From NCBI GenBank assembly GCA_051313645.2, contig JBNRSN020000001.1, positions 560,418,001 through 560,482,000 of the forward strand: a stretch of 64,000 nt of DNA. Reading direction: 5' to 3'. The notes under the pieces are model-generated. The model had not been told where the DNA came from, ran no database searches, and saw only the letters and a list, made by a program, of their open reading frames with translations. Of the stretch, positions 1 to 64,000 are shown one piece after another (positions within the stretch are counted from its first letter, which is position 1; each line of letters begins with the position of its first letter). Source of the DNA: Centroscyllium fabricii. Lineage: Eukaryota. The translations under genes and the position numbers were made by a program.

Positions 1-217
1 TCCCTCTGGAATACCGACACTCCGTTGGTCACGCGGAAGTGGTAGAGCCGACCGTTCGCCTCGAAGGCGGTGTACGGGCGGTCGGCTTTCCGGATCGGGA
101 GTTGGTGATACGCCGACTTAAGGTCGATTGTGGAGAACACCTTGTACTGGGCGATCTGGTTAACCATTTCCGAGATGCGGGGGAGGGGGTAGGCGTCGAG
201 CCCGGTGTAGCGGTTAA
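1..217 (-). mobile_element. Gypsy RT fragment of the element-E family (runs off window edge)
   Basis: Reverse complement closely matches ~60030-60263 (INRYTGLDAYPLPRISEMVNQ..YKVFSTIDLKSAYHQ); 15-nt deletion near 35; joined to a CR1 piece at TTAATGGT. Confidence 0.85.
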
Positions 218-925
218 TGGTGAGACCACACCTGGAATACTGCATACAGTTTTGGTGTCCATACTTAAGAAAGGACATACTCGCTCTTGAGTCAGTACAA
301 AGAAGGTTCACTCGGTTAATCCCAGGGATGAGGGGTTGGACATATGAGGAGAGGTTGAGTAGATTGGGACTCTACTCATTGGAGTTCAGAAGAATGAGGG
401 GAGATCTTATTGAAACATATAAGTTTGTGAAGGGGTTGGATCGGGTGGATGCGGGGAAGATGTTCCCAATGATGGGTGAAACTAGAACTAGGGGTCATAA
501 TCTTAGAATAAGGGGCTGCTCTTTCAAAATTGAGATGAGGAGAAACTACTTCACTCAGAGGGTAGTAGGTCCATGGAACATGCTGCCCCAAAAATCTGTA
601 GAAGCTACTTCATTACATAAATTTAAAACAGAAATAGACAGTTTCCTAGTAGTAAAAGGGATTAAAGGTTACGGGGAGCGGGCAGGAACTTGGACATGAG
701 TCTAGGTTCAGATCGGTTATGGCCCTGTGGGTAGTGGAGCGGGCCCAGGGACCGTGTAGCCTGATCCTGCTCCTATTTCCTGTGTCTAATTCTGTTAGAT
801 GCAGGAGATGCTTCTGTGATAGTCGGTTGGTTGTCAGGATCAGATCAGCCATGATCTTATTGAATGGCGGGGCGGGCTCGAGGGGCCGATTGGCCTACTC
901 CTGCTCCTATTTCTTATGTTCTTAC
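217..925 (+). mobile_element. CR1/HER1-type LINE 3' end (ORF2 C-terminus + 3'UTR)
   Basis: VRPHLEYC.QFW.P..RKDI.ALE.VQRRFTRLIPGM..YEERL..LGLYSLE.RR.RGDLIE; tail GATCAGCCATGATC..GGCCTACTCCTGCTCCTATTTCTTATGTTCTTA. Confidence 0.93.
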
Positions 926-1571
926 AAGTACTAATTAGGTTGAAATGTTTAGGAGGAAACTGGATTCATTCCTGTTTCATCAGGAACATGGATATGGAAT
1001 AGAGGAAAGATGAAAAATAGTCAGCTCAGGTCCTGAAACAGGAGCTGGAGGAAGGAGCAAACTGGATGGATTGAATTTGCCTTTCTGATTCCTCTGTTCT
1101 TATGTTATAGTTTAAATCCAGCTTGTAACCAGCCATGCATGTGCAAACAGATGTTGGCAGCACTAAATAGCTTACCAGATTTTTCTTTTACGAGCTCTCC
1201 GAATCGTTTTCATCGCATAAAGAATGGCATGAAGTAACTGAGAATAAAGGCAAAGCAACCTCCCCCCCCCCCCCCACCGCCTCGGATGGTAAATGTACAA
1301 GCCCTGATGTGTTTCTTTTTTACCCTATTAATATTTCACCTAAATTGGGTTTTCCCCCTTCTTTTCAATAAAATATAACCATCTAAACGATTGGTCTGTC
1401 TTTTATAAGCTAATTTTTAAATGATTTCCTCCCCCCCCCCGGCAATGTTTAAATGTTCTTCCCGCAGCCCGTACGATAAAGTCCTTTCTTGAAGAGGCAG
1501 CGTGTGGTGTGATCCAGGATTCAAGATTTAAAAATAATGAAGTGAATCATTAACATGGAGTAAACGGGCAG

Positions 1572-1849
1572 TGTGGTAAACCTGTGTTATACCACTGTCA
1601 TTGTATCATAATGTACCTGTAAATACCTTGCTGCTAACTCTGTACATATCTGTAAATACCTGATTGCAGGAGCTTGCCCCGGCTGACCCCGCCTCTGACT
1701 CCTCCTCTGGGTCTAGGTATATAGGTGGCTGCTTACCATCCCCCGGTCAGTACTGCCCGGAGCTCAGCCGAGACACGTTCCATTCTTCAGTGAATAAAAG
1801 CCTTTAGTTAAGGTAACTCTTCGTCTTTGGTCTAATTGACGATACGTCA
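1572..1849 (+). mobile_element. Solo LTR, element-E-like Gypsy family
   Basis: TG..CA ends, TATATA, AATAAAAGCC, end TTGACGATACGTCA shared with element E LTRs; flanks GGCAG/GGCAT (5-bp TSD, 1 mismatch). Confidence 0.85.
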
Positions 1850-2415
1850 GGCATATTTTACAAAATCGGGACAGGAGAATCAAGGAATGAGATAAACTAA
1901 AGAAGCTGCAGGATAAATTAAACTTAGACTGATAATTTGTCCTTGCACAGCCATTAAACTCTAACATCAAAAGAACAACGCTAATCCAGATGTAAAATAA
2001 AAAGTAAGCATTTCAGACTTGTTTTATCCTCTTTCCTGTAACTTCAAAAATATGTTTTAACACTATTGGTTTTAGGCTTGGAGGACGCTTTGGAATGCTG
2101 CTCTGTGGGCCAGGATTTAAATGCACCTGTAAAAAGTGGAAATTCATAAGAGCATAGCAATTGCTGGATGATAAAAGACCACGGTCCATCTAGTTTGCCT
2201 TCGGCCATTCTGGCAGTCGCTCCAATCAGTTTCTGTGGGGTCAGTTTCTGCTCCACTGCTAATACACTCCTGTTGGCTCCCACCCTGTTCTGGATGCTGC
2301 TCCCCGATACTGAACAATTATGCCTACACTATCTGATCATGCCTTCAAATGCAATCCTCATAGGAAGACCTAGACTGTTAGCAGCTTGTTCGACCCAAAT
2401 TAAGCTTTCAACCTC

Positions 2416-2442
2416 ATATATATATATATATATATATATATA
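2416..2442. repeat. (AT)n microsatellite
   Basis: Perfect AT dinucleotide run directly 5' of a SINE. Confidence 0.95.
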
Positions 2443-2838
2443 GGGCGGCACGGTGGCATAGTGGTTAGCACTGTTGCCTTACAGCACTAGAGACCCGAGT
2501 TCAAATCCGGCCTCGGGTACCATCTGTGTGGAGTTTGCACATTCTCCCCATGTCTGTGTGGGTTTCCTCCGGGTGCTCCGGTTTCCTCCCACAGTCCAAA
2601 GATGTGCGGGTTAGGTTGATTGGCCAGGATAAATTGACCCTTAGTGTTAGGGGGATTGAATATGTGGGGTTACGGGGACAGGGTAGGATATGTGTCGGTG
2701 CAGGCTCGAGAGGGATATGGGGACAAGGTAGGGACAGGGTACTGGGTTTGGATGATCAGCCATGATCCTATTGAATGGCGGAGCAGGCTCGAAGGGCCGA
2801 ATGGCCTACTCCTGCTCCTATCTTCTATGTTTCTATGA
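2443..2838 (+). mobile_element. Full-length tRNA-derived V-SINE (HE1-like) with CR1/HER1 tail
   Basis: A box TGGCATAGTGG, B box GTTCAAATCC, V-domain GTGTGGAGTTTGCACATTCTCCCC..GGGTTTCCTCCGGGTGCTCCGGTTTCCTCCCACAGTCCAAAGATG, LINE-like tail ending TCTATGTTTCTATG. Confidence 0.9.
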
Positions 2839-2847
2839 TGCAATGAT

Positions 2848-3137
2848 CATAAGAACATAACATAAGAACATAAGAAGTAGGAGCAGGAGTCGGCCATACG
2901 GCCCCTCGGGCCTGCTCCGCCATTCAATAGGATCATGGCTGATCCGAACTTAGACTCACGCCCACTTCCCTGCCCGCTCCCCGTAACCCCTTATTCCCTT
3001 ATCAGCTAGGAAACTATCTCCGTTTGAAATTTATTTAATGTTGCAGCTTCCACAGCTCTCTGAGGTAGCAAATTCCATAGATTTACTACCCTTTGAGTGA
3101 AGAAGTTTCTCCTCATCTCAGTTTTGAAAGGGCAGCC
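2848..3137 (-). mobile_element. CR1 LINE 3' end, part 1 (split by element A)
   Basis: (CATAAGAA)n tail and FKTEMRRNFFTQRVVNLWN; continues at 7216. Confidence 0.92.
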
Positions 3138-3382
3138 TGTAGCGCCGGCAGGCCTAGGAACCACACGTGAGCCAGAGCTAGAGAAAAACACAGCTTTAAT
3201 CACTAGTACAAAACAAGAAAGAGAGTGAACCACTCGAGACAGGCATATTTAAACGGCCCCGCGGTTGGTGACGTCATCACGTCGGCCGACGTGATGACAT
3301 CGTCGCGTCACCCGGATGAGCGGGGCTTTGCTCCGCGGAGTCCCCGTGGTGGATTCGATGTCCCTGTGGGCGTACCGCCACA
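3138..3382 (-). repeat. Element A 3' LTR
   Basis: Near-identical to 6971-7215. Confidence 0.95.
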
Positions 3383-3424
3383 CAGCTCCCCCCAGAATCC
3401 GTCCGGGAGGCATAGTGACAGTGT

Positions 3425-6400
3425 CTATGTGTGCCGTTGGGGTGGCCGGATGATGCGGCCGGACCGTGTTGCTAGTAGTCTCTGGTTCTGCGGTGGAGTG
3501 TGGGCGGGTTTTGTTGCGGGAGGGCGACCACGTTGTGGTGGTTGTGCGGGGACCGTGGTCAAGCCTGCTATCACATGTGCCGGCTTGAGCCGGTCTATTG
3601 TTACAGTGTCAGTCCTGTTACCCATCTGCAATTCGAAAGCTTTCGCTCCCGCCCGAAGCACTCTGTAGGGGCCATCGTAAGGTGGCTGTAGTGGAGATCG
3701 GTGTCCGTCGCGCCGGACGAACACAAATTTGGCATTTTTAATGTTGTCTGGCACCCGAGCTACCGGCTCTCCGTGCCGGGCCACTGGTAGTGGCTGGAAA
3801 GCTCGTGCCGGGTTAGCAAAATCTTTTAAATACTGGTCGGCTGACCAGGGAGCGTTGGGCTCAGCCAGGAACTCGCCCGGCACCGTTAAAGTTTGGCCGT
3901 AGACGAGCTCCGCTGCCGAGGCGTTGAGGTCTTCTTTGACTGCCGAGCGCAGCCCGAGGAGGACCCATGGAAGGCGGTCGGTCCACGATGCGTCCTTTAG
4001 CGTGGCCCGTAGTGATGCCTTCATCGAGCGGTGGAACCGTTCGCATAGGCCGTTCGCCTGTGGGTGGTATGCGGTGGTTCGGTGTAGCGTTACCCCGAGG
4101 TCGCGGGCGATGGCCGCCCATAATGCCGACGTAAACTGGGGTCCTCTGTCAGAGGTGATGTCTGTGGGCACGCCAAATCGGGCGACCCAGGTGGCGATGA
4201 ACGCCCTGGCCAAGTCCGTGGTGCCGGTGGCGGTGAGGGGGACTGCTTCTGGCAAGCGAGTGTTGCGGTCGACCATGGTCATTAGGTGCGTGTGGCCCCG
4301 GGATGGCGGTAGTGGCCCGACGAGATCTATGTGGACGTGGTCAAAACGCCTGGCCGGTACTTTAAAATTTTCCAGCGGTGCCCTGATGTGCTTATTCACT
4401 TTGGAGCGCTGGCAGGCTATGCAGGAGCTGGCCCAGGCGCGGACGTCTTTGCGCAGGCCGCGCCATACGAAACGGGCCGATATTAGCTTAATGGACGCGC
4501 GGGCGCCGGGGTGGGACAGGTCATGGAGGGTCCTAAAGATATGTTGCCTCCAAGCGTGGGGCACGACGGGCCTGGGTTGCGGTAACGAGACGTCACAGCA
4601 GACGACGGTGGCAGCGGGGCCGTGTGCGATATTGGCCAAGTGGAGGCCGGGGAGATTGGTTGCTGCGTTGAGTAGGTCAGGGTCAGCCTGCTGGTCAAAT
4701 ACGGCCCCGACCGCGTGGTCGGAGGCGTCGGTGGTGAGGGCTACTCTGGCGTTGGGCCTGGGGTGGGCTAGGAGGGTGGCGTTTGCCAGGGCGGTTTTAG
4801 TTGCGGTGAAGGCGGTGGCGGCGTCGGCCGTCCACTCGACCGCAGCCTTGTTGGACTGCCCGCGGGTGGCCTGGTATAAGGGGGCCATGAGAGCGGCTGC
4901 TCCCGGGATAAAACGATTATAAAAATTCACCATGCCCAGGAATTCCTGCAGCCCTTTAATGGAGTGCGGGCGAGGGAATTCTTGTACCGCTTGCACCTTA
5001 GAGGGCAGGGGTATGGCCCCTGTTTGGGAAATGCGGTGGCCGAGGAAGTCAATGGTCTCGAGGCCGAATTTACATTTAGTGGGGCTTAAGATAAGGCCGT
5101 GTTCGGTAAGGCATTGGAACAGGGTCGTCCTGTGGTGCAGGAGGTGTTCCTGGGGGGAGGTGCTGGCCACGAGGATGTCGTCCAAGTAGACGAAGAGGAA
5201 CTTCAAGTCCCGCAGGACCGAGTCCATGAGGCGCTGGAAGGCCTGGGCCGCGTTTTTAAGGCCGAAGTGCATCCTCAGGAACTCGAAGAGTCCGAAGGGG
5301 GTAATTACGGCCGTTTTGGGAATATCCGCCGGGTGCACCGGAACCTGGTGATAGCCACGCACCAGGTCGATCTTAGAAAAGATCGTACAACCCGCTAACC
5401 TGGCGGAAAAATCCTGGATGTGGGGTACGGGGTACCTATCCGGGGTGGTGGCGTTATTAAGGCGGCGGTAGTCGCCGCAGGGGCGCCAACCTCCGTCGGG
5501 CTTGGGGGCTATGTGGAGCGGAGAGGACCAGGGGCTGCTGGAGCGGCGGATAATACCGAGTTGCTCCATAGTGCGGAACTCGGTGCGCGCGATCTCCTGC
5601 TTGGCCGGGTCGAGCCTGTGGGCATGGACGGGCGGGCCTGTGGTGGTAATAAAATGTTCCACCCCGTGTTTGGCCTTGCGGGCGGTAAACGTGGGGTTGG
5701 TTAGGGCGGGGAACTCTGCCAGGAGCGTGCCGTAGGCATCGGAGTCCCTGGAGCGGCATTGGGCTGCCGCGTGGGCCACGAGTGCGGGCCCTGTGGAGCA
5801 TGGGATGGTCGTCATGGTGTTTAAATTCAGCAAGCGGCGCCGAGTTACATCGACCAGTAGGCCGTAGGCGCAGAGGAAGTCTGCCCCGAGGAGGGGAGAA
5901 GTGACCTGGGCCGTTACAAAATCCCAGGTGTACGCGTGGCTTGCAAGGGTTATAGTTAGCTTGCGGGTGCCGTACGTTTTTATATTAGAGCCGTTGGCTG
6001 CCGCTAGTGGCGGGCCCTGGGTACCTCGTTTAGTTTCTGCAGGGGAGGCTGGCACAATGCTGTGCTGCGCGCCTGTGTCGCAGAGGAACCTGAGGCCTGT
6101 ACCGCTGTCTGTGGCGAAGAGCAGTGCTCCTGTGTGGCCTACAGACATGGTGGGGGCTGAGTTGGGCCGTGGCTTGAACGCGCATGGCTGGACGCAGCGG
6201 TGCGCTTTGTGTTCGAACCGCGTGTGGTAATAGCACCAGCCGGTGCTAGAGGGACGCGGTTGTCTGGGCGGGCGCGGGGCCCTAGGTTCAGGCGTAACGT
6301 TGTGCCTGGGGGGTGATTGGCTGCGCTCTACCGATGCGGAGTTAGGGTCGCACGTGGTTGAGCGGGTGCGCTGCGCCTCCATGAGCCTGTCGGCCTCCTC

Positions 6401-6883
6401 TCCGAGTTCGTCATCGCTCCGGTGGCCAAGGGCCGCCAAGGCCGGTCTGATGGCGCGGGGCAGTTTGAGGAGGAAGACGGTGCGGAAGAGGGAGGCCGGG
6501 TTGGGTGTGAGCACTTGCATCTGATCTAAGAGGTCCGATGGGTCTGCATCCCCGAGTTCGGGGAGGTGGAGGAGCTGGCAGTCGCGCTCAAATTGGGAGG
6601 GGGTAAATTTCTTGATGAGCGCGGCCTTAAGCGTTTCATACCTGCCTGCGCTGGGCACGCGCTGGATTTTTGACCACATCCGATCGATCGTCGTCTGTGG
6701 TAGGGCTGTGAACACCAGGTCGTAGCGGTCGTCCCCTTGGATGCCATGTGTGCGGCAGCTGGCCTCAATACAGGTGAACCAGGCCGCTGGCCGTTGCTCC
6801 CAGAACTCGGGTAGGGTCAATCCACGCCCGGCGTTCTGTCCCGCTCCTTGCGTTCATGGAGCTTGGTTTCTTGGGTTAACCAT
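3425..6883 (-). pseudogene. Element A gag-pol (gag, protease, RT, truncated RNase H, integrase)
   Basis: LPEFW..P.AWF, CYYH..C..PC, LCDTGA, YLDD, HHCC, DLVG..SDRG..E, GPY; in-frame ATG at 6883 is followed by TGA at 6854-6856; RNase H breaks off after [13 protein letters not shown]. Confidence 0.9.
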
Positions 6884-6957
6884 GTTTTCTGTTAAAAGTC
6901 TTTGGCTGGTGGTCCCAGATCCTGCGGCAGCTTATCTTCTCTGGAAGTCGTTCCAGT

Positions 6958-6969
6958 TCGGGGTCACCA
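6958..6969 (-). promoter_or_regulatory. Primer-binding site complementary to tRNA-Trp 3' end
   Basis: TGGTGACCCCGA 1 nt after the 5' LTR; matches the 3' end TCGGGGTCACCA of vertebrate tRNA-Trp. Confidence 0.88.
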
Positions 6970-6970
6970 C

Positions 6971-7215
6971 TGTAGCGCCGGCAGGCCTAGGAACCACACG
7001 TGAGCCAGAGCTAGAGAAAAACACAGCTTTAATCACTAGTACAAAACAAGAAAGAGAGTGAACCACTCGAGACAGGCATATTTAAACGGTCCCGCGGTTG
7101 GTGACGTCATCGCGTCGGCCGACGTGATGACGTCGTCGCGTCACCCGGATGAGCGGGGCTTTGCTCCGCGGAGTCCCCATGGCGGATTCGATGTCCCCGT
7201 GGGCGTACCGCCACA
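6971..7215 (-). repeat. Element A 5' LTR
   Basis: Near-identical to 3138-3382; next to the PBS. Confidence 0.95.
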
Positions 7216-7513
7216 AGCCCCTTATTCTAAGATTATGCCCCCTCGTTCTAGTCTCACCCATCAGTGGAAACATCCTCACCGCATCCACCCGCTCAAGCCC
7301 CCTCACCATCTTATATGTTTCGATAAGATCGCCTCTCATACTTCTGAATTCCAATGAGTAGAGGCCCAACCTACTCAACCTTTCCTCATAAGTCAACCCC
7401 CTCATCTCTGGAATCAACTGAGCGAACCTTCTCTGAACTGCCTCGAGAGCAAGTATATCTTTGCTTAAATATGGAAACCAAAACTGTATGCAGCATTCCA
7501 GGAGTGGCCTCAC
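7216..7513 (-). mobile_element. CR1 LINE 3' end, part 2
   Basis: VRPLLECCIQFWFPYL..ETRTRGHNLRIRG, joins part 1 across the AGCC TSD. Confidence 0.92.
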
Positions 7514-8189
7514 CGTTACCAGATCGTGGCGTTGTTGACTTATGGCAATCAATCTCTATCAATTAGCCTCCAACAGACCCAGATATGGCACGAGGAAAAC
7601 CCCAGTAGTGGAGAGCTTTGGGGATCATAGGTCTAAAGTCACCTTTCTCCTCCCAAGCATGCTACACGGACTACATGCCAGGGGTCTCATTATTCACATA
7701 CTGTTGTACCAAATGTCAGCCATTGTGACTTTCAGATCAGGTTCATCTAATCTCTGACAGAGTTGTCAGCCGATAATATTGGAGAGCTGGGGTATCACCA
7801 GCACATAAATGAGAAAACACAAAAGAAGAAATTCAAATCTGAAAGTGTAGAGTTATTCAGGGAATTAGACTCCTGAATTTTTAGCAATGACTCAGTGAGT
7901 AATCAAAACAAAGGCTTTTTGTTTGCTTTGGATTGAAAATAAAAATACTTAAAAACACTTAACCCCCTTCCATTTGATTGGAGTAAAGTTGAAACTTTTT
8001 CTTGGCATGTTTCTGCCAAAGCAGGATTGACTCATGAAAACATCACGCAAAAATAATTCCGCCATGCACTGTCATTGCAAGTGTTTGTAATTAATGAAGC
8101 CTGTGTGAATTATTTGGCTAAGACATCATAGGTTCGGCGCAGTCTTACACTAGACCAGCACAACATATCACTCTCCCTGCAGAATGTGG

Positions 8190-8490
8190 TGTGACCAAAA
8201 TAACGACCTCGTGGACGAGTAGTTAGAAGGGTGAAACAATACGGCTTTTATTCGCTAAATGGTGGACATGCACCAGCTAGTCGACCGTCCCCAGGAATGG
8301 CCGGGGGATGGGAGACGGCCGCTTATATACCTCCTCCTGGGAGGGAGGAGTCGCGGGTGGAGCCAGCATAGGCATGTCCATGTAATCGCACACAATAGGC
8401 TATGGTACAACATGGAGAACAGTGCGATTACAGTAATACAGATATATACATAACAGGGTGGATATATACAGGAAACAGTGGTTTACCACA
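8190..8490 (-). repeat. Element B 3' LTR
   Basis: About 7-8 differences from 12531-12832. Confidence 0.95.
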
Positions 8491-8554
8491 TTCACCCCTT
8501 CTTTAAAACAAAAGTCCGGCGGGGTGAACGCGACAGTTCTTTTTAATTTACAAA

Positions 8555-11500
8555 TTACAAATTAAGTCGCTCAGGCGGCCTGGTGATCCTGGTTGAGCGT
8601 CGCACCGCTGGTGGTGTCAGCGGCCGTGGAGTGGCCGGTCGGGTTGGTTGCACCGTTGGTGATGATGCCGGTTGGCGAGCGATGGTCGATAGTGTCGGTT
8701 GATTTCTCGTTGGTGCCCTTGCAGTGACAGTAGGTGGTGCGCTCTCTCCCTCGTCGTCTGACTCTAGGGGGCGTGTACTGTGGAGCCATGTTGGAGGCCA
8801 TGCCGTGCTGCCCACAGGTGCCGGGTGGACGTTCCGGGGTGCTGGGTTCTCGTGCCGGGGAGCATACCTTGGCGCCGGTGGCCCGGGTGGAGTGGCTGGC
8901 CGTCTTGGGTGCGCGGGCTGCTGGGCGGGGCTGGTTTTGGGGGTTCCCGCTGGCGCCAGGTCCTTGATGGACACGGTGTCCTCCCTCCCGTCGGGGTATG
9001 CCACGTAGGCGTACTGGGGATTGGCGTGCAGGAGGTGGACCCGTTCGACCAGGGGATCTGCCTTGTGGCCCCTCACGTGCTTCCGTAGTAGGACTGGTCC
9101 CGGGGATAGTAGCCACGATGGTAGCGAGGTCCTGGAAGCCGACTTCCTGGGGAAGGCAAAAAGTCGCTCGTGAGGGGTGGCATTAGTGGCCGTACACAGG
9201 AGGGACCGGATGGAGTGGAGCGCTTCAGGGAGGACGTCCTGCCAGCGGGCGACTGGGAGGCCTTTAGACCGTAGGGCTAACAGGATGGCCTTCCAGACAG
9301 TGGCGTTCTCCCTCTCTACCTGTCCGTTCCCTCGGGGTTATAGCTGGTAGTCCTGCTAGTGGCGATGCCTTTGGCTAGCAGGAACTGACGCAGCTCGTCA
9401 CTCATAAAAGAGGCCCCCCGGTCGCTATGGATCTAGCTGGGGTAGCCGAACAGAGAGAAGATGCTGTGGAGGGCTTTGATAACAGTGGCGGAGGTCATGT
9501 CCGGGCAGGGGATGGCAAAGGGGAAGCGGGAGTACTCGTCAATGATGTTGAGGAAGTACACGTTCCTGTTGGTGGAGGGAAGGGGCCCTTTGAAATCGAC
9601 GCTGAGTCGTTCAAAGGGGCGGTTGGCCTTGATCAGATGCGCCCGGTCTGGCCGATAGAAGTGCGGCTTGCACTCCGCACAGACCTGGCAGTTGCTGGTC
9701 ATGGTCTTGACCTCCTCGATGGAGTAGGGGAGGTTGCGGGACTTCACAAAGTGAACCAACCTGGTGACCCCCGGGTGGCAGAGGTCATTGTGTAGGGTTT
9801 GGAGGCGGTCTGTCTGTGCGCTGGCACATGTACCGCGTGATAGGGCGTCTGGGGGTTCGTTAAATTTCCCGGGCCGGTACAAGATATCGAAATTGAACGC
9901 GGAGAGCTCAATTCTCCACCTTAATATCTTGTCGTTCTTGATTTTACCCCGCTCTTTGTTGTTGAACATAAAAGCGACTGAGCGTTGGTCAGTCAGCAGG
10001 GTAAATCTTTTGCCGGCCAGGTAGTGCTTCCAGTGACGCACTGCTTCAACGATGGCCTGGGCCGCCTCCTTGACTGAGGAGTGACGGGTCTCGGGGCCCT
10101 GGAGGGTACGTGAGAAGAAGGCCACGGGTCTGCCCACCTGGTTAAGGGTGGCGGCCAGGGCAAAGTCCGATGCATCGCTCTCTACCTGGAATGGGACAGA
10201 CTCGTCCACGGCGTGCATCGTTGCCTTTGCAATGTCGTCCTTAATGCCGCAGAACGCCGCGCGGGCATCTGCGGACAGGGGAAATGAGGTGGATTTAAGC
10301 AGTGGGCGAGCTTTGTCCGCGTAATTGGGGACCCACTGGGCATAATAGGCAAAGAAACCCAAACACCGTTTAAGGGCCTTGGGGGAGTGGGGGAGGGGAA
10401 GCTCCAGGAGGGGGCGCATGCGGTCCGGGTCGGGACCGATGACCCCATTCTCCACAACACTGCCGAGGATGGCCAGGCGGGTGGTACTGAACACACATTT
10501 TTCAGTGTTATACGTCAGATTGAGTGTTTTGGCGGTGTGGAGAAATTTCTGGAGGTTGGCGTCATGGTCCTGCTGATCGTGGCTGCAGATGGTCACATTA
10601 TCGAGGTACGGGAAAGTGGCTCGCAGCCCGTACTGATCGACCATTCGGTCCATCTCCCTTTGGAAGACCGAGACCCCATTTGTGATGCCAAACGGGACCC
10701 TGAGGAAGTGGTAGAGGCGACCGTCAGCCTCGAAGGCAGTATAGAGACGGTCCTCTGGGCGAATGGGGAGCTGGTGATACGCGGACTTCAGATCTATGGT
10801 TGAGAAAACCCGGAACTGAGCGATCTGATTTACCATGTCCGCTATCTGTGGAAGGGGGTATGCGTCTAACTGGGTGAACCGGTTAATGGTCTGACTATAG
10901 TCCACTACCATCCGGTTCTTAGCTCCGGTCTTCACCACCACTACCTGCGCCCTCCAGGGGCTATTACTGGCCTCGATAACCCCCTCCTTCAGGAGGCGCT
11001 GCACCTCGGACTTGATAAAGTCCATGTCCCCAGCACTGTAGCGCCTACTCTTGGTGGCGACGGGCTTGCAGTCTGGGGTGAGGTTGGCAAAGAGCAAGGG
11101 AGGGGCGACCTTAAGGGTCGAGAGGCCACAGGTAGCGCGCCGAGGGTGCTGCACCGAGCGCCGGTTGCTGACCGTGAGCGGGGGAAGGGGCCCACCGTAC
11201 GCCATGGTAACGCTTTGGAGATGGCACTGGAAGTCCAGACCCAATAGCAATGGAGTGCAGAGCTGCGGCAGCAAGAAAAAGCTAAAGTCACTAAAGTGCA
11301 CGCCCCGCACCGTTAGAGCCACTGCGCAACGCCCGGAGACGTCCGCAGATTCTGATTTGGAAGCCATTGAGATCTTTTGGCTCGCTGGCATAACCTTAAG
11401 GGAGAGGCGCCTTACTGTTTCAGGATGAACAAAACTCACCGTGCTCCCGCTGTCGAAAAGGCACTCGACGTCCTGTCCGTTCACTCCCACTGGCATCATC

Positions 11501-12507
11501 GACTTCCCGAGTGATTGAGCCTTGTTCTGGTCCAGGGTCACCGATGCCAATATTGGATCAGACGATTCCTCTTGATCCGGCGAGAAGTCCTCCGGGGCCT
11601 GGTCCCAAGATGGCTGCCGCCATGTGGTGTACTGCGGAGGGGGTGGCTGGGTCCAATATGGCGTCTGCTGCCACGCGGTGTGCTGAGTGGGGGATGGCTG
11701 AGTCCAATATGGCTGCCCCCATGTTCCACACGCGGCACTGCCCGGTTTCGGTTTTGGGGCTGCAGTCGCCTTGCAGACTTTAGCGTAATGTCCCTTCTTC
11801 CCACATTTTGAACAGGCCGCGTCTCTTGCCGGGCAGCTGCATCTCGGATGCTGAGACTGCCCGCAGAAGTAGCATTTTGCTGTCTTAGCGTGGGCGGCTG
11901 CGATCATTTCTTCCGCCGGCCGTTGTGCCGGCGCTGTCCAAGTTGTCGGGGCTGGGCCCGTGTAGTTGCCGGAGTATGACGATAAGTTTAACGATGCCAC
12001 ATCCAGCGCGTTGCCCAGGTCCGCTGTTGCCTGCAGGTCAAGGCCGTTCTGTTCTAACAGCCGTTGTCTGATATAGTCCGACCTGAGGCCTGTAACATAT
12101 GCGTCTCTGATTAGACAGTTCACATGGACCTGGGCCGATTGCGCTCTGCAGTCACAGGCCCGTGATAGCACTCTCAGCGCTCGTAAAAATTCCACGCTGG
12201 ACTCACCGGGTTGCTGCTTTCTGGTAGCTAGAATGTGTCTGGCGTGGACGATATTGGGTGCCCGTTTGTACTCCGCCTTGAGGATCATGATAGCATTCAA
12301 GAATGATGATGCATCCACGATCATGGAGTACACCTGAGGGCCCACCTGGGCATTGAGGAGCCGCCGTTTGTCCTCTTCGGTCCTGACGACCGCTGCGTTC
12401 GCTCTCATGTACGCATTGAAACAGTCATACCAGTGCGAGAATGTGTTTGATGTGCCTGGTGTCCGGGGATCCAATTCGAACGTTGCTGGCTTGAGCATTG
12501 CGTCCAT
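8555..12507 (-). pseudogene. Element B gag-pol
   Basis: Two zinc knuckles, LFDSGS, YLDN, RNase H DAS..E..D..D, integrase; nonsense TAG at 9433-9435 and a 1-nt deletion near 9335 relative to element D. Confidence 0.9.
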
Positions 12508-12530
12508 CTTCAAAATTTAGCTAATAAAAT

Positions 12531-12832
12531 TGTGACTGAAATAACGACTTCGTGGACGAGTAGTTAGAAGGGTGAAACAATACGGCTTTTATTCGCTAAA
12601 TGGTGGACATGCACCAGCTAGTCGACCGTCCCCCAGGAATGGCCGGGGGCTGGGAGACGGCCGCTTATATACCTCCTCCTGGGAGGGAGGAGTCACGGGT
12701 GGAGCCAGCATAGGCATGTCCAGGTAATCGCACACAATAGGCTATGGTACAACATGGAGAACAGTGCGATTACAGTAATACAGATATATACATAACAGGG
12801 TGGATATATACAGGAAACAGTGGTTTACCACA
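12531..12832 (-). repeat. Element B 5' LTR
   Basis: TATATAA and AATAAA on the minus strand; TG..CA. Confidence 0.95.
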
Positions 12833-14051
12833 TGTCGTATACAAGGAAATGAAGATTCAATATTGTATTTTCTGTGTAGTTAAAAGGATTAGGTGGCCAA
12901 CAGGACAAAAGATCTTCAACCCGAGGCTTATCTCGAACTGACTTTCTAAAAAAAACACAAGGATTTTATTTAAATAGCAAACAGAGGATAAAGACTTGTA
13001 AGTAGCACACGAGAGATCTCTGGTAAAGACCAGCCTTTCCCAGCTTTGTACATATGGTTCAAGTTACTAGTACCTGGCTACAACCTCACCTTCTCCCTGT
13101 TAGCCCTCTGTCCCTCCCCTACAGCGTGTACAGAGCCAGTGCTGGCAGACGAAAAGACTGACAGTACCAGCTGGAACAAGAATGTGAACTGTGGCTCCGT
13201 CATGGAATAACATCACAACTAAGGATCTGATTACACTCCAGTGGCAAGCAATCAAGAAAATGCACGGGTGAAGCTCAAATTACACGGGACGTTGTTCGAT
13301 CACCGTGACATTGCTCTTTGAACAAATGCAGCCATTATTTGGACCTCTGAACATGGGACGGCTTACAGAAAGTGATGTTCCCTTAATTTAACATCAGGCT
13401 GAGAGGCACTTGCAGCAGTACACAATTCATAATCAACAATGTGGAGTCGATTTTAACCCTGCCTGCCCGGCAGAAACTGAACGGTGGGCCGGTAACGACA
13501 AGCAGGTTACTCACCCAACCCTTTCCCAACATTTCTGATTTTAACCTGTAGGTGGATGAGACACCCAGGCAAGGGGAGCAAATCAGGAAGCTATTACGTC
13601 AATACAACCCCGATTGCATTTTAACTGAGGTCTGAGCAGAGATGCTGCTGCTTTCTCGCCAGGCTGCAGCAGGTTGGCAGGTAGAAAAGGTCCTCCAACG
13701 TAAGTGTGAAACCTTCCTTTGCCTGCCAGGAAGTGCAGGAGAGTTCCTCCAGATTCCACAAGTAAGGTCCCAGTCTCCCCTACCCCAGAATTCCCTCCCT
13801 TCCCTCCGAAAATCCTCTCCCTGCCACTTAACTACAAACCAGTGGGGGCAGCTGAGGGTTCCCAGAGCTCTTCCTGCCGCCAGCCCCTCTCTGCCCTCTT
13901 CCTGTCTGTTCTGGCGGGCAGTGGACCAATGGCAGTTAATTGAGGCCAGGGAGTTGAAATACCTGGGACCAGGAACTCTTCTCTCCGAAATGAAGAATTG
14001 GAATCCCGCAATTTGTAGACCACTGCTGTGAGCAGTCATTTTTGAGGGGTG

Positions 14052-14338
14052 TGTGGTAACCATATGTATGTATAAATTACCACCGTAATATTGGTGCCAA
14101 TATTACCAGTGTACATAGCGGTCGGGTGCATAAGATGTTGCGACACTGTCGTGGGGCCAGGTCAGCCACACCTCTAACTCCTCCCCCAGGTGAGGCCCTT
14201 TATAGGTGAGGACTGACCGGACCCCAGCCATTCTGTACCTGTTGTTCGTTCGGAGTATAGCTCCTATAAGTCAATAAAAGCCTGTAGTTAAGGTCACTAC
14301 TCGTCTTTGACTTTATTGAGTTAATTGACGATACGTCA
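14052..14338 (+). mobile_element. Solo LTR, element-E-like Gypsy family
   Basis: TG..CA, perfect TSD GGGTG, AATAAAAGCC, end TTGACGATACGTCA. Confidence 0.92.
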
Positions 14339-14440
14339 GGGTGGCAGGTTGATTTGCAAATTATACTTCTTTTCCCAACACCAGGCCCGATTTTAGCTTT
14401 CGGCCAGTTTTTGGGCGGGTGGATAACGGCACGAGTTAAA

Positions 14441-15407
14441 GGGGTAAATTTTCCCTCGGGTGTGGGGAATTGGTGGGTTTCTGGCGAGTCAGGTTTCCCA
14501 CACGAATGCTAAAGGGCCTGGGAGTCCCATGCAATTTTGGCTCAATTGGCCAATGAATTCCCTGCATGTGGGAACCCTTGCCACTTGACTATTTTCATTC
14601 TGAAAGTCGGCGGGGTGCCGACTGCTTAAAGAACAGAGCCCCGTTACAAAGCAAAGTGCAGCACAGCCCTTTGACTGGCAGCTCCTGGTCAGTTACAATG
14701 GGTAGTAAACCACAGCCCTTTGACTGACAGCTCCTGGTCAGTTACAATGGGTAGTAAACTACAGCCCTTTGACTGACAGCTCTGGTCAGTTACAATGGGT
14801 TGTAAACTACAGCCCTTTGACTGACAGCTCCTGGTCAGTTACAATGGGTAGTAAACCACAGTCCTTTGACTGACAGCCCCTGGTCAGTTACAATGGGTAG
14901 TAATTCAGAGCCCTTTCATTGACAGCTTCTGCAGAGCTATCTGTCAAACATGGGACACAGTTGCAAGGTGAGTTTATTAGAAGCTTTAATCTCACTGAAA
15001 TTGTACACCCTGGGGATACAGTTAGCCCTCCTACAGGCTGCTACCCAGGGACGACTTCTGGTACAGCTGATTGCATGTCATCCTTTGACTTGCAGCTGAT
15101 ACTCAGCATGCAGATTGTGTCCCCGCCAGGTTTCACTGGCGGGGTTTCAAGCTGGCGGGTTATGGGTGGGGAACACCTGAAAATAGCAAGGGCACCTTAA
15201 AATGGCATTATACATGCCAATTAAGGGTCCTTAAGGAGCCTAACGACCATTCCCGCCGGTCGCGGGTGGGAAAGATTCGGGGCGGGCAGACACGGCGGCA
15301 GGAAATTGCAAAGCGGTGGGGATCCGGCGGGGGTCGGGACCCCCCCCGTTTTGCTATTTTGCGCCCCGCCAGAAAACCCGCCTCACGGCCCGAGGAAAAT
15401 TTACCCC
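14441..15407. mobile_element. Non-autonomous PIF/Harbinger-like DNA transposon
   Basis: TIRs GGGGTAAATTTTCC(C)TCGGG / CCCGAGGAAAATTTACCCC; 3-bp flanks AAA/AAA. Confidence 0.75.
14662..14930. repeat. ~49-bp minisatellite, ~5.5 copies
   Basis: Unit CACAGCCCTTTGACTGACAGCTCCTGGTCAGTTACAATGGGTAGTAAAC. Confidence 0.95.
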
Positions 15408-15779
15408 AAAGTCTCACCTGCTGCTCCAGAAATGAGGCGCAGGGTACTTTAACTTCCTGTCCTCATTTAAATCCCGCCGACTTCCCACCCATTTCAGAAA
15501 GTCAGCGGGAAGGGACAGGAAAACACACAGCTTGGAGGTACTCTTGCTCCCCCACTGGCCTCACAGGAAAGCAAACACCTCTTTGGGCCTCCTCTGGTTC
15601 CAGATCCTTTTTCCGCTGTCTTGACCTGGCTGAAAGGTCACAATGGCTTCCTGCTCAGGCTGCCATTTAAAATGAAGTCATCGGGAAATGACATGCATAA
15701 GTAACCAGGGACCCCGACAGTTTTTGGAAATGTACTTGAATCCTGTGTAACTGCTGGGATATTCTGTTCCCTTACTTAA

Positions 15780-16375
15780 TGGGAATTTTAACCCCAGAAA
15801 ACGGGCAGGTTTGGGTCGGGTGGGAGGTTAAAGTGTTAAAAATCTGAAACCCAACCCCAACCTGCACACTTCCGGTTTTACCGGTGGTGGGGCAGGCAGC
15901 CAACCTGCTCTCAGGAGGCGGATTGGCACTTTAAACATGATAATGGGGCTGGAAGTCTCGGATTTAATCTGATTTACAGGTTTGACTGTGGCCGTGCCTT
16001 GGGATTACTGGCAGCTGAAACCAGGTATGGACAACCTCGCGGAGCGATCCTTGTGGGCCGGGAGGAGCAGGAGTGCTTCCCTCCAGCCCCTCAAGCTCTC
16101 CCACCATTAGCAACGCACCCCCCCCCCCCCACAAAAGGTCAGACCTCCTCCCCACCCCCGAGGTTGGGGACCAGACCTACATAGGGTTGCGACCTCTTGC
16201 CCAGCGTTCCCCACCTGATTGGAAGCCAGCCTGTCAATCCGGGCGGGGGAGCTGTCAGTGACATCACACACACGCTATTGAGTTGAAACTCTACAGCGTG
16301 CAGGGAAACCCGGGTTTCTCGCGCTCCAACGAGCCCCTCCGCTCCCAACAGATGTCCAGGTAAAAATCCCTGCCA
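15780..16375. mobile_element. Degenerate Harbinger-like non-autonomous element
   Basis: GGGAATTTTAACC ... GGTAAAAATCCC ends; left arm resembles 55408-55700. Confidence 0.45.
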
Positions 16376-16704
16376 ATTTCTCTGAAGGTGCCAAGCACAC
16401 TATCAAATGCAATATGTTCACCAATGCCTGAAACTAAATAGCACCCCAGATGGCCTCCATTGACTGCCTTGATGGGAGTGGATATTATCTTATAAAAAAT
16501 AAAATATGATTAATAATGTTGAGTGAAAGTTTAAATAAGATTTACTGGCCTGCTCCTTTTAGAGATTTGGTTAATGCTAAAATGTAGCCCGATGGCAGTG
16601 AGCGCTTGCTTGTCACAACAAAATATCACTATCAGAATTTCACTGTACCAGGTGTTTTACTATTGCAAGAGCTGTCAGATTGGGCATTACCAACTGACTG
16701 TTTT

Positions 16705-16790
16705 AAGAAATGGAGAAGGTAGCAATCTCCCAGCAATGGAGGAAAGAAACCCGAGGTCACAACACAGAAGGCGTGGCTGGATGTGGCACA
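16705..16790 (+). pseudogene. Harbinger Myb/SANT-like gene, 5' piece (interrupted by element C)
   Basis: RKKPEVTTQKAWLDVA, continuing after 31025 towards RKCFNDLTRSG. Confidence 0.5.
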
Positions 16791-17027
16791 AATCAATATG
16801 CCAGTATTTGGTGAAGTGTAAATGAAGGCTTTTATTAGCTAAGAACTAGACCTGGTCTGCGATGAGTCCGCCCGGAATGAGAGTCAGGTGGGCGGAGCAT
16901 CCTCCTTTATACTCATACCCGGAGGCGGGATCAGCTGGTCTAGGTCCTTACAGAAAGGAACAGATTTATTAGCACAAACTATATACAATAATAACACAGT
17001 GTGAACCACACTAAATGGTTCACCACA
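16782..17027 (-). repeat. Element C 3' LTR
   Basis: Matches the reassembled 26098-26289 + 30971-31025. Confidence 0.92.
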
Positions 17028-17134
17028 TTCACCCCTTCCTTAAAAAACAAGTCCCGCGGGGCGAATATCAGCACTGCGTTATCAGTCTTTGAGGAGGTCG
17101 AACAGTCTGAGAAGACCTGCGAAGCAGTGGCGAT

Positions 17135-20100
17135 TCACATCAATAGGCGGGAGTAGTCGCAATCGGAAAAGACGCCTGACGGGGCTCCTGACGTGAACAG
17201 GGACTCCACCGGTGGAAGAGGAGGCTCATGCGCAGGAAGATCTGGTGGAGGTGTAGCAGCCGCCGGAAGAGTAGGTTGAGCAGTGTGATGAACTCCGTCG
17301 TGCATTGTAGGTGACAAGGGCCCCAATGTAGTGTGCGCCGGTGAATGAAAAGAAGGCCCCTATTGTGGACATGCGACCTGGGAGGGCAAGGGCTCCGCCA
17401 ACAACTCTAAGTGAACGTCTCCAGCGGGCGCGAGGTCCCTAATCGAGATGGTATCCTCACGCCCGTCTGGGTACTCCACGTAAGTGTACTGAGGGTTGGC
17501 ATGCAGCAGGCGCACACGTTCAACAAGGGGGTCCATCTTGTGCCCACGGGCATGTCTCCGAAGCAGAACCGGCCCTGGGTTGGTAAGCCACGTAGGCAGA
17601 GACATCCCCGAAGTCGATTTCCTGTGGAAAGAGAAGAGTCTCTCGTGAGGAGTGCAACCGGTAGCTGTACACAAAAGGGAACGAGTAGCGTGGAGCGCAT
17701 CCTGGAGGACCTCCTGCCAGTGGGAGGTTGGAAGGCCTTTGGATCAAAGGGCCAGAGCAATGGCCTTCCAGATGGTCCCATTATAACGTTCTACCTGGCC
17801 ATTCCCCCGGGGGTTGTAACTGGTCGTTCTGCTCGAGGCAACCCCCCTCGCGAGCAGAAAATGACGCAGTTCGTCACTCATAAATGAGGACCCCCGGTCG
17901 CTGTGTACGAAGCCGGGGAGGCCAAAAATGGTGAATAGCGTGATAAAATGCTTTATCACTGTTGCACTCGTCATATCTGGGCATGGGAATGCAAAAGGGA
18001 AATGGGAGAACTCGTCGACCACAGTGAGGATGTACGAGTTACGATTGGTAGAGGGGAGGGGACCTTTGAAGTCCACACTCAGGCGCTCGAATGGGCGGGT
18101 GGCCTTGATGAGGTGCGCCCTGTCAGGCCTGTAAAACTGGGGCTTGCACTCAGCACAGACAGGGCACTCCTGCGTCATCGCCTTGATCTCCGCAATGGAA
18201 TAAGGGAGATTGCGTGATTTGACAAAGTGAGCGAGCCTGGTGACCCCCGGGTGACAGAGATTAGCGTGGAGGGTCTTCAGACTACCCGACTGGGCGCTGG
18301 CACACGATCCTCGGGAAAGGGTGTCCGGGGGATCATTAAGCTTCCCTGGCCGGTACAGAATATCGTACTCAAAAGCGGAGAGTTCGATCCGCCACCTGAG
18401 GATCTTGTCATTCTTGATCTTACCCTTCTGTTTATGGTGGAACATAAACGCTACTGACCGCTGGTCAGTAAGAAGGGTAAAACGCTTACCGGCCAAATAG
18501 TGGCGCCAGTGGCGCACTGCTTCCACGATTGCTTGGGCCTCCTTTTCCACTGAAGAGTGGCGGACTTCAGGGCCTTGCAGGGTACGGGAGAAAAAAGCAA
18601 CGGGCCTGCCTGCCTGGTTGAGGGTGGCGGCCAGGGCAAAGTCTGAGGCGTCGCATTCGACCTGGAAGGGGAGAGACTCATCAATGGCGTGCATGGTTGC
18701 CTTGATGATGTCCTGCTTAATACGTGAAAATGCAATTTGGGCCTCTAATGGGAGCGGGAAGGAGGTAGCTCTGAGGAGAGGCTGGGCCTTATCAGCATAA
18801 TGGGGAACCCATTGTGCATAATACGAGAAAAACCCCAGGCATCTCCTCAAAGATTTGGGGGAGTGCGGCAGAGGCAGCTCCTGAAGGGGGCGCATACGTT
18901 CGGGATCAGGGCCGAGGACCCCACTCTCAATTACGTAGCCGAGGATAGCCAACCGGTTAGTGTTGAAAACACACTTATCCTCATTGTAAGTGAGGTTCAG
19001 ACGCTGGGCCGTACGGAGAAACCTGTCCAAATTATCATCGTGATCTTGCTGGTCATGGCCGCAGATCGTGACATTGTCCAAATACGGGAAGGTGGCCTGC
19101 AAATGGTACTGGTCAACCATTCGGTCCATCTCCCGTTGGAAGACCGAAACTCAGTTAGTAACCCCAAAGGGGACCCGGAGGAAGTGAAAAAGGTGCCCAT
19201 TTGCCTCAAAGGCAGTGTATTTACGGTCCTCAGCTCTGATGGGGAGCTGGTAATAGGCCGACTTAAAGGTCGATGGTGGAGAAGACCTTATACTGAGCAA
19301 TCTGGTTAACCATATCATTTATCCTAGGAAGCGGATAAGCGTCGAGCCCAGTGTAGCGGTTAATGGTCTGACTATAGTCAATGACCATGCGCTGTTTGTT
19401 GCCCGACTTAACCACTACCACCTGGGCCCGCTACGGGCTGTTACTGGCCTCGATGATGCCCTCCCGCAACACCCGGGCAACCTCTTCCTTAATAAAGGTG
19501 CGGTCCCCCACGCTGTATCGCCTACTCTTAGTTGCAATGGGCTTGCAGTCAGGGTCAAGGTTGGTGAACAGCGAGGGGGGGTCTATCTTCAAGGTAGACA
19601 GACCGCAAGAGGAGTGTGTTTGTGAGGCAGGGCAGTCGCGGCTGCTGACCGTGAGAGGAGGCAGGGGACCACCGTACGCCATCGTCAAGCTCTGCAGATG
19701 GCACTGGAAATCCAGGCCAAGCAACACAGGGGCACAGAGCTGTGGGAGGACGTACAGTGGAAAGTTGCGGTATGTTGTCCCCTTCACAGTAATGGTGACT
19801 GTACAGCAGCCGATGACATCCACAGTCTGGGAATCGGAGGCGAGGGAGATTTTATGATGCGCGGGCCTAACCCTGAGGGAATAACGGCACACCCTATCAG
19901 GGTGTATAAAGCTCTCCGTACTCCCAGTGTCGAACAGACAGCGGATGAGGTGCCCCTCCACCCGGATGGTCATTGTTGATAAAGTAAGAGACGAGTTTGG
20001 GGCCGTAGAGGCAAGTGTGGTGTGCGCGCTGGGGCCCTTGTGCAATGCAGCGTCCGCGGTTGGTGGCGGCGCCTGTGATTCGCACGCGGCGGGCTGCGGT

Positions 20101-21083
20101 GGTGTTTTGGACCGGTGGGTGAGTCTCCAAGAACCCGAATGCTGAAGTGGTCTTGAGTAGTCTGTTGCAGCTGCCAGGACTGCCGAGGTTGATTTTAAGT
20201 TGCTAGTTGCTGCAGCAGCCTGTTCATTTAAATTGTTCTTTTTCCTACACCAAGATGGCGTCGTCGCGTGATGGGCCGGGCCCGCTGCAGGCGGAGTGCG
20301 GCCCGTCCTATACAAAGATGGCGTCGTCACGTGACGGGGCGGGGCCTCTGTTGCCGGGATGCAGGCCGTCCTGCACCAAGATGGCGGCGTCACGTGATGG
20401 GGCGGGGCCTCGCGCCGCTCCAGCAAAGAAGAAGGCCGCGCCTCCGTGACGCGGGAAGATGGCGGCTTCATGTGATGGGGCGGGGCCTCTGCTGCCCAGA
20501 GGCCCGACGGCGCCCTAGTTTCACGCCGTTCCAGCGGTGAAGAAGAAGACCACGCCCCCAAAGATGGCAATCCGGCGCGGGACCCGACAGAGGGAAGAGA
20601 CGCCCCCGCCCCCAACGATGGCGCAGAAACGATGCTGGCAGGCCGCTCCCGAGGCAATGTAGGTAAAAAAAAATTTGGGGGGCCGCTGTTGGGGGACGCC
20701 AGGTACCTGAGGCCACTCTGTGGTGTGGGCAGCGCAGGCTGCTGCCGTTTTGCCTGTAGATTCCGGGGCCGATTGGCAGACCTTCGCAAAGTGGCCCTTC
20801 TTGCCACATTTGGAGCAGGATGATGACTTTGCTGGGCAGGATCTTCGTGGATGACGTTTCTGGCCGCAAAAAAAGCATTTTGGAGGCGCTGGCCGTCCAG
20901 ATGGTGCCGCGGCCGCCACGGTCGCCGTCGAACGCGAGTCCCAAGGCCCTGTGGGAGCCGTGCCCCGTGTATGAATCCAGGCTTCGGAGGGCCCCATCCA
21001 CCGCGTTGGAGAGCTTCACCGCCTGGTTCAGGGACAAATTATCCTGCTCGAGCAGGCGGGTGCGCGCTGGGGCCGATCGGATT
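17135..21083 (-). pseudogene. Element C gag-pol, distal part (several frameshifts)
   Basis: CFFCGQKRHPRRSC, CSKCGKKGHFAKVC, LFDTGS, YLDN, SVDFKGP/HSDRG/VERY spread over several ORFs; 3' end approximate. Confidence 0.88.
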
Positions 21084-21088
21084 CCTGC

Positions 21089-21307
21089 TGTGGTAATACA
21101 GAACAGCTTCTATCTGCTTACATCACTTCCGGGGACCTATGAACGTTTGTATGATGTCACTTCCTGTAACTAGCCCAGTATAAATACTGGGCTACTCACT
21201 ATGATTTAGTAAGAGGCATAGTGAAGACCTCTTTTGTATGTAGCACCTTTATAAGTTGATTAAAGCTTACCTTAAGTTCCTATCATGTAAGTTTCATTCT
21301 TACAACA
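21089..21307 (+). repeat. Element F 5' LTR
   Basis: TG..CA, TATAAATA at 21179, ATTAAA at 21259. Confidence 0.95.
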
Positions 21308-21319
21308 ATTTAATCAACT

Positions 21320-24300
21320 TTGCAAAACCTCTCACTCAACTCGAACTTTTGGACAAAACTCGGAGCTGAGGATCCAGGGAAGCCACCAGCATGGAGAACC
21401 TCCTTAGACCGACTCGTCTCGATTTGGACCCAAACACCCCAGCAGCTGATAAAGTCTGGAAACACTCACGCTTTTGAAAATTTTCTTGTATATTGTGAAG
21501 CTGATGATGACATGAAGCTCAAGTTACTAATCAACTATGTCACCCCAAGGGTATATGAATGTGTGGATCATTGGACTAATTTTGATGAGGCAATTCGGAC
21601 ACTTCAGAGACTATATACTAAGACACCTAATGAGGTCTATGCTAGACATCTACTAGCTACAGCCCGACAAGGGCCAGAGGTATCAATTGATAAATTCCTT
21701 CATGAGCTTCGCAGGCTTAGCATGAATTGTAACTTTCAGGCGGCTTCAGCTGAGCTGTACCGTGAAGAGATGATTCGTGATGCCTTCATCTGCGGGCTTG
21801 CCTCCCCATTTATTCGCCAGCGTCTACTCGAAAGTAAGACACTGGAACTACAAAAAGCTTATGACTTGGCTTGTTCTCTGGATTTGGCAAAAAGAAATGC
21901 AGACCTTTATGAAGTACCTAGACCTCGAACTGCTGCTTTAACCACAACCAGACAATTTAAGCGGCCACAGGTGAACTCTATTAGGGAGGACTTTTATCCT
22001 GATGATCAATCTGAGGACTTCACTGATGAAGAAGATAATGACCCCACTCTGGCAGCCTCTTGGCGATCTAAGAAATGCTTCTTTTGTGGTGATGAGTTTC
22101 ATCCTAGGAAATTCTGCCCTGCTCGCAATGCGATTTGCAGTCATTGTGACAAAAAGGGTCATTTTGCGAAGGTTTGCCTATCACGAGCCTCTACGAGGGC
22201 TTATCAAGCTCAGTCCTATCGAACTGCCCCAATTAGGGCCTATCAAGATATTCCGGCTAAATCTTATCATGCTTCCTCTCGGGGTTTTTCCCGAAGAAGC
22301 ACACCTAGAGTTTCTGCCACTCTTTGTGCAACAACATCAATTACAGCTGCTTGTCCTCCAAATCTATTCTATGCTGCTGTGAAGGCATCAATTGCTGGAC
22401 ATACTTTAGATGCCTTAATTGACTCTGGCAGCTCTGATAGTTTTATTAGGGAACAGGTTGTTACAAAGTTAAAGCTACATGTTTTCCCATCCAACCAGGC
22501 AATTGCGATGGCTCAGTCGTCGCTCAACACCAGAACCTCCGGCTTTTGTATTGTTGAAATATCACTTAATGGCCACAGGTATCCCTCTACCCGGCTTTCG
22601 GTGCTCAAGGACCTGTGTAGTGACCTTCTCTTAGGGCTGGACTTCCAAAAGCAGCATAAGACGCTCACTATTGAGTTCGGCGGATCCAAACCCGGACTCA
22701 CTGTTTCTAATATCCTGCCTCAATTACCGTTCTGTGCGTTGTCAGCGGCTTCGCTGGATGAACCCTCACTATTTACCAGTATTCCTCCTCGATGCAAGCC
22801 AATTATAACAAAATCACGACGTTTCACTCAGGAAGACCAGTCCTTTATTGCGACTGAAATTTCTCGGCTTTTGGCAGAGGATATCATCGAGCCTTGTTCA
22901 TCGCCATGGCGGGCCCAAGTTGTTATTGTTAAAAATCCTCTGCAGCCTCACAAGAAATGGCTGTGCATTGACTATTCACAGACCATCAATCAATATACGG
23001 ACTTGGACGCCTACCCATTGCCGCGCATAGATGATATGGTTAATAAATTGGCTGAGTACACGGTGTTCTCAACGTATGATCTGAAAAGCGCCTATCATCA
23101 AGTACCTTTGAAAGTCTCAGACAAGCAGTATACGGCCTTTGAGGCCAATGGACGGCTGTACCAGTTCCGTCGCCTCCCGTTTGGGGTCACTAATGGAGTG
23201 GCTGTCTTCCAGCGGGCAATGGATGACTTCGTCAAGCAGGAAAACTTAAAGGATACTTTTCCTTATCTAGATAATATTACTGTTGCAGGTCATGATCAAC
23301 AGGAACACGACGCCAATCTCCAACGATTTCAGGATGCCCTCCAGCACCGTAATTTAACATTGAATGCATCTAAATCTATTGAGTCGCAACCAACCATAAA
23401 CATCCTTGGCTATTGTGTGGGCAATGGCATAATTAAACCGGACCCTGAAAGGCTTCGTCCGCTCCAAGAGCTCCCGCCACCTAAGAATCCAGCCTCCTTG
23501 CGTCGGGCCCTCGGCCTCTTTGCGTATTATGCTAAGTGGATTCCTAACTTCTCGGACAGAATCCAACCCCTACTGAAGGCCGGAACATTTCCATTAGACA
23601 CAGCGGCTGTTACAGCCTTTAATCTTCTAAAACAACTGTTGGAGAAAGCGGCCCTTCACTCTGTTGATGAGAATCTGCCCTTCGTCGTTGAATGTGATGC
23701 CTCAGAAGTGGCGATCTCGGCTACTCTGAATCAAGAAGGTCGTCCGGTGGCATTTTTATCCAGGACCTTTCAAGGTGCCGAAATACATTATCCTCCAGTG
23801 GAGAAAGAAGCTACAGCCATTATCGAGGCAGTACGGAAATGGAACCATTTCCTAGCTCGGCAACACTTTACGTTAATAACAGACCAGCGATCGGTCGCTT
23901 TTATGCTTGATAATCGGAAACGAACCAAAATTAAAAATAATAAGATCCAGCTTTGGCGGATGGAATTGGCCTCTTTCGGTTACACCATCCACTACCGACC
24001 TGGCAAGGACAATGTGGCCCCGGATACCCTCACACGAGCATTCTGCTCCGCCGTGTCACCCTCTACTCTCGTGGAAGTCCATGATGGATTGTGTCATCCT
24101 GGCGTTACCCGCATGTTACACTTCGTGCGATCACGGAATCTCCCTTTTTCTACCGGGGATGTCAAGAAGATGTGCTCGGACTGCAGAGTCTGTGCAGAAT
24201 TAAAGCCTCAGTTTTTCCGCCCCTCGGGTGGTACGCTCATACATGCGACCCAGCCGATGCAACGGCTTAGCATTGATTTTAAGGGCCCGTTGCCCTCTTC

Positions 24301-25369
24301 AACTCGAAACACTTATTTACTGACCATGGTCGACGAATATTCCCGTTTTACGTTTGCCTTTCCCTGCCCCAATATGCTGTCATCCACCGTTATCAGCTGC
24401 CTTGAACAGGTATTTTCTTTCTGTGGCATGCCGTCTTACGTTCACTCGGATCGGGGTCCTTCCTTCATATCAGGAGAACTCAAGGCTTATCTCTCGGATC
24501 GGGGCGTTGCTACCAGTAAAACGACGCCTTATCATCCTGTCGGGAATGGGCAAATCGAACGGTATAATGGCATCATTTGGAATTCTGTATGTCTAGCTTT
24601 GAAATCTCGGGGCTTGCCCATCCAGCAATGGGAAGCAGTACTCCCAGACGCATTGCATTCTACACGGTCCCTTCTTTCGACCGCCACGAATATGACTCCC
24701 CATGAACGATTCTTTCAATTCCAGCGTCGCTCATCCTCCGGGATCTCTCTTCCATCGTGGCTGACTACACCAGGACTGGTGTTACTCCGGAGACATGTCC
24801 GGGCATCCAAGAATGACCCCCTTGTAGACGAGGTGGAACTGACTGATATCAACCCGACCTATGCATATATCCAATATCCTGACGGTCGGGAATCCACTGT
24901 GTCGTTACGGGATCTAGCTCCCTGCCCGCCGAAACTTACTGGGACACCTGGGGATGGTGATTTGCCAGGCGCATCTCTGTGCTCGCCAGGTACCCCTCAC
25001 CAGGATCTGGATCTGACGCCGGCTGGCACTTCACTCCAGGATACAAACCGGAGGCAGACCGACTATGAGCCCGTTGGGGCTCGCACACGCAGCCACGATC
25101 CACCACGTTCTACACGCCCAGAAACGAATCTACCACAGACCTACTCAACACCCGTTCGGGCTCAAACGCAAAGCCATGCTCTCCCAGATCCTTCACAGGG
25201 CGGGCCAGACCACACGGATTCTGATCAATGGCCCACGGCACGTAAACGGGCTAGAGACCCTCTATCACCATGTGAACCCAAACGGGTACGACTCTCCCTC
25301 ATTCGACGGATACGTAATGAAGGGAGGATTCCGGCCTCCAACTCTTTTGGGAGGGAGGCGGCCTCCTAA
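21320..25369 (+). CDS. Element F gag-pol polyprotein (1349-codon open frame; likely true ATG 21391 is frameshifted near 21465)
   Basis: Zinc knuckles, LIDSGS, YLDN, RNase H, HHCC + DDE; MENLLRPTRLDLDPNTP..WKH from 21391 is homologous to the N-termini of B-E but out of frame. Confidence 0.88.
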   Translation: MQNLSLNSNFWTKLGAEDPGKPPAWRTSLDRLVSIWTQTPQQLIKSGNTHAFENFLVYCEADDDMKLKLLINYVTPRVYECVDHWTNFDEAIRTLQRLYTKTPNEVYARHLLATARQGPEVSIDKFLHELRRLSMNCNFQAASAELYREEMIRDAFICGLASPFIRQRLLESKTLELQKAYDLACSLDLAKRNADLYEVPRPRTAALTTTRQFKRPQVNSIREDFYPDDQSEDFTDEEDNDPTLAASWRSKKCFFCGDEFHPRKFCPARNAICSHCDKKGHFAKVCLSRASTRAYQAQSYRTAPIRAYQDIPAKSYHASSRGFSRRSTPRVSATLCATTSITAACPPNLFYAAVKASIAGHTLDALIDSGSSDSFIREQVVTKLKLHVFPSNQAIAMAQSSLNTRTSGFCIVEISLNGHRYPSTRLSVLKDLCSDLLLGLDFQKQHKTLTIEFGGSKPGLTVSNILPQLPFCALSAASLDEPSLFTSIPPRCKPIITKSRRFTQEDQSFIATEISRLLAEDIIEPCSSPWRAQVVIVKNPLQPHKKWLCIDYSQTINQYTDLDAYPLPRIDDMVNKLAEYTVFSTYDLKSAYHQVPLKVSDKQYTAFEANGRLYQFRRLPFGVTNGVAVFQRAMDDFVKQENLKDTFPYLDNITVAGHDQQEHDANLQRFQDALQHRNLTLNASKSIESQPTINILGYCVGNGIIKPDPERLRPLQELPPPKNPASLRRALGLFAYYAKWIPNFSDRIQPLLKAGTFPLDTAAVTAFNLLKQLLEKAALHSVDENLPFVVECDASEVAISATLNQEGRPVAFLSRTFQGAEIHYPPVEKEATAIIEAVRKWNHFLARQHFTLITDQRSVAFMLDNRKRTKIKNNKIQLWRMELASFGYTIHYRPGKDNVAPDTLTRAFCSAVSPSTLVEVHDGLCHPGVTRMLHFVRSRNLPFSTGDVKKMCSDCRVCAELKPQFFRPSGGTLIHATQPMQRLSIDFKGPLPSSTRNTYLLTMVDEYSRFTFAFPCPNMLSSTVISCLEQVFSFCGMPSYVHSDRGPSFISGELKAYLSDRGVATSKTTPYHPVGNGQIERYNGIIWNSVCLALKSRGLPIQQWEAVLPDALHSTRSLLSTATNMTPHERFFQFQRRSSSGISLPSWLTTPGLVLLRRHVRASKNDPLVDEVELTDINPTYAYIQYPDGRESTVSLRDLAPCPPKLTGTPGDGDLPGASLCSPGTPHQDLDLTPAGTSLQDTNRRQTDYEPVGARTRSHDPPRSTRPETNLPQTYSTPVRAQTQSHALPDPSQGGPDHTDSDQWPTARKRARDPLSPCEPKRVRLSLIRRIRNEGRIPASNSFGREAAS

Positions 25370-25387
25370 TCTTTTGGGAGGGAAGAA

Positions 25388-25606
25388 TGTGGTAATACAG
25401 AACAGCTTCTATCTGCTTACATCACTTCCGGGGACCTATGAACTTTTGTATGATGTCACTTCCTGTAACTAGCCCAGTATAAATACTGGGCTACTCACTA
25501 TGATTTAGTAAGAGGCATAGTGAAGACCTCTTTTGTATGTAGCACCTTTATAAGTTGATTAAAGCTTACCTTAAGTTCCTATCGTGTAAGTTTCATTCTT
25601 ACAACA
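25388..25606 (+). repeat. Element F 3' LTR
   Basis: Near-identical to 21089-21307. Confidence 0.95.
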
Positions 25607-26073
25607 CCTGCTACGTAGGCATCGCGGATGAGAAGGTCCATGTGCTCCTGGGCGTCAACAGGTGCACATTCGCAGCGCAGAGCGAGAGCCTGAAGAGCCT
25701 CCAGGTACTCCTCATTCGACTCACCAGGCTGTTGCCTCCGCGTGGCGAGTAGATGCCGAGCGTAGACGGCGTTGACTGGCTGGAGGTATCGAGCCCTCAG
25801 CAGCTCCAATGCTGCATCGTAGTCAGTGGCATTCTTGATGATCGAATATACCCTGCCACTGACGCAGGAGATGAGGACCCATCTCCTGTGCGCATCGCTG
25901 ACTCTGGCCACCACCAGAAACGATTCGAAGCAGCTCAGCCAGTGCTCAAAATCGTTCGAAGCGTTCGGTGTCTGGGGGTTGAGGTCGAGAGTCTTCGGTT
26001 TAAGGATCGATGTCCAGTTATCTGATGCAGCTGGCTGGTGGCTCTGTTCTTGCTCATCCCCGTGCTGGCTCAT
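25607..26073 (-). pseudogene. Element C gag N-terminal part
   Basis: MSQHG..LKPKTLDLNP..YARHLLATRRQQPGES..DAYVAG; continues at 21083 (IRSAPARTRLLEQ). Confidence 0.9.
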
Positions 26074-26289
26074 TGTAAAAATCTTAGCTAATAAAATTGA
26101 TGCGCAAATCAATTACGCCAGTCTTTGGTGAAGTGTAAACGAAGGCTTTTATTAACTAAGAACTAGACCTGGTCCACGATGAGTCCGCCCGGAATGAGAG
26201 TCAGGTGGGCGGAGCATCCTCCTTTATACTCATACCCGGAGGCGGGGTCAGCTGGTCCAGGTCCTTACAGAAAGGAACAGATTTATTAG

Positions 26290-26564
26290 TGTGACCTACA
26301 ATAACGTCCTCGGAGGCGAGTAGTTAGTTAGAAACAATCAGGCTTTTATTCACTACACTGGAACATGCACCAGGTAGTCGACTGTCCCCAGGAATGGCTC
26401 GGGGGATGGGAGCAGTCACTTATATACCTCCTCCTGGGAGGGAGGAGTTATGGGCGGAGCCAACCTGGGCATGTCCCAGTCATCACGACATCATACAGGT
26501 ATTTACAGGGTTACATCTCAATACATAACAATAACTATATTACAGTGATAACCAGTTTATCACA
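26290..26564 (-). repeat. Element D 3' LTR
   Basis: Near-identical to 30691-30965. Confidence 0.95.
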
Positions 26565-26676
26565 TTCACCCCTTCTTTAAAACGAAAGTCCGGCGGGGTG
26601 AATGGCCAGTAAATGGAAAAGGGAAGGAATTTTTATTTTATTTTATTTTATAACGAGAAAAGTTTTTCTTCTTTAG

Positions 26677-29600
26677 CTATAGATTAAGTCTTGCTGGCGG
26701 TTTTGATGTCCGCGTCGATCTTCGCACCGCTGGAGGTGTCGGTGGTCGAGGCGTGGCTGGCCGTGTCGGTTGCTGTAGCGGTGTCGGTGCCAGTTGATGA
26801 GCAGTAATGCTACTTCTGGGTGGTGGTGGTGCCCTTATTCTGACAGCAGGGGGCGCATTCTCTCCTTCGTCCTCTGACTCTAGGGGGCGCGCGCTGTGGA
26901 TCCAAGCTTGGGGCCAGGTCGTGCTGCTCGCAGGTGCCATGCGGACGTACTGGGGTACTGGGCCCACGTGTTGGGGAGCGTACTTTGGCTTCGGCGGCAT
27001 GGGGAGCGTCACAGGAAGTTTTGGGTGCGCGGGCTGCTGGGCGGGGCTTCTTGGAGGCGCGGGCTGCTGGGCGGGGCTGGGTTTGGGGACTCCTGCTGGG
27101 GCTAGATCCTTTATGGGCACGGTGTCCTCCCTCCCATCGGGGTACGCTATGTACGCGTACTGGGGATTGGCGTGCAGGAGGTGGACCCGTTCGACTAGGG
27201 GATCTGCCTTGTGTCCCCTCACATGCTTCCGAAGCAGGACCGGTCCCGGGGATAGTAGCCACGATGGTAGCGAGGTCCCGGAAGCTGACTTCCTGGGGAA
27301 GGCAAAAAGTCTTTCGTGAGGGGTGGCATTAGTGGCAGTACACAGGAGGGACCGGATAGAGTGGAGCGCTTCAGGGAGGACGTCCTGCCATCGGGTGACT
27401 GGGAGGCCTTTAGACCGTAGGGCTAGCTGGATGGCCTTCCAGACAGTGGCGTTCTCCCTCTCTACCTGCCCGTTCCCCCGGGGGTTGTAGCTGGTAGTCC
27501 TGCTAGTCGCGATGCCTTTCGCTAGCAGAAACTGACGCAGCTCGTCACTCATAAAAGAGGCCCCCCGGTCACTATGGATATAGTTGGGGTACCCGAACAG
27601 GGAAAAGATGCTATTAAGGGCTTTGATGACGGTGGCGGAGGTCATGTCCTGGCAGGGAATGGCGAAGGGGAAGCGGGAGTACTCATCTATTACGTTAAGG
27701 AAGTACACATTCCTATTAGATGAGGGAAGGGGCCCTTTAAAATCGACGCTGAGTCGTTCAAAGGGGCGAGTGGCCTTGATCAAGTGCGCCCGGTCTGGCC
27801 GGTAGAAGTGCGGCTTGCACTCCGCGCAGACCTGGCAGTTGCTGGTCAGGGTCTTGACCTCCTCGATGGAGTAGGGGAGGTTGCGGGACTTCACAAAGTG
27901 AACCAACCTGGTGACCCCCGGGTGGCAGAGGTCATTGTGAAGGGTTTGGAGACGGTCAGCCTGTGCGCTGGCACAGGTACCGCGGGATAGGGCATCTGGG
28001 GGTTCGTTAAATATCCCGGGCCGGTACAAAATATCATAATTGAACGCAGAGAGTTCAATTCTCCACCTTAATATCTTGTCGTTCTTTATTTTACCCCGTT
28101 CCTTGTTGTTAAACATGAATGCGACTGATCGTTGGTCAGTCAGTAGGGTAAAACGTTTGCCGGCCAGGTAGTGCTTCCAATGCCGCACTGCTTTAACAAT
28201 GGCCTGGGCCTCCTTCTCGACTGAGGAGTGACGGGTTTCGGGGCCTTGGAGGGTACGTGAAAAGAAGGCCACGGGTCTGCCCGCCTGGTTAAGGGTGGCG
28301 GCCAGGGCAAAGTCAGATGCATCACTTTCCACTTGGAATGGGACGGACTCATCAACAGCGTGCATCGTGGCTTTGGCAATATCGTTTTTGATTCTGCAGA
28401 ATGCCGAGTTGGCTTCTGCAGAAAGGGGAAAAGAGGTAGATTTAAGTAGTGGGCGAGCTTTGTCCGCATAGTTAGGGACCCACTGGGCATAGTAGACGAA
28501 AAATCCCAAACACCGTTTAAGGGCTTTGGGGGAGTGGGGGAGGGGAAGCTCCATGAGGGGGCGCATGCGGTCCGGGTCTGGACCGATGACTCCATTCTCC
28601 ACCACGCTGCCGAGGATGGCCAGACGGCCGGTGCTAAATACACATTTCTCTTTATTGTACGTTAGGTTCAGAGTTTTGGCCGTGTGGAGGAATTTTTGGA
28701 GGTTGGCATCATGGTCCTGCTGATCATGGCCGCAGATGGTCACATTATCGAGGTACGGGAAAGTGGCTCGCAGCCCGTACCGATCAACCATTCGGTCCAT
28801 CTCCCTTTGGAAGACCGAGACCCCATTCGTGACGCCAAACGGAACCCTAAGGAAGTGGTAGAGGCGACTGTCAGCCTCGAAGGCTGTATAAAGACGGTCC
28901 TCTGGGCGGATGGGAAGCTGGTGATAAGCCGATTTGAGATCAATCGTGGAGTACACTTTAAATTGGACGATTTGGTTCACCATGTCCGCTATCCGGGGGA
29001 GGGGGTAGGCATCTAATTGGGTGAAGCGGTTTATGGTCTAACTATAGTCCACCACCATCCTGTTCTTCTCCCCGGTTTTTACTACTACTACCTGCGCTCT
29101 CCAGGGGCTATTACTGGCCTCTATGACCCCCTCTTTTAGGAGGCGCTGTACCTCTGATTTTATAAATGCCATGTCCCCAGCACTGTAGCGCCTACTTTTG
29201 GTGGCGACGGGCTTGCAGTCTGGGGTGAGATTGGCGAAGAGGGATGGAGGGGCAACCTTAAGGGTCGAGAGGCCACAGGTAGTGTGCTGGGGGTACCGCC
29301 TTGGGCTGCGGTTTCTGACCGTGAGTGAGGGAAGGGGTCCGCCGAATGCCATCGTCACGCTCTGGAGGTGGCACTGGAAATCCAGTCCCAGGAGTAGGGG
29401 GGTGCAGAGCTGCGGCAGCACGTAAAAGCTAAAATCGTTAAACCTTGCCCCCTGTACATTAAGTGTTACAACGCAGCGCCCGGTGACGTCAGCAGATTCC
29501 GACTTAGACGCCATAGATATTCTCTGGCGCGCAGGGATTACTCTAAGGGAGAGGCGCTTTACAGTATTTTGATTTATGAAACTTACTGTGCTCCCGCTGT

Positions 29601-30669
29601 CGAACAGGCACACCACCTCTTTACCGTTGACTTCCACCGGCATCATAGATTTCTCCAGCGGTTGAGTCTTCCTCTGGTCTATGGTCATCGATGCTAACAC
29701 AGGGTCCTCCAAGTCGTCTTGATCCGGAGAGTAGTCCTCCGAGGCCGCTCCCCAAGATGGCTGCCGCCATGTGGTGTACTGTGGAGGGGGAGGCTGAGTC
29801 CAAGATGGCCACTGTTGCTGCTGCTGCTGCCACAAGGGCTGCTGAGTGGGGGATGGGTGAGCCCAATATGGCTGTTCCCATGTTCCAGACGCGGCGCTGC
29901 CCAGTTTTGATTTTATGCTAGTGCTTTTACAGACCTTCGCATAATGTCCTTTCTTGTCACATTTCGAGCAGATCGCTTCTCTAGCAGGGCCGCTGCGTCT
30001 TGAGTGCTGAGACTGCCCACAAAAGTAGCATTTGGCTGCCGTTTTCGCGTGGGCGGCTGTGATTAGTTCTTCTGCCGGTCGTTGAGCCGGCACTGTCCAA
30101 GATTGCGGGGCTGGGCCTGTATAGCTGCTGGAGTATGAAGATAAGTCCGTTGAGGCCCTATCCAGCGCGTGCCCCAAGTCTGTAGTCACCTGTAAGTCCA
30201 GGCCGTTCTGCTCCAGCAGTCTCTGCCTGACATAGTCTGATTTTAAGCCTGTTACGTAAGCGTCTCTGATGAGGCTATCTACATGGAGCGGGGCCGTTAG
30301 CGCCCTGCAGTCACAGTCCCGCGACAGTATTCTGAGGGCTCTTAGGAACTCCACACTTGACTCACCGGTTTGTTGCTTTCTGGTGGCGAGTATATGTCTT
30401 GCGTGGACTACATTCGGTGCCCGATTGTACTCCGTCTCGAGAATCCTGATGGCCTCCTGGAACGATGAGGCGTCCACTATCATGGAGTACACCTGAGGGC
30501 CCACCCGGGCGTTGAGGAGTCGCCGTTTGTGCTCTTCGGTCACTATGACCGCTGCATTGGCTCTGAGGTACCCTTCGAGCACACTGCGCCAATGTGTGAA
30601 GGCGTTCGATGCTCCTGGTGATCGGGGATCCAATTCGAAAACTGCTGGCTTGAGCATAGTAGTATCCAT
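26677..30669 (-). pseudogene. Element D gag-pol with a single in-frame stop
   Basis: ORFs 29038-30669 and 26677-28983 share a frame; DYS*TIN (Gln codon to TAG at 29038-29040); all domains present, YLDN. Confidence 0.92.
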
Positions 30670-30690
30670 TTTTACAGTAGTGAATAAAAT

Positions 30691-30965
30691 TGTGACCTAC
30701 AATAACGTCCTCGGAGGCGAGTAGTTAGTTAGAAACAATCAGGCTTTTATTCACTACACTGGAACATGCACCAGGTAGTCGACTGTCCCCAGGAATGGCT
30801 CGGGGGATGGGAGCAGTCACTTATATACCTCCTCCTGGGAGGGAGGAGTTATGGGCGGAGCCAACCTGGGCATGTCCCAGTCATCACAACATCATACAGG
30901 TATTTACAGGGTTACATCTCAATCCATAACAATAACTATATTACAGTGATAACCAGTTTATCACA
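30691..30965 (-). repeat. Element D 5' LTR
   Basis: TG..CA; TATATAA and AATAAA on the minus strand. Confidence 0.95.
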
Positions 30966-31025
30966 ATTAGCACAAACTATATACAATAATAACACAGTGT
31001 GAACCACACTAAATGGTTCACCACA

Positions 31026-32760
31026 AGCGTCATCATGCAGATATGGGATCAAGTACAGGAAATGTTTCAATGACCTAACCAGGTCAGGATAGGTGAGCAA
31101 AGTTGCAGATTTACTTACATCCTGTAGTGCACCCCTCTCTGTCCTGTCATCTGAATGGAGTACGCTTGACTCCTCACACCCACTTCACTTTTGGCAGCAC
31201 CCATTGGTCCATTTCAGTGCACTTCCTTACCTCTCCTTTCCTCCATCCACCACTGCCACTCACCCCAATCCTCATAATATGATCCCACCTCAGTCAGCTC
31301 CTCTGATTCTCAGTTCACATCCTCAAGTAGCGCTGTCAACACATCCTCAAAAGCATGCCAGCACCACTCATGCTGCATCTGCCCAATTGCCACCCTCCCC
31401 AAATGCACTGCATTCATCAGATGCACACATGCCTTACAGCCACTCATAAGCCTTGTTGTGCCACCCTTGCAGGAGAAGAGAGTGCAGAAAACCAGGGAGA
31501 GGGCGAGGTCTGGAGGCAGAACCCCACTGATCATGGCTTTACCCAGCAGAGATGAATTGGCTTTGGATATTAGCGGCACATGAGCCTCCCTGAGCATCGG
31601 AGTTGGCGAGACTGGTAGTCCATTGCTGCAGAGCGTGACAGACTTAATCTCTCAGACCCACATCTCCTACACGACAAAGTCATCTTGATTTGACTTTAGC
31701 ACTTTAGCAAATATGATCACTTGAGTCATGTGTATTTCAACATTTGTAGAATTTCATGTCTAAATCATATCTGTCTCTCCTCTCCTCCAGGGCCATCACA
31801 CAAAGGACAGGAGCCCTGCCTGGAGATGACTAGGATTCCTCTGAGGAGCTCATTCCTGCTGAGGTTGCACCATCACAGGACACATGTATACCAGGCACCA
31901 GCACAGATACTAGCACTTTGGTGGATCCTCAGTGTTAGATAGGATGTCACCTGATGAATCGCAGTTCACAAGTGAGCACGAGCAGAGAGTGGTGACGGGG
32001 ACAGCTCTGGAGAGTTTGTGTCGAGGGCGCCATTCTCTCCAAGCTCTGCTCAGCTGGACAGAGATGCTGAACCCGAGGGGGGGTCATCAATGAAAAGAAG
32101 AATGATAGAGGGTCAGCAACAACTGTGTGAGGTACTGGCAGTCCTGCCGGGCACACACTCCACAATGTCCCAGAGGATGGAAGAGTTCAGCTCACTTGTG
32201 GAGTGATGCTGCGAAGATACAATCTTCCATTGAGAGTCTGGCCTCAGCTATGGACATTGAACCACAGTTACGGGGAGAGGGCAGCCCAGACAGCGGCCTT
32301 GCAAACTCTGAACGCCAACATGTCTACAGATGACACAGGCTGACAGATGGATTAGATGTGGGGTTCCAAGGTATCACTGATCTACTCCAAGTTGCTCTCC
32401 CTCAGAGAGGCAGGAGTGATGTGCCGATGGCTCAGGAGAGGGTGGATTGGGATAAGGGAGATGAAAGTTCTAATGCCTCGCAAAGCGTTTACATGCTCGA
32501 TGCTGCCTCCTCTCTCACTGACTCAGTCTGCCCCAGCACAGCTGCAGTCTTTGGTGCGACCCTCACGGGTTCCAGCACCCAGAGGCCGTTGGCCGTGAGT
32601 ACCTCAGAAGTCACCAGGGATCAGAGCAGCCTGTCACTACCTCTGCTGAAACCACAGGGGTTGCAACACGTAGGAGTGCTAGAGAAAGAGAAAAGCTTTG
32701 TAGTACATGGGTGTTTTTGAAAATTTGTTAATATATTTCATTTATTATGTCACATTAAAT
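31026..32760 (+). pseudogene. Harbinger Myb/SANT-like gene remainder (degenerate, probably intron-containing)
   Basis: RKCFNDLTRSG then GTGAG donor at ~31093; acceptor-like sites near 31470 and 31790; convergent with a Harbinger transposase. Confidence 0.45.
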
Positions 32761-32835
32761 TTATTACTTCGCACCAGATTCCCGTGTTCCCCATTCTTGA
32801 AAGATGAGTGTCAACTCTGCTTTTCATTTGTTTGA

Positions 32836-34115
32836 ACATAAGAACATAAGAAGTAGGAGCAGGAGTAGGCCACACGGCCCCTCGGGCCTGCTCCGCCATT
32901 CAATAGAATCATGGCTGATCTGAACTTAGACTCACGTCCACTTCCCTGCCTGCTCCCCGTAACCCCTTATTCCCTTATCAGCCAGGAAACTATCTATCTC
33001 CATTTTAAAATTATTTAATGTTGCAGCTTCCACAGCTCTCTGAGGTAGCACATTCCATAGATTTACTACCCTCTGAGTGAAGAAGATTCTCCTCATCTCA
33101 GTTTTGAAAGGGTAGCCCCTTATTCTAAGATTATGCCCCCTCGTTCTAGTCTCACCCATCAGTGGAAACCTCCTCACCGCACCCACCCGATCAAGCCCCC
33201 TCACAATCTTATATGTTTTGATAAGATCGCCTCTCATTCTTCTGAATTCCAATGAGTAGAGGCCCAACCTGCTCAACCTTTCCTCATAAGTCAACCCCCT
33301 CATCTCGGAATCAACCGAGTGAAACTTCTCTGAACTGCCTCGAGAGCAAGTATATCTTTTCTTAAATATGAAAACCAAAACTGTACGCAGTATTCCAGGT
33401 GTGGCCTCACCAGTACTCTGTATAACTGCAGCAAGACCACCCCACTTCTACATTCCATCCCCCTTGCAATAAAAGCCAAGATTCTATTAGCCTTCCTGAT
33501 CACCTGCTGTACCTGCATACTAACCTTCTGTGTTTCATGCACCAGGACCCCCAGATCCCTTTGTACTGTAGCACTTTGCAATTTCTCTCCATTTAGATAA
33601 TAATTTGCACTTTGATTTTTTCTGCCAAAGTGCATAACCTCACACTTTCCAACATTATATTCAATCTGCCAAATTTTTGCCCACTCACTTAGCCTGTCTA
33701 TGTCCCTTTGCAGGTTTTTTATGTCCTCCTCACTCACTGCTTTCCCTCCCATCTTTGTATCATCGGCAAACTTTGATATGTTGTACTCGGTCCCTTCCTC
33801 CAAATCGTTAATATAGATTGTAAAGAGTTGGGGTCCCAGCACTGACCCCTGCGGAACACCACTAGTCACTGATTGCCATCCCAAGAATAAACCATTTATC
33901 CCAACTATCTGTTTTCTGTTAGATAGCCAATCTTCCACCCATGCCAGTATATTACCCCCAATTCTGTGATTTTTCATCTTGTGCAGTAATCTTTTGTGTG
34001 GCACCTTGTCAAATGCCTTTTGGATGTCCAAATACACCACATCCACTGTTTCCCTTTTAGCCACCCTGTTTGTTATGTCCTCATATGAGCAAATTTGTTA
34101 AACATGACTTCCCTG
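32836..34115 (-). mobile_element. 5'-truncated CR1 LINE (RT + tail)
   Basis: YLDIQKAFDKVPH, GVPQGSVLGP, KFADDTK; (CATAAGAA)n tail; frameshift near 33305. Confidence 0.93.
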
Positions 34116-34224
34116 AATGTGAAGACATGAATTGACTGACACCAGTTGGTGGATGTGGAAAGAGTGGTAGGATGGTTACAAGACTTCTTGTGTGAATGGG
34201 AGTGGGAGGCGGGGAATGTGACAG

Positions 34225-35633
34225 TTACTTTGGTCCCGTGTGAGTGATTAACTGATCCTTTGAACTATCAGTTCGAGCAGCAAAGTGATCGGCTGGTCTG
34301 GTGTTGGGCGCCCCATCTTCCTCCTCTCCATTGGAATCCTCATCGGATGAAGTGACTTGTTCCTCCTGCACCTCCAGTCCTTGCTGCTGCGCTATGTTGT
34401 GCAGAACACAGCACACGATTATCCTGGAGTACTGAAGGGCCCTTCCAGACCGGTCCAGGCATCTGAAGCGTGCTTCAACATGCTGATGGCTTGCTCAATG
34501 ATGCACATGATTGTCATATGGCTCATGCTGTACCGCTCCTGGTGTTTATCAGTGGGTTTCCTCAGAGGTATCTGTGATGAAATATGTATGTTCATCAGAC
34601 TGTGCTTTTCACCTGGACTTGCCTGTGCTAGGAATGTATGGAATGTATGTACCGCCCACCTTTGTCTATTGTATATTTTGGGCTCCGCCCTTGTCTTTTG
34701 TTATATGGAGGACTCCAGAGCGGCTTGAGCCATTCGACCTGGACAACTCAGTGTGGGAACATGCACCACAGTTCTTAGTTATTAAAAGCCTACCTTTAAG
34801 TCCTTAAATCTCTCGCTTGGATTATTGATGGCCTATCAGTATCATCAGCCAGGTTTGAAGGGGTAATCCTTTGTTGCCTAGCAGCCACCCCTTGAGGCTG
34901 ATTCCAGGTCTGAACATGTCGGGGATGTTGGACTGTCACAGTATGAAAGCATCATGGCAGCTTCTAGGGATTCGGGTGCAGACCTGCATGAACCTTTGTG
35001 TTTGCACACCAGCTGCATATTGATGGAATGAAATCTCTTGGGTTGACGAATGCTTGTGGTTGGTCTGGGGGTGCTCAGATTGCCATGTGTGTGCAGTCGA
35101 TGGCAGTCTGCACCTGTAGGAAGCCAGCCAGAGACTCAAATCCAAGTGCCCTTTCATTCTGGCTAACATCATCACAGGGGGAAGTTTACATACCCCCCCA
35201 GCCCTGGCAAACAATCCACCCATCACCTGCTTTATGCATTTATGTGCAGCCGACTGCAAGACCTTCACTGTGCCTCCGAGGGCAGCCTGGAAAGAACCAG
35301 AGGCAAAGAAATTGAGGGTGGTGGTGACTTTCACAGCCACTGGAGTAATGCGTGTCCGCCCGGTCCAGCAGGCAGCAGGTCATCTTCTAGGAGGCCACAG
35401 ATGTCTGCGACGACCTGACAATCTCAGCCTTCGGGAACACCGCTCCTCCAACAGGTCAAGGAAGCTGAGTCTCTGTCTGTAGATCCTATTAGGTGGGTAG
35501 TGCCTCCTGCGAGCTCGACCCCTCAGCTGTTCCCTTCTCTGCTGGCCACTAGCAGCTCCCTCCCCAGCACGCCCTTGCTGCTGCTGATGCTTGTTCTCTT
35601 CCTCATCCAAAGTCCAATCGAGAGCAGCCATGG
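34225..35633 (-). pseudogene. PIF/Harbinger (HARBI1-like) transposase, degenerate
   Basis: YRQRLSFLDL.EE.C.RRLRLS, AVKVTTTLNFFASGSFQ..QSAAHKCIKQV, CCVLHNIA. Confidence 0.82.
34573..34838 (+). mobile_element. Solo LTR inside the Harbinger transposase
   Basis: TG..CA, perfect TSD GTATC, TATAT, ATTAAAAGCC as in B-F LTRs. Confidence 0.88.
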
Positions 35634-35679
35634 TGCCACTTATCATGAGCTTCTCTGTGTGAGAGATATATATCTCCAC

Positions 35680-35855
35680 TTCCATTTTGAAAGTTACTAT
35701 TGAATCTGCTTCAACCAACTTTTCAGCCAGCGCATTCCAGATCATCATAACTTGCTGAATAAAAAAATTCTCCTATCCCCTCTGGCTTTTTTGCCAATTA
35801 TCTTAAATCTCTGTCTTCTGGTTACTGATCTGCCTGCCAGTGGAAACTATTTCTC
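35680..35855 (-). mobile_element. Old CR1 ORF2 C-terminal fragment
   Basis: WNALAEKLVEADSIVTFK; similar to 43630-43800. Confidence 0.7.
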
Positions 35856-36194
35856 ACTTTGTATTTTGTATATTATATTCATTTTGTGAATGGTTTTATA
35901 TTGGAGCACAATTGGACTTTCTGTGGTGAGTTTACTTCGTATCGACAATGCAAGTACAGGAACTTCACGCCGCTCAATGCCCTTCACTGGGGAGCCAGAC
36001 ATCGAGATGCCGTTTTCCCAAAGTTTATGGCAGAGCGACGCTTCTCCGACAGCAACTTTTCGATTTCCGCATTTAATCGCGCCTCTGTCTTTGCCTGAAG
36101 TTGCTGTCGTATTTCCACATAAATAACGGCGACGCTATTAGCCACACCGTTATTTTGACAGCTATTTTTGGGGGAGCGTCTTCTTGTATTTTGT

Positions 36195-36308
36195 TGTCTG
36201 CCATGTTACAACAGCGACTACGCTTCAAAATAATTCATTCGCTGTGAAAGGTTTTGGGATGTCCTGAGGATGTGATAAAGTAGTACATAAATGCAAGTCG
36301 TTATTCTT
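36195..36308 (+). mobile_element. 3' tail fragment of a Deu-type SINE / L2
   Basis: Similar to 47690-47810 (TTACAACAG.GACT..CTTCAA..CTGT.AA..ATAAATGCAAGTC). Confidence 0.6.
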
Positions 36309-37087
36309 AATATAAATAAGGCCACTAATTGTTGGTTTCACATTAAAATGGATGAAAGTCTGGAATAAGCTCTCTAAAATACCAGTAAAAATGATTGGAA
36401 AAGTCTGTAATTGCACAATAAAAAAACAGGATTTGATTCATTCCACCAGTACAAATCAATGGCCCTGGATATTACTTGACTTAATGTCACAGAATAAATC
36501 CGAGAATTGTGAAGTATTGGGGTTGGGAGAAGAGAAGGGTGTAACCAGAGCTCAGGATGTAAATTTGTAATTTATTTGCTGTGTGAATCGTTGAGGTGTT
36601 TTTATGTGATAATGTTATTTTTGCTGTATAAAGTGGAGTGGTTCTATTTTCGCAACATTTATTTGTCAGAATGTGATTGGTAAGAAAATTGAACTTGGTA
36701 AGAACGGTTTTACTTCATATGATTTGTGAATGAAAGAACAATCAATTATGAAGGAGAAAAACTCAGCAGCAGGATTTGCTGCTTCAATACTTCTCAGCCT
36801 GTGGTTTTCCCTGGCCATTCATTTTAATGGATGAAAAATAAAGAGCTGCGGAAAATCTCAGTAAAAGCCTTGAACATTATATAAGGAGGAAGAAGCAATT
36901 TGAACACTGGCTCAACCCTTGCAGTCCAGGCGACGGATATCTACAAAATGTTTCTACAGACCAGAACATCTACTGTGGTGTCATTCATGCATAGTGTAGG
37001 GCCTGGAATACAACTAGAGATATTTGTTATGGTCCTACTTTGAGGTCCTCGTACCCAGCTGCTGTTCCACAAATTATACCCCAACAT

Positions 37088-37177
37088 CAGTCCAAAGATG
37101 TGCGGGTTGGGTTGATTGGCCATGATAAATCGACCCTTAGTGTTAGGGGGATTGAATATGTGGGGTTATGGGGATAG
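37088..37177 (+). mobile_element. Truncated V-SINE, part 1 (split by a CR1)
   Basis: CAGTCCAAAGATGTGCGGGTT..ATATGTGGGGTTATGGGGATAG; resumes at 40088. Confidence 0.8.
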
Positions 37178-40087
37178 AAACATAGAAACATAGAAGATAG
37201 GAGCAGGAGTAGGCCATTCAGCCCTTCGAGCCTGCTCCGCCATTTAACGAGATCATGGCTGATCTTACAAGTTCTGTACCCCGTCCCTGCCTTCTCCCCA
37301 TATCTCTTAATCCCTTTAGCCTGAAGAAATATATCCAGTTCCCTCTTGAATATATTCAATGAACCGGCCTCCACTGTCCTCTGTGGCAAAGAATTCCACA
37401 GGTTCACCACTCTCTGTGTGAAGAATTTCCTCCTCATCTCAGTCCCAAAAGGCTTACCCCTTATCCTTAGACTATGCCCCCTGGTTCTTGACTCCCCCTC
37501 CATCGGAAACATCCTTTCTGCATCTAACCTGTCCAGGCCTGACAGAATTTTATAAGTCTCGATGAGATCCCCTCTTAATCTTCTAAACTCCAGCGAGTAT
37601 AAGCCCAGACTACACAATCTCTCCTCATAAGTCATTCCTGCCATCCCAGGTATCAGCCTGGTGAATCATCGCTGCACTCCCTCCATGGCAAGAACATCCT
37701 TCCTCAGATGAGGCGACCAAAACTGCACACAATACTCAAGGTGTGGCCTCACCAAGGCCCTGTACAGCTGCAGCAAGACATCCCTATTCCTATACTCAAA
37801 CCCTCTTGATATAAAGGCCAACATACCTTTTGCCTTTTTAACCGCATGCTGCACCTGCATGCTCACCTTCAGTGACTGGTGCACTAGACTAGAACACCCA
37901 GATCTCTTTGCACTTCCCCATCTCCCAATCTATTGCCGTTCAAATAATAATCTGCCTTTCTGTTTTTGCTACCAAAGTGGATAACCTCACATTTATCCAC
38001 ATTATAGTGCATTTGCCATGTATTCGCCCAATCCCCCAATCTGTCCAAATCGTACTGGAGCTTCCTGACATCCTCCTCAGAGCATACTCCCCCTCCAAGC
38101 TTAGTGTCGTCTGCGAATTTGGAGATGTTATATCCAATTCCCTCATCCAGGTCATTAATATATATTGTGAACAGCTGGGGTCCCAGTACAGACCCCTGCG
38201 GTACCCCACTAGTCACTGCCCGCCAATCAGAAAACGACCCGTTTATCCTAACTCTCTGTTTTCTATCTGCCAACCAGTTCTCTATCCACGTCAATACCCT
38301 GCCCCCAATCCTATGAGCCTTAATTTTGCATGCCAATCTTCTATGAGGGACCTTGTCAAAGGCTTTCTGGAAGTCCAGGTAAACCACATCTACTGGCTCT
38401 CCCCTATCTATTTTATCAGTTACATCCTCAAAGAATTCCAATTGATTAGTCAAGCACGATTTACCTTTTGTAAATCCATGTTGACTCTGTCCAATCCCAT
38501 CACTATTTGTCAAGTGATCTGCTATTACGTCCTTAATAATTGACTCTAGCATTTTGCCCACAACCGATGTAAGTCAATACCCTGCCCCCAATCCTATGAG
38601 CCTTAATTTTGCATGCCAATCTCCTATGAGGGACCTTGTCAAAGGCTTTCTGGAAGTCCAGATAAACCACATCTACTGGCTCTCCCCTATCTATTTTATC
38701 AGTTACATCCTCAAAGAATTCCAATAGATTAGTCAAGCACGATTTACCATTTGTAAATCCATGTTGACTCTGTCCGATCCCATCACTATTTGTCAAGTGA
38801 TCTGCTATTACGTCCTTAATAATGGACTCTAGCATTTTGCCCACAACCAATGTAAGGCTTACCGGTCTGTAATTCCCCGCTTTCTCTCTACCCCCCTTTT
38901 TGAATAGTGGGGTAACATTAGCCACCCTCCAATCCATGGGCACTGTTCCAGAGTCTATCGAGTTCTGGAAAATGATCCTCAAAGCATCTGCTATCTCCAG
39001 GGCCACTTCCTTAAGCACCCTAGGATGCAGATTATCAGGCCCTGGGGATTTGTCGGCCTTTAATCCCTTCAACTTCCCGGACACCATATCCTTAGAAATA
39101 TTGATTTCTTTCAGTTCCTCCCTTGCATTAGTCCCTATGTTTCCTGACATCTCTGGGAGGTTATTTGTGTCCTCCTTTGTGAAGACAGAACCAAAATATG
39201 AATTTAATTGGTCTGCCATTTCCTTGTTCCCCATTATATATTCTCCTGATTCGGACTGCAAGGGCCCAACTCTGGATTTCACCAGTCTCTTCCTTTTAAT
39301 GTATCTATAAAAGGTTTTGCAGTCAGTTTTTATGTTTGCCGCAAGCTTTCTTTCGTAATCTATTTCCCCCCTCTTAATTAATCCCTTTGTCCTCCTTTGC
39401 TGTATCCTGAATTGTTCCCAATCCTCAGGTTTGGTGCTTTTTTGGCCAGTTGATATGTCCTTTCTTTGGATTTTATGTTATCCCTAATTTCCCTTGTTAT
39501 CCACGGTTGAGTCACCTTTTTTGGTTTATTTTTATGCCAAACTGGTATAAACAAGCTCTGCGCTTCTTCCATTCGATCTTTGAATGCCTGCCATTGTTGA
39601 TCCACCGTCAGCCCCCTGAGCGACACCCCCCAATCAATTGTACACAACTCTCGTCTCATACCATCATAGTTCCCTTTTCTTAAATTCAGGACCTTAGTCT
39701 CTGAGTCAATTTCTTCGCTCTCCATCTTGAGTGAGAATTCGATCATATTATGATCGCTCCGACCCAATGGGCCTCGTACAACAAGATTGCATTAATCCTT
39801 TCTCATTGCACAGTACCCAGTCTAAGATGGCCTGATCCCGAGTTGGTTCCTTGACATATTGGTCCAGGAAACCGTCTTGTATACACTCCAGAAATTCCTC
39901 CTCCATCGTGTTGTTGCTAATCTGGCTAGTCCAATCTATATGTAAATTAAAGTCACCCATGATGACAGCTGTGCCCTTATTGCACGCTTCTTTAATTTCC
40001 CTTTTTATGCCTTCCCCAACCTCCATATTACTATTTGGCGGTCTATATACCACTCCCACCAACATTTTCCGCCCCTTGCTATTCCTC
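37178..40087 (-). mobile_element. CR1 LINE (endonuclease C-terminus through RT and tail) with an internal tandem duplication
   Basis: VYRPP, MGDFN, SDHN, KSPGPD, NYRPVSLT, KAFDKVPH, FADDTK; (CATAGAAA)n tail. Confidence 0.93.
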
Positions 40088-40255
40088 AGGGTAGGGTGGG
40101 ATATGTGTCGGTGCAGGCTCAATAGGGATCGAGGGATATTGGGAGAAGGCAGGGACAGGGTGCTGAGTTTGGATGATCAGCCAGGATCTCATTAAATGAC
40201 GGAACAGGCTCGAGGGGCCGAATGGCCTACTCCTGCTCCTATCTTCTATGTTTTT
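40088..40255 (+). mobile_element. V-SINE part 2 (tail)
   Basis: GGGTGGGATATGTGTCGGTGCAGGCTC..GGCCTACTCCTGCTCCTATCTTCTATG. Confidence 0.8.
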
Positions 40256-40525
40256 ATCACCACCAGCAGGAAAAGAACAAACCTTGCATCCTTCACCAAC
40301 ATTGACTGCCTCTATAAAGCAGGAAGGTTCACAAAGAACTAATGGAAAGCTCACACCTGCATGCCTCTTGATGCCTTTATGTTGTTGGCCACTCTTCCTC
40401 TTGGGCTCTGGCCGAGCTTGTCTCATCATGTCTGTACTTAAGTGTCTCTGACTTTCCTTCTTATTCCTGCTGTGGGATAGCAACTCCAGAATTATCAATT
40501 TTAGCAGGATCTGGGAGTTAAAATA

Positions 40526-40867
40526 CAGGTTGAGCACCGGTAATCCGACACCCGATGGTCCGGCATCTTCAGTGGCACGAATCGAAACCGGCGCTCTTTG
40601 GTTTGCAGAGTAGCCGCTCGGCGGCGCCACCGTTTCTCGCAAAGGGTGGGCGAGCGCCGAAGGCGTCGGGCATTTGGGTTTCTTTTTTTTAAGGCTTGTA
40701 AGTGTGCTATCCCCGGGCTCCCTCCCGGGGAGTGTTCTACCCGCACGCTCCGGGCCCCGGGGAGTGTTCTACCCGCGCGTTCTATCCAAACCTTCAGTGG
40801 TTCGGAATTTTCAGTGGTCCGGCATCGGCCTGGTCCCGAGGGTGCCGGATTACCGGAGCTCAACCTG
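40526..40867. mobile_element. Tc1/mariner-pogo-type MITE
   Basis: TIRs CAGGTTGAGCACCGGTAATCCGACACC / GGTGCCGGATTACCGGAGCTCAACCTG; TA TSD. Confidence 0.88.
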
Positions 40868-40983
40868 TACTTGAGTCTTTGAGTCAGAATATAATTGCAG
40901 GGTTACAGCCTATGAAACCCAGGCAGAGAGGACCTGCGGGAAGGAGGGAGAAGGACAGTAGCAGTATGTTTGTGTATGTGTGC

Positions 40984-41291
40984 TAGGCCGCTGTAGCAGA
41001 GCCTGGTCTCCAATCGTCTTGGATCCCCTTGCCATTGGACCAAGGCTTTGCTCTGTCAAGCCCGTGTGGTGGCTGGTGTGCAACGGCCACCCCACGTTAA
41101 AAGAATTCATGCACAGCTATCTTCCACCCTTTAAAATGAAGTTCAGAACCTGGAATGTCAGGACCCTCATGGAAAACCCCAACAGTGACAGAGACTGTAG
41201 GTCCTGCATTGGACTCATCAGTCACCTGAGAACTCATTTTTAGTGTGGAAGCAAGTCATCCTTGGTTCCGAGGGACTGCCTAAGAAGAAGA
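40984..41291 (+). mobile_element. Internally deleted (bipartite) RTE-type element
   Basis: MKFRTWNVRTLMENPNSDR (endonuclease start) fused to CRSCIGLISHLRTH (RTE C-terminus), short 3'UTR and (AAG)n tail; 5' end approximate. Confidence 0.72.
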
Positions 41292-41418
41292 TATAATTAG
41301 TAAATTCAATGAAATAAGGAAAACATTAAAGCCAGTGGATAGAAGAGGTTGTTCAACAACTCTTCAGTAGGGGACAAGCGGAACACCTTTATAGATATAA
41401 TGTTGAGCATTTAGGATA

Positions 41419-42163
41419 AATAAGAACATAAGAAATAGGAGCAGGAGTAGGCCAATCGGCCCCTCGAGCCTGCTCCGCCATTTAACAAGATCATGGCTGA
41501 TCTGATCCTAACCTCAATTTTATTTTTACTCTCCATCCCGCCCAAACCCATGTGATCACCCGGGAGAGGCGAAAAAACAGATAAAAAACCCAGTGGCCAA
41601 TTTGGGAGAAAAAATCTGGGAAATTCCTCTCCGACCCATCTAGGCGATCGAAAACTGGTCCAGGAGATCACATGGCCGATCTGAACCTAGCCTCACGTCC
41701 ACTTACCTGCCCGCTCACCATAACCCCTAATTCCCTTTACTTCCAGGAAACTGTCTATCTCTGTTTTAAATTTATTCAATGTAGTAGCTTCCACAGCTCT
41801 CTGGGGCAGCAAATTCCACAGCCCCACCACCCTCTGAGTGAAGAAGTTTCTCCTCATCTCAGTTTTGAAATGGCAGCCCCTTATTTTAAGATCATGCCCC
41901 CTAGTCCTAGTTTCACCCACCATTGGGAACATCCTCACCACATCCACCCGATCAAGCCCTCTCACAATCTTATATGTTTCAATAAGATTGCCTCTCATTC
42001 TTCTGAACTCCAATGAGTAGAGGCCCAATCTACTCAACCTCTCGTCATATGTTAGCCCCCTCATCCCCGGAATTAACCTAGTGAACCTTCTTTGCACTGC
42101 CTCGAGAGCAAGTATGTCCTTTCTTAAATATGGACACCAGAACTGCACGCAGTATTCCAGGTG
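41419..42163 (-). mobile_element. CR1 LINE 3' end with extended 3'UTR
   Basis: HLEYCVQFWCP..GKWT; near-identical to 56735-57480. Confidence 0.93.
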
Positions 42164-42313
42164 ATACATATTTAAATTCAATTCTCTCAGACTAAATAAA
42201 CGTGATGGATTATCAAACAATTTAAAAGTGAGATAAAAAGGAAAAGAAATGGCATGTCCAAATCCTTCAGGAAAGGGATGGAATTTACTGCGATGAATGC
42301 AAGAAAATGCAGA

Positions 42314-42465
42314 AACAACAACAACTACTTGTATTTATATAGCACCTTTAACATATTAAAATGTCCCAAGGTGCGTCACAGGAGTATGATAAGACAAATA
42401 ATTTGGCGACAAGCCACATAAGGGGAAATTAGGGCAGCCGATCAAAAGCTTGGTCAAAGAGGTAG
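42314..42465 (-). mobile_element. L2-type LINE 3' tail
   Basis: (AAC)n CTTGTATTTATATAGCACCTTT; matches 51225-51370. Confidence 0.75.
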
Positions 42466-42469
42466 ATGA

Positions 42470-43495
42470 AATCATATTAAAAGGCCGAACAGAGAGCAAA
42501 GCGAGGCCGAGAAAAAAGCATAGCAGCCAAGGTTGAAATCAATGGCAAATAATTATTTCAGTACCACAAGAGAAAAAGGGCAGCCAGAGAAGAGGTGAAA
42601 ACCATGAAAGATGCAAATGAGCTTGAAACTGTGGATGGTAAAAGTAGTAAATACTATGAATGATTACTTCCTCCAGTTATTCACAAGTGAAGACGTGAGC
42701 AATCAGACCTTCCTCAAACAAAGATATCCCAACTACAGTCAGTGACTTGGATATAAATGAGATGGAAGCTAAATGAGCTCAAGACAAATAAATCCCCATG
42801 GATAGATGGTATTTACCCAAATGCTGAGAGAGACTCGGGAAGAGATTTGTGAGGCACTGCAGGAGTCGATGGACACTGGGGAAATACTGGTAGATTGGAA
42901 ACAGCAGTCAACATGGATCCAGAGGGGCAAAGTCTTGCCTGACCAACCTCCTTAATTTCTTCGAGGAAGTGACTATGAAAAGGCCACTTGATTTTCAAAA
43001 AACTTTAGAATGTGGCACATGAAAGGCTATTAGTGAAACGCAAAGCTGTGGAGATTGAGGATCAGCCTTGAGGATGGATAAGAACATGGCAGAAGGTTAT
43101 CAAACAATGAGTTAGGTCATGGTGGGGGGTGGGGGGGAAGTATTGGCTGGGCCCACAACTGTTTGCAATTTACATAAATGACCTAGATTCAAAAATTCAA
43201 TGCAAAGCGGTCAAATTTGCAGTCGACACCAAACTAGAAATTACAGAATCAGTTGGACAAGACAAGTAACAGGGCAGAATAATGCACATGAAATGTAATG
43301 TAGACAAGTGTAAAATGCAATCATCAGAAGAAAAAAAGATAAAATGTGTACTCAATGAATGGAGTTCAAATGACTAAGGATGAAGCAGAAAGGGACCATG
43401 GAACCTTAGCAGTCTTGATGATAAACCTGTCCAGCCAATACAGACCAGCAATCAGCAATCTCCAAAGATTATTAAACTACATAGTAGAATACAAG
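42470..43495 (+). mobile_element. Highly decayed CR1-like RT remnants
   Basis: Remnants of KSP, F.IYINDLD, KFAVDTKL motifs with many stops. Confidence 0.55.
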
Positions 43496-45383
43496 TCATA
43501 GAATCAACGAATGATACAGCACAGAAGGAGGCCATTCGGCCCATCGTGCCCGTGCCAGCTGTTTGAAAGAGCAATCCAATTAGTCTCACCCCATAGCCTT
43601 GCATTTTTTCCTCTTAACAAGTATTTATCCAATTCCCTTTTGAAAGTTATTATTGAATCAGCCTTCAGAGAGTGCATTCCAGATAATAACAATTTTCTGT
43701 GTAATTGTTTTTCCCTAATGCCGCCTCTGGTTCTTTTGCCAATTACCTTAAATCTCTGTCCTCTGGTTACTGACTCTACTGCCACTGGTAACAGTTTCTC
43801 CTTATTTACTCTTATCAAAACCCTTCATGATTTTGAACATCTCTATTAAATCTCCCCTTAACCTTCTCTGCTCTAAAGAGAACATTCCCAGTTTCCCTAG
43901 TCTCTCCACATAACGGAAGTATTCATCCCTGGTGCCATTCTAGTAAATCTCCTCTGTACCCTCTTAAAGGCCATGAAATCCTTCCTAAAGTGTGGTGGCC
44001 AGAATTGGACACAATACTCCAGCTGGGACCTAACCAGTGTTTTATCAAGTTTAGCATAACTTCCTGGCTAGTGTACTCTATGCTTCTATTTATAAAGCCA
44101 ATTATCCCATCTGTATTTTTAACAGGCATCTCAACTTGTCCTGCCACTGTCAAATACTTGCGCAGGTACACCCCCAGGCGTCTCTGTTCCTGCACCACTT
44201 CTAAAATTGTACCATTTAGCTTATATTTCCTCTCCTCATTCTTCCTACCAAAATTAATCACTTCACATTTCTGTTTTAAATTTCATCTGCCAAGTGTCTG
44301 TCCATTTTGCAGTCTGTCTGTCCTCCTGAAATCTGTTACAATCCTCCTCACTGTTTATTATACTTCTGAGTTTTGTGTCATTTGCAAACTTTGAAATGAT
44401 GCCCTTTATGTCCAGGTTATTAATATATATCAAAAGGAACAGTGGTCCCAACACCGACCCCCTGGGGGACACCACTGCGCACTTTCCTACAGACTGAAAA
44501 TCCACGCAGCCACGCCCCTTCAATCCCATGGGCTTCAATTTTGCTAACAAGTCTGTTATGTGTTACTTTATCAAATGGCTTTGGAAAGTCCATGTACACA
44601 ATATTAACCACACTACCCTCATCAACCCTCTCTGTTACTTCATCAAAGAACTCAATCAAGTTAGTCAAATATGATTTGCCTGTAACAAATCTCTGCTGGC
44701 TTGCATTTATTAACCATATCTTTCTAAGTGCCAATTAATTTTGTCCTGGATTACTGTCTCTCAAAGTTTCCCCATGTTAGGCTGACTGGCTTACAGTTGC
44801 TGGGCTTATCCCAGTCTTTTTTTGAACAGTGATGTAGCATTCAAAATCCTCCAGTCCTCTGGCACCACTCCCATATATAAGGAGGATTGGAAGATTGTGA
44901 CCAGAGCCTCCGCAAGTTCCACTCTTGCTTCCCTCGGCAACCGAGGATGTATCACAACCAAACCGGATGACTTTTCTACTTTGAGCGCTGCAAAGCTTTT
45001 CAGTACCTCTTTATTTATTTTATCCTATTCAATTTCTCTACTACCTCCTGTACTGTGCCATTGGCAGGTTTCTCTTCTTTAGTGAAGGCAGATACAAAGT
45101 GCCCATCGAGTACCTCAGCCGTGCCCTCTGCCTCCATAAGAGCCTTTTGTTTCCTAATTGCCCACAGCCTCCCGTTGACGATCCTTTTACTATTTCTATG
45201 TTTATGAAAGACTTCTGGGTTCTCTTTTATGTTACTTCATAATCTATTCTCATACACTCTTGTCCCATTTATTTATTTTTTCAGTTCGCCCCTGTATTTT
45301 TTGTATTCAGCTTGGTTCTCTATTGTATTATGAACCTGACATTTATCATAAGCCATCTTTTTCTGTTTCATTTTAATCTCTAT

Positions 45384-46142
45384 GCATCAGAAATTCGGCT
45401 TTGAACGCATGAGTACGGATGGGGTACTCACGCGTAGGCCATTCGAAAGTGTCGGTTTCCTGCATGCACTGCACATGCGCGGGAAACCAGCACTTCCGAT
45501 CCCCAAACTAAGGGGTTACGAAGTGAAGCACGTGCACGGGAGCGGCAGCGCGTGCGCATTGCACTTGCGTCTTTTTTTTCAGGTTTTCCTGTCCGGGTAA
45601 GTGAGAAAAAGTTAGACATGAAAAAAGCAGCTGTAAGGCCGGCTTTTAACAAGGTAAGTGCTGAATTAATTCAAATTAAAACATTTTTTCCACAGGTTTA
45701 TTATTTTTAAATACTTTAAAGAAAGGTAAGTTCATTTTTAGCCCCGTTAGGAAAAATAATTAATTTTTTCAAAAATTTAAATTATTGTTTAAAATCGTTA
45801 TTTAATGTAATTTATAGTTATTTTAAAAGTGTGATAAATAAATGTATTTGAAGTTTCAATGATGTTTTGGGGCTTGTAGTTTTCATAGTTTTGACAGCTC
45901 TTCCTGTCAAACTTACGAATAGAGCATTCTCTGCTCCGATTGGCTCTCCATGGCCCACGTGATCCCAGAGGACGCATCGCACTAACTGTGCCGCTGGGAT
46001 ACGCGAGCACAGCGCGCCGGCAGTTGAAGCAGGCCCCGGATCGGAATTCCATGCGGGCCCACAGCTCAATGGCCGGCGCGCAAGCTAAGTGCAGTTTGGA
46101 GGCTTACACCCGCGGGAAGCCTCCAACCCGAATTTCTGGGCC
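45384..46142. mobile_element. Harbinger-like MITE
   Basis: Imperfect TIRs GCATCAGAAATTCGG / CCGAATTTCTGGGCC; 3-bp TAT/TAT flanks; CR1 sequence continues across it. Confidence 0.7.
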
Positions 46143-46735
46143 TATATCTTTAGTCATCCAGGGAGCTCCAGCTTTGGATGCCCTTCCTATCCCCCTCATG
46201 GGAATGTGTCTAGCCTGGACCCGAATTATCTCCTCTTTGAAGGCCTCCCATTGTTCAATTACTGTTTCACCGTGCCAATCTTTGATTCCAATCCACTCCT
46301 CCAGTGCAATGTTTTTACATTTGATTTTTCTTTGTTTCCATAACTACTCTAAACCTAATGTTATGTGATCACTGTTTCCCAATGTTCTCCCACTGAAACA
46401 TGCTCCAGTTTCCCCACTTCATTCCCCAGAACTAGATCCAGCGCTGCTTCTGGCCTCGTTGGTCTGGAACCATACCGATCAAGAAAATTCTCCCGTACAC
46501 ATTTCAGGAATTCCTCCCCCTCTTTGCTCTTTACACTGTTATTTTCCCAGTCTATGTTAAGATAATTATCATGACTATAAATTTCTTGCATCTTTCTGTA
46601 ATTTGTGCGCAAATATGCGCCTCTATCTCCTTCCCACTATTTGTTGGCTTATAGTATACACCCAGCAGCGTATAACTCCTCTATTGTTCCTTAATTCTAA
46701 TCAAATAGATTCCGTCTTTGAACCCTCAAGTACAT

Positions 46736-47051
46736 CATAGAATCACAGAATCCCTACAGTGCAGATAGAGGCCATTTCGGCCCATCGAGCCTGCACCAAC
46801 ACATATCCCACCCTATCCCCGTAACCCCACATATTTAATCCCCCTAACACTAAGGGTCAATTTATCCTGGCCAATCAACCTAACCCGCACATCTTTGGGC
46901 TGTGGGAGGAAACCGGAGCACCCGGAGGAAACCCACGCAGACACGGGGAGAATGTGCAAACTCCACACAGATAGTACCCGAGGCCGGATTTAAACCTGGG
47001 CCCCTAGCGCTGTGAGGCAACAGTGCTAACCACTATGCCACCGTGCTGCCC
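46736..47051 (-). mobile_element. Full-length V-SINE with a short alternative tail
   Basis: GGGCAGCACGGTGGCATAGTGG head, V-domain, tail ..CTGCACTGTAGGGATTCTGTGATTCTATG. Confidence 0.9.
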
Positions 47052-47352
47052 ATCATCCCTTTCCAGTGCTGTATCTTTGATCAATGAGCCACCCCCTCCA
47101 TTATTTCCTTCCCTATCTTTCCTGAATACATTGTAGTCAGGAATATTAAGTGCCCATCTTCCCCTTATTTGGGTCTGGTCTCCATTATTATCACAAGACC
47201 TTAATCCCATGGTGGTTACTTGTGCCTGCAGCTCACCAACCTTATTTACCATGCTCCGTGCATTTATGCACATGCACTCTAACCCCATCTTAGTCTGCCT
47301 TGCATTTCCCCGCTGTCTGATCCCAACTATTTCTAAACTATTCTTTATTTAA

Positions 47353-47812
47353 GTGTCAGCTGTGGCTCAGTGGGTAGCACCCTCGTCTCCTGGGTCAGAA
47401 GGTTGTGGGTTCAAATCCCACTCCAGAGACGTGAGCACAAAAATCTAGGCTGACATTTGAGTGCAGCAGTGAGGGAGTGCTGCACTGTCAGAGGTGCTGT
47501 CTTTTGGATGAGACGTTAAACTGAGGCTCCATCTGCCCCCTCAGGTGTGGACGTAAAGATCCTATGGCACTATTTTGCAGAAGAGCAGGGGAGTTGCCCC
47601 ATTGTGTTAACCCTCAATCAACATCACTAAAACAGATTATCTGGTCATTATCACATTGCTGTCTGTGGGAGCTTGCTGTGTACAATTTGGTTGCCGTGTT
47701 TCCTGCATTACAACAGTGACTGCACTTCAACAAGTATTTAATTGGCTGTAAAGCACTTTGGCATATTCAGTGGTCGTGAAAGGCGCTATATAAACACAAG
47801 TCTTCCTTTTTT
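47353..47812 (+). mobile_element. tRNA-derived Deu-domain SINE (SacSINE1-like) with L2-type tail
   Basis: A box TGGCTCAGTGG, B box GGTTCAAATCC, core TGAGACGTTAAAC..GTAAAGATCC.ATGGCACTATT..GAAGAGCAGGGGAGTT, tail AAAGGCGCTATATAAA. Confidence 0.8.
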
Positions 47813-48231
47813 GTTAATGGTGTTTGTCTCTACCAGTTCCCTCTACACCTTGTATCCTTTCTCTAATGCTTCAACCTAGTGCCCTTACCCCTGATAAATT
47901 AGTTTAAACTATAATAAGAAAAAGACCGGACAGAACACCCGGCATCGAACTAGGCACCGGATTCGGACACGACAAAGGCATACACAGACCAGTCGACCCT
48001 GCAGAGTCCTCCTCCGTAACACCTGGGGGCTTGTGCAAAAATTGGGAGAGCTGTCCCACAGACTAATCAAGCAACAGCCTGTCATAGTCATACTCACAGA
48101 ATCATACCTTTCAGCCAACACCTCAGACACCTCCATCACCATCACTGAGTATGTCCTGTCCCACCAGCAGGACAGACCCACCAGAGGTGGTGGCATAGTG
48201 GTATACAGTCAAGAGGGAGTGCCTCTGGGAG

Positions 48232-48378
48232 CAACATTCCTGCTAAGTGGCCGCGCAGCGGTCTGGACGACCCACACAGGCCACTCACCGGCTTTTACAT
48301 AGAAAAAACCGCGAATGCGCGAAAATCTGAACGCTACACGCAGCCAGTTAAAGGGCCCGCGCAGGAGAGGAAATATTG
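48232..48378. mobile_element. hAT-like MITE
   Basis: CAACATTCC / GGAAATATTG ends; 8-bp flanks TCTGGGAG/CCTGGCAG. Confidence 0.55.
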
Positions 48379-49041
48379 CCTGGCAGTCCTCAACATTGAC
48401 TCCGGACCCCAGGTCAAACATAGGCAAGGACCCCTCCAGCTGATTACCACTAACCGCCCTCCCTCAGCTGATGAATCAGTACTCCTCCATGTTGAACACC
48501 ACCTGGAAGAAGCACTGAGAGTTTCAAGAATGGACTTCAATGTACATCACTAAGAGTGGCTCGGTAGCACCACTACTGGCTGAGTTCTGAAGGACAGAGC
48601 TGCCAGACTGGGCCTGCGGCAGGTGGTGAGAAAACCAACTTAAGGGGAAAAACCGACTTGACCTCGTCCTTGCCAATCTACCTGTTGCAGATGCATCTGT
48701 CTATGACAGTATTTTTAGGAGTAACCACCGCACAGTCATTGTGGAGACAAAGTCCCATCTTCACACTGAGGAGACCCTCCATTGTGTTGTGTGGCACTAC
48801 CACCGTGCTAAATGGGATAGATTCAGAACAGATCTGGCAGCTCAAAACCAGACATCCATGAAGCAGTGTGGACCATCAGCAGCAGCAGCAGCAGAATTGT
48901 ATCCCACCACAATCTGTAACATCATGGCCCGGCATATCCTTCCATCTACCATTACTATCCAGATAAGGGACCAACCCTGGTTGAAAGAGCATGCCCTAGT
49001 AAGCCCTGTTCCTGGGACTAGGGAGAGGGTCACTGGCAAGG

Positions 49042-49116
49042 CTTGGAAGCTAAGCAGAGCCAGGCCTGGTTAGTACTTGGATGGGTGACCACCAGGGAAT
49101 ACCAGGTGCAGAAGGT
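49042..49116 (+). pseudogene. 5S rRNA-derived fragment (3' ~75 nt with the internal Pol III control region)
   Basis: GGAAGCTAAGCAG.G...GGCCTGGTTAGTACTTGGATGGG.GACC.CC.GGGAATACC.GGTGC.G.AGG matches vertebrate 5S nt ~45-119; 5' part absent. Confidence 0.88.
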
Positions 49117-50009
49117 CATGAAAGGAGCCCCGGGGAGGGGCGGTTGGCTGAAGATTGTCGGAATGATGGAAAGATGGAATGGTGGTGCGCACAGACACAG
49201 TGGCTTTGCTGGACTCTTGGGAGCTTGCAAGATCATATTTCACAACCATCTTCAGCCAGAAGTGCCGAGTGGATGATCCATCTCGGCCTCCTCCTGAGGT
49301 TCCCACCAGCACAGAAGCCAGTCTTCAGCCAGTTCAATTCACTCTACGTGATATCAAGAAACTGTTGAGTGCACTGGATACAGAAAAGGCTATGGGCTCC
49401 AAAAACATCACGGCTGTCGTGCTGAAGACGTGTCCTCCAGAATTAGCCGCGCCTCTATCCAAGCTGTTCCAGTACAGCTACAACACTGACATCTACCCAA
49501 GAAAGTGGAAAACTGCCCCAGGTATGTCCTGCCCACAAAAGGCAGGGTAAATTCAATTCGGCCAATTATCAGCCTACTCTCAATCATCAGCAAAGTGATG
49601 GAGGTGTCGTCGACAGTGCTATCAAGCGGCACTTATTCACCAATAATCAGCTCAACGATGCTCAGTTTCGGTTCTGCCAGGACCACACAGCTCCAGATCT
49701 CATTACAGCCTTGGTCCAAACATGGACAAAAGAGCTAAATTCTTGAGGTGAGGTGAGATTGACTGCCCTTGACATCAAGGTAGCATTTGATCAAGTGTGG
49801 CATCAAGGAGCCCCAGTAAAATTGAAATCAATGGGAACAGGGGCAAACTCTTCACTGGCTGGAGTCATATCTAGCACAAAGGAAGATGGTTGTAATTGTT
49901 GGAGGTCAATCATCTCAGCCCCAGGTCATCGCTACAGGAGTTCCTCAGGGCAGTGTCCTAGGCCCAACCATCTCCAGCTGCTTCATCAATGACCTTCCCT
50001 TCATCATAA

Positions 50010-50719
50010 TGCCCCAGTTTCACTGGAGGCTAAGAATGTCAAGAATATCAAGAATCGAAATTCTTGGCGATTCTGCAAAAAATGCGAAAATTCTTGGTTG
50101 ATTCTTGGCGATTCTTGGTGAATTCTTGGCGATTCTGGACAAGGTTAAGAATCTATCACGAATTATTGTAGGAATGAGGTACGAATCACTCACGAATATG
50201 AAGAATTAATTTACGAATCCACTACGACCTCCACGATTAAGTTACGAATTCTACGAATTAGCTACGAATTATCTACGAATTGCATTCGTAGTGCATTCGT
50301 AGTGCATTCGTGGACATTCGTGGACATTCGTGGGCATTCGTGATGAATTCGGCGTTTTTCCACGAATTTGAGAAAATCAAGAATGCCCAAGAATAGGCAA
50401 GAATGCACTACGAATCCACTACGAATCAGTTACGAACGGTAAGAAAGGGTAACGAACGGTAAGAATGGGTCACGAATTGTTTAGGAATCTATCACGAATT
50501 GGACATTCGTGAACGCTCCCACGAAATTTTTTGACAAACAAAAACTTTCTTGAAAACTCAAAGAAATCCCGCGAACTTCCGCGAACTCTACGAATCCGCT
50601 ACGAATCCACTACGAATCCACTACGAATCAACCACTAATTGCAAGAATGACCCACGAATCGGGCAAATTTCACAATCGGCACGATTCGGCAATTCGTAGC
50701 CTCCAGTGAAACTGGGGCA
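50010..50719. mobile_element. PIF/Harbinger-type non-autonomous transposon with a repeat-filled interior
   Basis: Perfect 23-bp TIRs TGCCCCAGTTTCACTGGAGGCTA; TSD TAA/TAA; LINE sequence continues across it. Confidence 0.92.
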
Positions 50720-50820
50720 TAAGGTCAGAAGTGGGGATGTTCGCTGATGATTGCACAGTGTTCAGTTCCATTCACAACTCCTCAGAAAATGAAGCAGTCT
50801 GTGCTCGCATACAGCAAGAG

Positions 50821-51083
50821 CACAGTCCAAAGATGTGTGGGTTAGGTTGATTGGCCAGGATAAATTGACCCTTAGTGTTAGGGGGGATTGAATATGTGGG
50901 GTTACGGGGATAGGGTGGGATATGTGTCGATGCAGGCTCGAGAGGGATATGGGGAGAGGGCAGGGGCGGGGTACTGGGTTTGGATGATCAGCCATGATCT
51001 CATTGAATGGTGGAGCAGGCTCGAAGGGCCGAATGGCCTACTCCTGCTCCTAGTTTCTATGTTTCTATGTTTCTATGTTTCTA
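50821..51083 (+). mobile_element. 5'-truncated V-SINE (long-tail type)
   Basis: CACAGTCCAAAGATG..(TTTCTATG)n. Confidence 0.88.
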
Positions 51084-51224
51084 AGACCCGGACAATATTC
51101 AGACTTGGGCTGATAAATGGTAAGTAACATTTGTGCTGCACAAGTACCAGGAAATGACCATCTCCAATAAAATAAAGTCTAACCACCTCACCATGACCTT
51201 CAATGGGATTACCATCATCGAGTG

Positions 51225-51803
51225 AACAACAACAACTTGCATTTATATAGCACCTTTAATGTAGTAAAACGTCTTTAGGTGCTTCACAGGCGCGTTATCA
51301 AACAACATTTGGCACTGAGCCACACAAGGAGATATTAGGGCAGATCACCAAAAGGTTGGTCAAAGAGGTAGGTTTTAAGGAGCGTCTTAAAGGAGGAAAG
51401 AGAGGTAAAGAGGTTTAGTGAGGGAATTCCAGAGCTCGGGACCTGTGCAGCTGAAGGCACGGCCATCTATGGTTGAGCTATTAAAATCAGGGATGCTCAA
51501 GAGGCCAGAATTAGAGGAGCACAGATATCTCGGAGGGTTGCGGGGCTGAAGGATATTACAGAGATAGGGAGGGGTGAGGCCATGGAGGAATTTAACAACA
51601 AGGATGACAATTTTGAAATTGAGGCATTGCTTAACCTGGAGCCAATTTAGGTCAGCGAGCACAAGAGTGAACAGGACTTGATGCAAGTTAGGACACGGGC
51701 AGCTGAGTTTTGTATAACCTCAAGTTTATTGAGGGTAGAATGTGGGAGACCAGCCAGGAGTGCATTGGAATAGTCAAGTCTAGAGGTAACGAAGGCATGG
51801 ATG
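51225..51803 (-). mobile_element. L2 LINE 3' end, part 1
   Basis: IHAFVTSRLDYSNALLAGLP..IQNSAAR; GRAFS..PELWNSL; continues at 52984-53103. Confidence 0.88.
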
Positions 51804-51834
51804 TTGTCAAATCCCTCCATGGCCTCACCCTCCC

Positions 51835-52983
51835 ACACAAGAGGTTGGTGAACAAAATTTGGGCATATGGAATTGGGGGTAATATACTAGCATGGATTGA
51901 GAATTGGTAAACAGACTGAAAACAAAGAGTAGGGATAAACGGGTCTTTTTCAGGATGGCAGGCTGTGACTAGTGGGGTACCACAAGGATTGGTGCTTGGG
52001 CCCCAGCTATTCACAATCTATATCAATAATTTGGATGAGGGGACTAAATGTAACATTTCCAAATTTGCTGATGATACAAAGCTAGGTGTCAGTGTCAGTT
52101 GTGAAGACGATTCAGGGGGATCTCGACAGGCTCAGTGAGTGGGCAAGAACATGGCAGATGGAATATAATTTGGATAAATGTGAAATTATTCACTTTGGTA
52201 GAAAAAACAGAAAGGCAGAGTATTTCCTAAATAGTGAAAAATTGGGGAATGCAGATGCTCAAAGGGACCTGGGTGTCCTTGTACACGAGTCACTGAAAGT
52301 GAATGTGCAGGTGCAGCAAGCCATTAGGAAGGCAAATGGTATGCTGGCCTTCATTACACGAGGATTTGAGTACAGGAGTAAAGACGTCTTACTCCAATTA
52401 TATAGGGCCTTGGTGAGACCACACCTGGAGTACTGTGTACAATTTTGGTCTCCTTACCTAAGGAAGGATATACTTGCCATAGAGGGAGTGCAACAAATGT
52501 TCACGAGATTGTTTCCTGGGATGGGGGGACTGTCATATGAGAAGAGATTGAGTAAATGAGGCATGTATTCTCTTGAATTCAGAAGAATGAGAGGGGATCT
52601 TATTGAAGCATACAAAATTATTACAGGACTTGATAGGGTGGATGCTGGGAGAATGCTTCCCTTGGCTGGAGAGTCTAGAACCAGGGGCCACAGCCTCAGG
52701 ATAAAGGGTAGGCCATTCAGGGCTGAGATGGAAAGAAATTTCTTCACACAGAGGGTGGTGAATCTTTGGAATTCTCTACCCCAGAGGGCTGTGGAGGCTC
52801 AGTCATTGGATATATTCAAAACAGAAGCTGATAGATTTCTGACTAGTAAAGGCATCAAGGGATATGGCAATAGGGCCGGTGAATGGAGTTGAGGCAGAAG
52901 ATCAGCCATGATCTCATTGAATGGCGGAGCAGGCTCGAAGGGACAAATGGCCTACTCCTGCTCCAATTTCATATGTTCTTATG
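51835..52983 (+). mobile_element. 5'-truncated CR1 LINE inserted in the L2
   Basis: [32 protein letters not shown]; tail ending TTCATATGTTCTTATG. Confidence 0.92.
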
Positions 52984-53103
52984 AGGGTTTCAACAGCAGA
53001 TGAGCTGAGGCAGTGGCGGAGTTGAGCGATGTTACGGAGGTGAAAATAGGTGGTCTTAGTAATGGCGCGCATATGAGGTCGAAAGCTCATTTCAGGGTCA
53101 AAC
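52984..53103 (-). mobile_element. L2 LINE part 2
   Basis: FDPEMSFRPH..ITKTTYFHLRNIAQLR..LSSSAVETLI. Confidence 0.85.
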
Positions 53104-53252
53104 ACCAGTGGAATTCCCTGCCATCAACACCATAATAGGGGTGGGGGGGTCACGGTTGACCAGAAGATCAACTGGACCAGCCACATAAATACTATGGCTA
53201 CAATAGCAGGTCAGAGGCTGGGTATTCTGCGGTGAGTGAATCACATCCTGAC

Positions 53253-53381
53253 CAATGTCCCCTGTAAGCAGCGCTTCATTCTGCGCATGTGCGGTATTTA
53301 GAATGCAAAAGCCAGTGCGTGGTCTGCGCGCGATTAGTGTGATTTCTGTGCAGCTGTGAGCGCACCTTCGTGGGAGCATTG
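53253..53381. mobile_element. hAT MITE
   Basis: CAATGTCCC / GGGAGCATTG ends; 8-bp TSD ATCCTGAC/CTCCTGAC. Confidence 0.75.
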
Positions 53382-53954
53382 CTCCTGACTCCCCAATGTC
53401 TTTCAACCATCTACATGGCACAAGTCAGGGTGTGATGGAATACTCTCCACTTGCCTGGATGAGTGCAGCTCCAACACTCAAGCTCAGCACCATCCATCAC
53501 AAAGCAGGCCACTTGATTGGCACCCCGTCCACCACCTTAAACATTCACTCCTTCCACCACCAGCGCACTGTGGCTGCAGTGTGTACCATCTGCAAGATGC
53601 ACTGCAGCAACTCGCAAAAAGCTTCTTTGGCAGCACCTCCCAAACCCGCGACCTTTACCACCTAGAAGGACAAGAGCAGCAGGCGCATGGGAACATCACC
53701 ACCTCCAAGTTCCCCTCCAAGTTGCACATCATCCTGCCTTGGAAATATCGCGTTCCTTCATCGTTGCTGGGCCAAAATCCTGGAACTCCCTCCCTAACAG
53801 CACTGTGGAAGTACCTTCACCTCATGGACTGCAGTGGTTCAAGAAGGCGGCTCACCACCACAGCCTACTCGAGGGCAATTAGGGATGGGCAATAAATGTT
53901 GGCCTTGGCAGTGATGCACACATTGCATGAATGAATAAAAAAAAATATTAAAAA

Positions 53955-54220
53955 TCAAATCTGGCCAATTAAAGCCCCATCAGTCTACTCTCAATCATCA
54001 GCAAACTGATGGAAGGTGTCGTCGACAGTGCTATCAAGTAGCACTTATTCACCAATAACCTGCTCACTGATGCTCAGTTTGGGTTCCGCCAGGAACACTC
54101 GGCTCCAGATCTCATTACAGCCTTGGTCCAAACATAGACAAAAGAGCTGAATTCCAAGGGTGAGGTGAGAGTGACTGCCCTTGACATCAAGACAGCATTT
54201 GACCAGGTGTGGCATCAAGA
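53955..54220 (+). mobile_element. Second copy of the RT segment of the 47915 LINE family
   Basis: Parallels 49545-49808. Confidence 0.8.
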
Positions 54221-54608
54221 TCTTGCCTAGGGCATGTACTTCCTGTCCACAAGCCTTACTTCCTGTCATGACTTTTGGTCATGCTTCCAATTCCCCTTCA
54301 CTTTGGCCGTGTCAACTGTTTCAATGTAGTTGCACGTTTTGGCCACTGGGTAGCTCTGTGGAGCAAGTTTCTGGGATCTGTCTCCCAACTTGTAAATACA
54401 AAATACTATAGTCATCAAGTTATTATGCTGAACATAACTATATGTCTATACATTGACCGCTGTCCACTTTAATAAGTGAAAATAAGCATACTTTAATCAG
54501 TCACAAAGGTATTTACTCTTTTCTCCCTACATCTGTATCTAACTCTTTCTCAGAGGGTAGGGTGGTATGATCTGGTCTGGTCCAGAGACCTTTGCCTGTA
54601 AGTCATTA

Positions 54609-54850
54609 CAGGTCCGACACTGTTAATCCGGCACCGTTGGGACCAGGCCGGTGCTGGACTAGTGAAAAATCCGAACGAGTGAAGCTTCGGCGGGCGCATG
54701 CGCAGCCCATTCAAAATGGCTGGCGTGCATGCGCAAACCATTCAAAATGGCCACCACGCATGCACAGACCAGTCGGGGAGAGGCCCGGATTCGTGCCGGC
54801 CGACTGAAGTTTCCGGATTAACGGTGTCCGGATTAAGGGTGCCGGACCTG
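54609..54850. mobile_element. Tc1/mariner-pogo-type MITE
   Basis: TIRs CAGGTCCGACAC..TTAATCCGG / CCGGATTAAGGGTGCCGGACCTG; TA TSD; related to 40526-40867. Confidence 0.82.
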
Positions 54851-55407
54851 TATTATGCTCTTTGGTTTGTGCACATAGATTGAGTGCTTGAGAAGTGAGA
54901 AAGATTTGTTACTCTCGCTCTACCCTTGTGCCTCCCTCCCCACATTATCGGGACTTGTACTCCAGTCTTCTTGTTGATAACCCCATGCACCTGCATTGTA
55001 TTTACTGGTTTAATAATAGTTCTTTTTTTCAATTGTTTAGCATTAATAAAGAATTATCTGAGCCCTCAGTATATTCTGGGAACTGGAGGTGCCATGAGCA
55101 AAGAACTAAGTTTAAAAAATATGTGATGCAAAACAATCATTTAACTCTTTAGATCCCGATTAATGATCCAGACCTCTCTTATCAAATTATTACCATTTAA
55201 CTACATGACTTGTAGCATGATAGATTATTTGTTGTAACTCAATCATGCCACTAAGGATAGTTTTGCAGATGTCAGGTAAGGACTGCATCAGGCACGGATG
55301 CGATAGCTCTCACAATTGAATACTTTGCTAATATACACTAACAAGGCTCATATATAAATATTGGCCGTATGGATGATGTACCAGGTATGACAGTTGACCT
55401 TGAAACG

Positions 55408-56090
55408 GTGGAGGAAATTTTAGCCAAAAAGTTGGTGGGTTGCTGTCGTGTGTGAAGTTAAAAGTGTTAAAAATCTGAATCCTGACTAGACCGGCCTTCA
55501 GCCTGCCCACTTCCAGTTTTAACAGAGGCAGGACAAGGGCGGGCAGCCAACCCACTCCCAGGAGGAAGGTTGTCCATTTAAATATTATAATGAGACTGGC
55601 GTGCCTCAGATTTAACCCCCATTTTAAACTTAACAGGCTGGGTGGGTATTGCTGGCCTCGTGAAACCTGCCATTTAAAGTAAGGCGAGGACTACTGGCTC
55701 CAGGAGCGAAGTTCCTTTACACCTACCTCCTGGATCCAGCATTCCTACCTAAATCACCGCCCTGAATCAGAGACCATCCCCCTCCATGAGATCTCCCACT
55801 CCCATGCTCCTCTGGCCCTCTGATGTCATCTGCCTCTCTTCCCCCCCCACCCCCACTGCCCCCGCCGTTCCTCCTTCCCCCACCACTCCTCTGGCCCTCT
55901 GATCGTTTTCTCTGTCCCCTGATCTGGTGCTCTGGCCCCCGAGCATTCCCGACACCTCCCCCCCTCCATCCTCAGGTCCCTGATCATTTCCACTGGCCCA
56001 TGATCATTTGCTCTGACACCAGCCCCCCCCGCTCCTTTGGCCCCCGATCTGGTGCTCTGACCCCCCCCGCCCCTCTCCCCGGAAGCACTA
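55408..56090. mobile_element. Partial Harbinger-like non-autonomous element
   Basis: GGAAATTTTAGCC..GTTAAAGTGTTAAAAATCTGAA shared with 15781-15960. Confidence 0.4.
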
Positions 56091-56122
56091 GTATGGAAGG
56101 TGGCATTGTCAGAGGTATAAAT

Positions 56123-56492
56123 AACACAGAAACACAGAAAATAGGAGCAGGAGTAGGCCATTCGGCCCTTCGAACCTGCTCTGCCATTTTGATGAGATCA
56201 TGGCTGATCATCCAAACCCAACACCCCCCTCCTACCCATATCCCCCAACACCCCCAACTCTAAGAACTATATCTCACACACATACTCATGGGCAATTTTT
56301 TATATCTCCAATTCACCTAACCTGCATGTCTTTGGGTGGTGGGAGGAAACCGGAGTACCCGGAGGAAACCCACACGAACACGGGGAGAACATGCAAACTC
56401 CACGCAGAGAGGTCCCGGGTCAAGCATGATTCGAACCCAGGAGCTCCTTATTGCGAGGCAGCGGTGCTAACCACTGCACCACCGTGTTGTCC
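56123..56492 (-). mobile_element. V-SINE, third subfamily
   Basis: GGACAACACGGTGGTGCAGTGGTTAGCAC head, GGTTCGAATC B box, V-domain, distinct middle, CR1-type tail. Confidence 0.85.
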
Positions 56493-56542
56493 ACAATGGC
56501 AGGAATATCACCAGCTGCCATGTGAAAAAATAGGAGCAGAGG

Positions 56543-56735
56543 TTATGGTCTGAAATTGTTGAACTCGATGTTGTGTACAGTAGGCTGTAACGTGCCTAAT
56601 CGAAAGATGAGGTGTTGTTCCTCGAGTTTACGTTGAGCTTTGTTGGAACAACATGAGAGGCCGGGGAACAAGAGGTCAGAGTGGGAGTGGAGTGGAGAAT
56701 TAAAGTGACTGGCAACTGGAAGCTTGGGGTCACAC
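56543..56735 (-). mobile_element. Penelope-like element GIY-YIG C-terminal fragment
   Basis: PVASHFNS..HS..DL..RKLEEQHLIFRLGTLQP..NIEF. Confidence 0.82.
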
Positions 56736-57783
56736 ATAAGAACATAAGAAATAGGATCAGGAGTCGGCCAATCGGCCCCTCAAGCCTGCTCCGCCATTCA
56801 ACAAGATCATGGCTGATCTGATCCTAACCTCAATTTTATTTTTACTCTCCATCCCGCCCAAACCCATGTGATCACCCGGGAGAGGCGAAAAACCAGATGA
56901 AAAACCCAGTGGCCAATTTGGGAGAAAAAATCTGGGAAATTCCTCTCCGACCCATCTAGGCGATCGAAAACTGGTCCAGCAGATCACATGGCCGATCTGA
57001 ACCTAGCCTCACATCCACTTACCTGCCCACTCACCATAACCCCTAATTCCCTTTACTTCCAGGAAACTGTCTATCTCTGTTTTAAATTTATTCAATGTAG
57101 TAGCTTCCACAGCTCTCTGGGGCAGCAAATTCCACAGCCCCACCACCCTCTGAGTGAGGAAGTTTCTCCTCATCTCAGTTTTGAAATGGCAGCCCCTTAT
57201 TTTAAGATCATGCCCCCTAGTCCTAGTTTCACCCACCATTGGGAACATCCTCACCGCATCCACCCGATCAAGCCCTCTCACAATCTTATATGTTTCAATA
57301 AGATCACCTCTCATTCTTCTGAACTCCAATGAGTATAGGCTCAATCTACTCAGCCTCTCATCATATGTTAGCCCCCTCATCCCCGGAATTAGCCTTGTGA
57401 ACCTTCTTTGCTCTGCCTCGAGAGCAAGTATGTCCTTTCTTAAATATGGATACCAGAACTGCACGCAGTATTCCAGGTGTGGTCTCACCAATAACCTGTA
57501 CAACTGCAGCAAGGCCTCCCTGCTTTTATACTCCATCCCCTTAGCAATAAAAACCAACATTCTGTTGGCCTTCCTGACCACCTACTGCACCTGCATATTA
57601 ACTTTTTGTGTTTCCTGCACCAGGACCCCCAGATCCCTTTGCACTGAAGTACTTTCCAGTTTCTTTCCATTTAGATAATAACTCGCTCTATTATTTTTCC
57701 TGCCAAAGTGCATAACTTCACACGTTCCAGTATTATACTCCATCTGCCAAATCTCTGCCCATTCACTTAGCCTATCTATGTGC
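56735..57783 (-). mobile_element. CR1 LINE 3' part (split by element E)
   Basis: ORF 57009-57581; extended 3'UTR; resumes at 62641. Confidence 0.93.
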
Positions 57784-58065
57784 TGTGGTAATCATGATTA
57801 CCAGTGTATATAGTTGAGCACACTACAGACCAGCATGTATAGTGACTGGGTGCATTGTATATAGTTTTGTATAACAACACTGTCGCGAGGTCAGGTCAGC
57901 CACACCTCTAACTCCTCCCCTCAGCTGAGCGCCTTTTTGGTGGGGTCTGACCTGCCTCCATTCATTCTGTGCTCAATGTTCAACTGGAGAGTAGCTCCAT
58001 TGTAAAGTGATTAAAAGCCTCTAGTTAAGGCAACTACTCGTCTTTGTCTTATTGACGATACGTCA
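57784..58065 (+). repeat. Element E 5' LTR
   Basis: TG..CA; ATTAAA at 58010. Confidence 0.95.
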
Positions 58066-58090
58066 ATTTTAATCACTTTAAATTTTCGAA

Positions 58091-61000
58091 ATGGAGAGTG
58101 GCGCTGTGAAACCCGAAAAGCTGGATATTAGTCCACAGGATCCAGACGTCGCCAATACGTTTGAACATTGATTCAGCCTTGTTGAGGCTTACATGGCGGC
58201 CGCCAAGGCGACGACCGACGGGAACAAACTCCACGTTCTCTCGTCCAGGATCTCCAGCCGGGTGTACTCCTTCATCCGCGATGCAACAACGTACAAAGAG
58301 GCCGTGGAGAAACTGAAGGCATGCTACGTGCGCCCGGTCCACTCGGTCTATGCCAGACACGTGCTGGCGACCAGACAACAACGGCTCGGTGAGTCTAATG
58401 AACAGTATTTGTTGGCGCTTCAAGCCCTCGCCCGGGCCTGTGACTGCCAGCCACGAATGGCGCAGGAGGAGACGAATCTCGTTCGAGACGCCTACATGAC
58501 GGGGATCAGGTCCAGCCAGGCCCGCCAGCGGTTGCTGGAAAAAGAGACTTTATCGCTGGAGGAGGCAATCTCCATCTCTAACGCGGTGGATGGAGCATGC
58601 CGCAGGCTAGAGACGTATAGCGGCCAAGGCCCACATGCCACCCTCGATTCCTGGGCGGCCCCACGACAGGTCGAGACCCCCACAATGGCAGCGGCAGCTG
58701 CGAAGACGCCGGCGGACAGAAATTGCTACTTCTGCGGCCAGGGACTGCATCCACGAGCGAAATGCCCTGCGAGGACCGCGACCTGCGAGAAATGCAGTAA
58801 AAAGGGACACTATGCCAGGGTCTGCAAATCGGCCGCAGCGCCCAGCTCCAGACACAACAGCACGGCCTGCGAGAGCTCCAACGCCATCCCATGGCCTCAG
58901 GTAAGCTGCTGTTGCAGCGCGACCCAGCAGCGGTCCGGGGGTAGATTACACACCACGCCAAAGACGGCCGCGGCTGGCCATGGGCGACCCCCCAATGCCG
59001 GCATCTCGCCCAGCGCTGCCCGCTGCGTGCGAATCACGGGCGCCGCCAACTCGGCCACCGCGGTCTGCCGCGTGCGAACCACGGGCACCGCCACCGCCAC
59101 CGCGGCCTGCCGCGTGCGAATCATGGGCGCCGCCATCTTGTCTTCAGCGGCCAGCCATGTGCGACCCCCCGGCGCCGCCATCTTGTCTTCAGCGGCCAGC
59201 CATGTGCGACCCCCCCCGGCGCCGCCATCTTGTCTTCAACGGCCAGACATGTGCGACCCCCCGGCGCCGCCATCTTGTCCACCGCAGTCGGCCGCGTGCA
59301 AATCACGGGCGCCGCCATCTTGTGCACGGCCCCAGCTAGCGGAGGGCCCCCACACACGCACACACACTTCGGCCTTAGCCACGGTCGACCAGGCTAGGCC
59401 GCATACCCTATCAAATTCCAGGATGCCGATTAAAGTTAATGGCCATATCACCAACTGCCTGTTCGACACCGGAAGCACAGAGAGCTTCATTCACCCCGAC
59501 ACAGTGCGGCGCTACGGACTGCAGACTCTGCCCACGCACTACCAAATCTCCCTTGCTTCAAAGTCCCACACGGTGGACGTCACTGGCTACTGCTCCGTCA
59601 CGCTCACAGTCAGGGACATCGTGTACCGTAATTTTAAACTGTACATACTCCAGCAGTTGTGCGCCCCAGTCTTACTGGGACTGGATTTCCAGTGCCACCT
59701 GAAGAGCGTGACAATGGAGTTCGGCGGGACCCTGCCCCCCCTCGCCGTCAGTAGCCGGGACAATCCCTTCCTAAAGTGGAGCCCGACTTGCGGCCTATCC
59801 ACCCTGAAAGTCGCCCCCCCCTCGCTGTTCACCAACATCGACCCCAACTGCAAACCCATTGCTATCAAGAGTCGGCGTTACAGTGCGGGGGATCGGGCAT
59901 TTATCAGGTCGGAGGTCGGGCGTATGCTGCAGGAGGGGATAATTGAAGCCAGCACCAGCCCCTGGTGGGCCCAGGTCATAGTGGTTAAGACTGGCGAGAA
60001 ACTGCGGATGATGATCGACTACAGCCAGACCATTAACCGCTACACCGGGCTCGACGCCTACCCCCTTCCCCGCATCTCGGAAATGGTTAACCAGATCACC
60101 CAGTACAAGGTGTTCTCCACAATCGACCTTAAGTCGGCGTATCACCAAGTCCCGATCCGGAAAGCCGACCACCCGTACACCGCCTTCGAGGCGAACGGTC
60201 GGCTCTACCACTTCCTCCGGGTCCCCTTCGGCGTGACCAACGGAGTGTCGGTATTCCAAAGGGAGATGGACCGCATGGTTGACCAGAATGGGTTGCAGGT
60301 CACTTTCCCCTACCTGGACAACGTGACCATCTGCGGCCATGACCAGCAGGACCACGATGCCAAACTGGCCAAATTCCTCCACACGGCGAAATGGCTCGAT
60401 CTCACGTACAATAAAGACAAGTGCGTCTTTAGTACAGATCGGCTCGCCATCCTCGGATATGTAGTGGAAAACGGGGTCCTTGGCCCCGACCCACAGCTTA
60501 TGCGCCCCTTACAGGAACTGCCCTTACCTCACAACCCCAAAGCCCTGAGGAGATGTCTGGGATTTTTCTCCTATTACGCGCAATGGGGTCTCCAGTTTGC
60601 GGATAAGGCCAGACCGCTCCTCAAGGCTGCCCTCTTTCCCCTCTCGGTAGAAGCCCAAACGGCGTTCGCCCAGATCAAGGAAGATATTATCAAGGCAACC
60701 ATGGACGCCGTTGATGATTCCATCCCTTTCCAGGTGGAGAGTGACGCTTCGGACTTTGCCCTTGCCGCCACCCTGAATCAGGCAGGCAGGCCCGCAGCGT
60801 GTTTCTCCTGCACCCTACAGGGACCCGAAACTCGCCACTCTGCAGTGGAAAAGGAGGCCCAGGCCATCGTGGAGGCCGTGCGCTACTGGCGTCATTACCT
60901 GGCCAGTAAGCGTTTTACCCTGCTCACCAACCAACGGTCGGTCGCGTTTATGTTTAACAATAAACAAAAGGGTAAAATCAAGAATGATAAGATCCTGCGG

Positions 61001-62257
61001 TGGCGGATCGAGCTCTCGACTTACGAGTACGACATTCTTTACCGACCAGGCAAACTCAATGAACACCCGGACGCACTGTCCAGGGGAACGGGCGCCAGTG
61101 CCCAGCTGGACCGGCTGAAGGAACTCCACGATCGCCTCTGTCACCCGGGTATCACCAGACTTGCCCATTTCTTTAAATCTCGTAGCCTCCCCTACTCCAT
61201 CACGGAGATCAAGGCTATGACCCGAGAGTGCCCTGTTTGCGCCGAGTGCAAACCCCAATTTTACAGGCCAGACACGGCACACCTCATTAAGGCCACCCGC
61301 CCCTTTGAACGTCTAAGCGTGGACTTCAAAGGCCCCCACCCCTCCACCGACCGCAACTCATACTTCCTCACGGTCGTAGACGAGTTCTCCCGCTTCCCCT
61401 TTGCCTTCCTCTGCCCAGATATGACGAGCGCAATGGTGATCAGACACTTCACCACGCTGTTCGCCATTTTCGGTCTCCCCAGCTACATCCATAGCGACTG
61501 GGGGTCGTCGTTCATGAGCGACGAACTGCGTCAGTTTCTGCTTCAGAAAGGAGTTGCCTCAAGCAGAACGACCAGTTATAACCCCCGGGGGAACGGCCAG
61601 GTAGAAAGGGAGAACGGGATCATCTGGAAGGCGGTCAGCCTGGCCCTGAAGTCCAGAGGCCTTCCAGTGTCCCGTTGGCAGGCAGTCCTCCCAGACGCGC
61701 TCCACTCCATCCGCTCTCTGCTGTGTACGGCTACCAACGCCACACCTCACGACTTGCTGTTTTCATTCCCCAGGAAGTCGACTTCGGGGACAGCACTCCC
61801 ACCGTGGCTCACGATGCCGGGGCCGGTCTTACCTAGAAAACATGTCCGCGGCCATAAGACCGACACCCTGGTGGAAAATGTGCAGCTGCTGCACGCCAAC
61901 CTGAGGTACACCTACATGCAGTTCCCGGACGGGCGCCAGGACACAGTTTCCATCAGGGACCTAGCGCCCGCCAGGAGCACCACAGCAGAGCCCCTGGTCG
62001 AGCCTCAGCCCGACCAGCAACCGCCTACCGACCACTGGCCTTCACACCAACCACAACCCAGATCCTGGCTTAGGCACACGCACACACTAGGGCCCCCGAC
62101 ACTAGCAGCTGAGGACCGAGAACCAGATGCCACACCACAGACACAGCTGCCGGAGGACCCGGCCCCGCCACCACAACCAGCACCAGCGCCGCTACCAGAA
62201 CCACAGCGGTCCTCAAGGCAGACACGACCGCCGGAGAGACTCATTGTGAACTGTTGA
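58091..62257 (+). pseudogene. Element E gag-pol (open from 58193; probable true ATG 58091 with TGA at 58169-58171)
   Basis: MESGAVKPEKLDISP..FEH* (Trp in relatives); zinc knuckles, LFDTGS, YLDN, RNase H, HHCC + DDE. Confidence 0.9.
59125..59325 (+). repeat. ~45-bp tandem repeat in the gag-protease linker of E
   Basis: GGCGCCGCCATCTTGT five times. Confidence 0.9.
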
Positions 62258-62358
62258 GCTGGACTCATACAATAATATATAAAACATTTTTTCTTTCCTT
62301 GCATTAACAGGTTCTGTCCATTCACCCTGCCGGACTCAATCTTCAAAGAAGGGGTGAA

Positions 62359-62640
62359 TGTGGTAATCATGATTACCAGTGTATATAGTTGAGCACACTA
62401 CAGACCAGCGTGTATAGTGGCTGGGTGCATTGTATATAGTTTTGTATAACGACACTGTCGTGAGGTCAGGTCAGCCACACCTCTAACTCCTCCCCTCAGG
62501 TGAGCGCCTTTTTGGTGAGGTCTGACCTGCCCCCATTCATTCTGTACTCAATGTTCGACTGGAGAGTAGCTCCATTGTAAAGTGATTAAAAGCCTCTAGT
62601 TAAGGTAACTACTCGTCTTTGTCTTATTGACGATACGTCA
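62359..62640 (+). repeat. Element E 3' LTR
   Basis: Matches 57784-58065. Confidence 0.95.
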
Positions 62641-64000
62641 TGTGCTTTTGCAGGTTTTTAATGTCCTCCTCACTCATCACACTCCCTCCCATCCTTGTGT
62701 CATCCGCAAACTTTGATATGTTGCACTTGGTCCTTGCGGAACACCACTAGTCAATGACTGCCAGTCTGAGAACGAACCATTTATCCCAACTCTCTGTTTT
62801 CTGTTAGAAAGCCAATCCTCCACCCACGCCAGAATATTACCCCCAACCCTGTGATTTATTATCTTGAGTAATAATCTTTTGTGTGGCACCTTGTCAAATG
62901 CCTTTTGGAAGTCTAAATACACTACCTCCACTGGTTCCCCTTTATCCACCCTATATGTTATCTCCTCAAAGAACTCTAGCAAATTTGTCAAACATGACTT
63001 CCCCTTTGTAAAACGATGCTGACTTTGTCCTATTAAATTATGTTTATCCAAATGCCCTGTAACTGTTTCCTTAATAATGGATTCTAACATTTTGCCAACC
63101 AGAGATGTTAGGCTAACTGGTCTATAATTTCCAGCCTTCTGTCTATTACCCTGTTTAAATAAAGGCGTTACATTAGCAGTTTTCCAATCTGCCGGAACCT
63201 TTGCCGAGTCCAGAGAGTTTTGAAAAATTATTACCAATGCATCCACAATCCCTACCGCCACTTCCCTCAAGACCCTAGGATGTAAGCCATCAGGTCCAGG
63301 GGATTTATCCTCCTTAAGTCCCATAATGTTCCCGAGTACCACTTCCTTAGTGACTTTAATTGTAATTCGCTCCTCCCCCCCTAGAGCCACCTGTTTATCC
63401 AATGTTGGGATATTTTGAGTGTCCTCTACTGTAAAGACTGATACAAAATATTTGTTCAGTGCTTTTGCCATCTCTATGTCCCCTACCATTAATTTCCCGG
63501 TCTCATCCTCTAAAGGACCAACATTTACTTTAGCCACCCTTTTTCTTTTTATGTAACTATAGAAACTCTTGCTATCTGTTTTTATATTTGTTGCTAATTT
63601 ACTTTCATAATCTATCTTCCCTTTCTTAATCAATCTTTTTGTTATTTTATGCTGACTTTTAAAAGCTTCCCGATCTTCTATCTTCCCACTAGATTTTGCT
63701 ACCTTTTTTAACCTTGTTTTTAGTCGGATACTCTCCTTTATTACTTTACTTAGCCACGGATAGCTGTTTTTTCTTTTACACCCTTTTTTCCTCAGTGGAA
63801 TAAATTTTTCTTGAAAGTTGTAAAATAACTCCTTGAATACACACCACTGATCATGTACCGTCTTACCCTTTAATCTGTTTTCCCAGTCCACCTTAATCAG
63901 TTCCGCTCTCATACCATCATAGTCTCCTTTATTTAAGCTCAGTATGCTTGTTTGAGATCCAACCCTCTCACCCTCTAATTGAATTTGGAATTCAACCATG
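62641..64000 (-). mobile_element. CR1 LINE ORF2 middle part (runs off window edge)
   Basis: KSPGPDGLHPRVL, NYRPVSLTS, YLDFQKAFDKVPH, GVPQG; deletion near 62733. Confidence 0.93.

What the first reader, a model, noticed from the sequence alone, without database searches (positions are those of the whole stretch)
21253..21320. Most divergent member (F) independently keeps the PBS / poly(A)-signal duplex
F's LTR is not recognisably alignable to those of B-E and its protein is clearly more diverged, yet AAGTTGATTAAA pairs 12/12 with TTTAATCAACTT placed 1 nt after the LTR. This argues for selection on the structure rather than recent shared sequence. Its LTRs differ at only 2 of 219 sites, so it moved recently.
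Basis: seen in the sequence. Interest (0 to 1): 0.7.

Follow-up and report, generated by a model that had tools for sequence, protein, structure and literature searches.

The report
Retrotransposon primer overlapping its poly(A) signal
In one lineage of animal jumping genes, the place where a host tRNA normally binds to start copying instead matches the element's own poly(A) signal, which suggests the RNA primes its own copying and hides its first stop signal with the same helix.

Summary
In Gypsy element F (21089-25606), 21253-21264 pairs 12/12 with 21309-21320, which starts one base after the LTR's terminal CA. None of 2,000 shuffles reached this.

It is a lineage trait, not a quirk of F. 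All 5 family members in the window with a 5' junction have it, as do all 5 outside relatives that have one. Across these ten, 117 of 120 fixed positions are Watson-Crick pairs, with compensatory changes even inside the hexamer (AATAAA/ATTAAA/AGTAAA). None has a TGG tRNA-type site.

The best reading is tRNA-free self-priming, as in Tf1/sushi, but in a separate lineage without a chromodomain. Here the primer arm ends at the poly(A) signal and lies inside R rather than at the RNA's 5' end. The same helix would mask the 5' poly(A) signal only.

Part of the co-variation may instead be mechanical, because the primer is copied into the PBS. Priming, cleavage and RNA ends are inferred, not shown. F has an early gag frameshift. 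I found no description in the papers searched, but key older papers were unavailable.

The parts
21089..21307 (+). F 5' LTR (TG...CA, 219 nt)
21084..21088 (+). 5-bp target-site duplication CCTGC (second copy 25607-25611); F is inserted in the gag of element D
21179..21185 (+). TATA-like box, 29 nt before the Inr-like A
   Evidence: function inferred
21206..21210 (+). Inr-like motif; predicted transcription start about 21208, 45 nt upstream of the paired arm
   Evidence: inferred, no transcript data
21253..21264 (+). LTR arm of the duplex (proposed self-primer 3' end); its last six bases (21259-21264) are the poly(A) hexamer ATTAAA
21265..21292 (+). tentative second short helix (P2) starting at the G right after the arm
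   Evidence: modest, post hoc support
21308..21308 (+). one-base spacer (A) between the LTR's CA and the PBS, same in 10 of 10 elements
21309..21320 (+). PBS-position arm TTTAATCAACTT, complementary to the LTR arm, no TGG
21391..25369 (+). single gag-pol reading unit (Gag with two CCHC knuckles, PR 22379-22645, RT 22985-23413 with YLDN at 23264, RNase H 23669-23977, IN 24068-24538); frameshifted early in gag
25376..25387 (+). polypurine tract ending GAA before TG
25388..25606 (+). F 3' LTR; its copy of the arm and hexamer (25552-25563) has no downstream partner
12515..12529 (-). PBS arm of element B (8190-12832): 14 of 15 pairs, one mismatch against both LTRs
26082..26096 (-). PBS arm of element D (16782-31025, host of F and E): 15/15 with its 3' LTR, one G-U with its 5' LTR
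30677..30689 (-). PBS arm of element E (26290-30965): 13/13
58067..58080 (+). PBS arm of element G (57784-62640): 14/14
6958..6969 (-). control: element A (3138-7215), another Gypsy lineage with a TGG tRNA-type PBS at the same one-base offset and no significant LTR duplex
   Evidence: (131 of 2,000 shuffles reach its 7 bp)

Best explanation
F belongs to an animal Ty3/Gypsy lineage that starts minus-strand synthesis without a tRNA. SHOWN: a 10-15-bp co-varying duplex joins the segment ending in the poly(A) hexamer to the PBS position. INFERRED: (1) Transcription starts about 35-50 nt upstream of the hexamer. (2) In full-length RNA the 5' R copy folds onto the PBS. (3) A nuclease, by analogy with Tf1 the element's RNase H, cuts at or next to the A/G junction after the hexamer, leaving a capped primer of about 40-60 nt with 12-15 paired 3' bases. 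(4) RT copies the 24-57 nt back to the cut and jumps using the R stretch between hexamer and poly(A) site. (5) Plus-strand synthesis copies the primer into the new PBS, which resets complementarity. (6) The PBS arm exists only behind the 5' LTR, so the same helix hides the 5' poly(A) signal and leaves the 3' one exposed.
For: Fixed register CA-A-arm in 10 of 10 elements, the same offset at which tRNA-primed neighbour A has its TGG. No TGG within the first 14 leader bases in 10 of 10. PBS arms differ between elements yet track their own LTR: 117 of 120 fixed positions are Watson-Crick; the six variable positions give 57 of 60 against a permutation mean of 30.8, reached 1 time in 100,000. The second hexamer base varies only among AATAAA, ATTAAA and AGTAAA and is compensated each time; that these are working poly(A) signals is recalled knowledge. 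Only 1 G-U in 120, whereas the neighbouring P2 helix has G-U in 13 of 16 LTR copies, as expected if the main duplex is maintained by copying. Predicted hexamer accessibility falls to 0.01-0.06 with the leader in 7 of 10 elements, against 0.16-1.0 without it. The duplex meets the published self-primer criterion of at least 10 bp starting 0-5 bp after the 5' LTR (PMC6317226). Precedent for cleavage and for primer copying in Tf1: PMC7175516, PMC11042837.
Against: No RNA ends, cDNA intermediates or biochemistry were available. Start sites rest on short motifs in a window chosen after inspection, without a shuffle control. In L003 the cis duplex is not the predicted fold (mean pair probability 0.02), and it is partial in B (0.62) and L004 (0.41). 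In L002 the hexamer is already mostly paired without the leader (0.16), so masking is not leader-specific there. B carries a mismatch against both its LTRs. The ten elements are not independent (B/E and L003/L004 are close kin). The Tf1-type three-duplex 'pretzel' is not evident. The data cannot tell the 5' from the 3' R copy as the real partner.
Confidence: 0.66

Rival explanations
1. Self-encoded primer acting in trans or from the 3' end. The primer is a short capped R transcript (from 5' or solo LTRs, polyadenylated early and trimmed back to the duplex), a co-packaged RNA, or the 3' R copy of the genome. This would leave the 5' R intact for strand transfer.
For: The arm is present in every LTR copy, including solo LTRs 1572-1849 and 14052-14338. 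In D and L004 the PBS matches the 3' LTR better than the 5' LTR. The cis fold is weak in L003. The arm ends exactly at a 3'-end processing signal.
Against: The cis helix is the dominant predicted fold in 7 of 10 elements. The D and L004 differences are as easily drift after insertion. It needs precise trimming of a poly(A) tail plus 10-25 nt, for which I know no precedent.
Confidence: 0.14
2. The helix only suppresses the 5' poly(A) site (occlusion, like the HIV-1 R hairpin), and priming uses something else (a tRNA fragment or another host RNA).
For: The arm always covers the hexamer, and masking is predicted in 7 of 10 elements. LTR elements must silence the 5' poly(A) site (PMC3694450, abstract start and passages).
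Against: Occlusion does not need a fixed one-base offset from the LTR end, nor Watson-Crick-only pairing. The PBS position is fully occupied and varies too freely to match one host RNA. There is no TGG site. I had no host tRNA set, so tRNA-fragment priming was not tested directly.
Confidence: 0.1
3. Ordinary Tf1-type self-priming: transcription starts at the arm, so the arm is the RNA's first 11-15 nt, and the hexamer-like bases are incidental or act only at the 3' LTR.
For: Arm length (12-15 nt) resembles the 11-nt Tf1 primer. Start sites are not mapped.
Against: An Inr-like motif lies 33-51 nt upstream of the hexamer in 11 of 12 LTRs, with a TATA-like box 26-33 nt before it in 8 of those 11. 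A TATA-like motif within 20 nt of the hexamer occurs in only 2 of 12, too close to place a start at the arm.
Confidence: 0.08
4. Chance or recent shared sequence.
For: Both arms are AT-rich.
Against: 0 of 2,000 shuffles; 0.06% window background; present in 10 of 10 testable elements, including non-alignable LTRs.
Confidence: 0.01

Closest known systems
Tf1/sushi self-priming chromoviruses (Tf1, Tf2, Tj1, Tosmo, sushi-ichi, Tcn1)
   Same: Ty3/Gypsy elements with no tRNA PBS, whose PBS pairs with a segment of their own 5' LTR.
   Different: There the primer is the RNA's first ~11 nt inside a three-duplex 'pretzel', and integrase has a chromodomain. Here the arm ends in the poly(A) hexamer, is predicted to be internal in R, no chromodomain is found, and the RT-RNase H tree separates the lineage from Tf2-SH3-bearing elements.
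TAR lineage of plant Ty1/Copia (Houba, Osr-1)
   Same: Self-priming predicted from LTR-PBS complementarity, outside the Tf1/sushi group (PMC6317226).
   Different: Copia domain order and plant hosts. The passages read say nothing of an overlap with the poly(A) signal.
Retroviral 5' poly(A)-site suppression (HIV-1 R hairpin, U1 snRNP at the splice donor in HIV-1 and foamy virus)
   Same: Solves the same problem of two identical poly(A) signals (PMC3694450).
   Different: There priming is by tRNA and suppression uses a hairpin within R or U1 snRNP. Here the masking strand lies outside the LTR and is the PBS itself.
Cigr-1 clade (Ciona intestinalis; also molluscs and annelids) and the unnamed MolGy clades
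   Same: Candidate home clade: marine-invertebrate Gypsy elements. Homologs here are single ORFs of about 1,200 aa in tunicate, mollusc, crustacean, nematode and shark records. That Cigr-1 has one ORF of about this size is recalled, not checked.
   Different: No reference sequence could be obtained, so membership is untested. The passages read do not mention a PBS.

Membership tests
Ty3/Gypsy LTR retrotransposon | PR-RT-RNase H-IN order after Gag | tested here: met
   Pfam
Ty3/Gypsy LTR retrotransposon | TG...CA LTRs, target-site duplication, polypurine tract | tested here: met
Self-priming LTR elements (functional kind) | at least 10 bp complementary to the 5' LTR starting 0-5 bp after it (criterion of PMC6317226), and no TGG tRNA site | tested here: met
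   10 of 10 elements have 10-15 bp at offset 1 (B with one internal mismatch, D with one G-U)
Self-priming LTR elements (functional kind) | RNase H cleavage releases the primer and RT extends it | not testable with these tools
   needs biochemistry
Tf1/sushi chromoviruses | chromodomain at the integrase C-terminus | tested here: not met
   no Chromo or SH3_Tf2-1 match in 36 of 36 close members (three of them partial sequences) or 20 of 20 distant members; the SH3_Tf2-1 model does hit outgroup proteins
Tf1/sushi chromoviruses | primer is the 5'-terminal ~11 nt of the RNA | tested here: inconclusive
   promoter motifs put the start 33-51 nt upstream of the hexamer, but there are no transcript data
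Tf1/sushi chromoviruses | three-duplex 'pretzel' with both PBS flanks paired | tested here: inconclusive
   folds show the central helix plus a variable P2 and no consistent pretzel
Tf1/sushi chromoviruses | RT phylogeny within the chromoviruses | tested here: inconclusive
   the lineage is one side of a 100% SH-aLRT branch, apart from unnamed Tf2-SH3-bearing proteins (quick tree, midpoint root, no named Tf1 or sushi sequence available)
TAR (Ty1/Copia) | integrase before RT | tested here: not met
CsRN1 clade | tRNA-Trp PBS and 4-bp TSD (PMC2582038) | tested here: not met
   F has neither; neighbour A has both
Cigr-1 clade | RT/RNase H grouping with Cigr-1 | not testable with these tools
   original paper not held; FASTA supplements unreadable; table supplements gave names and accessions only
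Mag lineage | RT grouping with Mag/SURL/Jule | not testable with these tools
   no named references; F's double CCHC knuckle is Mag-like by recall only

The most novel reading that the evidence does not exclude
A further, independently evolved form of tRNA-free priming defines an old animal Gypsy lineage. The poly(A) signal itself is the primer's 3' end, so one helix both silences the 5' poly(A) site and starts reverse transcription, possibly with the primer made by the host's 3'-end processing. The lineage's RT mostly has YxDN instead of YxDD and may be adapted to this.
Probability: 0.5. Interest if true: 0.8.

Novelty: new variant of a known kind. Interest (0 to 1): 0.66.

Why it matters
In the papers read, self-priming is confined to Tf1/sushi chromoviruses (with Tcn1) and plant TAR elements. 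This would add a further origin, in animals, with a different geometry. It would also give a simple answer to how an LTR element tells its two identical poly(A) signals apart. Such elements would be immune to tRNA-fragment silencing at the PBS (inference). They would be missed or marked 'no PBS' by tRNA-based annotation. A simple rule (CA-A followed by the reverse complement of the hexamer region) would find them and their non-autonomous derivatives.

Tried and rejected
Searches that found nothing useful:
- Rfam and ARAGORN on the window gave 0 hits, so no local tRNA set was available.
- Plasmid tblastn gave one distant hit at 32% identity.
- The PDB sequence search gave only Ty3, caulimoviral and retroviral enzymes.
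- The ESM Atlas gave generic retrotransposon Gag clusters.

Loci left out of the count. Of 8 loci, three could not be scored: L005 lacks the 5' part, L007 is an internal fragment, and L008 lies outside the clade.

Corrected errors. In one search element D was anchored at the wrong base; one search corrects it, and only one search is used for counts. The careful tree did not finish, so the quick tree is reported.

Clade naming. Attempts through Cigr, MolGy and Saci-2 papers failed.

biv-TRIM link. The idea that bivalve TRIMs (no PBS found, PMC6934838) are derivatives of this lineage could not be checked, because the supplement text held no sequences.

Coverage.

Chance and a tRNA-type PBS were considered and rejected.

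Full report
SETTING. The window is eukaryotic and repeat-rich. Its CR1/L2-type repeats look like those of cartilaginous fish (recalled), and the closest named relative of B, D, E and G is a Scyliorhinus protein. Self-comparison and Pfam resolve six LTR elements: A 3138-7215 (-), B 8190-12832 (-), D 16782-31025 (-), E 26290-30965 (-, inside D's 5' LTR), F 21089-25606 (+, inside D's gag) and G 57784-62640 (+). There are also solo LTRs at 1572-1849 and 14052-14338. F has Gypsy order PR-RT-RH-IN, and the other elements show the same order across their ORF pieces.

OBSERVATION. 21253-21264 and 21309-21320 are perfect complements, and the second starts one base after the LTR's CA. None of 2,000 LTR shuffles matched this, and the window background is 78 of 127,500 positions. 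The helix is in the predicted fold (z = -3.95); the 3' LTR control has z = -0.06. The LTRs differ at 2 of 219 sites and the TSD is CCTGC. F is 55-60% identical to the other four, which share 79-95%, and its LTR does not align with theirs apart from a weak score against G. F's gag is frameshifted near 21465-21480, so this copy is damaged or mis-assembled.

A LINEAGE TRAIT. B, D, E and G have the same arrangement: 14 of 15, 15, 13 and 14 bp. A has a TGG site at the same one-base offset and only a chance 7-bp match (131 of 2,000 shuffles). Its PBS and 4-bp TSD fit the CsRN1 description in PMC2582038. A scan of prokaryotic genome contigs returned 8 loci, evidently contaminating eukaryotic DNA. Five contain an LTR-leader junction and all five have the duplex: L001 14 bp, L002 15, L003 14, L004 10, L006 14. 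L005 and L007 lack the junction, and L008 lies outside the clade. A protein search found 1,251 relatives at E <= 1e-50 among 8,000 scored candidates; the named ones come from Palaemon, Caligus, Trichuris, Clavelina, Mytilus and Scyliorhinus.

COVARIATION. I anchored the ten elements on the hexamer. Of 120 positions, 117 are Watson-Crick pairs, 1 is G-U and 2 are mismatches. The six variable positions give 57 of 60, against 30.8 +/- 5.1 when arms are permuted among elements (reached once in 100,000). Kinship (B/E, L003/L004) makes that test optimistic. The arm always ends in AATAAA (6 elements), ATTAAA (3) or AGTAAA (1), plus zero or one A, and is followed by G. The variable hexamer base is compensated every time. 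The junction reads CA-A-arm in 10 of 10, and there is no TGG in the first 14 leader bases. A short second helix starting at that G has modest post hoc support (combined p = 8e-4 over 8 elements; individual p 0.015-0.40 among those 8, and 0.999 for B's 5' LTR). It contains G-U pairs in 13 of 16 LTR copies.

MECHANISM. The base after the LTR is where minus-strand synthesis must start (established LTR biology). A sequence there that varies freely yet always complements the element's own LTR is the signature of self-priming, and it meets the criterion used in PMC6317226. In Tf1 the first 11 RNA bases pair with the PBS and RNase H cuts after base 11 (PMC7175516). The primers are copied into the cDNA ends (PMC11042837). 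Such copying would also explain why this duplex is almost free of G-U pairs while its neighbour is not. Part of the 'selection on structure' may therefore be templated resetting (inference).

GEOMETRY. It differs from Tf1. An Inr-like motif lies 33-51 nt before the hexamer in 11 of 12 LTRs, with a TATA-like box 26-33 nt before it in 8 of the 11 (short motifs, no shuffle control). The arm would thus be internal in R, and the primer about 40-60 nt long. Priming alone does not require the arm to cover the hexamer, so I infer a second role. With the leader, the hexamer's predicted unpaired probability is 0.01-0.06 in 7 of 10 elements, against 0.16-1.0 without it, and the leader exists only behind the 5' LTR.

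EVIDENCE AGAINST. L003 does not fold this way in cis, and B and L004 do so only partly. L002's hexamer is paired even without the leader. B has a mismatch against both LTRs. Nothing here maps RNA ends or shows cleavage. Priming by the 3' R copy or by short trans-acting R transcripts cannot be excluded.

COMPARISON. It works like Tf1/sushi but is not a member on the features I could test. No chromodomain or Tf2-type SH3 was found in 36 close and 20 distant members. In a quick RT-RNase H tree of 46 rows, the lineage is one side of a 100% branch, apart from unnamed Tf2-SH3-bearing proteins. Thirteen of its 21 rows are proteins without DNA, whose duplex is unknown. D and L006 were left out of that tree because their RT region is broken. 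Within the lineage, F groups with crustacean and tunicate proteins and L006, not with its neighbours in the window. Membership of the Cigr-1 or a MolGy clade could not be tested.

LITERATURE. Ten full-text searches listed no paper whose title, abstract start or read passages describe an LTR element whose PBS pairs with its poly(A) signal. What I saw of each paper:
- Keyword passages only: PMC3601003, PMC6317226, PMC3670739, PMC2774666, bioRxiv 10.1101/2022.12.06.519325, PMC4600332, PMC11042837, PMC2582038, PMC7175516, PMC3694450, PMC2864245.
- Passages plus supplement keyword searches: PMC6238403, PMC8556966, PMC13524379.
- Passages, section 5 and a supplement search: PMC6934838.
- Not seen: the original Cigr-1 paper (not held), Butler 2001 and the Levin papers (reference lists only), Repbase/GyDB/Dfam entries, and the FASTA, image and scanned supplements of the mollusc and annelid papers. 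Any of these could name the clade or already note the complementarity.

VERDICT. The feature is real, lineage-wide and strongly co-varying. It is most likely a new variant of self-primed reverse transcription that doubles as a 5' poly(A)-site mask. The mechanism is inferred. Interest 0.66.

Noticed in passing
window 23264 (F); also B 10614, D 19090, E 28761, G 60305: The RT active-site motif is YLDN rather than YxDD in all five family members. Among 120 homologs, 98 have xxDN, 18 xxDD and 4 did not match. A search for 'YLDN' with 'reverse transcriptase' found 0 papers. An Asp-to-Asn change here blocks Ty1 transposition (recalled), so a natural clade with it is odd.
   Followed up: partly
window 21089-25606: F's Pol is closer to crustacean-associated and unnamed proteins (up to 88-89% to P0001, 75% to P0002) than to co-resident elements (55-60%). 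This could reflect an old paralogous lineage or horizontal transfer.
   Followed up: partly
window 16782-31025: Triple nest: F in D's gag and E in D's 5' LTR. D's two LTRs diverge at the U5 end and show no clean TSD, so D may be a recombinant.
   Followed up: partly
window 25331-25387: F has a tandem duplication of its polypurine-tract region and a long low-complexity integrase tail (148 aa against a median of 79 in 66 homologs).
   Followed up: no
window 21166-21199: A 16-bp, 88% inverted repeat is centred on F's TATA box.
   Followed up: no
window 12515-12529 (-): B's PBS pairs 13 bp contiguously with D's LTR arm but has one mismatch against both of its own LTRs. This could be decay after insertion or an intermediate of two-step compensation.
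   Followed up: partly
window 3138-7215 (-): Element A is CsRN1-like (tRNA-Trp-type PBS, 4-bp TSD, DUF7041 Gag) and appears to lack part of RNase H.
   Followed up: partly
L001-L008: Species-representative prokaryotic MAGs contain eukaryotic retrotransposon contigs. L001 and L002 are single-LTR circular or collapsed assemblies.
   Followed up: no
window 14594-14976 and 58949-59344: 49-nt and 45-nt tandem arrays; the second lies inside G's gag and keeps the frame open.
   Followed up: no
PMC6934838 (bivalve TRIMs): These TRIMs have no identifiable PBS and a GGGGAGA polypurine tract like L002's. They are possible non-autonomous partners of this lineage, untested.
   Followed up: partly

Follow-up and report, generated by a model that had tools for sequence, protein, structure and literature searches.

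Reverse transcription of LTR elements is by default primed by a tRNA. Release of the self-primer of Tf1 has been attributed to a cut by RNase H, and in HIV-1, which is primed by a tRNA, the 5' poly(A) hairpin buries the hexamer in its stem. In the accessible parts of two sources, self-priming is reported as shown experimentally only in the fission yeast Tf elements, and as predicted for chromovirus relatives and for one plant Copia lineage (PMC6317226, PMC4600332). Tf1 and Tf2 of Schizosaccharomyces pombe and Tj1 of S. japonicus have no tRNA site; instead, their primer-binding site (PBS) pairs with RNA of their own 5' LTR, extra helices occur in the enclosed loop and cleavage is needed to free the 3'-OH, according to the available sections of PMC4600332, PMC5341516 and bioRxiv 2022.12.06.519325, the last of which describes a three-duplex 'pretzel' for Tf1. 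The predicted cases, recognized by PBS-LTR complementarity, are the Tcn1 chromoviruses and the TAR (Houba, Osr-1) Copia elements of plants (PMC6317226, in the part available).

The stretch of Centroscyllium fabricii DNA analyzed here (64,000 nucleotides of contig JBNRSN020000001.1; hereafter the window) contains five elements, B to F, with TG...CA LTRs, target-site duplications, polypurine tracts and the PR-RT-RH-IN domain order of Ty3/Gypsy elements, together with element A, a Gypsy element of a different lineage ( Table 1 ). The RT of Ty3 is the best relative with a solved structure for a window RT (E 1e-47). Self-comparison of the window gave 96-99% identity within the LTR pairs of A, B, D, E and F, and showed element C to be interrupted by F and D. 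These three form a nest (window 16781-31025), F lying within the gag of C and D within its 5' LTR, with 5-bp target-site duplications flanking both D and F. The gag-pol frame of E carries one in-frame stop near its start in this copy, and 45-nt tandem repeats between its zinc knuckles and protease (58949-59344), similar repeats being found in C (20243-20496).

Table 1. Positions in the window of the elements and of the features discussed in the text; functional labels are putative.
Feature	Position	Strand	Remarks
Element E 5' LTR	57784..58065	+	TG...CA, target-site duplication TGTGC; 96.5% identity to 62359-62640
E decayed TATA-box position	57932..57940	+	matches TATA of sister variants, -80 to -86 from primer end; putative function
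E initiator-like CATTC	57958..57967	+	predicted transcript start ~53-57 nt above primer end
E short hairpin immediately 5' of paired segment	57985..57999	+	single-sequence fold
E putative self-primer segment	58003..58016	+	overlaps ATTAAA hexamer; 14/14 complementary to PBS
E helix P2	58017..58031	+	begins directly after predicted cut; mean 4.3 bp vs 3.1 bp in shuffles; modest
E U5-end helix P3 and 1-nt spacer A (58066)	58052..58066	+	mean 5.3 bp vs 3.9 bp in shuffles
E PBS, non-tRNA-type	58067..58080	+	pairs with 58003..58016
E gag-pol	58091..62257	+	two CCHC, protease, RT (YLDN), RNase H and integrase; chromodomain and env absent
E polypurine tract and 3' LTR (62359-62640)	62345..62640	+	
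B self-primer segment	12587..12601	-	14/15 with PBS; 5' LTR 12531-12832, 3' LTR 8190-8490
B PBS	12515..12529	-	
C self-primer segment	26147..26161	-	14/15, 15th is G-U; 3' LTR copy matches fully
C 5' LTR, split by D	30966-31025 + 26098-26289		gag split by F; 3' LTR about 16781-17027
C PBS	26082..26096	-	
D self-primer segment	30745..30757	-	13/13; 5' LTR 30691-30965, 3' LTR 26290-26564
D TATA; initiator-like motif	30821-30827; 30792-30798	-	
D PBS	30677..30689	-	
F self-primer segment	21253..21264	+	12/12; 5' LTR 21089-21307, 3' LTR 25388-25606; TATA 21179-21185
F PBS	21309..21320	+	
Element A (control), TGG-starting PBS	6952..6969	-	different Gypsy lineage, DUF7041 gag, YLDD; LTR has ATTAAA followed by GC
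Clade solo LTR	14052..14338	+	target-site duplication GGGTG
Clade solo LTR	1572..1849	+	

A preliminary description of the window had claimed that B to F, in place of the TGG-starting PBS present in A, carry an antisense copy of a segment of their own LTR. All five pairs are present as described, with matches between 12/12 and 14/15 ( Table 1 ); none of the five PBS starts with TGG, and each begins one nucleotide (an A) behind the LTR-terminal CA. The loops, put there at about 43-56 nt, measure 44-57 nt with the spacer counted, and the claim that pairing is kept while the paired sequence differs is borne out by covariation across copies.

For the wider survey, gag starts were located by tblastn, independently of the pairing, in 40 unselected 10-kb stretches of the genome, 80 metagenome loci, 50 pattern-selected loci and the window. 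This gave 129 gag sites, of which 122 reach the N-terminus and 119 have sufficient upstream DNA, and each of the latter was scored for pairing over 13 nt anchored one nucleotide past a CA (threshold score at least 11.5). The test was passed by 5/5 sites in the window, 23/28 in the unselected genome, 28/38 on metagenome contigs and 45/48 among the pattern-selected loci; of 300 random places, 12 also reached the threshold, possibly including true elements. The 18 failures (5 of the 28 unselected and 10 of the 38 metagenome sites among them) include decayed copies and weak hits that possibly come from other lineages, and those metagenome relatives that have complete LTR pairs show the same layout. 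Paired length is 12-15 nt, starting one nucleotide past the 5' LTR, and the partner segment in the LTR lies 36-66 nt upstream. Pairing between PBS and own LTR is a trait of the clade.

The 101 passing sites contain 48 distinct PBS 13-mers, which pair at 12.67 of 13 positions with their own LTR and at 8.50 with that of another variant, the own-LTR figure being inflated because the variants were pre-selected by the score of at least 11.5 (101/119 sites). Over positions 6-13 only, the corresponding values are 7.77/8 and 4.31/8. The genome-wide counts are unaffected by this selection; they represent related copies, in which few events are counted many times, and are not independent. A looser junction pattern was counted 243,057 times genome-wide, compared with 162 occurrences of its control. 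At position 8 of the duplex, with the flanks fixed, T-A was found in 45,461 copies and G-C in 29,557, and the mismatches T-C and G-A in 297 each, so that the pair is kept in 75,018 copies and broken in 594 (0.8% of 75,612). Among the matches listed, both paired types are present in several subfamilies with different loop sequences. Within families, 26 of 30 E-family loci have an identical paired segment, one has a double change that keeps the pair and three have a single mismatch; 14/14 pairing was found in 21 of 30 C-family loci.

Relatedness of the copies within the genome, which inflates these counts, is also what one would expect if the match were a non-functional inverted duplication descended from one ancestor. 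Double-sided changes at most of positions 4-13 across the PBS variants, in lineages whose RTs are 49-61% identical to that of F, make this extremely unlikely. The default mode of LTR elements, priming by a host tRNA, tRNA half or small RNA with the LTR match being secondary, is also very improbable: a TGG start occurs in 0/48 PBS variants, the 48 different PBS sequences each follow their own LTR, and the pair tested at position 8 is rarely broken. The longest match of a PBS to the interior of a host tRNA was 4-6 nt, in a sample consisting of Cys and Lys tRNAs only (30 genes), a restriction that leaves some room for a host primer; in this same sample of Cys and Lys genes the tRNA of element A was not confirmed either.

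Because PBS and LTR segment covary and the position of the pairing is fixed, the most likely explanation is that the B-F clade primes reverse transcription in cis with its own RNA, to which we assign a probability of roughly 0.8. Self-priming had already been proposed in the preliminary description, and these two lines of evidence support it well. The transcript would start about 30 nt below the TATA box and some 52 nt before the paired segment ends, and folding of the leader would pair the LTR segment with the PBS, with a further helix, P2, adjoining. By analogy with Tf1, the element's RNase H would then cut at the 3' edge of the duplex, after AAA and before R-C-C, and the 3'-OH so freed would lie on the PBS, from where RT could copy the spacer, U5 and the remainder of R. 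Strand transfer could rely on the short interval from the cut to the poly(A) site. Plus-strand synthesis would then copy the primer into the PBS anew, so that primer and PBS would stay in step. RNase H and RT domains are present in the clade elements by Pfam scan, their activity being predicted. An Rfam scan of positions 57750-58200 gave no family at E <= 1, and hence no catalogued ribozyme in that interval.

Element RNA might instead furnish the primer in trans or from the other end, either as an early-terminated 5' LTR RNA or as the 3' LTR copy close to the poly(A) tail, trimmed to the edge of the duplex. Both LTRs contain the same segment, 30 of 31 own-genome variants have the poly(A) hexamer in it, and covariation does not separate cis from trans. 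Such a source is nonetheless improbable given the narrow range of loop lengths, the metagenome variants that pair without hexamer overlap (10/17) and a favourable fold in cis, the mean pair probability of the duplex exceeding 0.5 in 46 of 48 single-sequence folds.

As regards the remainder of the leader proposed for cis priming, helix P2, after the predicted cut, has a mean of 4.1-4.3 bp compared with 2.9-3.1 in shuffles, and helix P3 at the end of U5 4.5-5.3 bp compared with 3.7-3.9, which is modest support in both cases. Pairing of the loop with sequence downstream of the PBS was at shuffle level (6.8 vs 6.6; 6.4 vs 6.1). The full 'pretzel' of Tf1 is therefore unsupported, counterparts being found for two of its three duplexes only.

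The TATA box had been placed about 65 nt above the primer segment in B, D and F, and in D it lies about 64 nt above the 5' end of that segment. Measured from the 3' end of the paired segment the distance is 82-86 nt in B, C, D and F, the motif being decayed in E. A TATA-like motif at -80 to -86 from the primer end was found in 26 of 31 own-genome variants, including unrelated LTR sequences, and in none of the 17 metagenome variants. In B and D the TATA box is followed, after about 31 nt, by an initiator-like CATTC. This spacing and the initiator predict a leader of about 52 nt, the last 12-15 nt of which are paired; given self-priming, a long primer of about this size has slightly better than even odds. 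A short, Tf1-like primer of 11-14 nt, with chances somewhat below even, would draw on other features of the alignment: pairing decays beyond 13-14 nt (29 of 48 variants are paired at position 14 and 20 at position 15) and an A-G is conserved at -11/-10 (40/48 and 42/48 variants, respectively), both of which would suit a transcript start at the edge of the duplex and argue against the long primer, as does the lack of the TATA-like motif in all 17 metagenome variants.

A 21-24-nt inverted repeat was also observed, in which U3 sequence above the TATA box pairs with the stretch immediately 5' of the primer. It occurs in the 3' LTRs of D (26290-26564) and B (8190-8490), and at three further loci (L178, L223 and L252). 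This structure can form only in a transcript of the 3' LTR and may help to distinguish the two LTRs.

The relation of the paired segment to the poly(A) signal differs between data sets. AATAAA or ATTAAA lies within it in 30 of 31 own-genome variants but in 7 of 17 metagenome variants; the other 10 pair without a hexamer in the segment, three of them carrying one in the loop. Pairing and its position are constant, and the overlap with the hexamer is variable. Hiding of the 5' poly(A) signal, put forward earlier as a possible purpose of the duplex, does not hold as a general one, and since pairing persists without the hexamer an anti-poly(A) role would be secondary. In this genome, where the primer overlaps the hexamer, some damping of 5' polyadenylation may be a by-product of the duplex. 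It is quite improbable that the duplex serves solely to hide the signal, priming being left to something else. The hexamer frequencies in this genome and the presence of the PBS arm solely at the 5' end, by which only the 5' signal would be hidden, are what occlusion would predict, but besides the hexamer-free variants the arm always begins one nucleotide after the terminal CA, which occlusion does not need, and no alternative primer site is visible. The hexamer is buried in HIV-1 likewise; in the B-F clade the partner strand is the PBS and the overlap is not universal.

The paired segment had further been reported to be always followed by GC, the resulting AAA-GC junction being shared with solo LTRs. 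The junction is indeed present in three further LTRs, two of them solo LTRs flanked by target-site duplications and the third, at 34781, solo-like, but it is not specific to the mechanism, as it is also found in the LTRs of the tRNA-type element A (positions 7033 and 3200). It was thus ruled out as a specific cleavage signature, and marks a poly(A) context instead of self-priming. Element A itself (window 3137-7215; DUF7041 gag, TGG-type PBS) has an insertion-free 246-bp LTR pair with AGTGATTAAA followed by GC. The shared context hints that an ordinary poly(A)-signal region was recruited as self-primer.

Compared with the Tf1/sushi group, the B-F clade likewise has a PBS complementary to its own 5' LTR, but it differs in the lack of a chromodomain, in its separate RT branch and in an RT that is mostly YxDN. 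The primer of Tf1 is 11 nt long, whereas TATA spacing predicts about 52 nt for the B-F clade. In the latter, 12-15 nt are paired, usually over the hexamer, across a loop of 36-66 nt, and the TATA box lies 80-86 nt above the primer end, whereas in a sushi-like comparator from the same genome the primer is 10-11 nt long, the loop spans about 155 nt and a TATA-like motif precedes the primer start by about 30 nt, which fits a Tf1-type transcript start. The contrast with Tf1 drawn in the preliminary description holds, by sequence, for the families of this genome (26/31 with TATA at -80 to -86). Sushi-like elements with a self-primer of their own were observed at two loci (L323 and L325), so that two putatively self-priming lineages occur in one host. 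As to Tcn1 and TAR, these are plant lineages, one chromoviral and one Copia, whereas the B-F clade consists of non-chromovirus Gypsy elements of animals.

The chromodomain was already said to be missing from these elements, and a Pfam scan detected neither a chromodomain nor SH3_Tf2-1 in nine window ORFs, including those of the full-length E and F; SH3_Tf2-1 was found elsewhere in the same genome. An RT tree was built from a subset of the available RTs, comprising those of the window elements, of six homologs with names and of selected loci, together with three SH3_Tf2-1 elements, two A-like elements and two other Gypsy RTs. In this tree, which is unrooted and has few outgroups and no named references, the clade is split from all SH3_Tf2-1, A-like and other Gypsy RTs by a branch of 1.03 (SH-aLRT 99.7), and the catshark protein groups with B and D. 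Because they lack a chromodomain and their RT is separate from that of the sushi-like elements, the B-F elements are not placed in Tf1/sushi; they form a widespread non-chromovirus Ty3/Gypsy group that would work like Tf1/sushi yet is set apart from it, and an independent origin of their self-priming is likely on the present tree.

Of 8,000 proteins scored, 1,076 passed the homolog search, and the named ones belong to a nematode, a shrimp, a copepod, a tunicate, a mussel and a catshark. Among viral contigs, 30 matches to the junction pattern yielded no relatives of the clade. The usual active-site motif of RT is YxDD. In 120 homologs (P0004-P0123) the motif was YxDN or FxDN in 99 and xxDD in 19, and could not be located in 2; YLDD is present in four metagenome relatives that branch deeply. 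The RNase H motif TDQ occurs in 116 of the 120, and two CCHC arrays are present in 79 of 120, partial proteins included; GPV-type motifs prevail. In the window, the YxDN departure was observed in the RTs of B, D, E and F (e.g. 21314-25369). The literature searched yielded nothing on YLDN or YXDN in connection with gypsy elements.

The name Selgy, suggested earlier for a possible self-primer group, does not apply: it denotes a Selaginella-specific clade of plant non-chromoviruses in the part of PMC6317226 available, and the named homologs here are from animals. A 'self-primer' group was not found in the accessible part of PMC2836005, and the motifs of the clade were not found in the searchable supplements of PMC6238403, PMC6317226 and PMC2774666. 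Barthez was rejected, with elements of 7.3-8.8 kb (PMC11117352, in the part available) compared with about 4.5 kb here. Cigr-1 is described in the available supplement of PMC2774666 as having two CCHC arrays, no canonical GPY/F, no chromodomain and no env. The clade studied here shares this marker set, and its homologs include a tunicate and a mussel, Cigr-1 being an element of Ciona intestinalis that also occurs in molluscs; the comparison is by markers only, most of which are shared by the Osvaldo and Mag clades and are hence not unique. Cigr-1 has a single ORF of about 1,200 aa. Membership of the clade in Cigr-1 is thus a lead from markers only.

The abundance of the clade was estimated from the 40 unselected 10-kb stretches (L171-L190 and L241-L260), in which sequence similar to B-F makes up 26.3% of 400 kb, or 24.9% without four stretches adjoining the window, in a small sample with a wide spread. 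The same stretches contain 31 gag sites. By this estimate the clade fills roughly a quarter of the 7.2-Gb genome, and may be a main cause of its size.

A description of self-priming in a non-chromovirus animal clade was not found in the literature searched, whose coverage is partial, so that an earlier description is possible. Self-priming is a known mechanism, and a separate, abundant animal lineage outside the chromoviruses would represent a new variant of it. If the reading is correct, priming without a tRNA evolved on at least two occasions and can be highly successful. The natural variants, hundreds of thousands in number, may then inform on what RNase H needs in order to cut an RNA duplex, and the clade also suits the question of how a poly(A) signal becomes a primer. 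Leaving tRNA priming might free an element from silencing by tRNA fragments, which could be studied here, and the YxDN active site is another peculiarity open to experiment. A fuller scenario is put forward tentatively, and is on the whole doubtful: self-priming would have arisen independently in animals, with a capped, structured leader of about 52 nt cut behind the hexamer, a single duplex that both primes and silences the 5' poly(A) signal, and a YxDN RT, and the clade, freed of the tRNA and of tRNA-fragment silencing, would have grown to about a quarter of a 7.2-Gb vertebrate genome.

Other repeats were also observed in the window. Positions 14594-14976 hold a tandem array whose period is about 49 nt. 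Many LINE fragments with common 3' ends, presumably CR1 as judged from a tail motif, are present at 32833-34113, 37177-39477, 41415-42334, 56731-57781 and 62640-63999. A LINE RT hit was obtained at 62680-63999, and element E is inserted within one of the LINE fragments.
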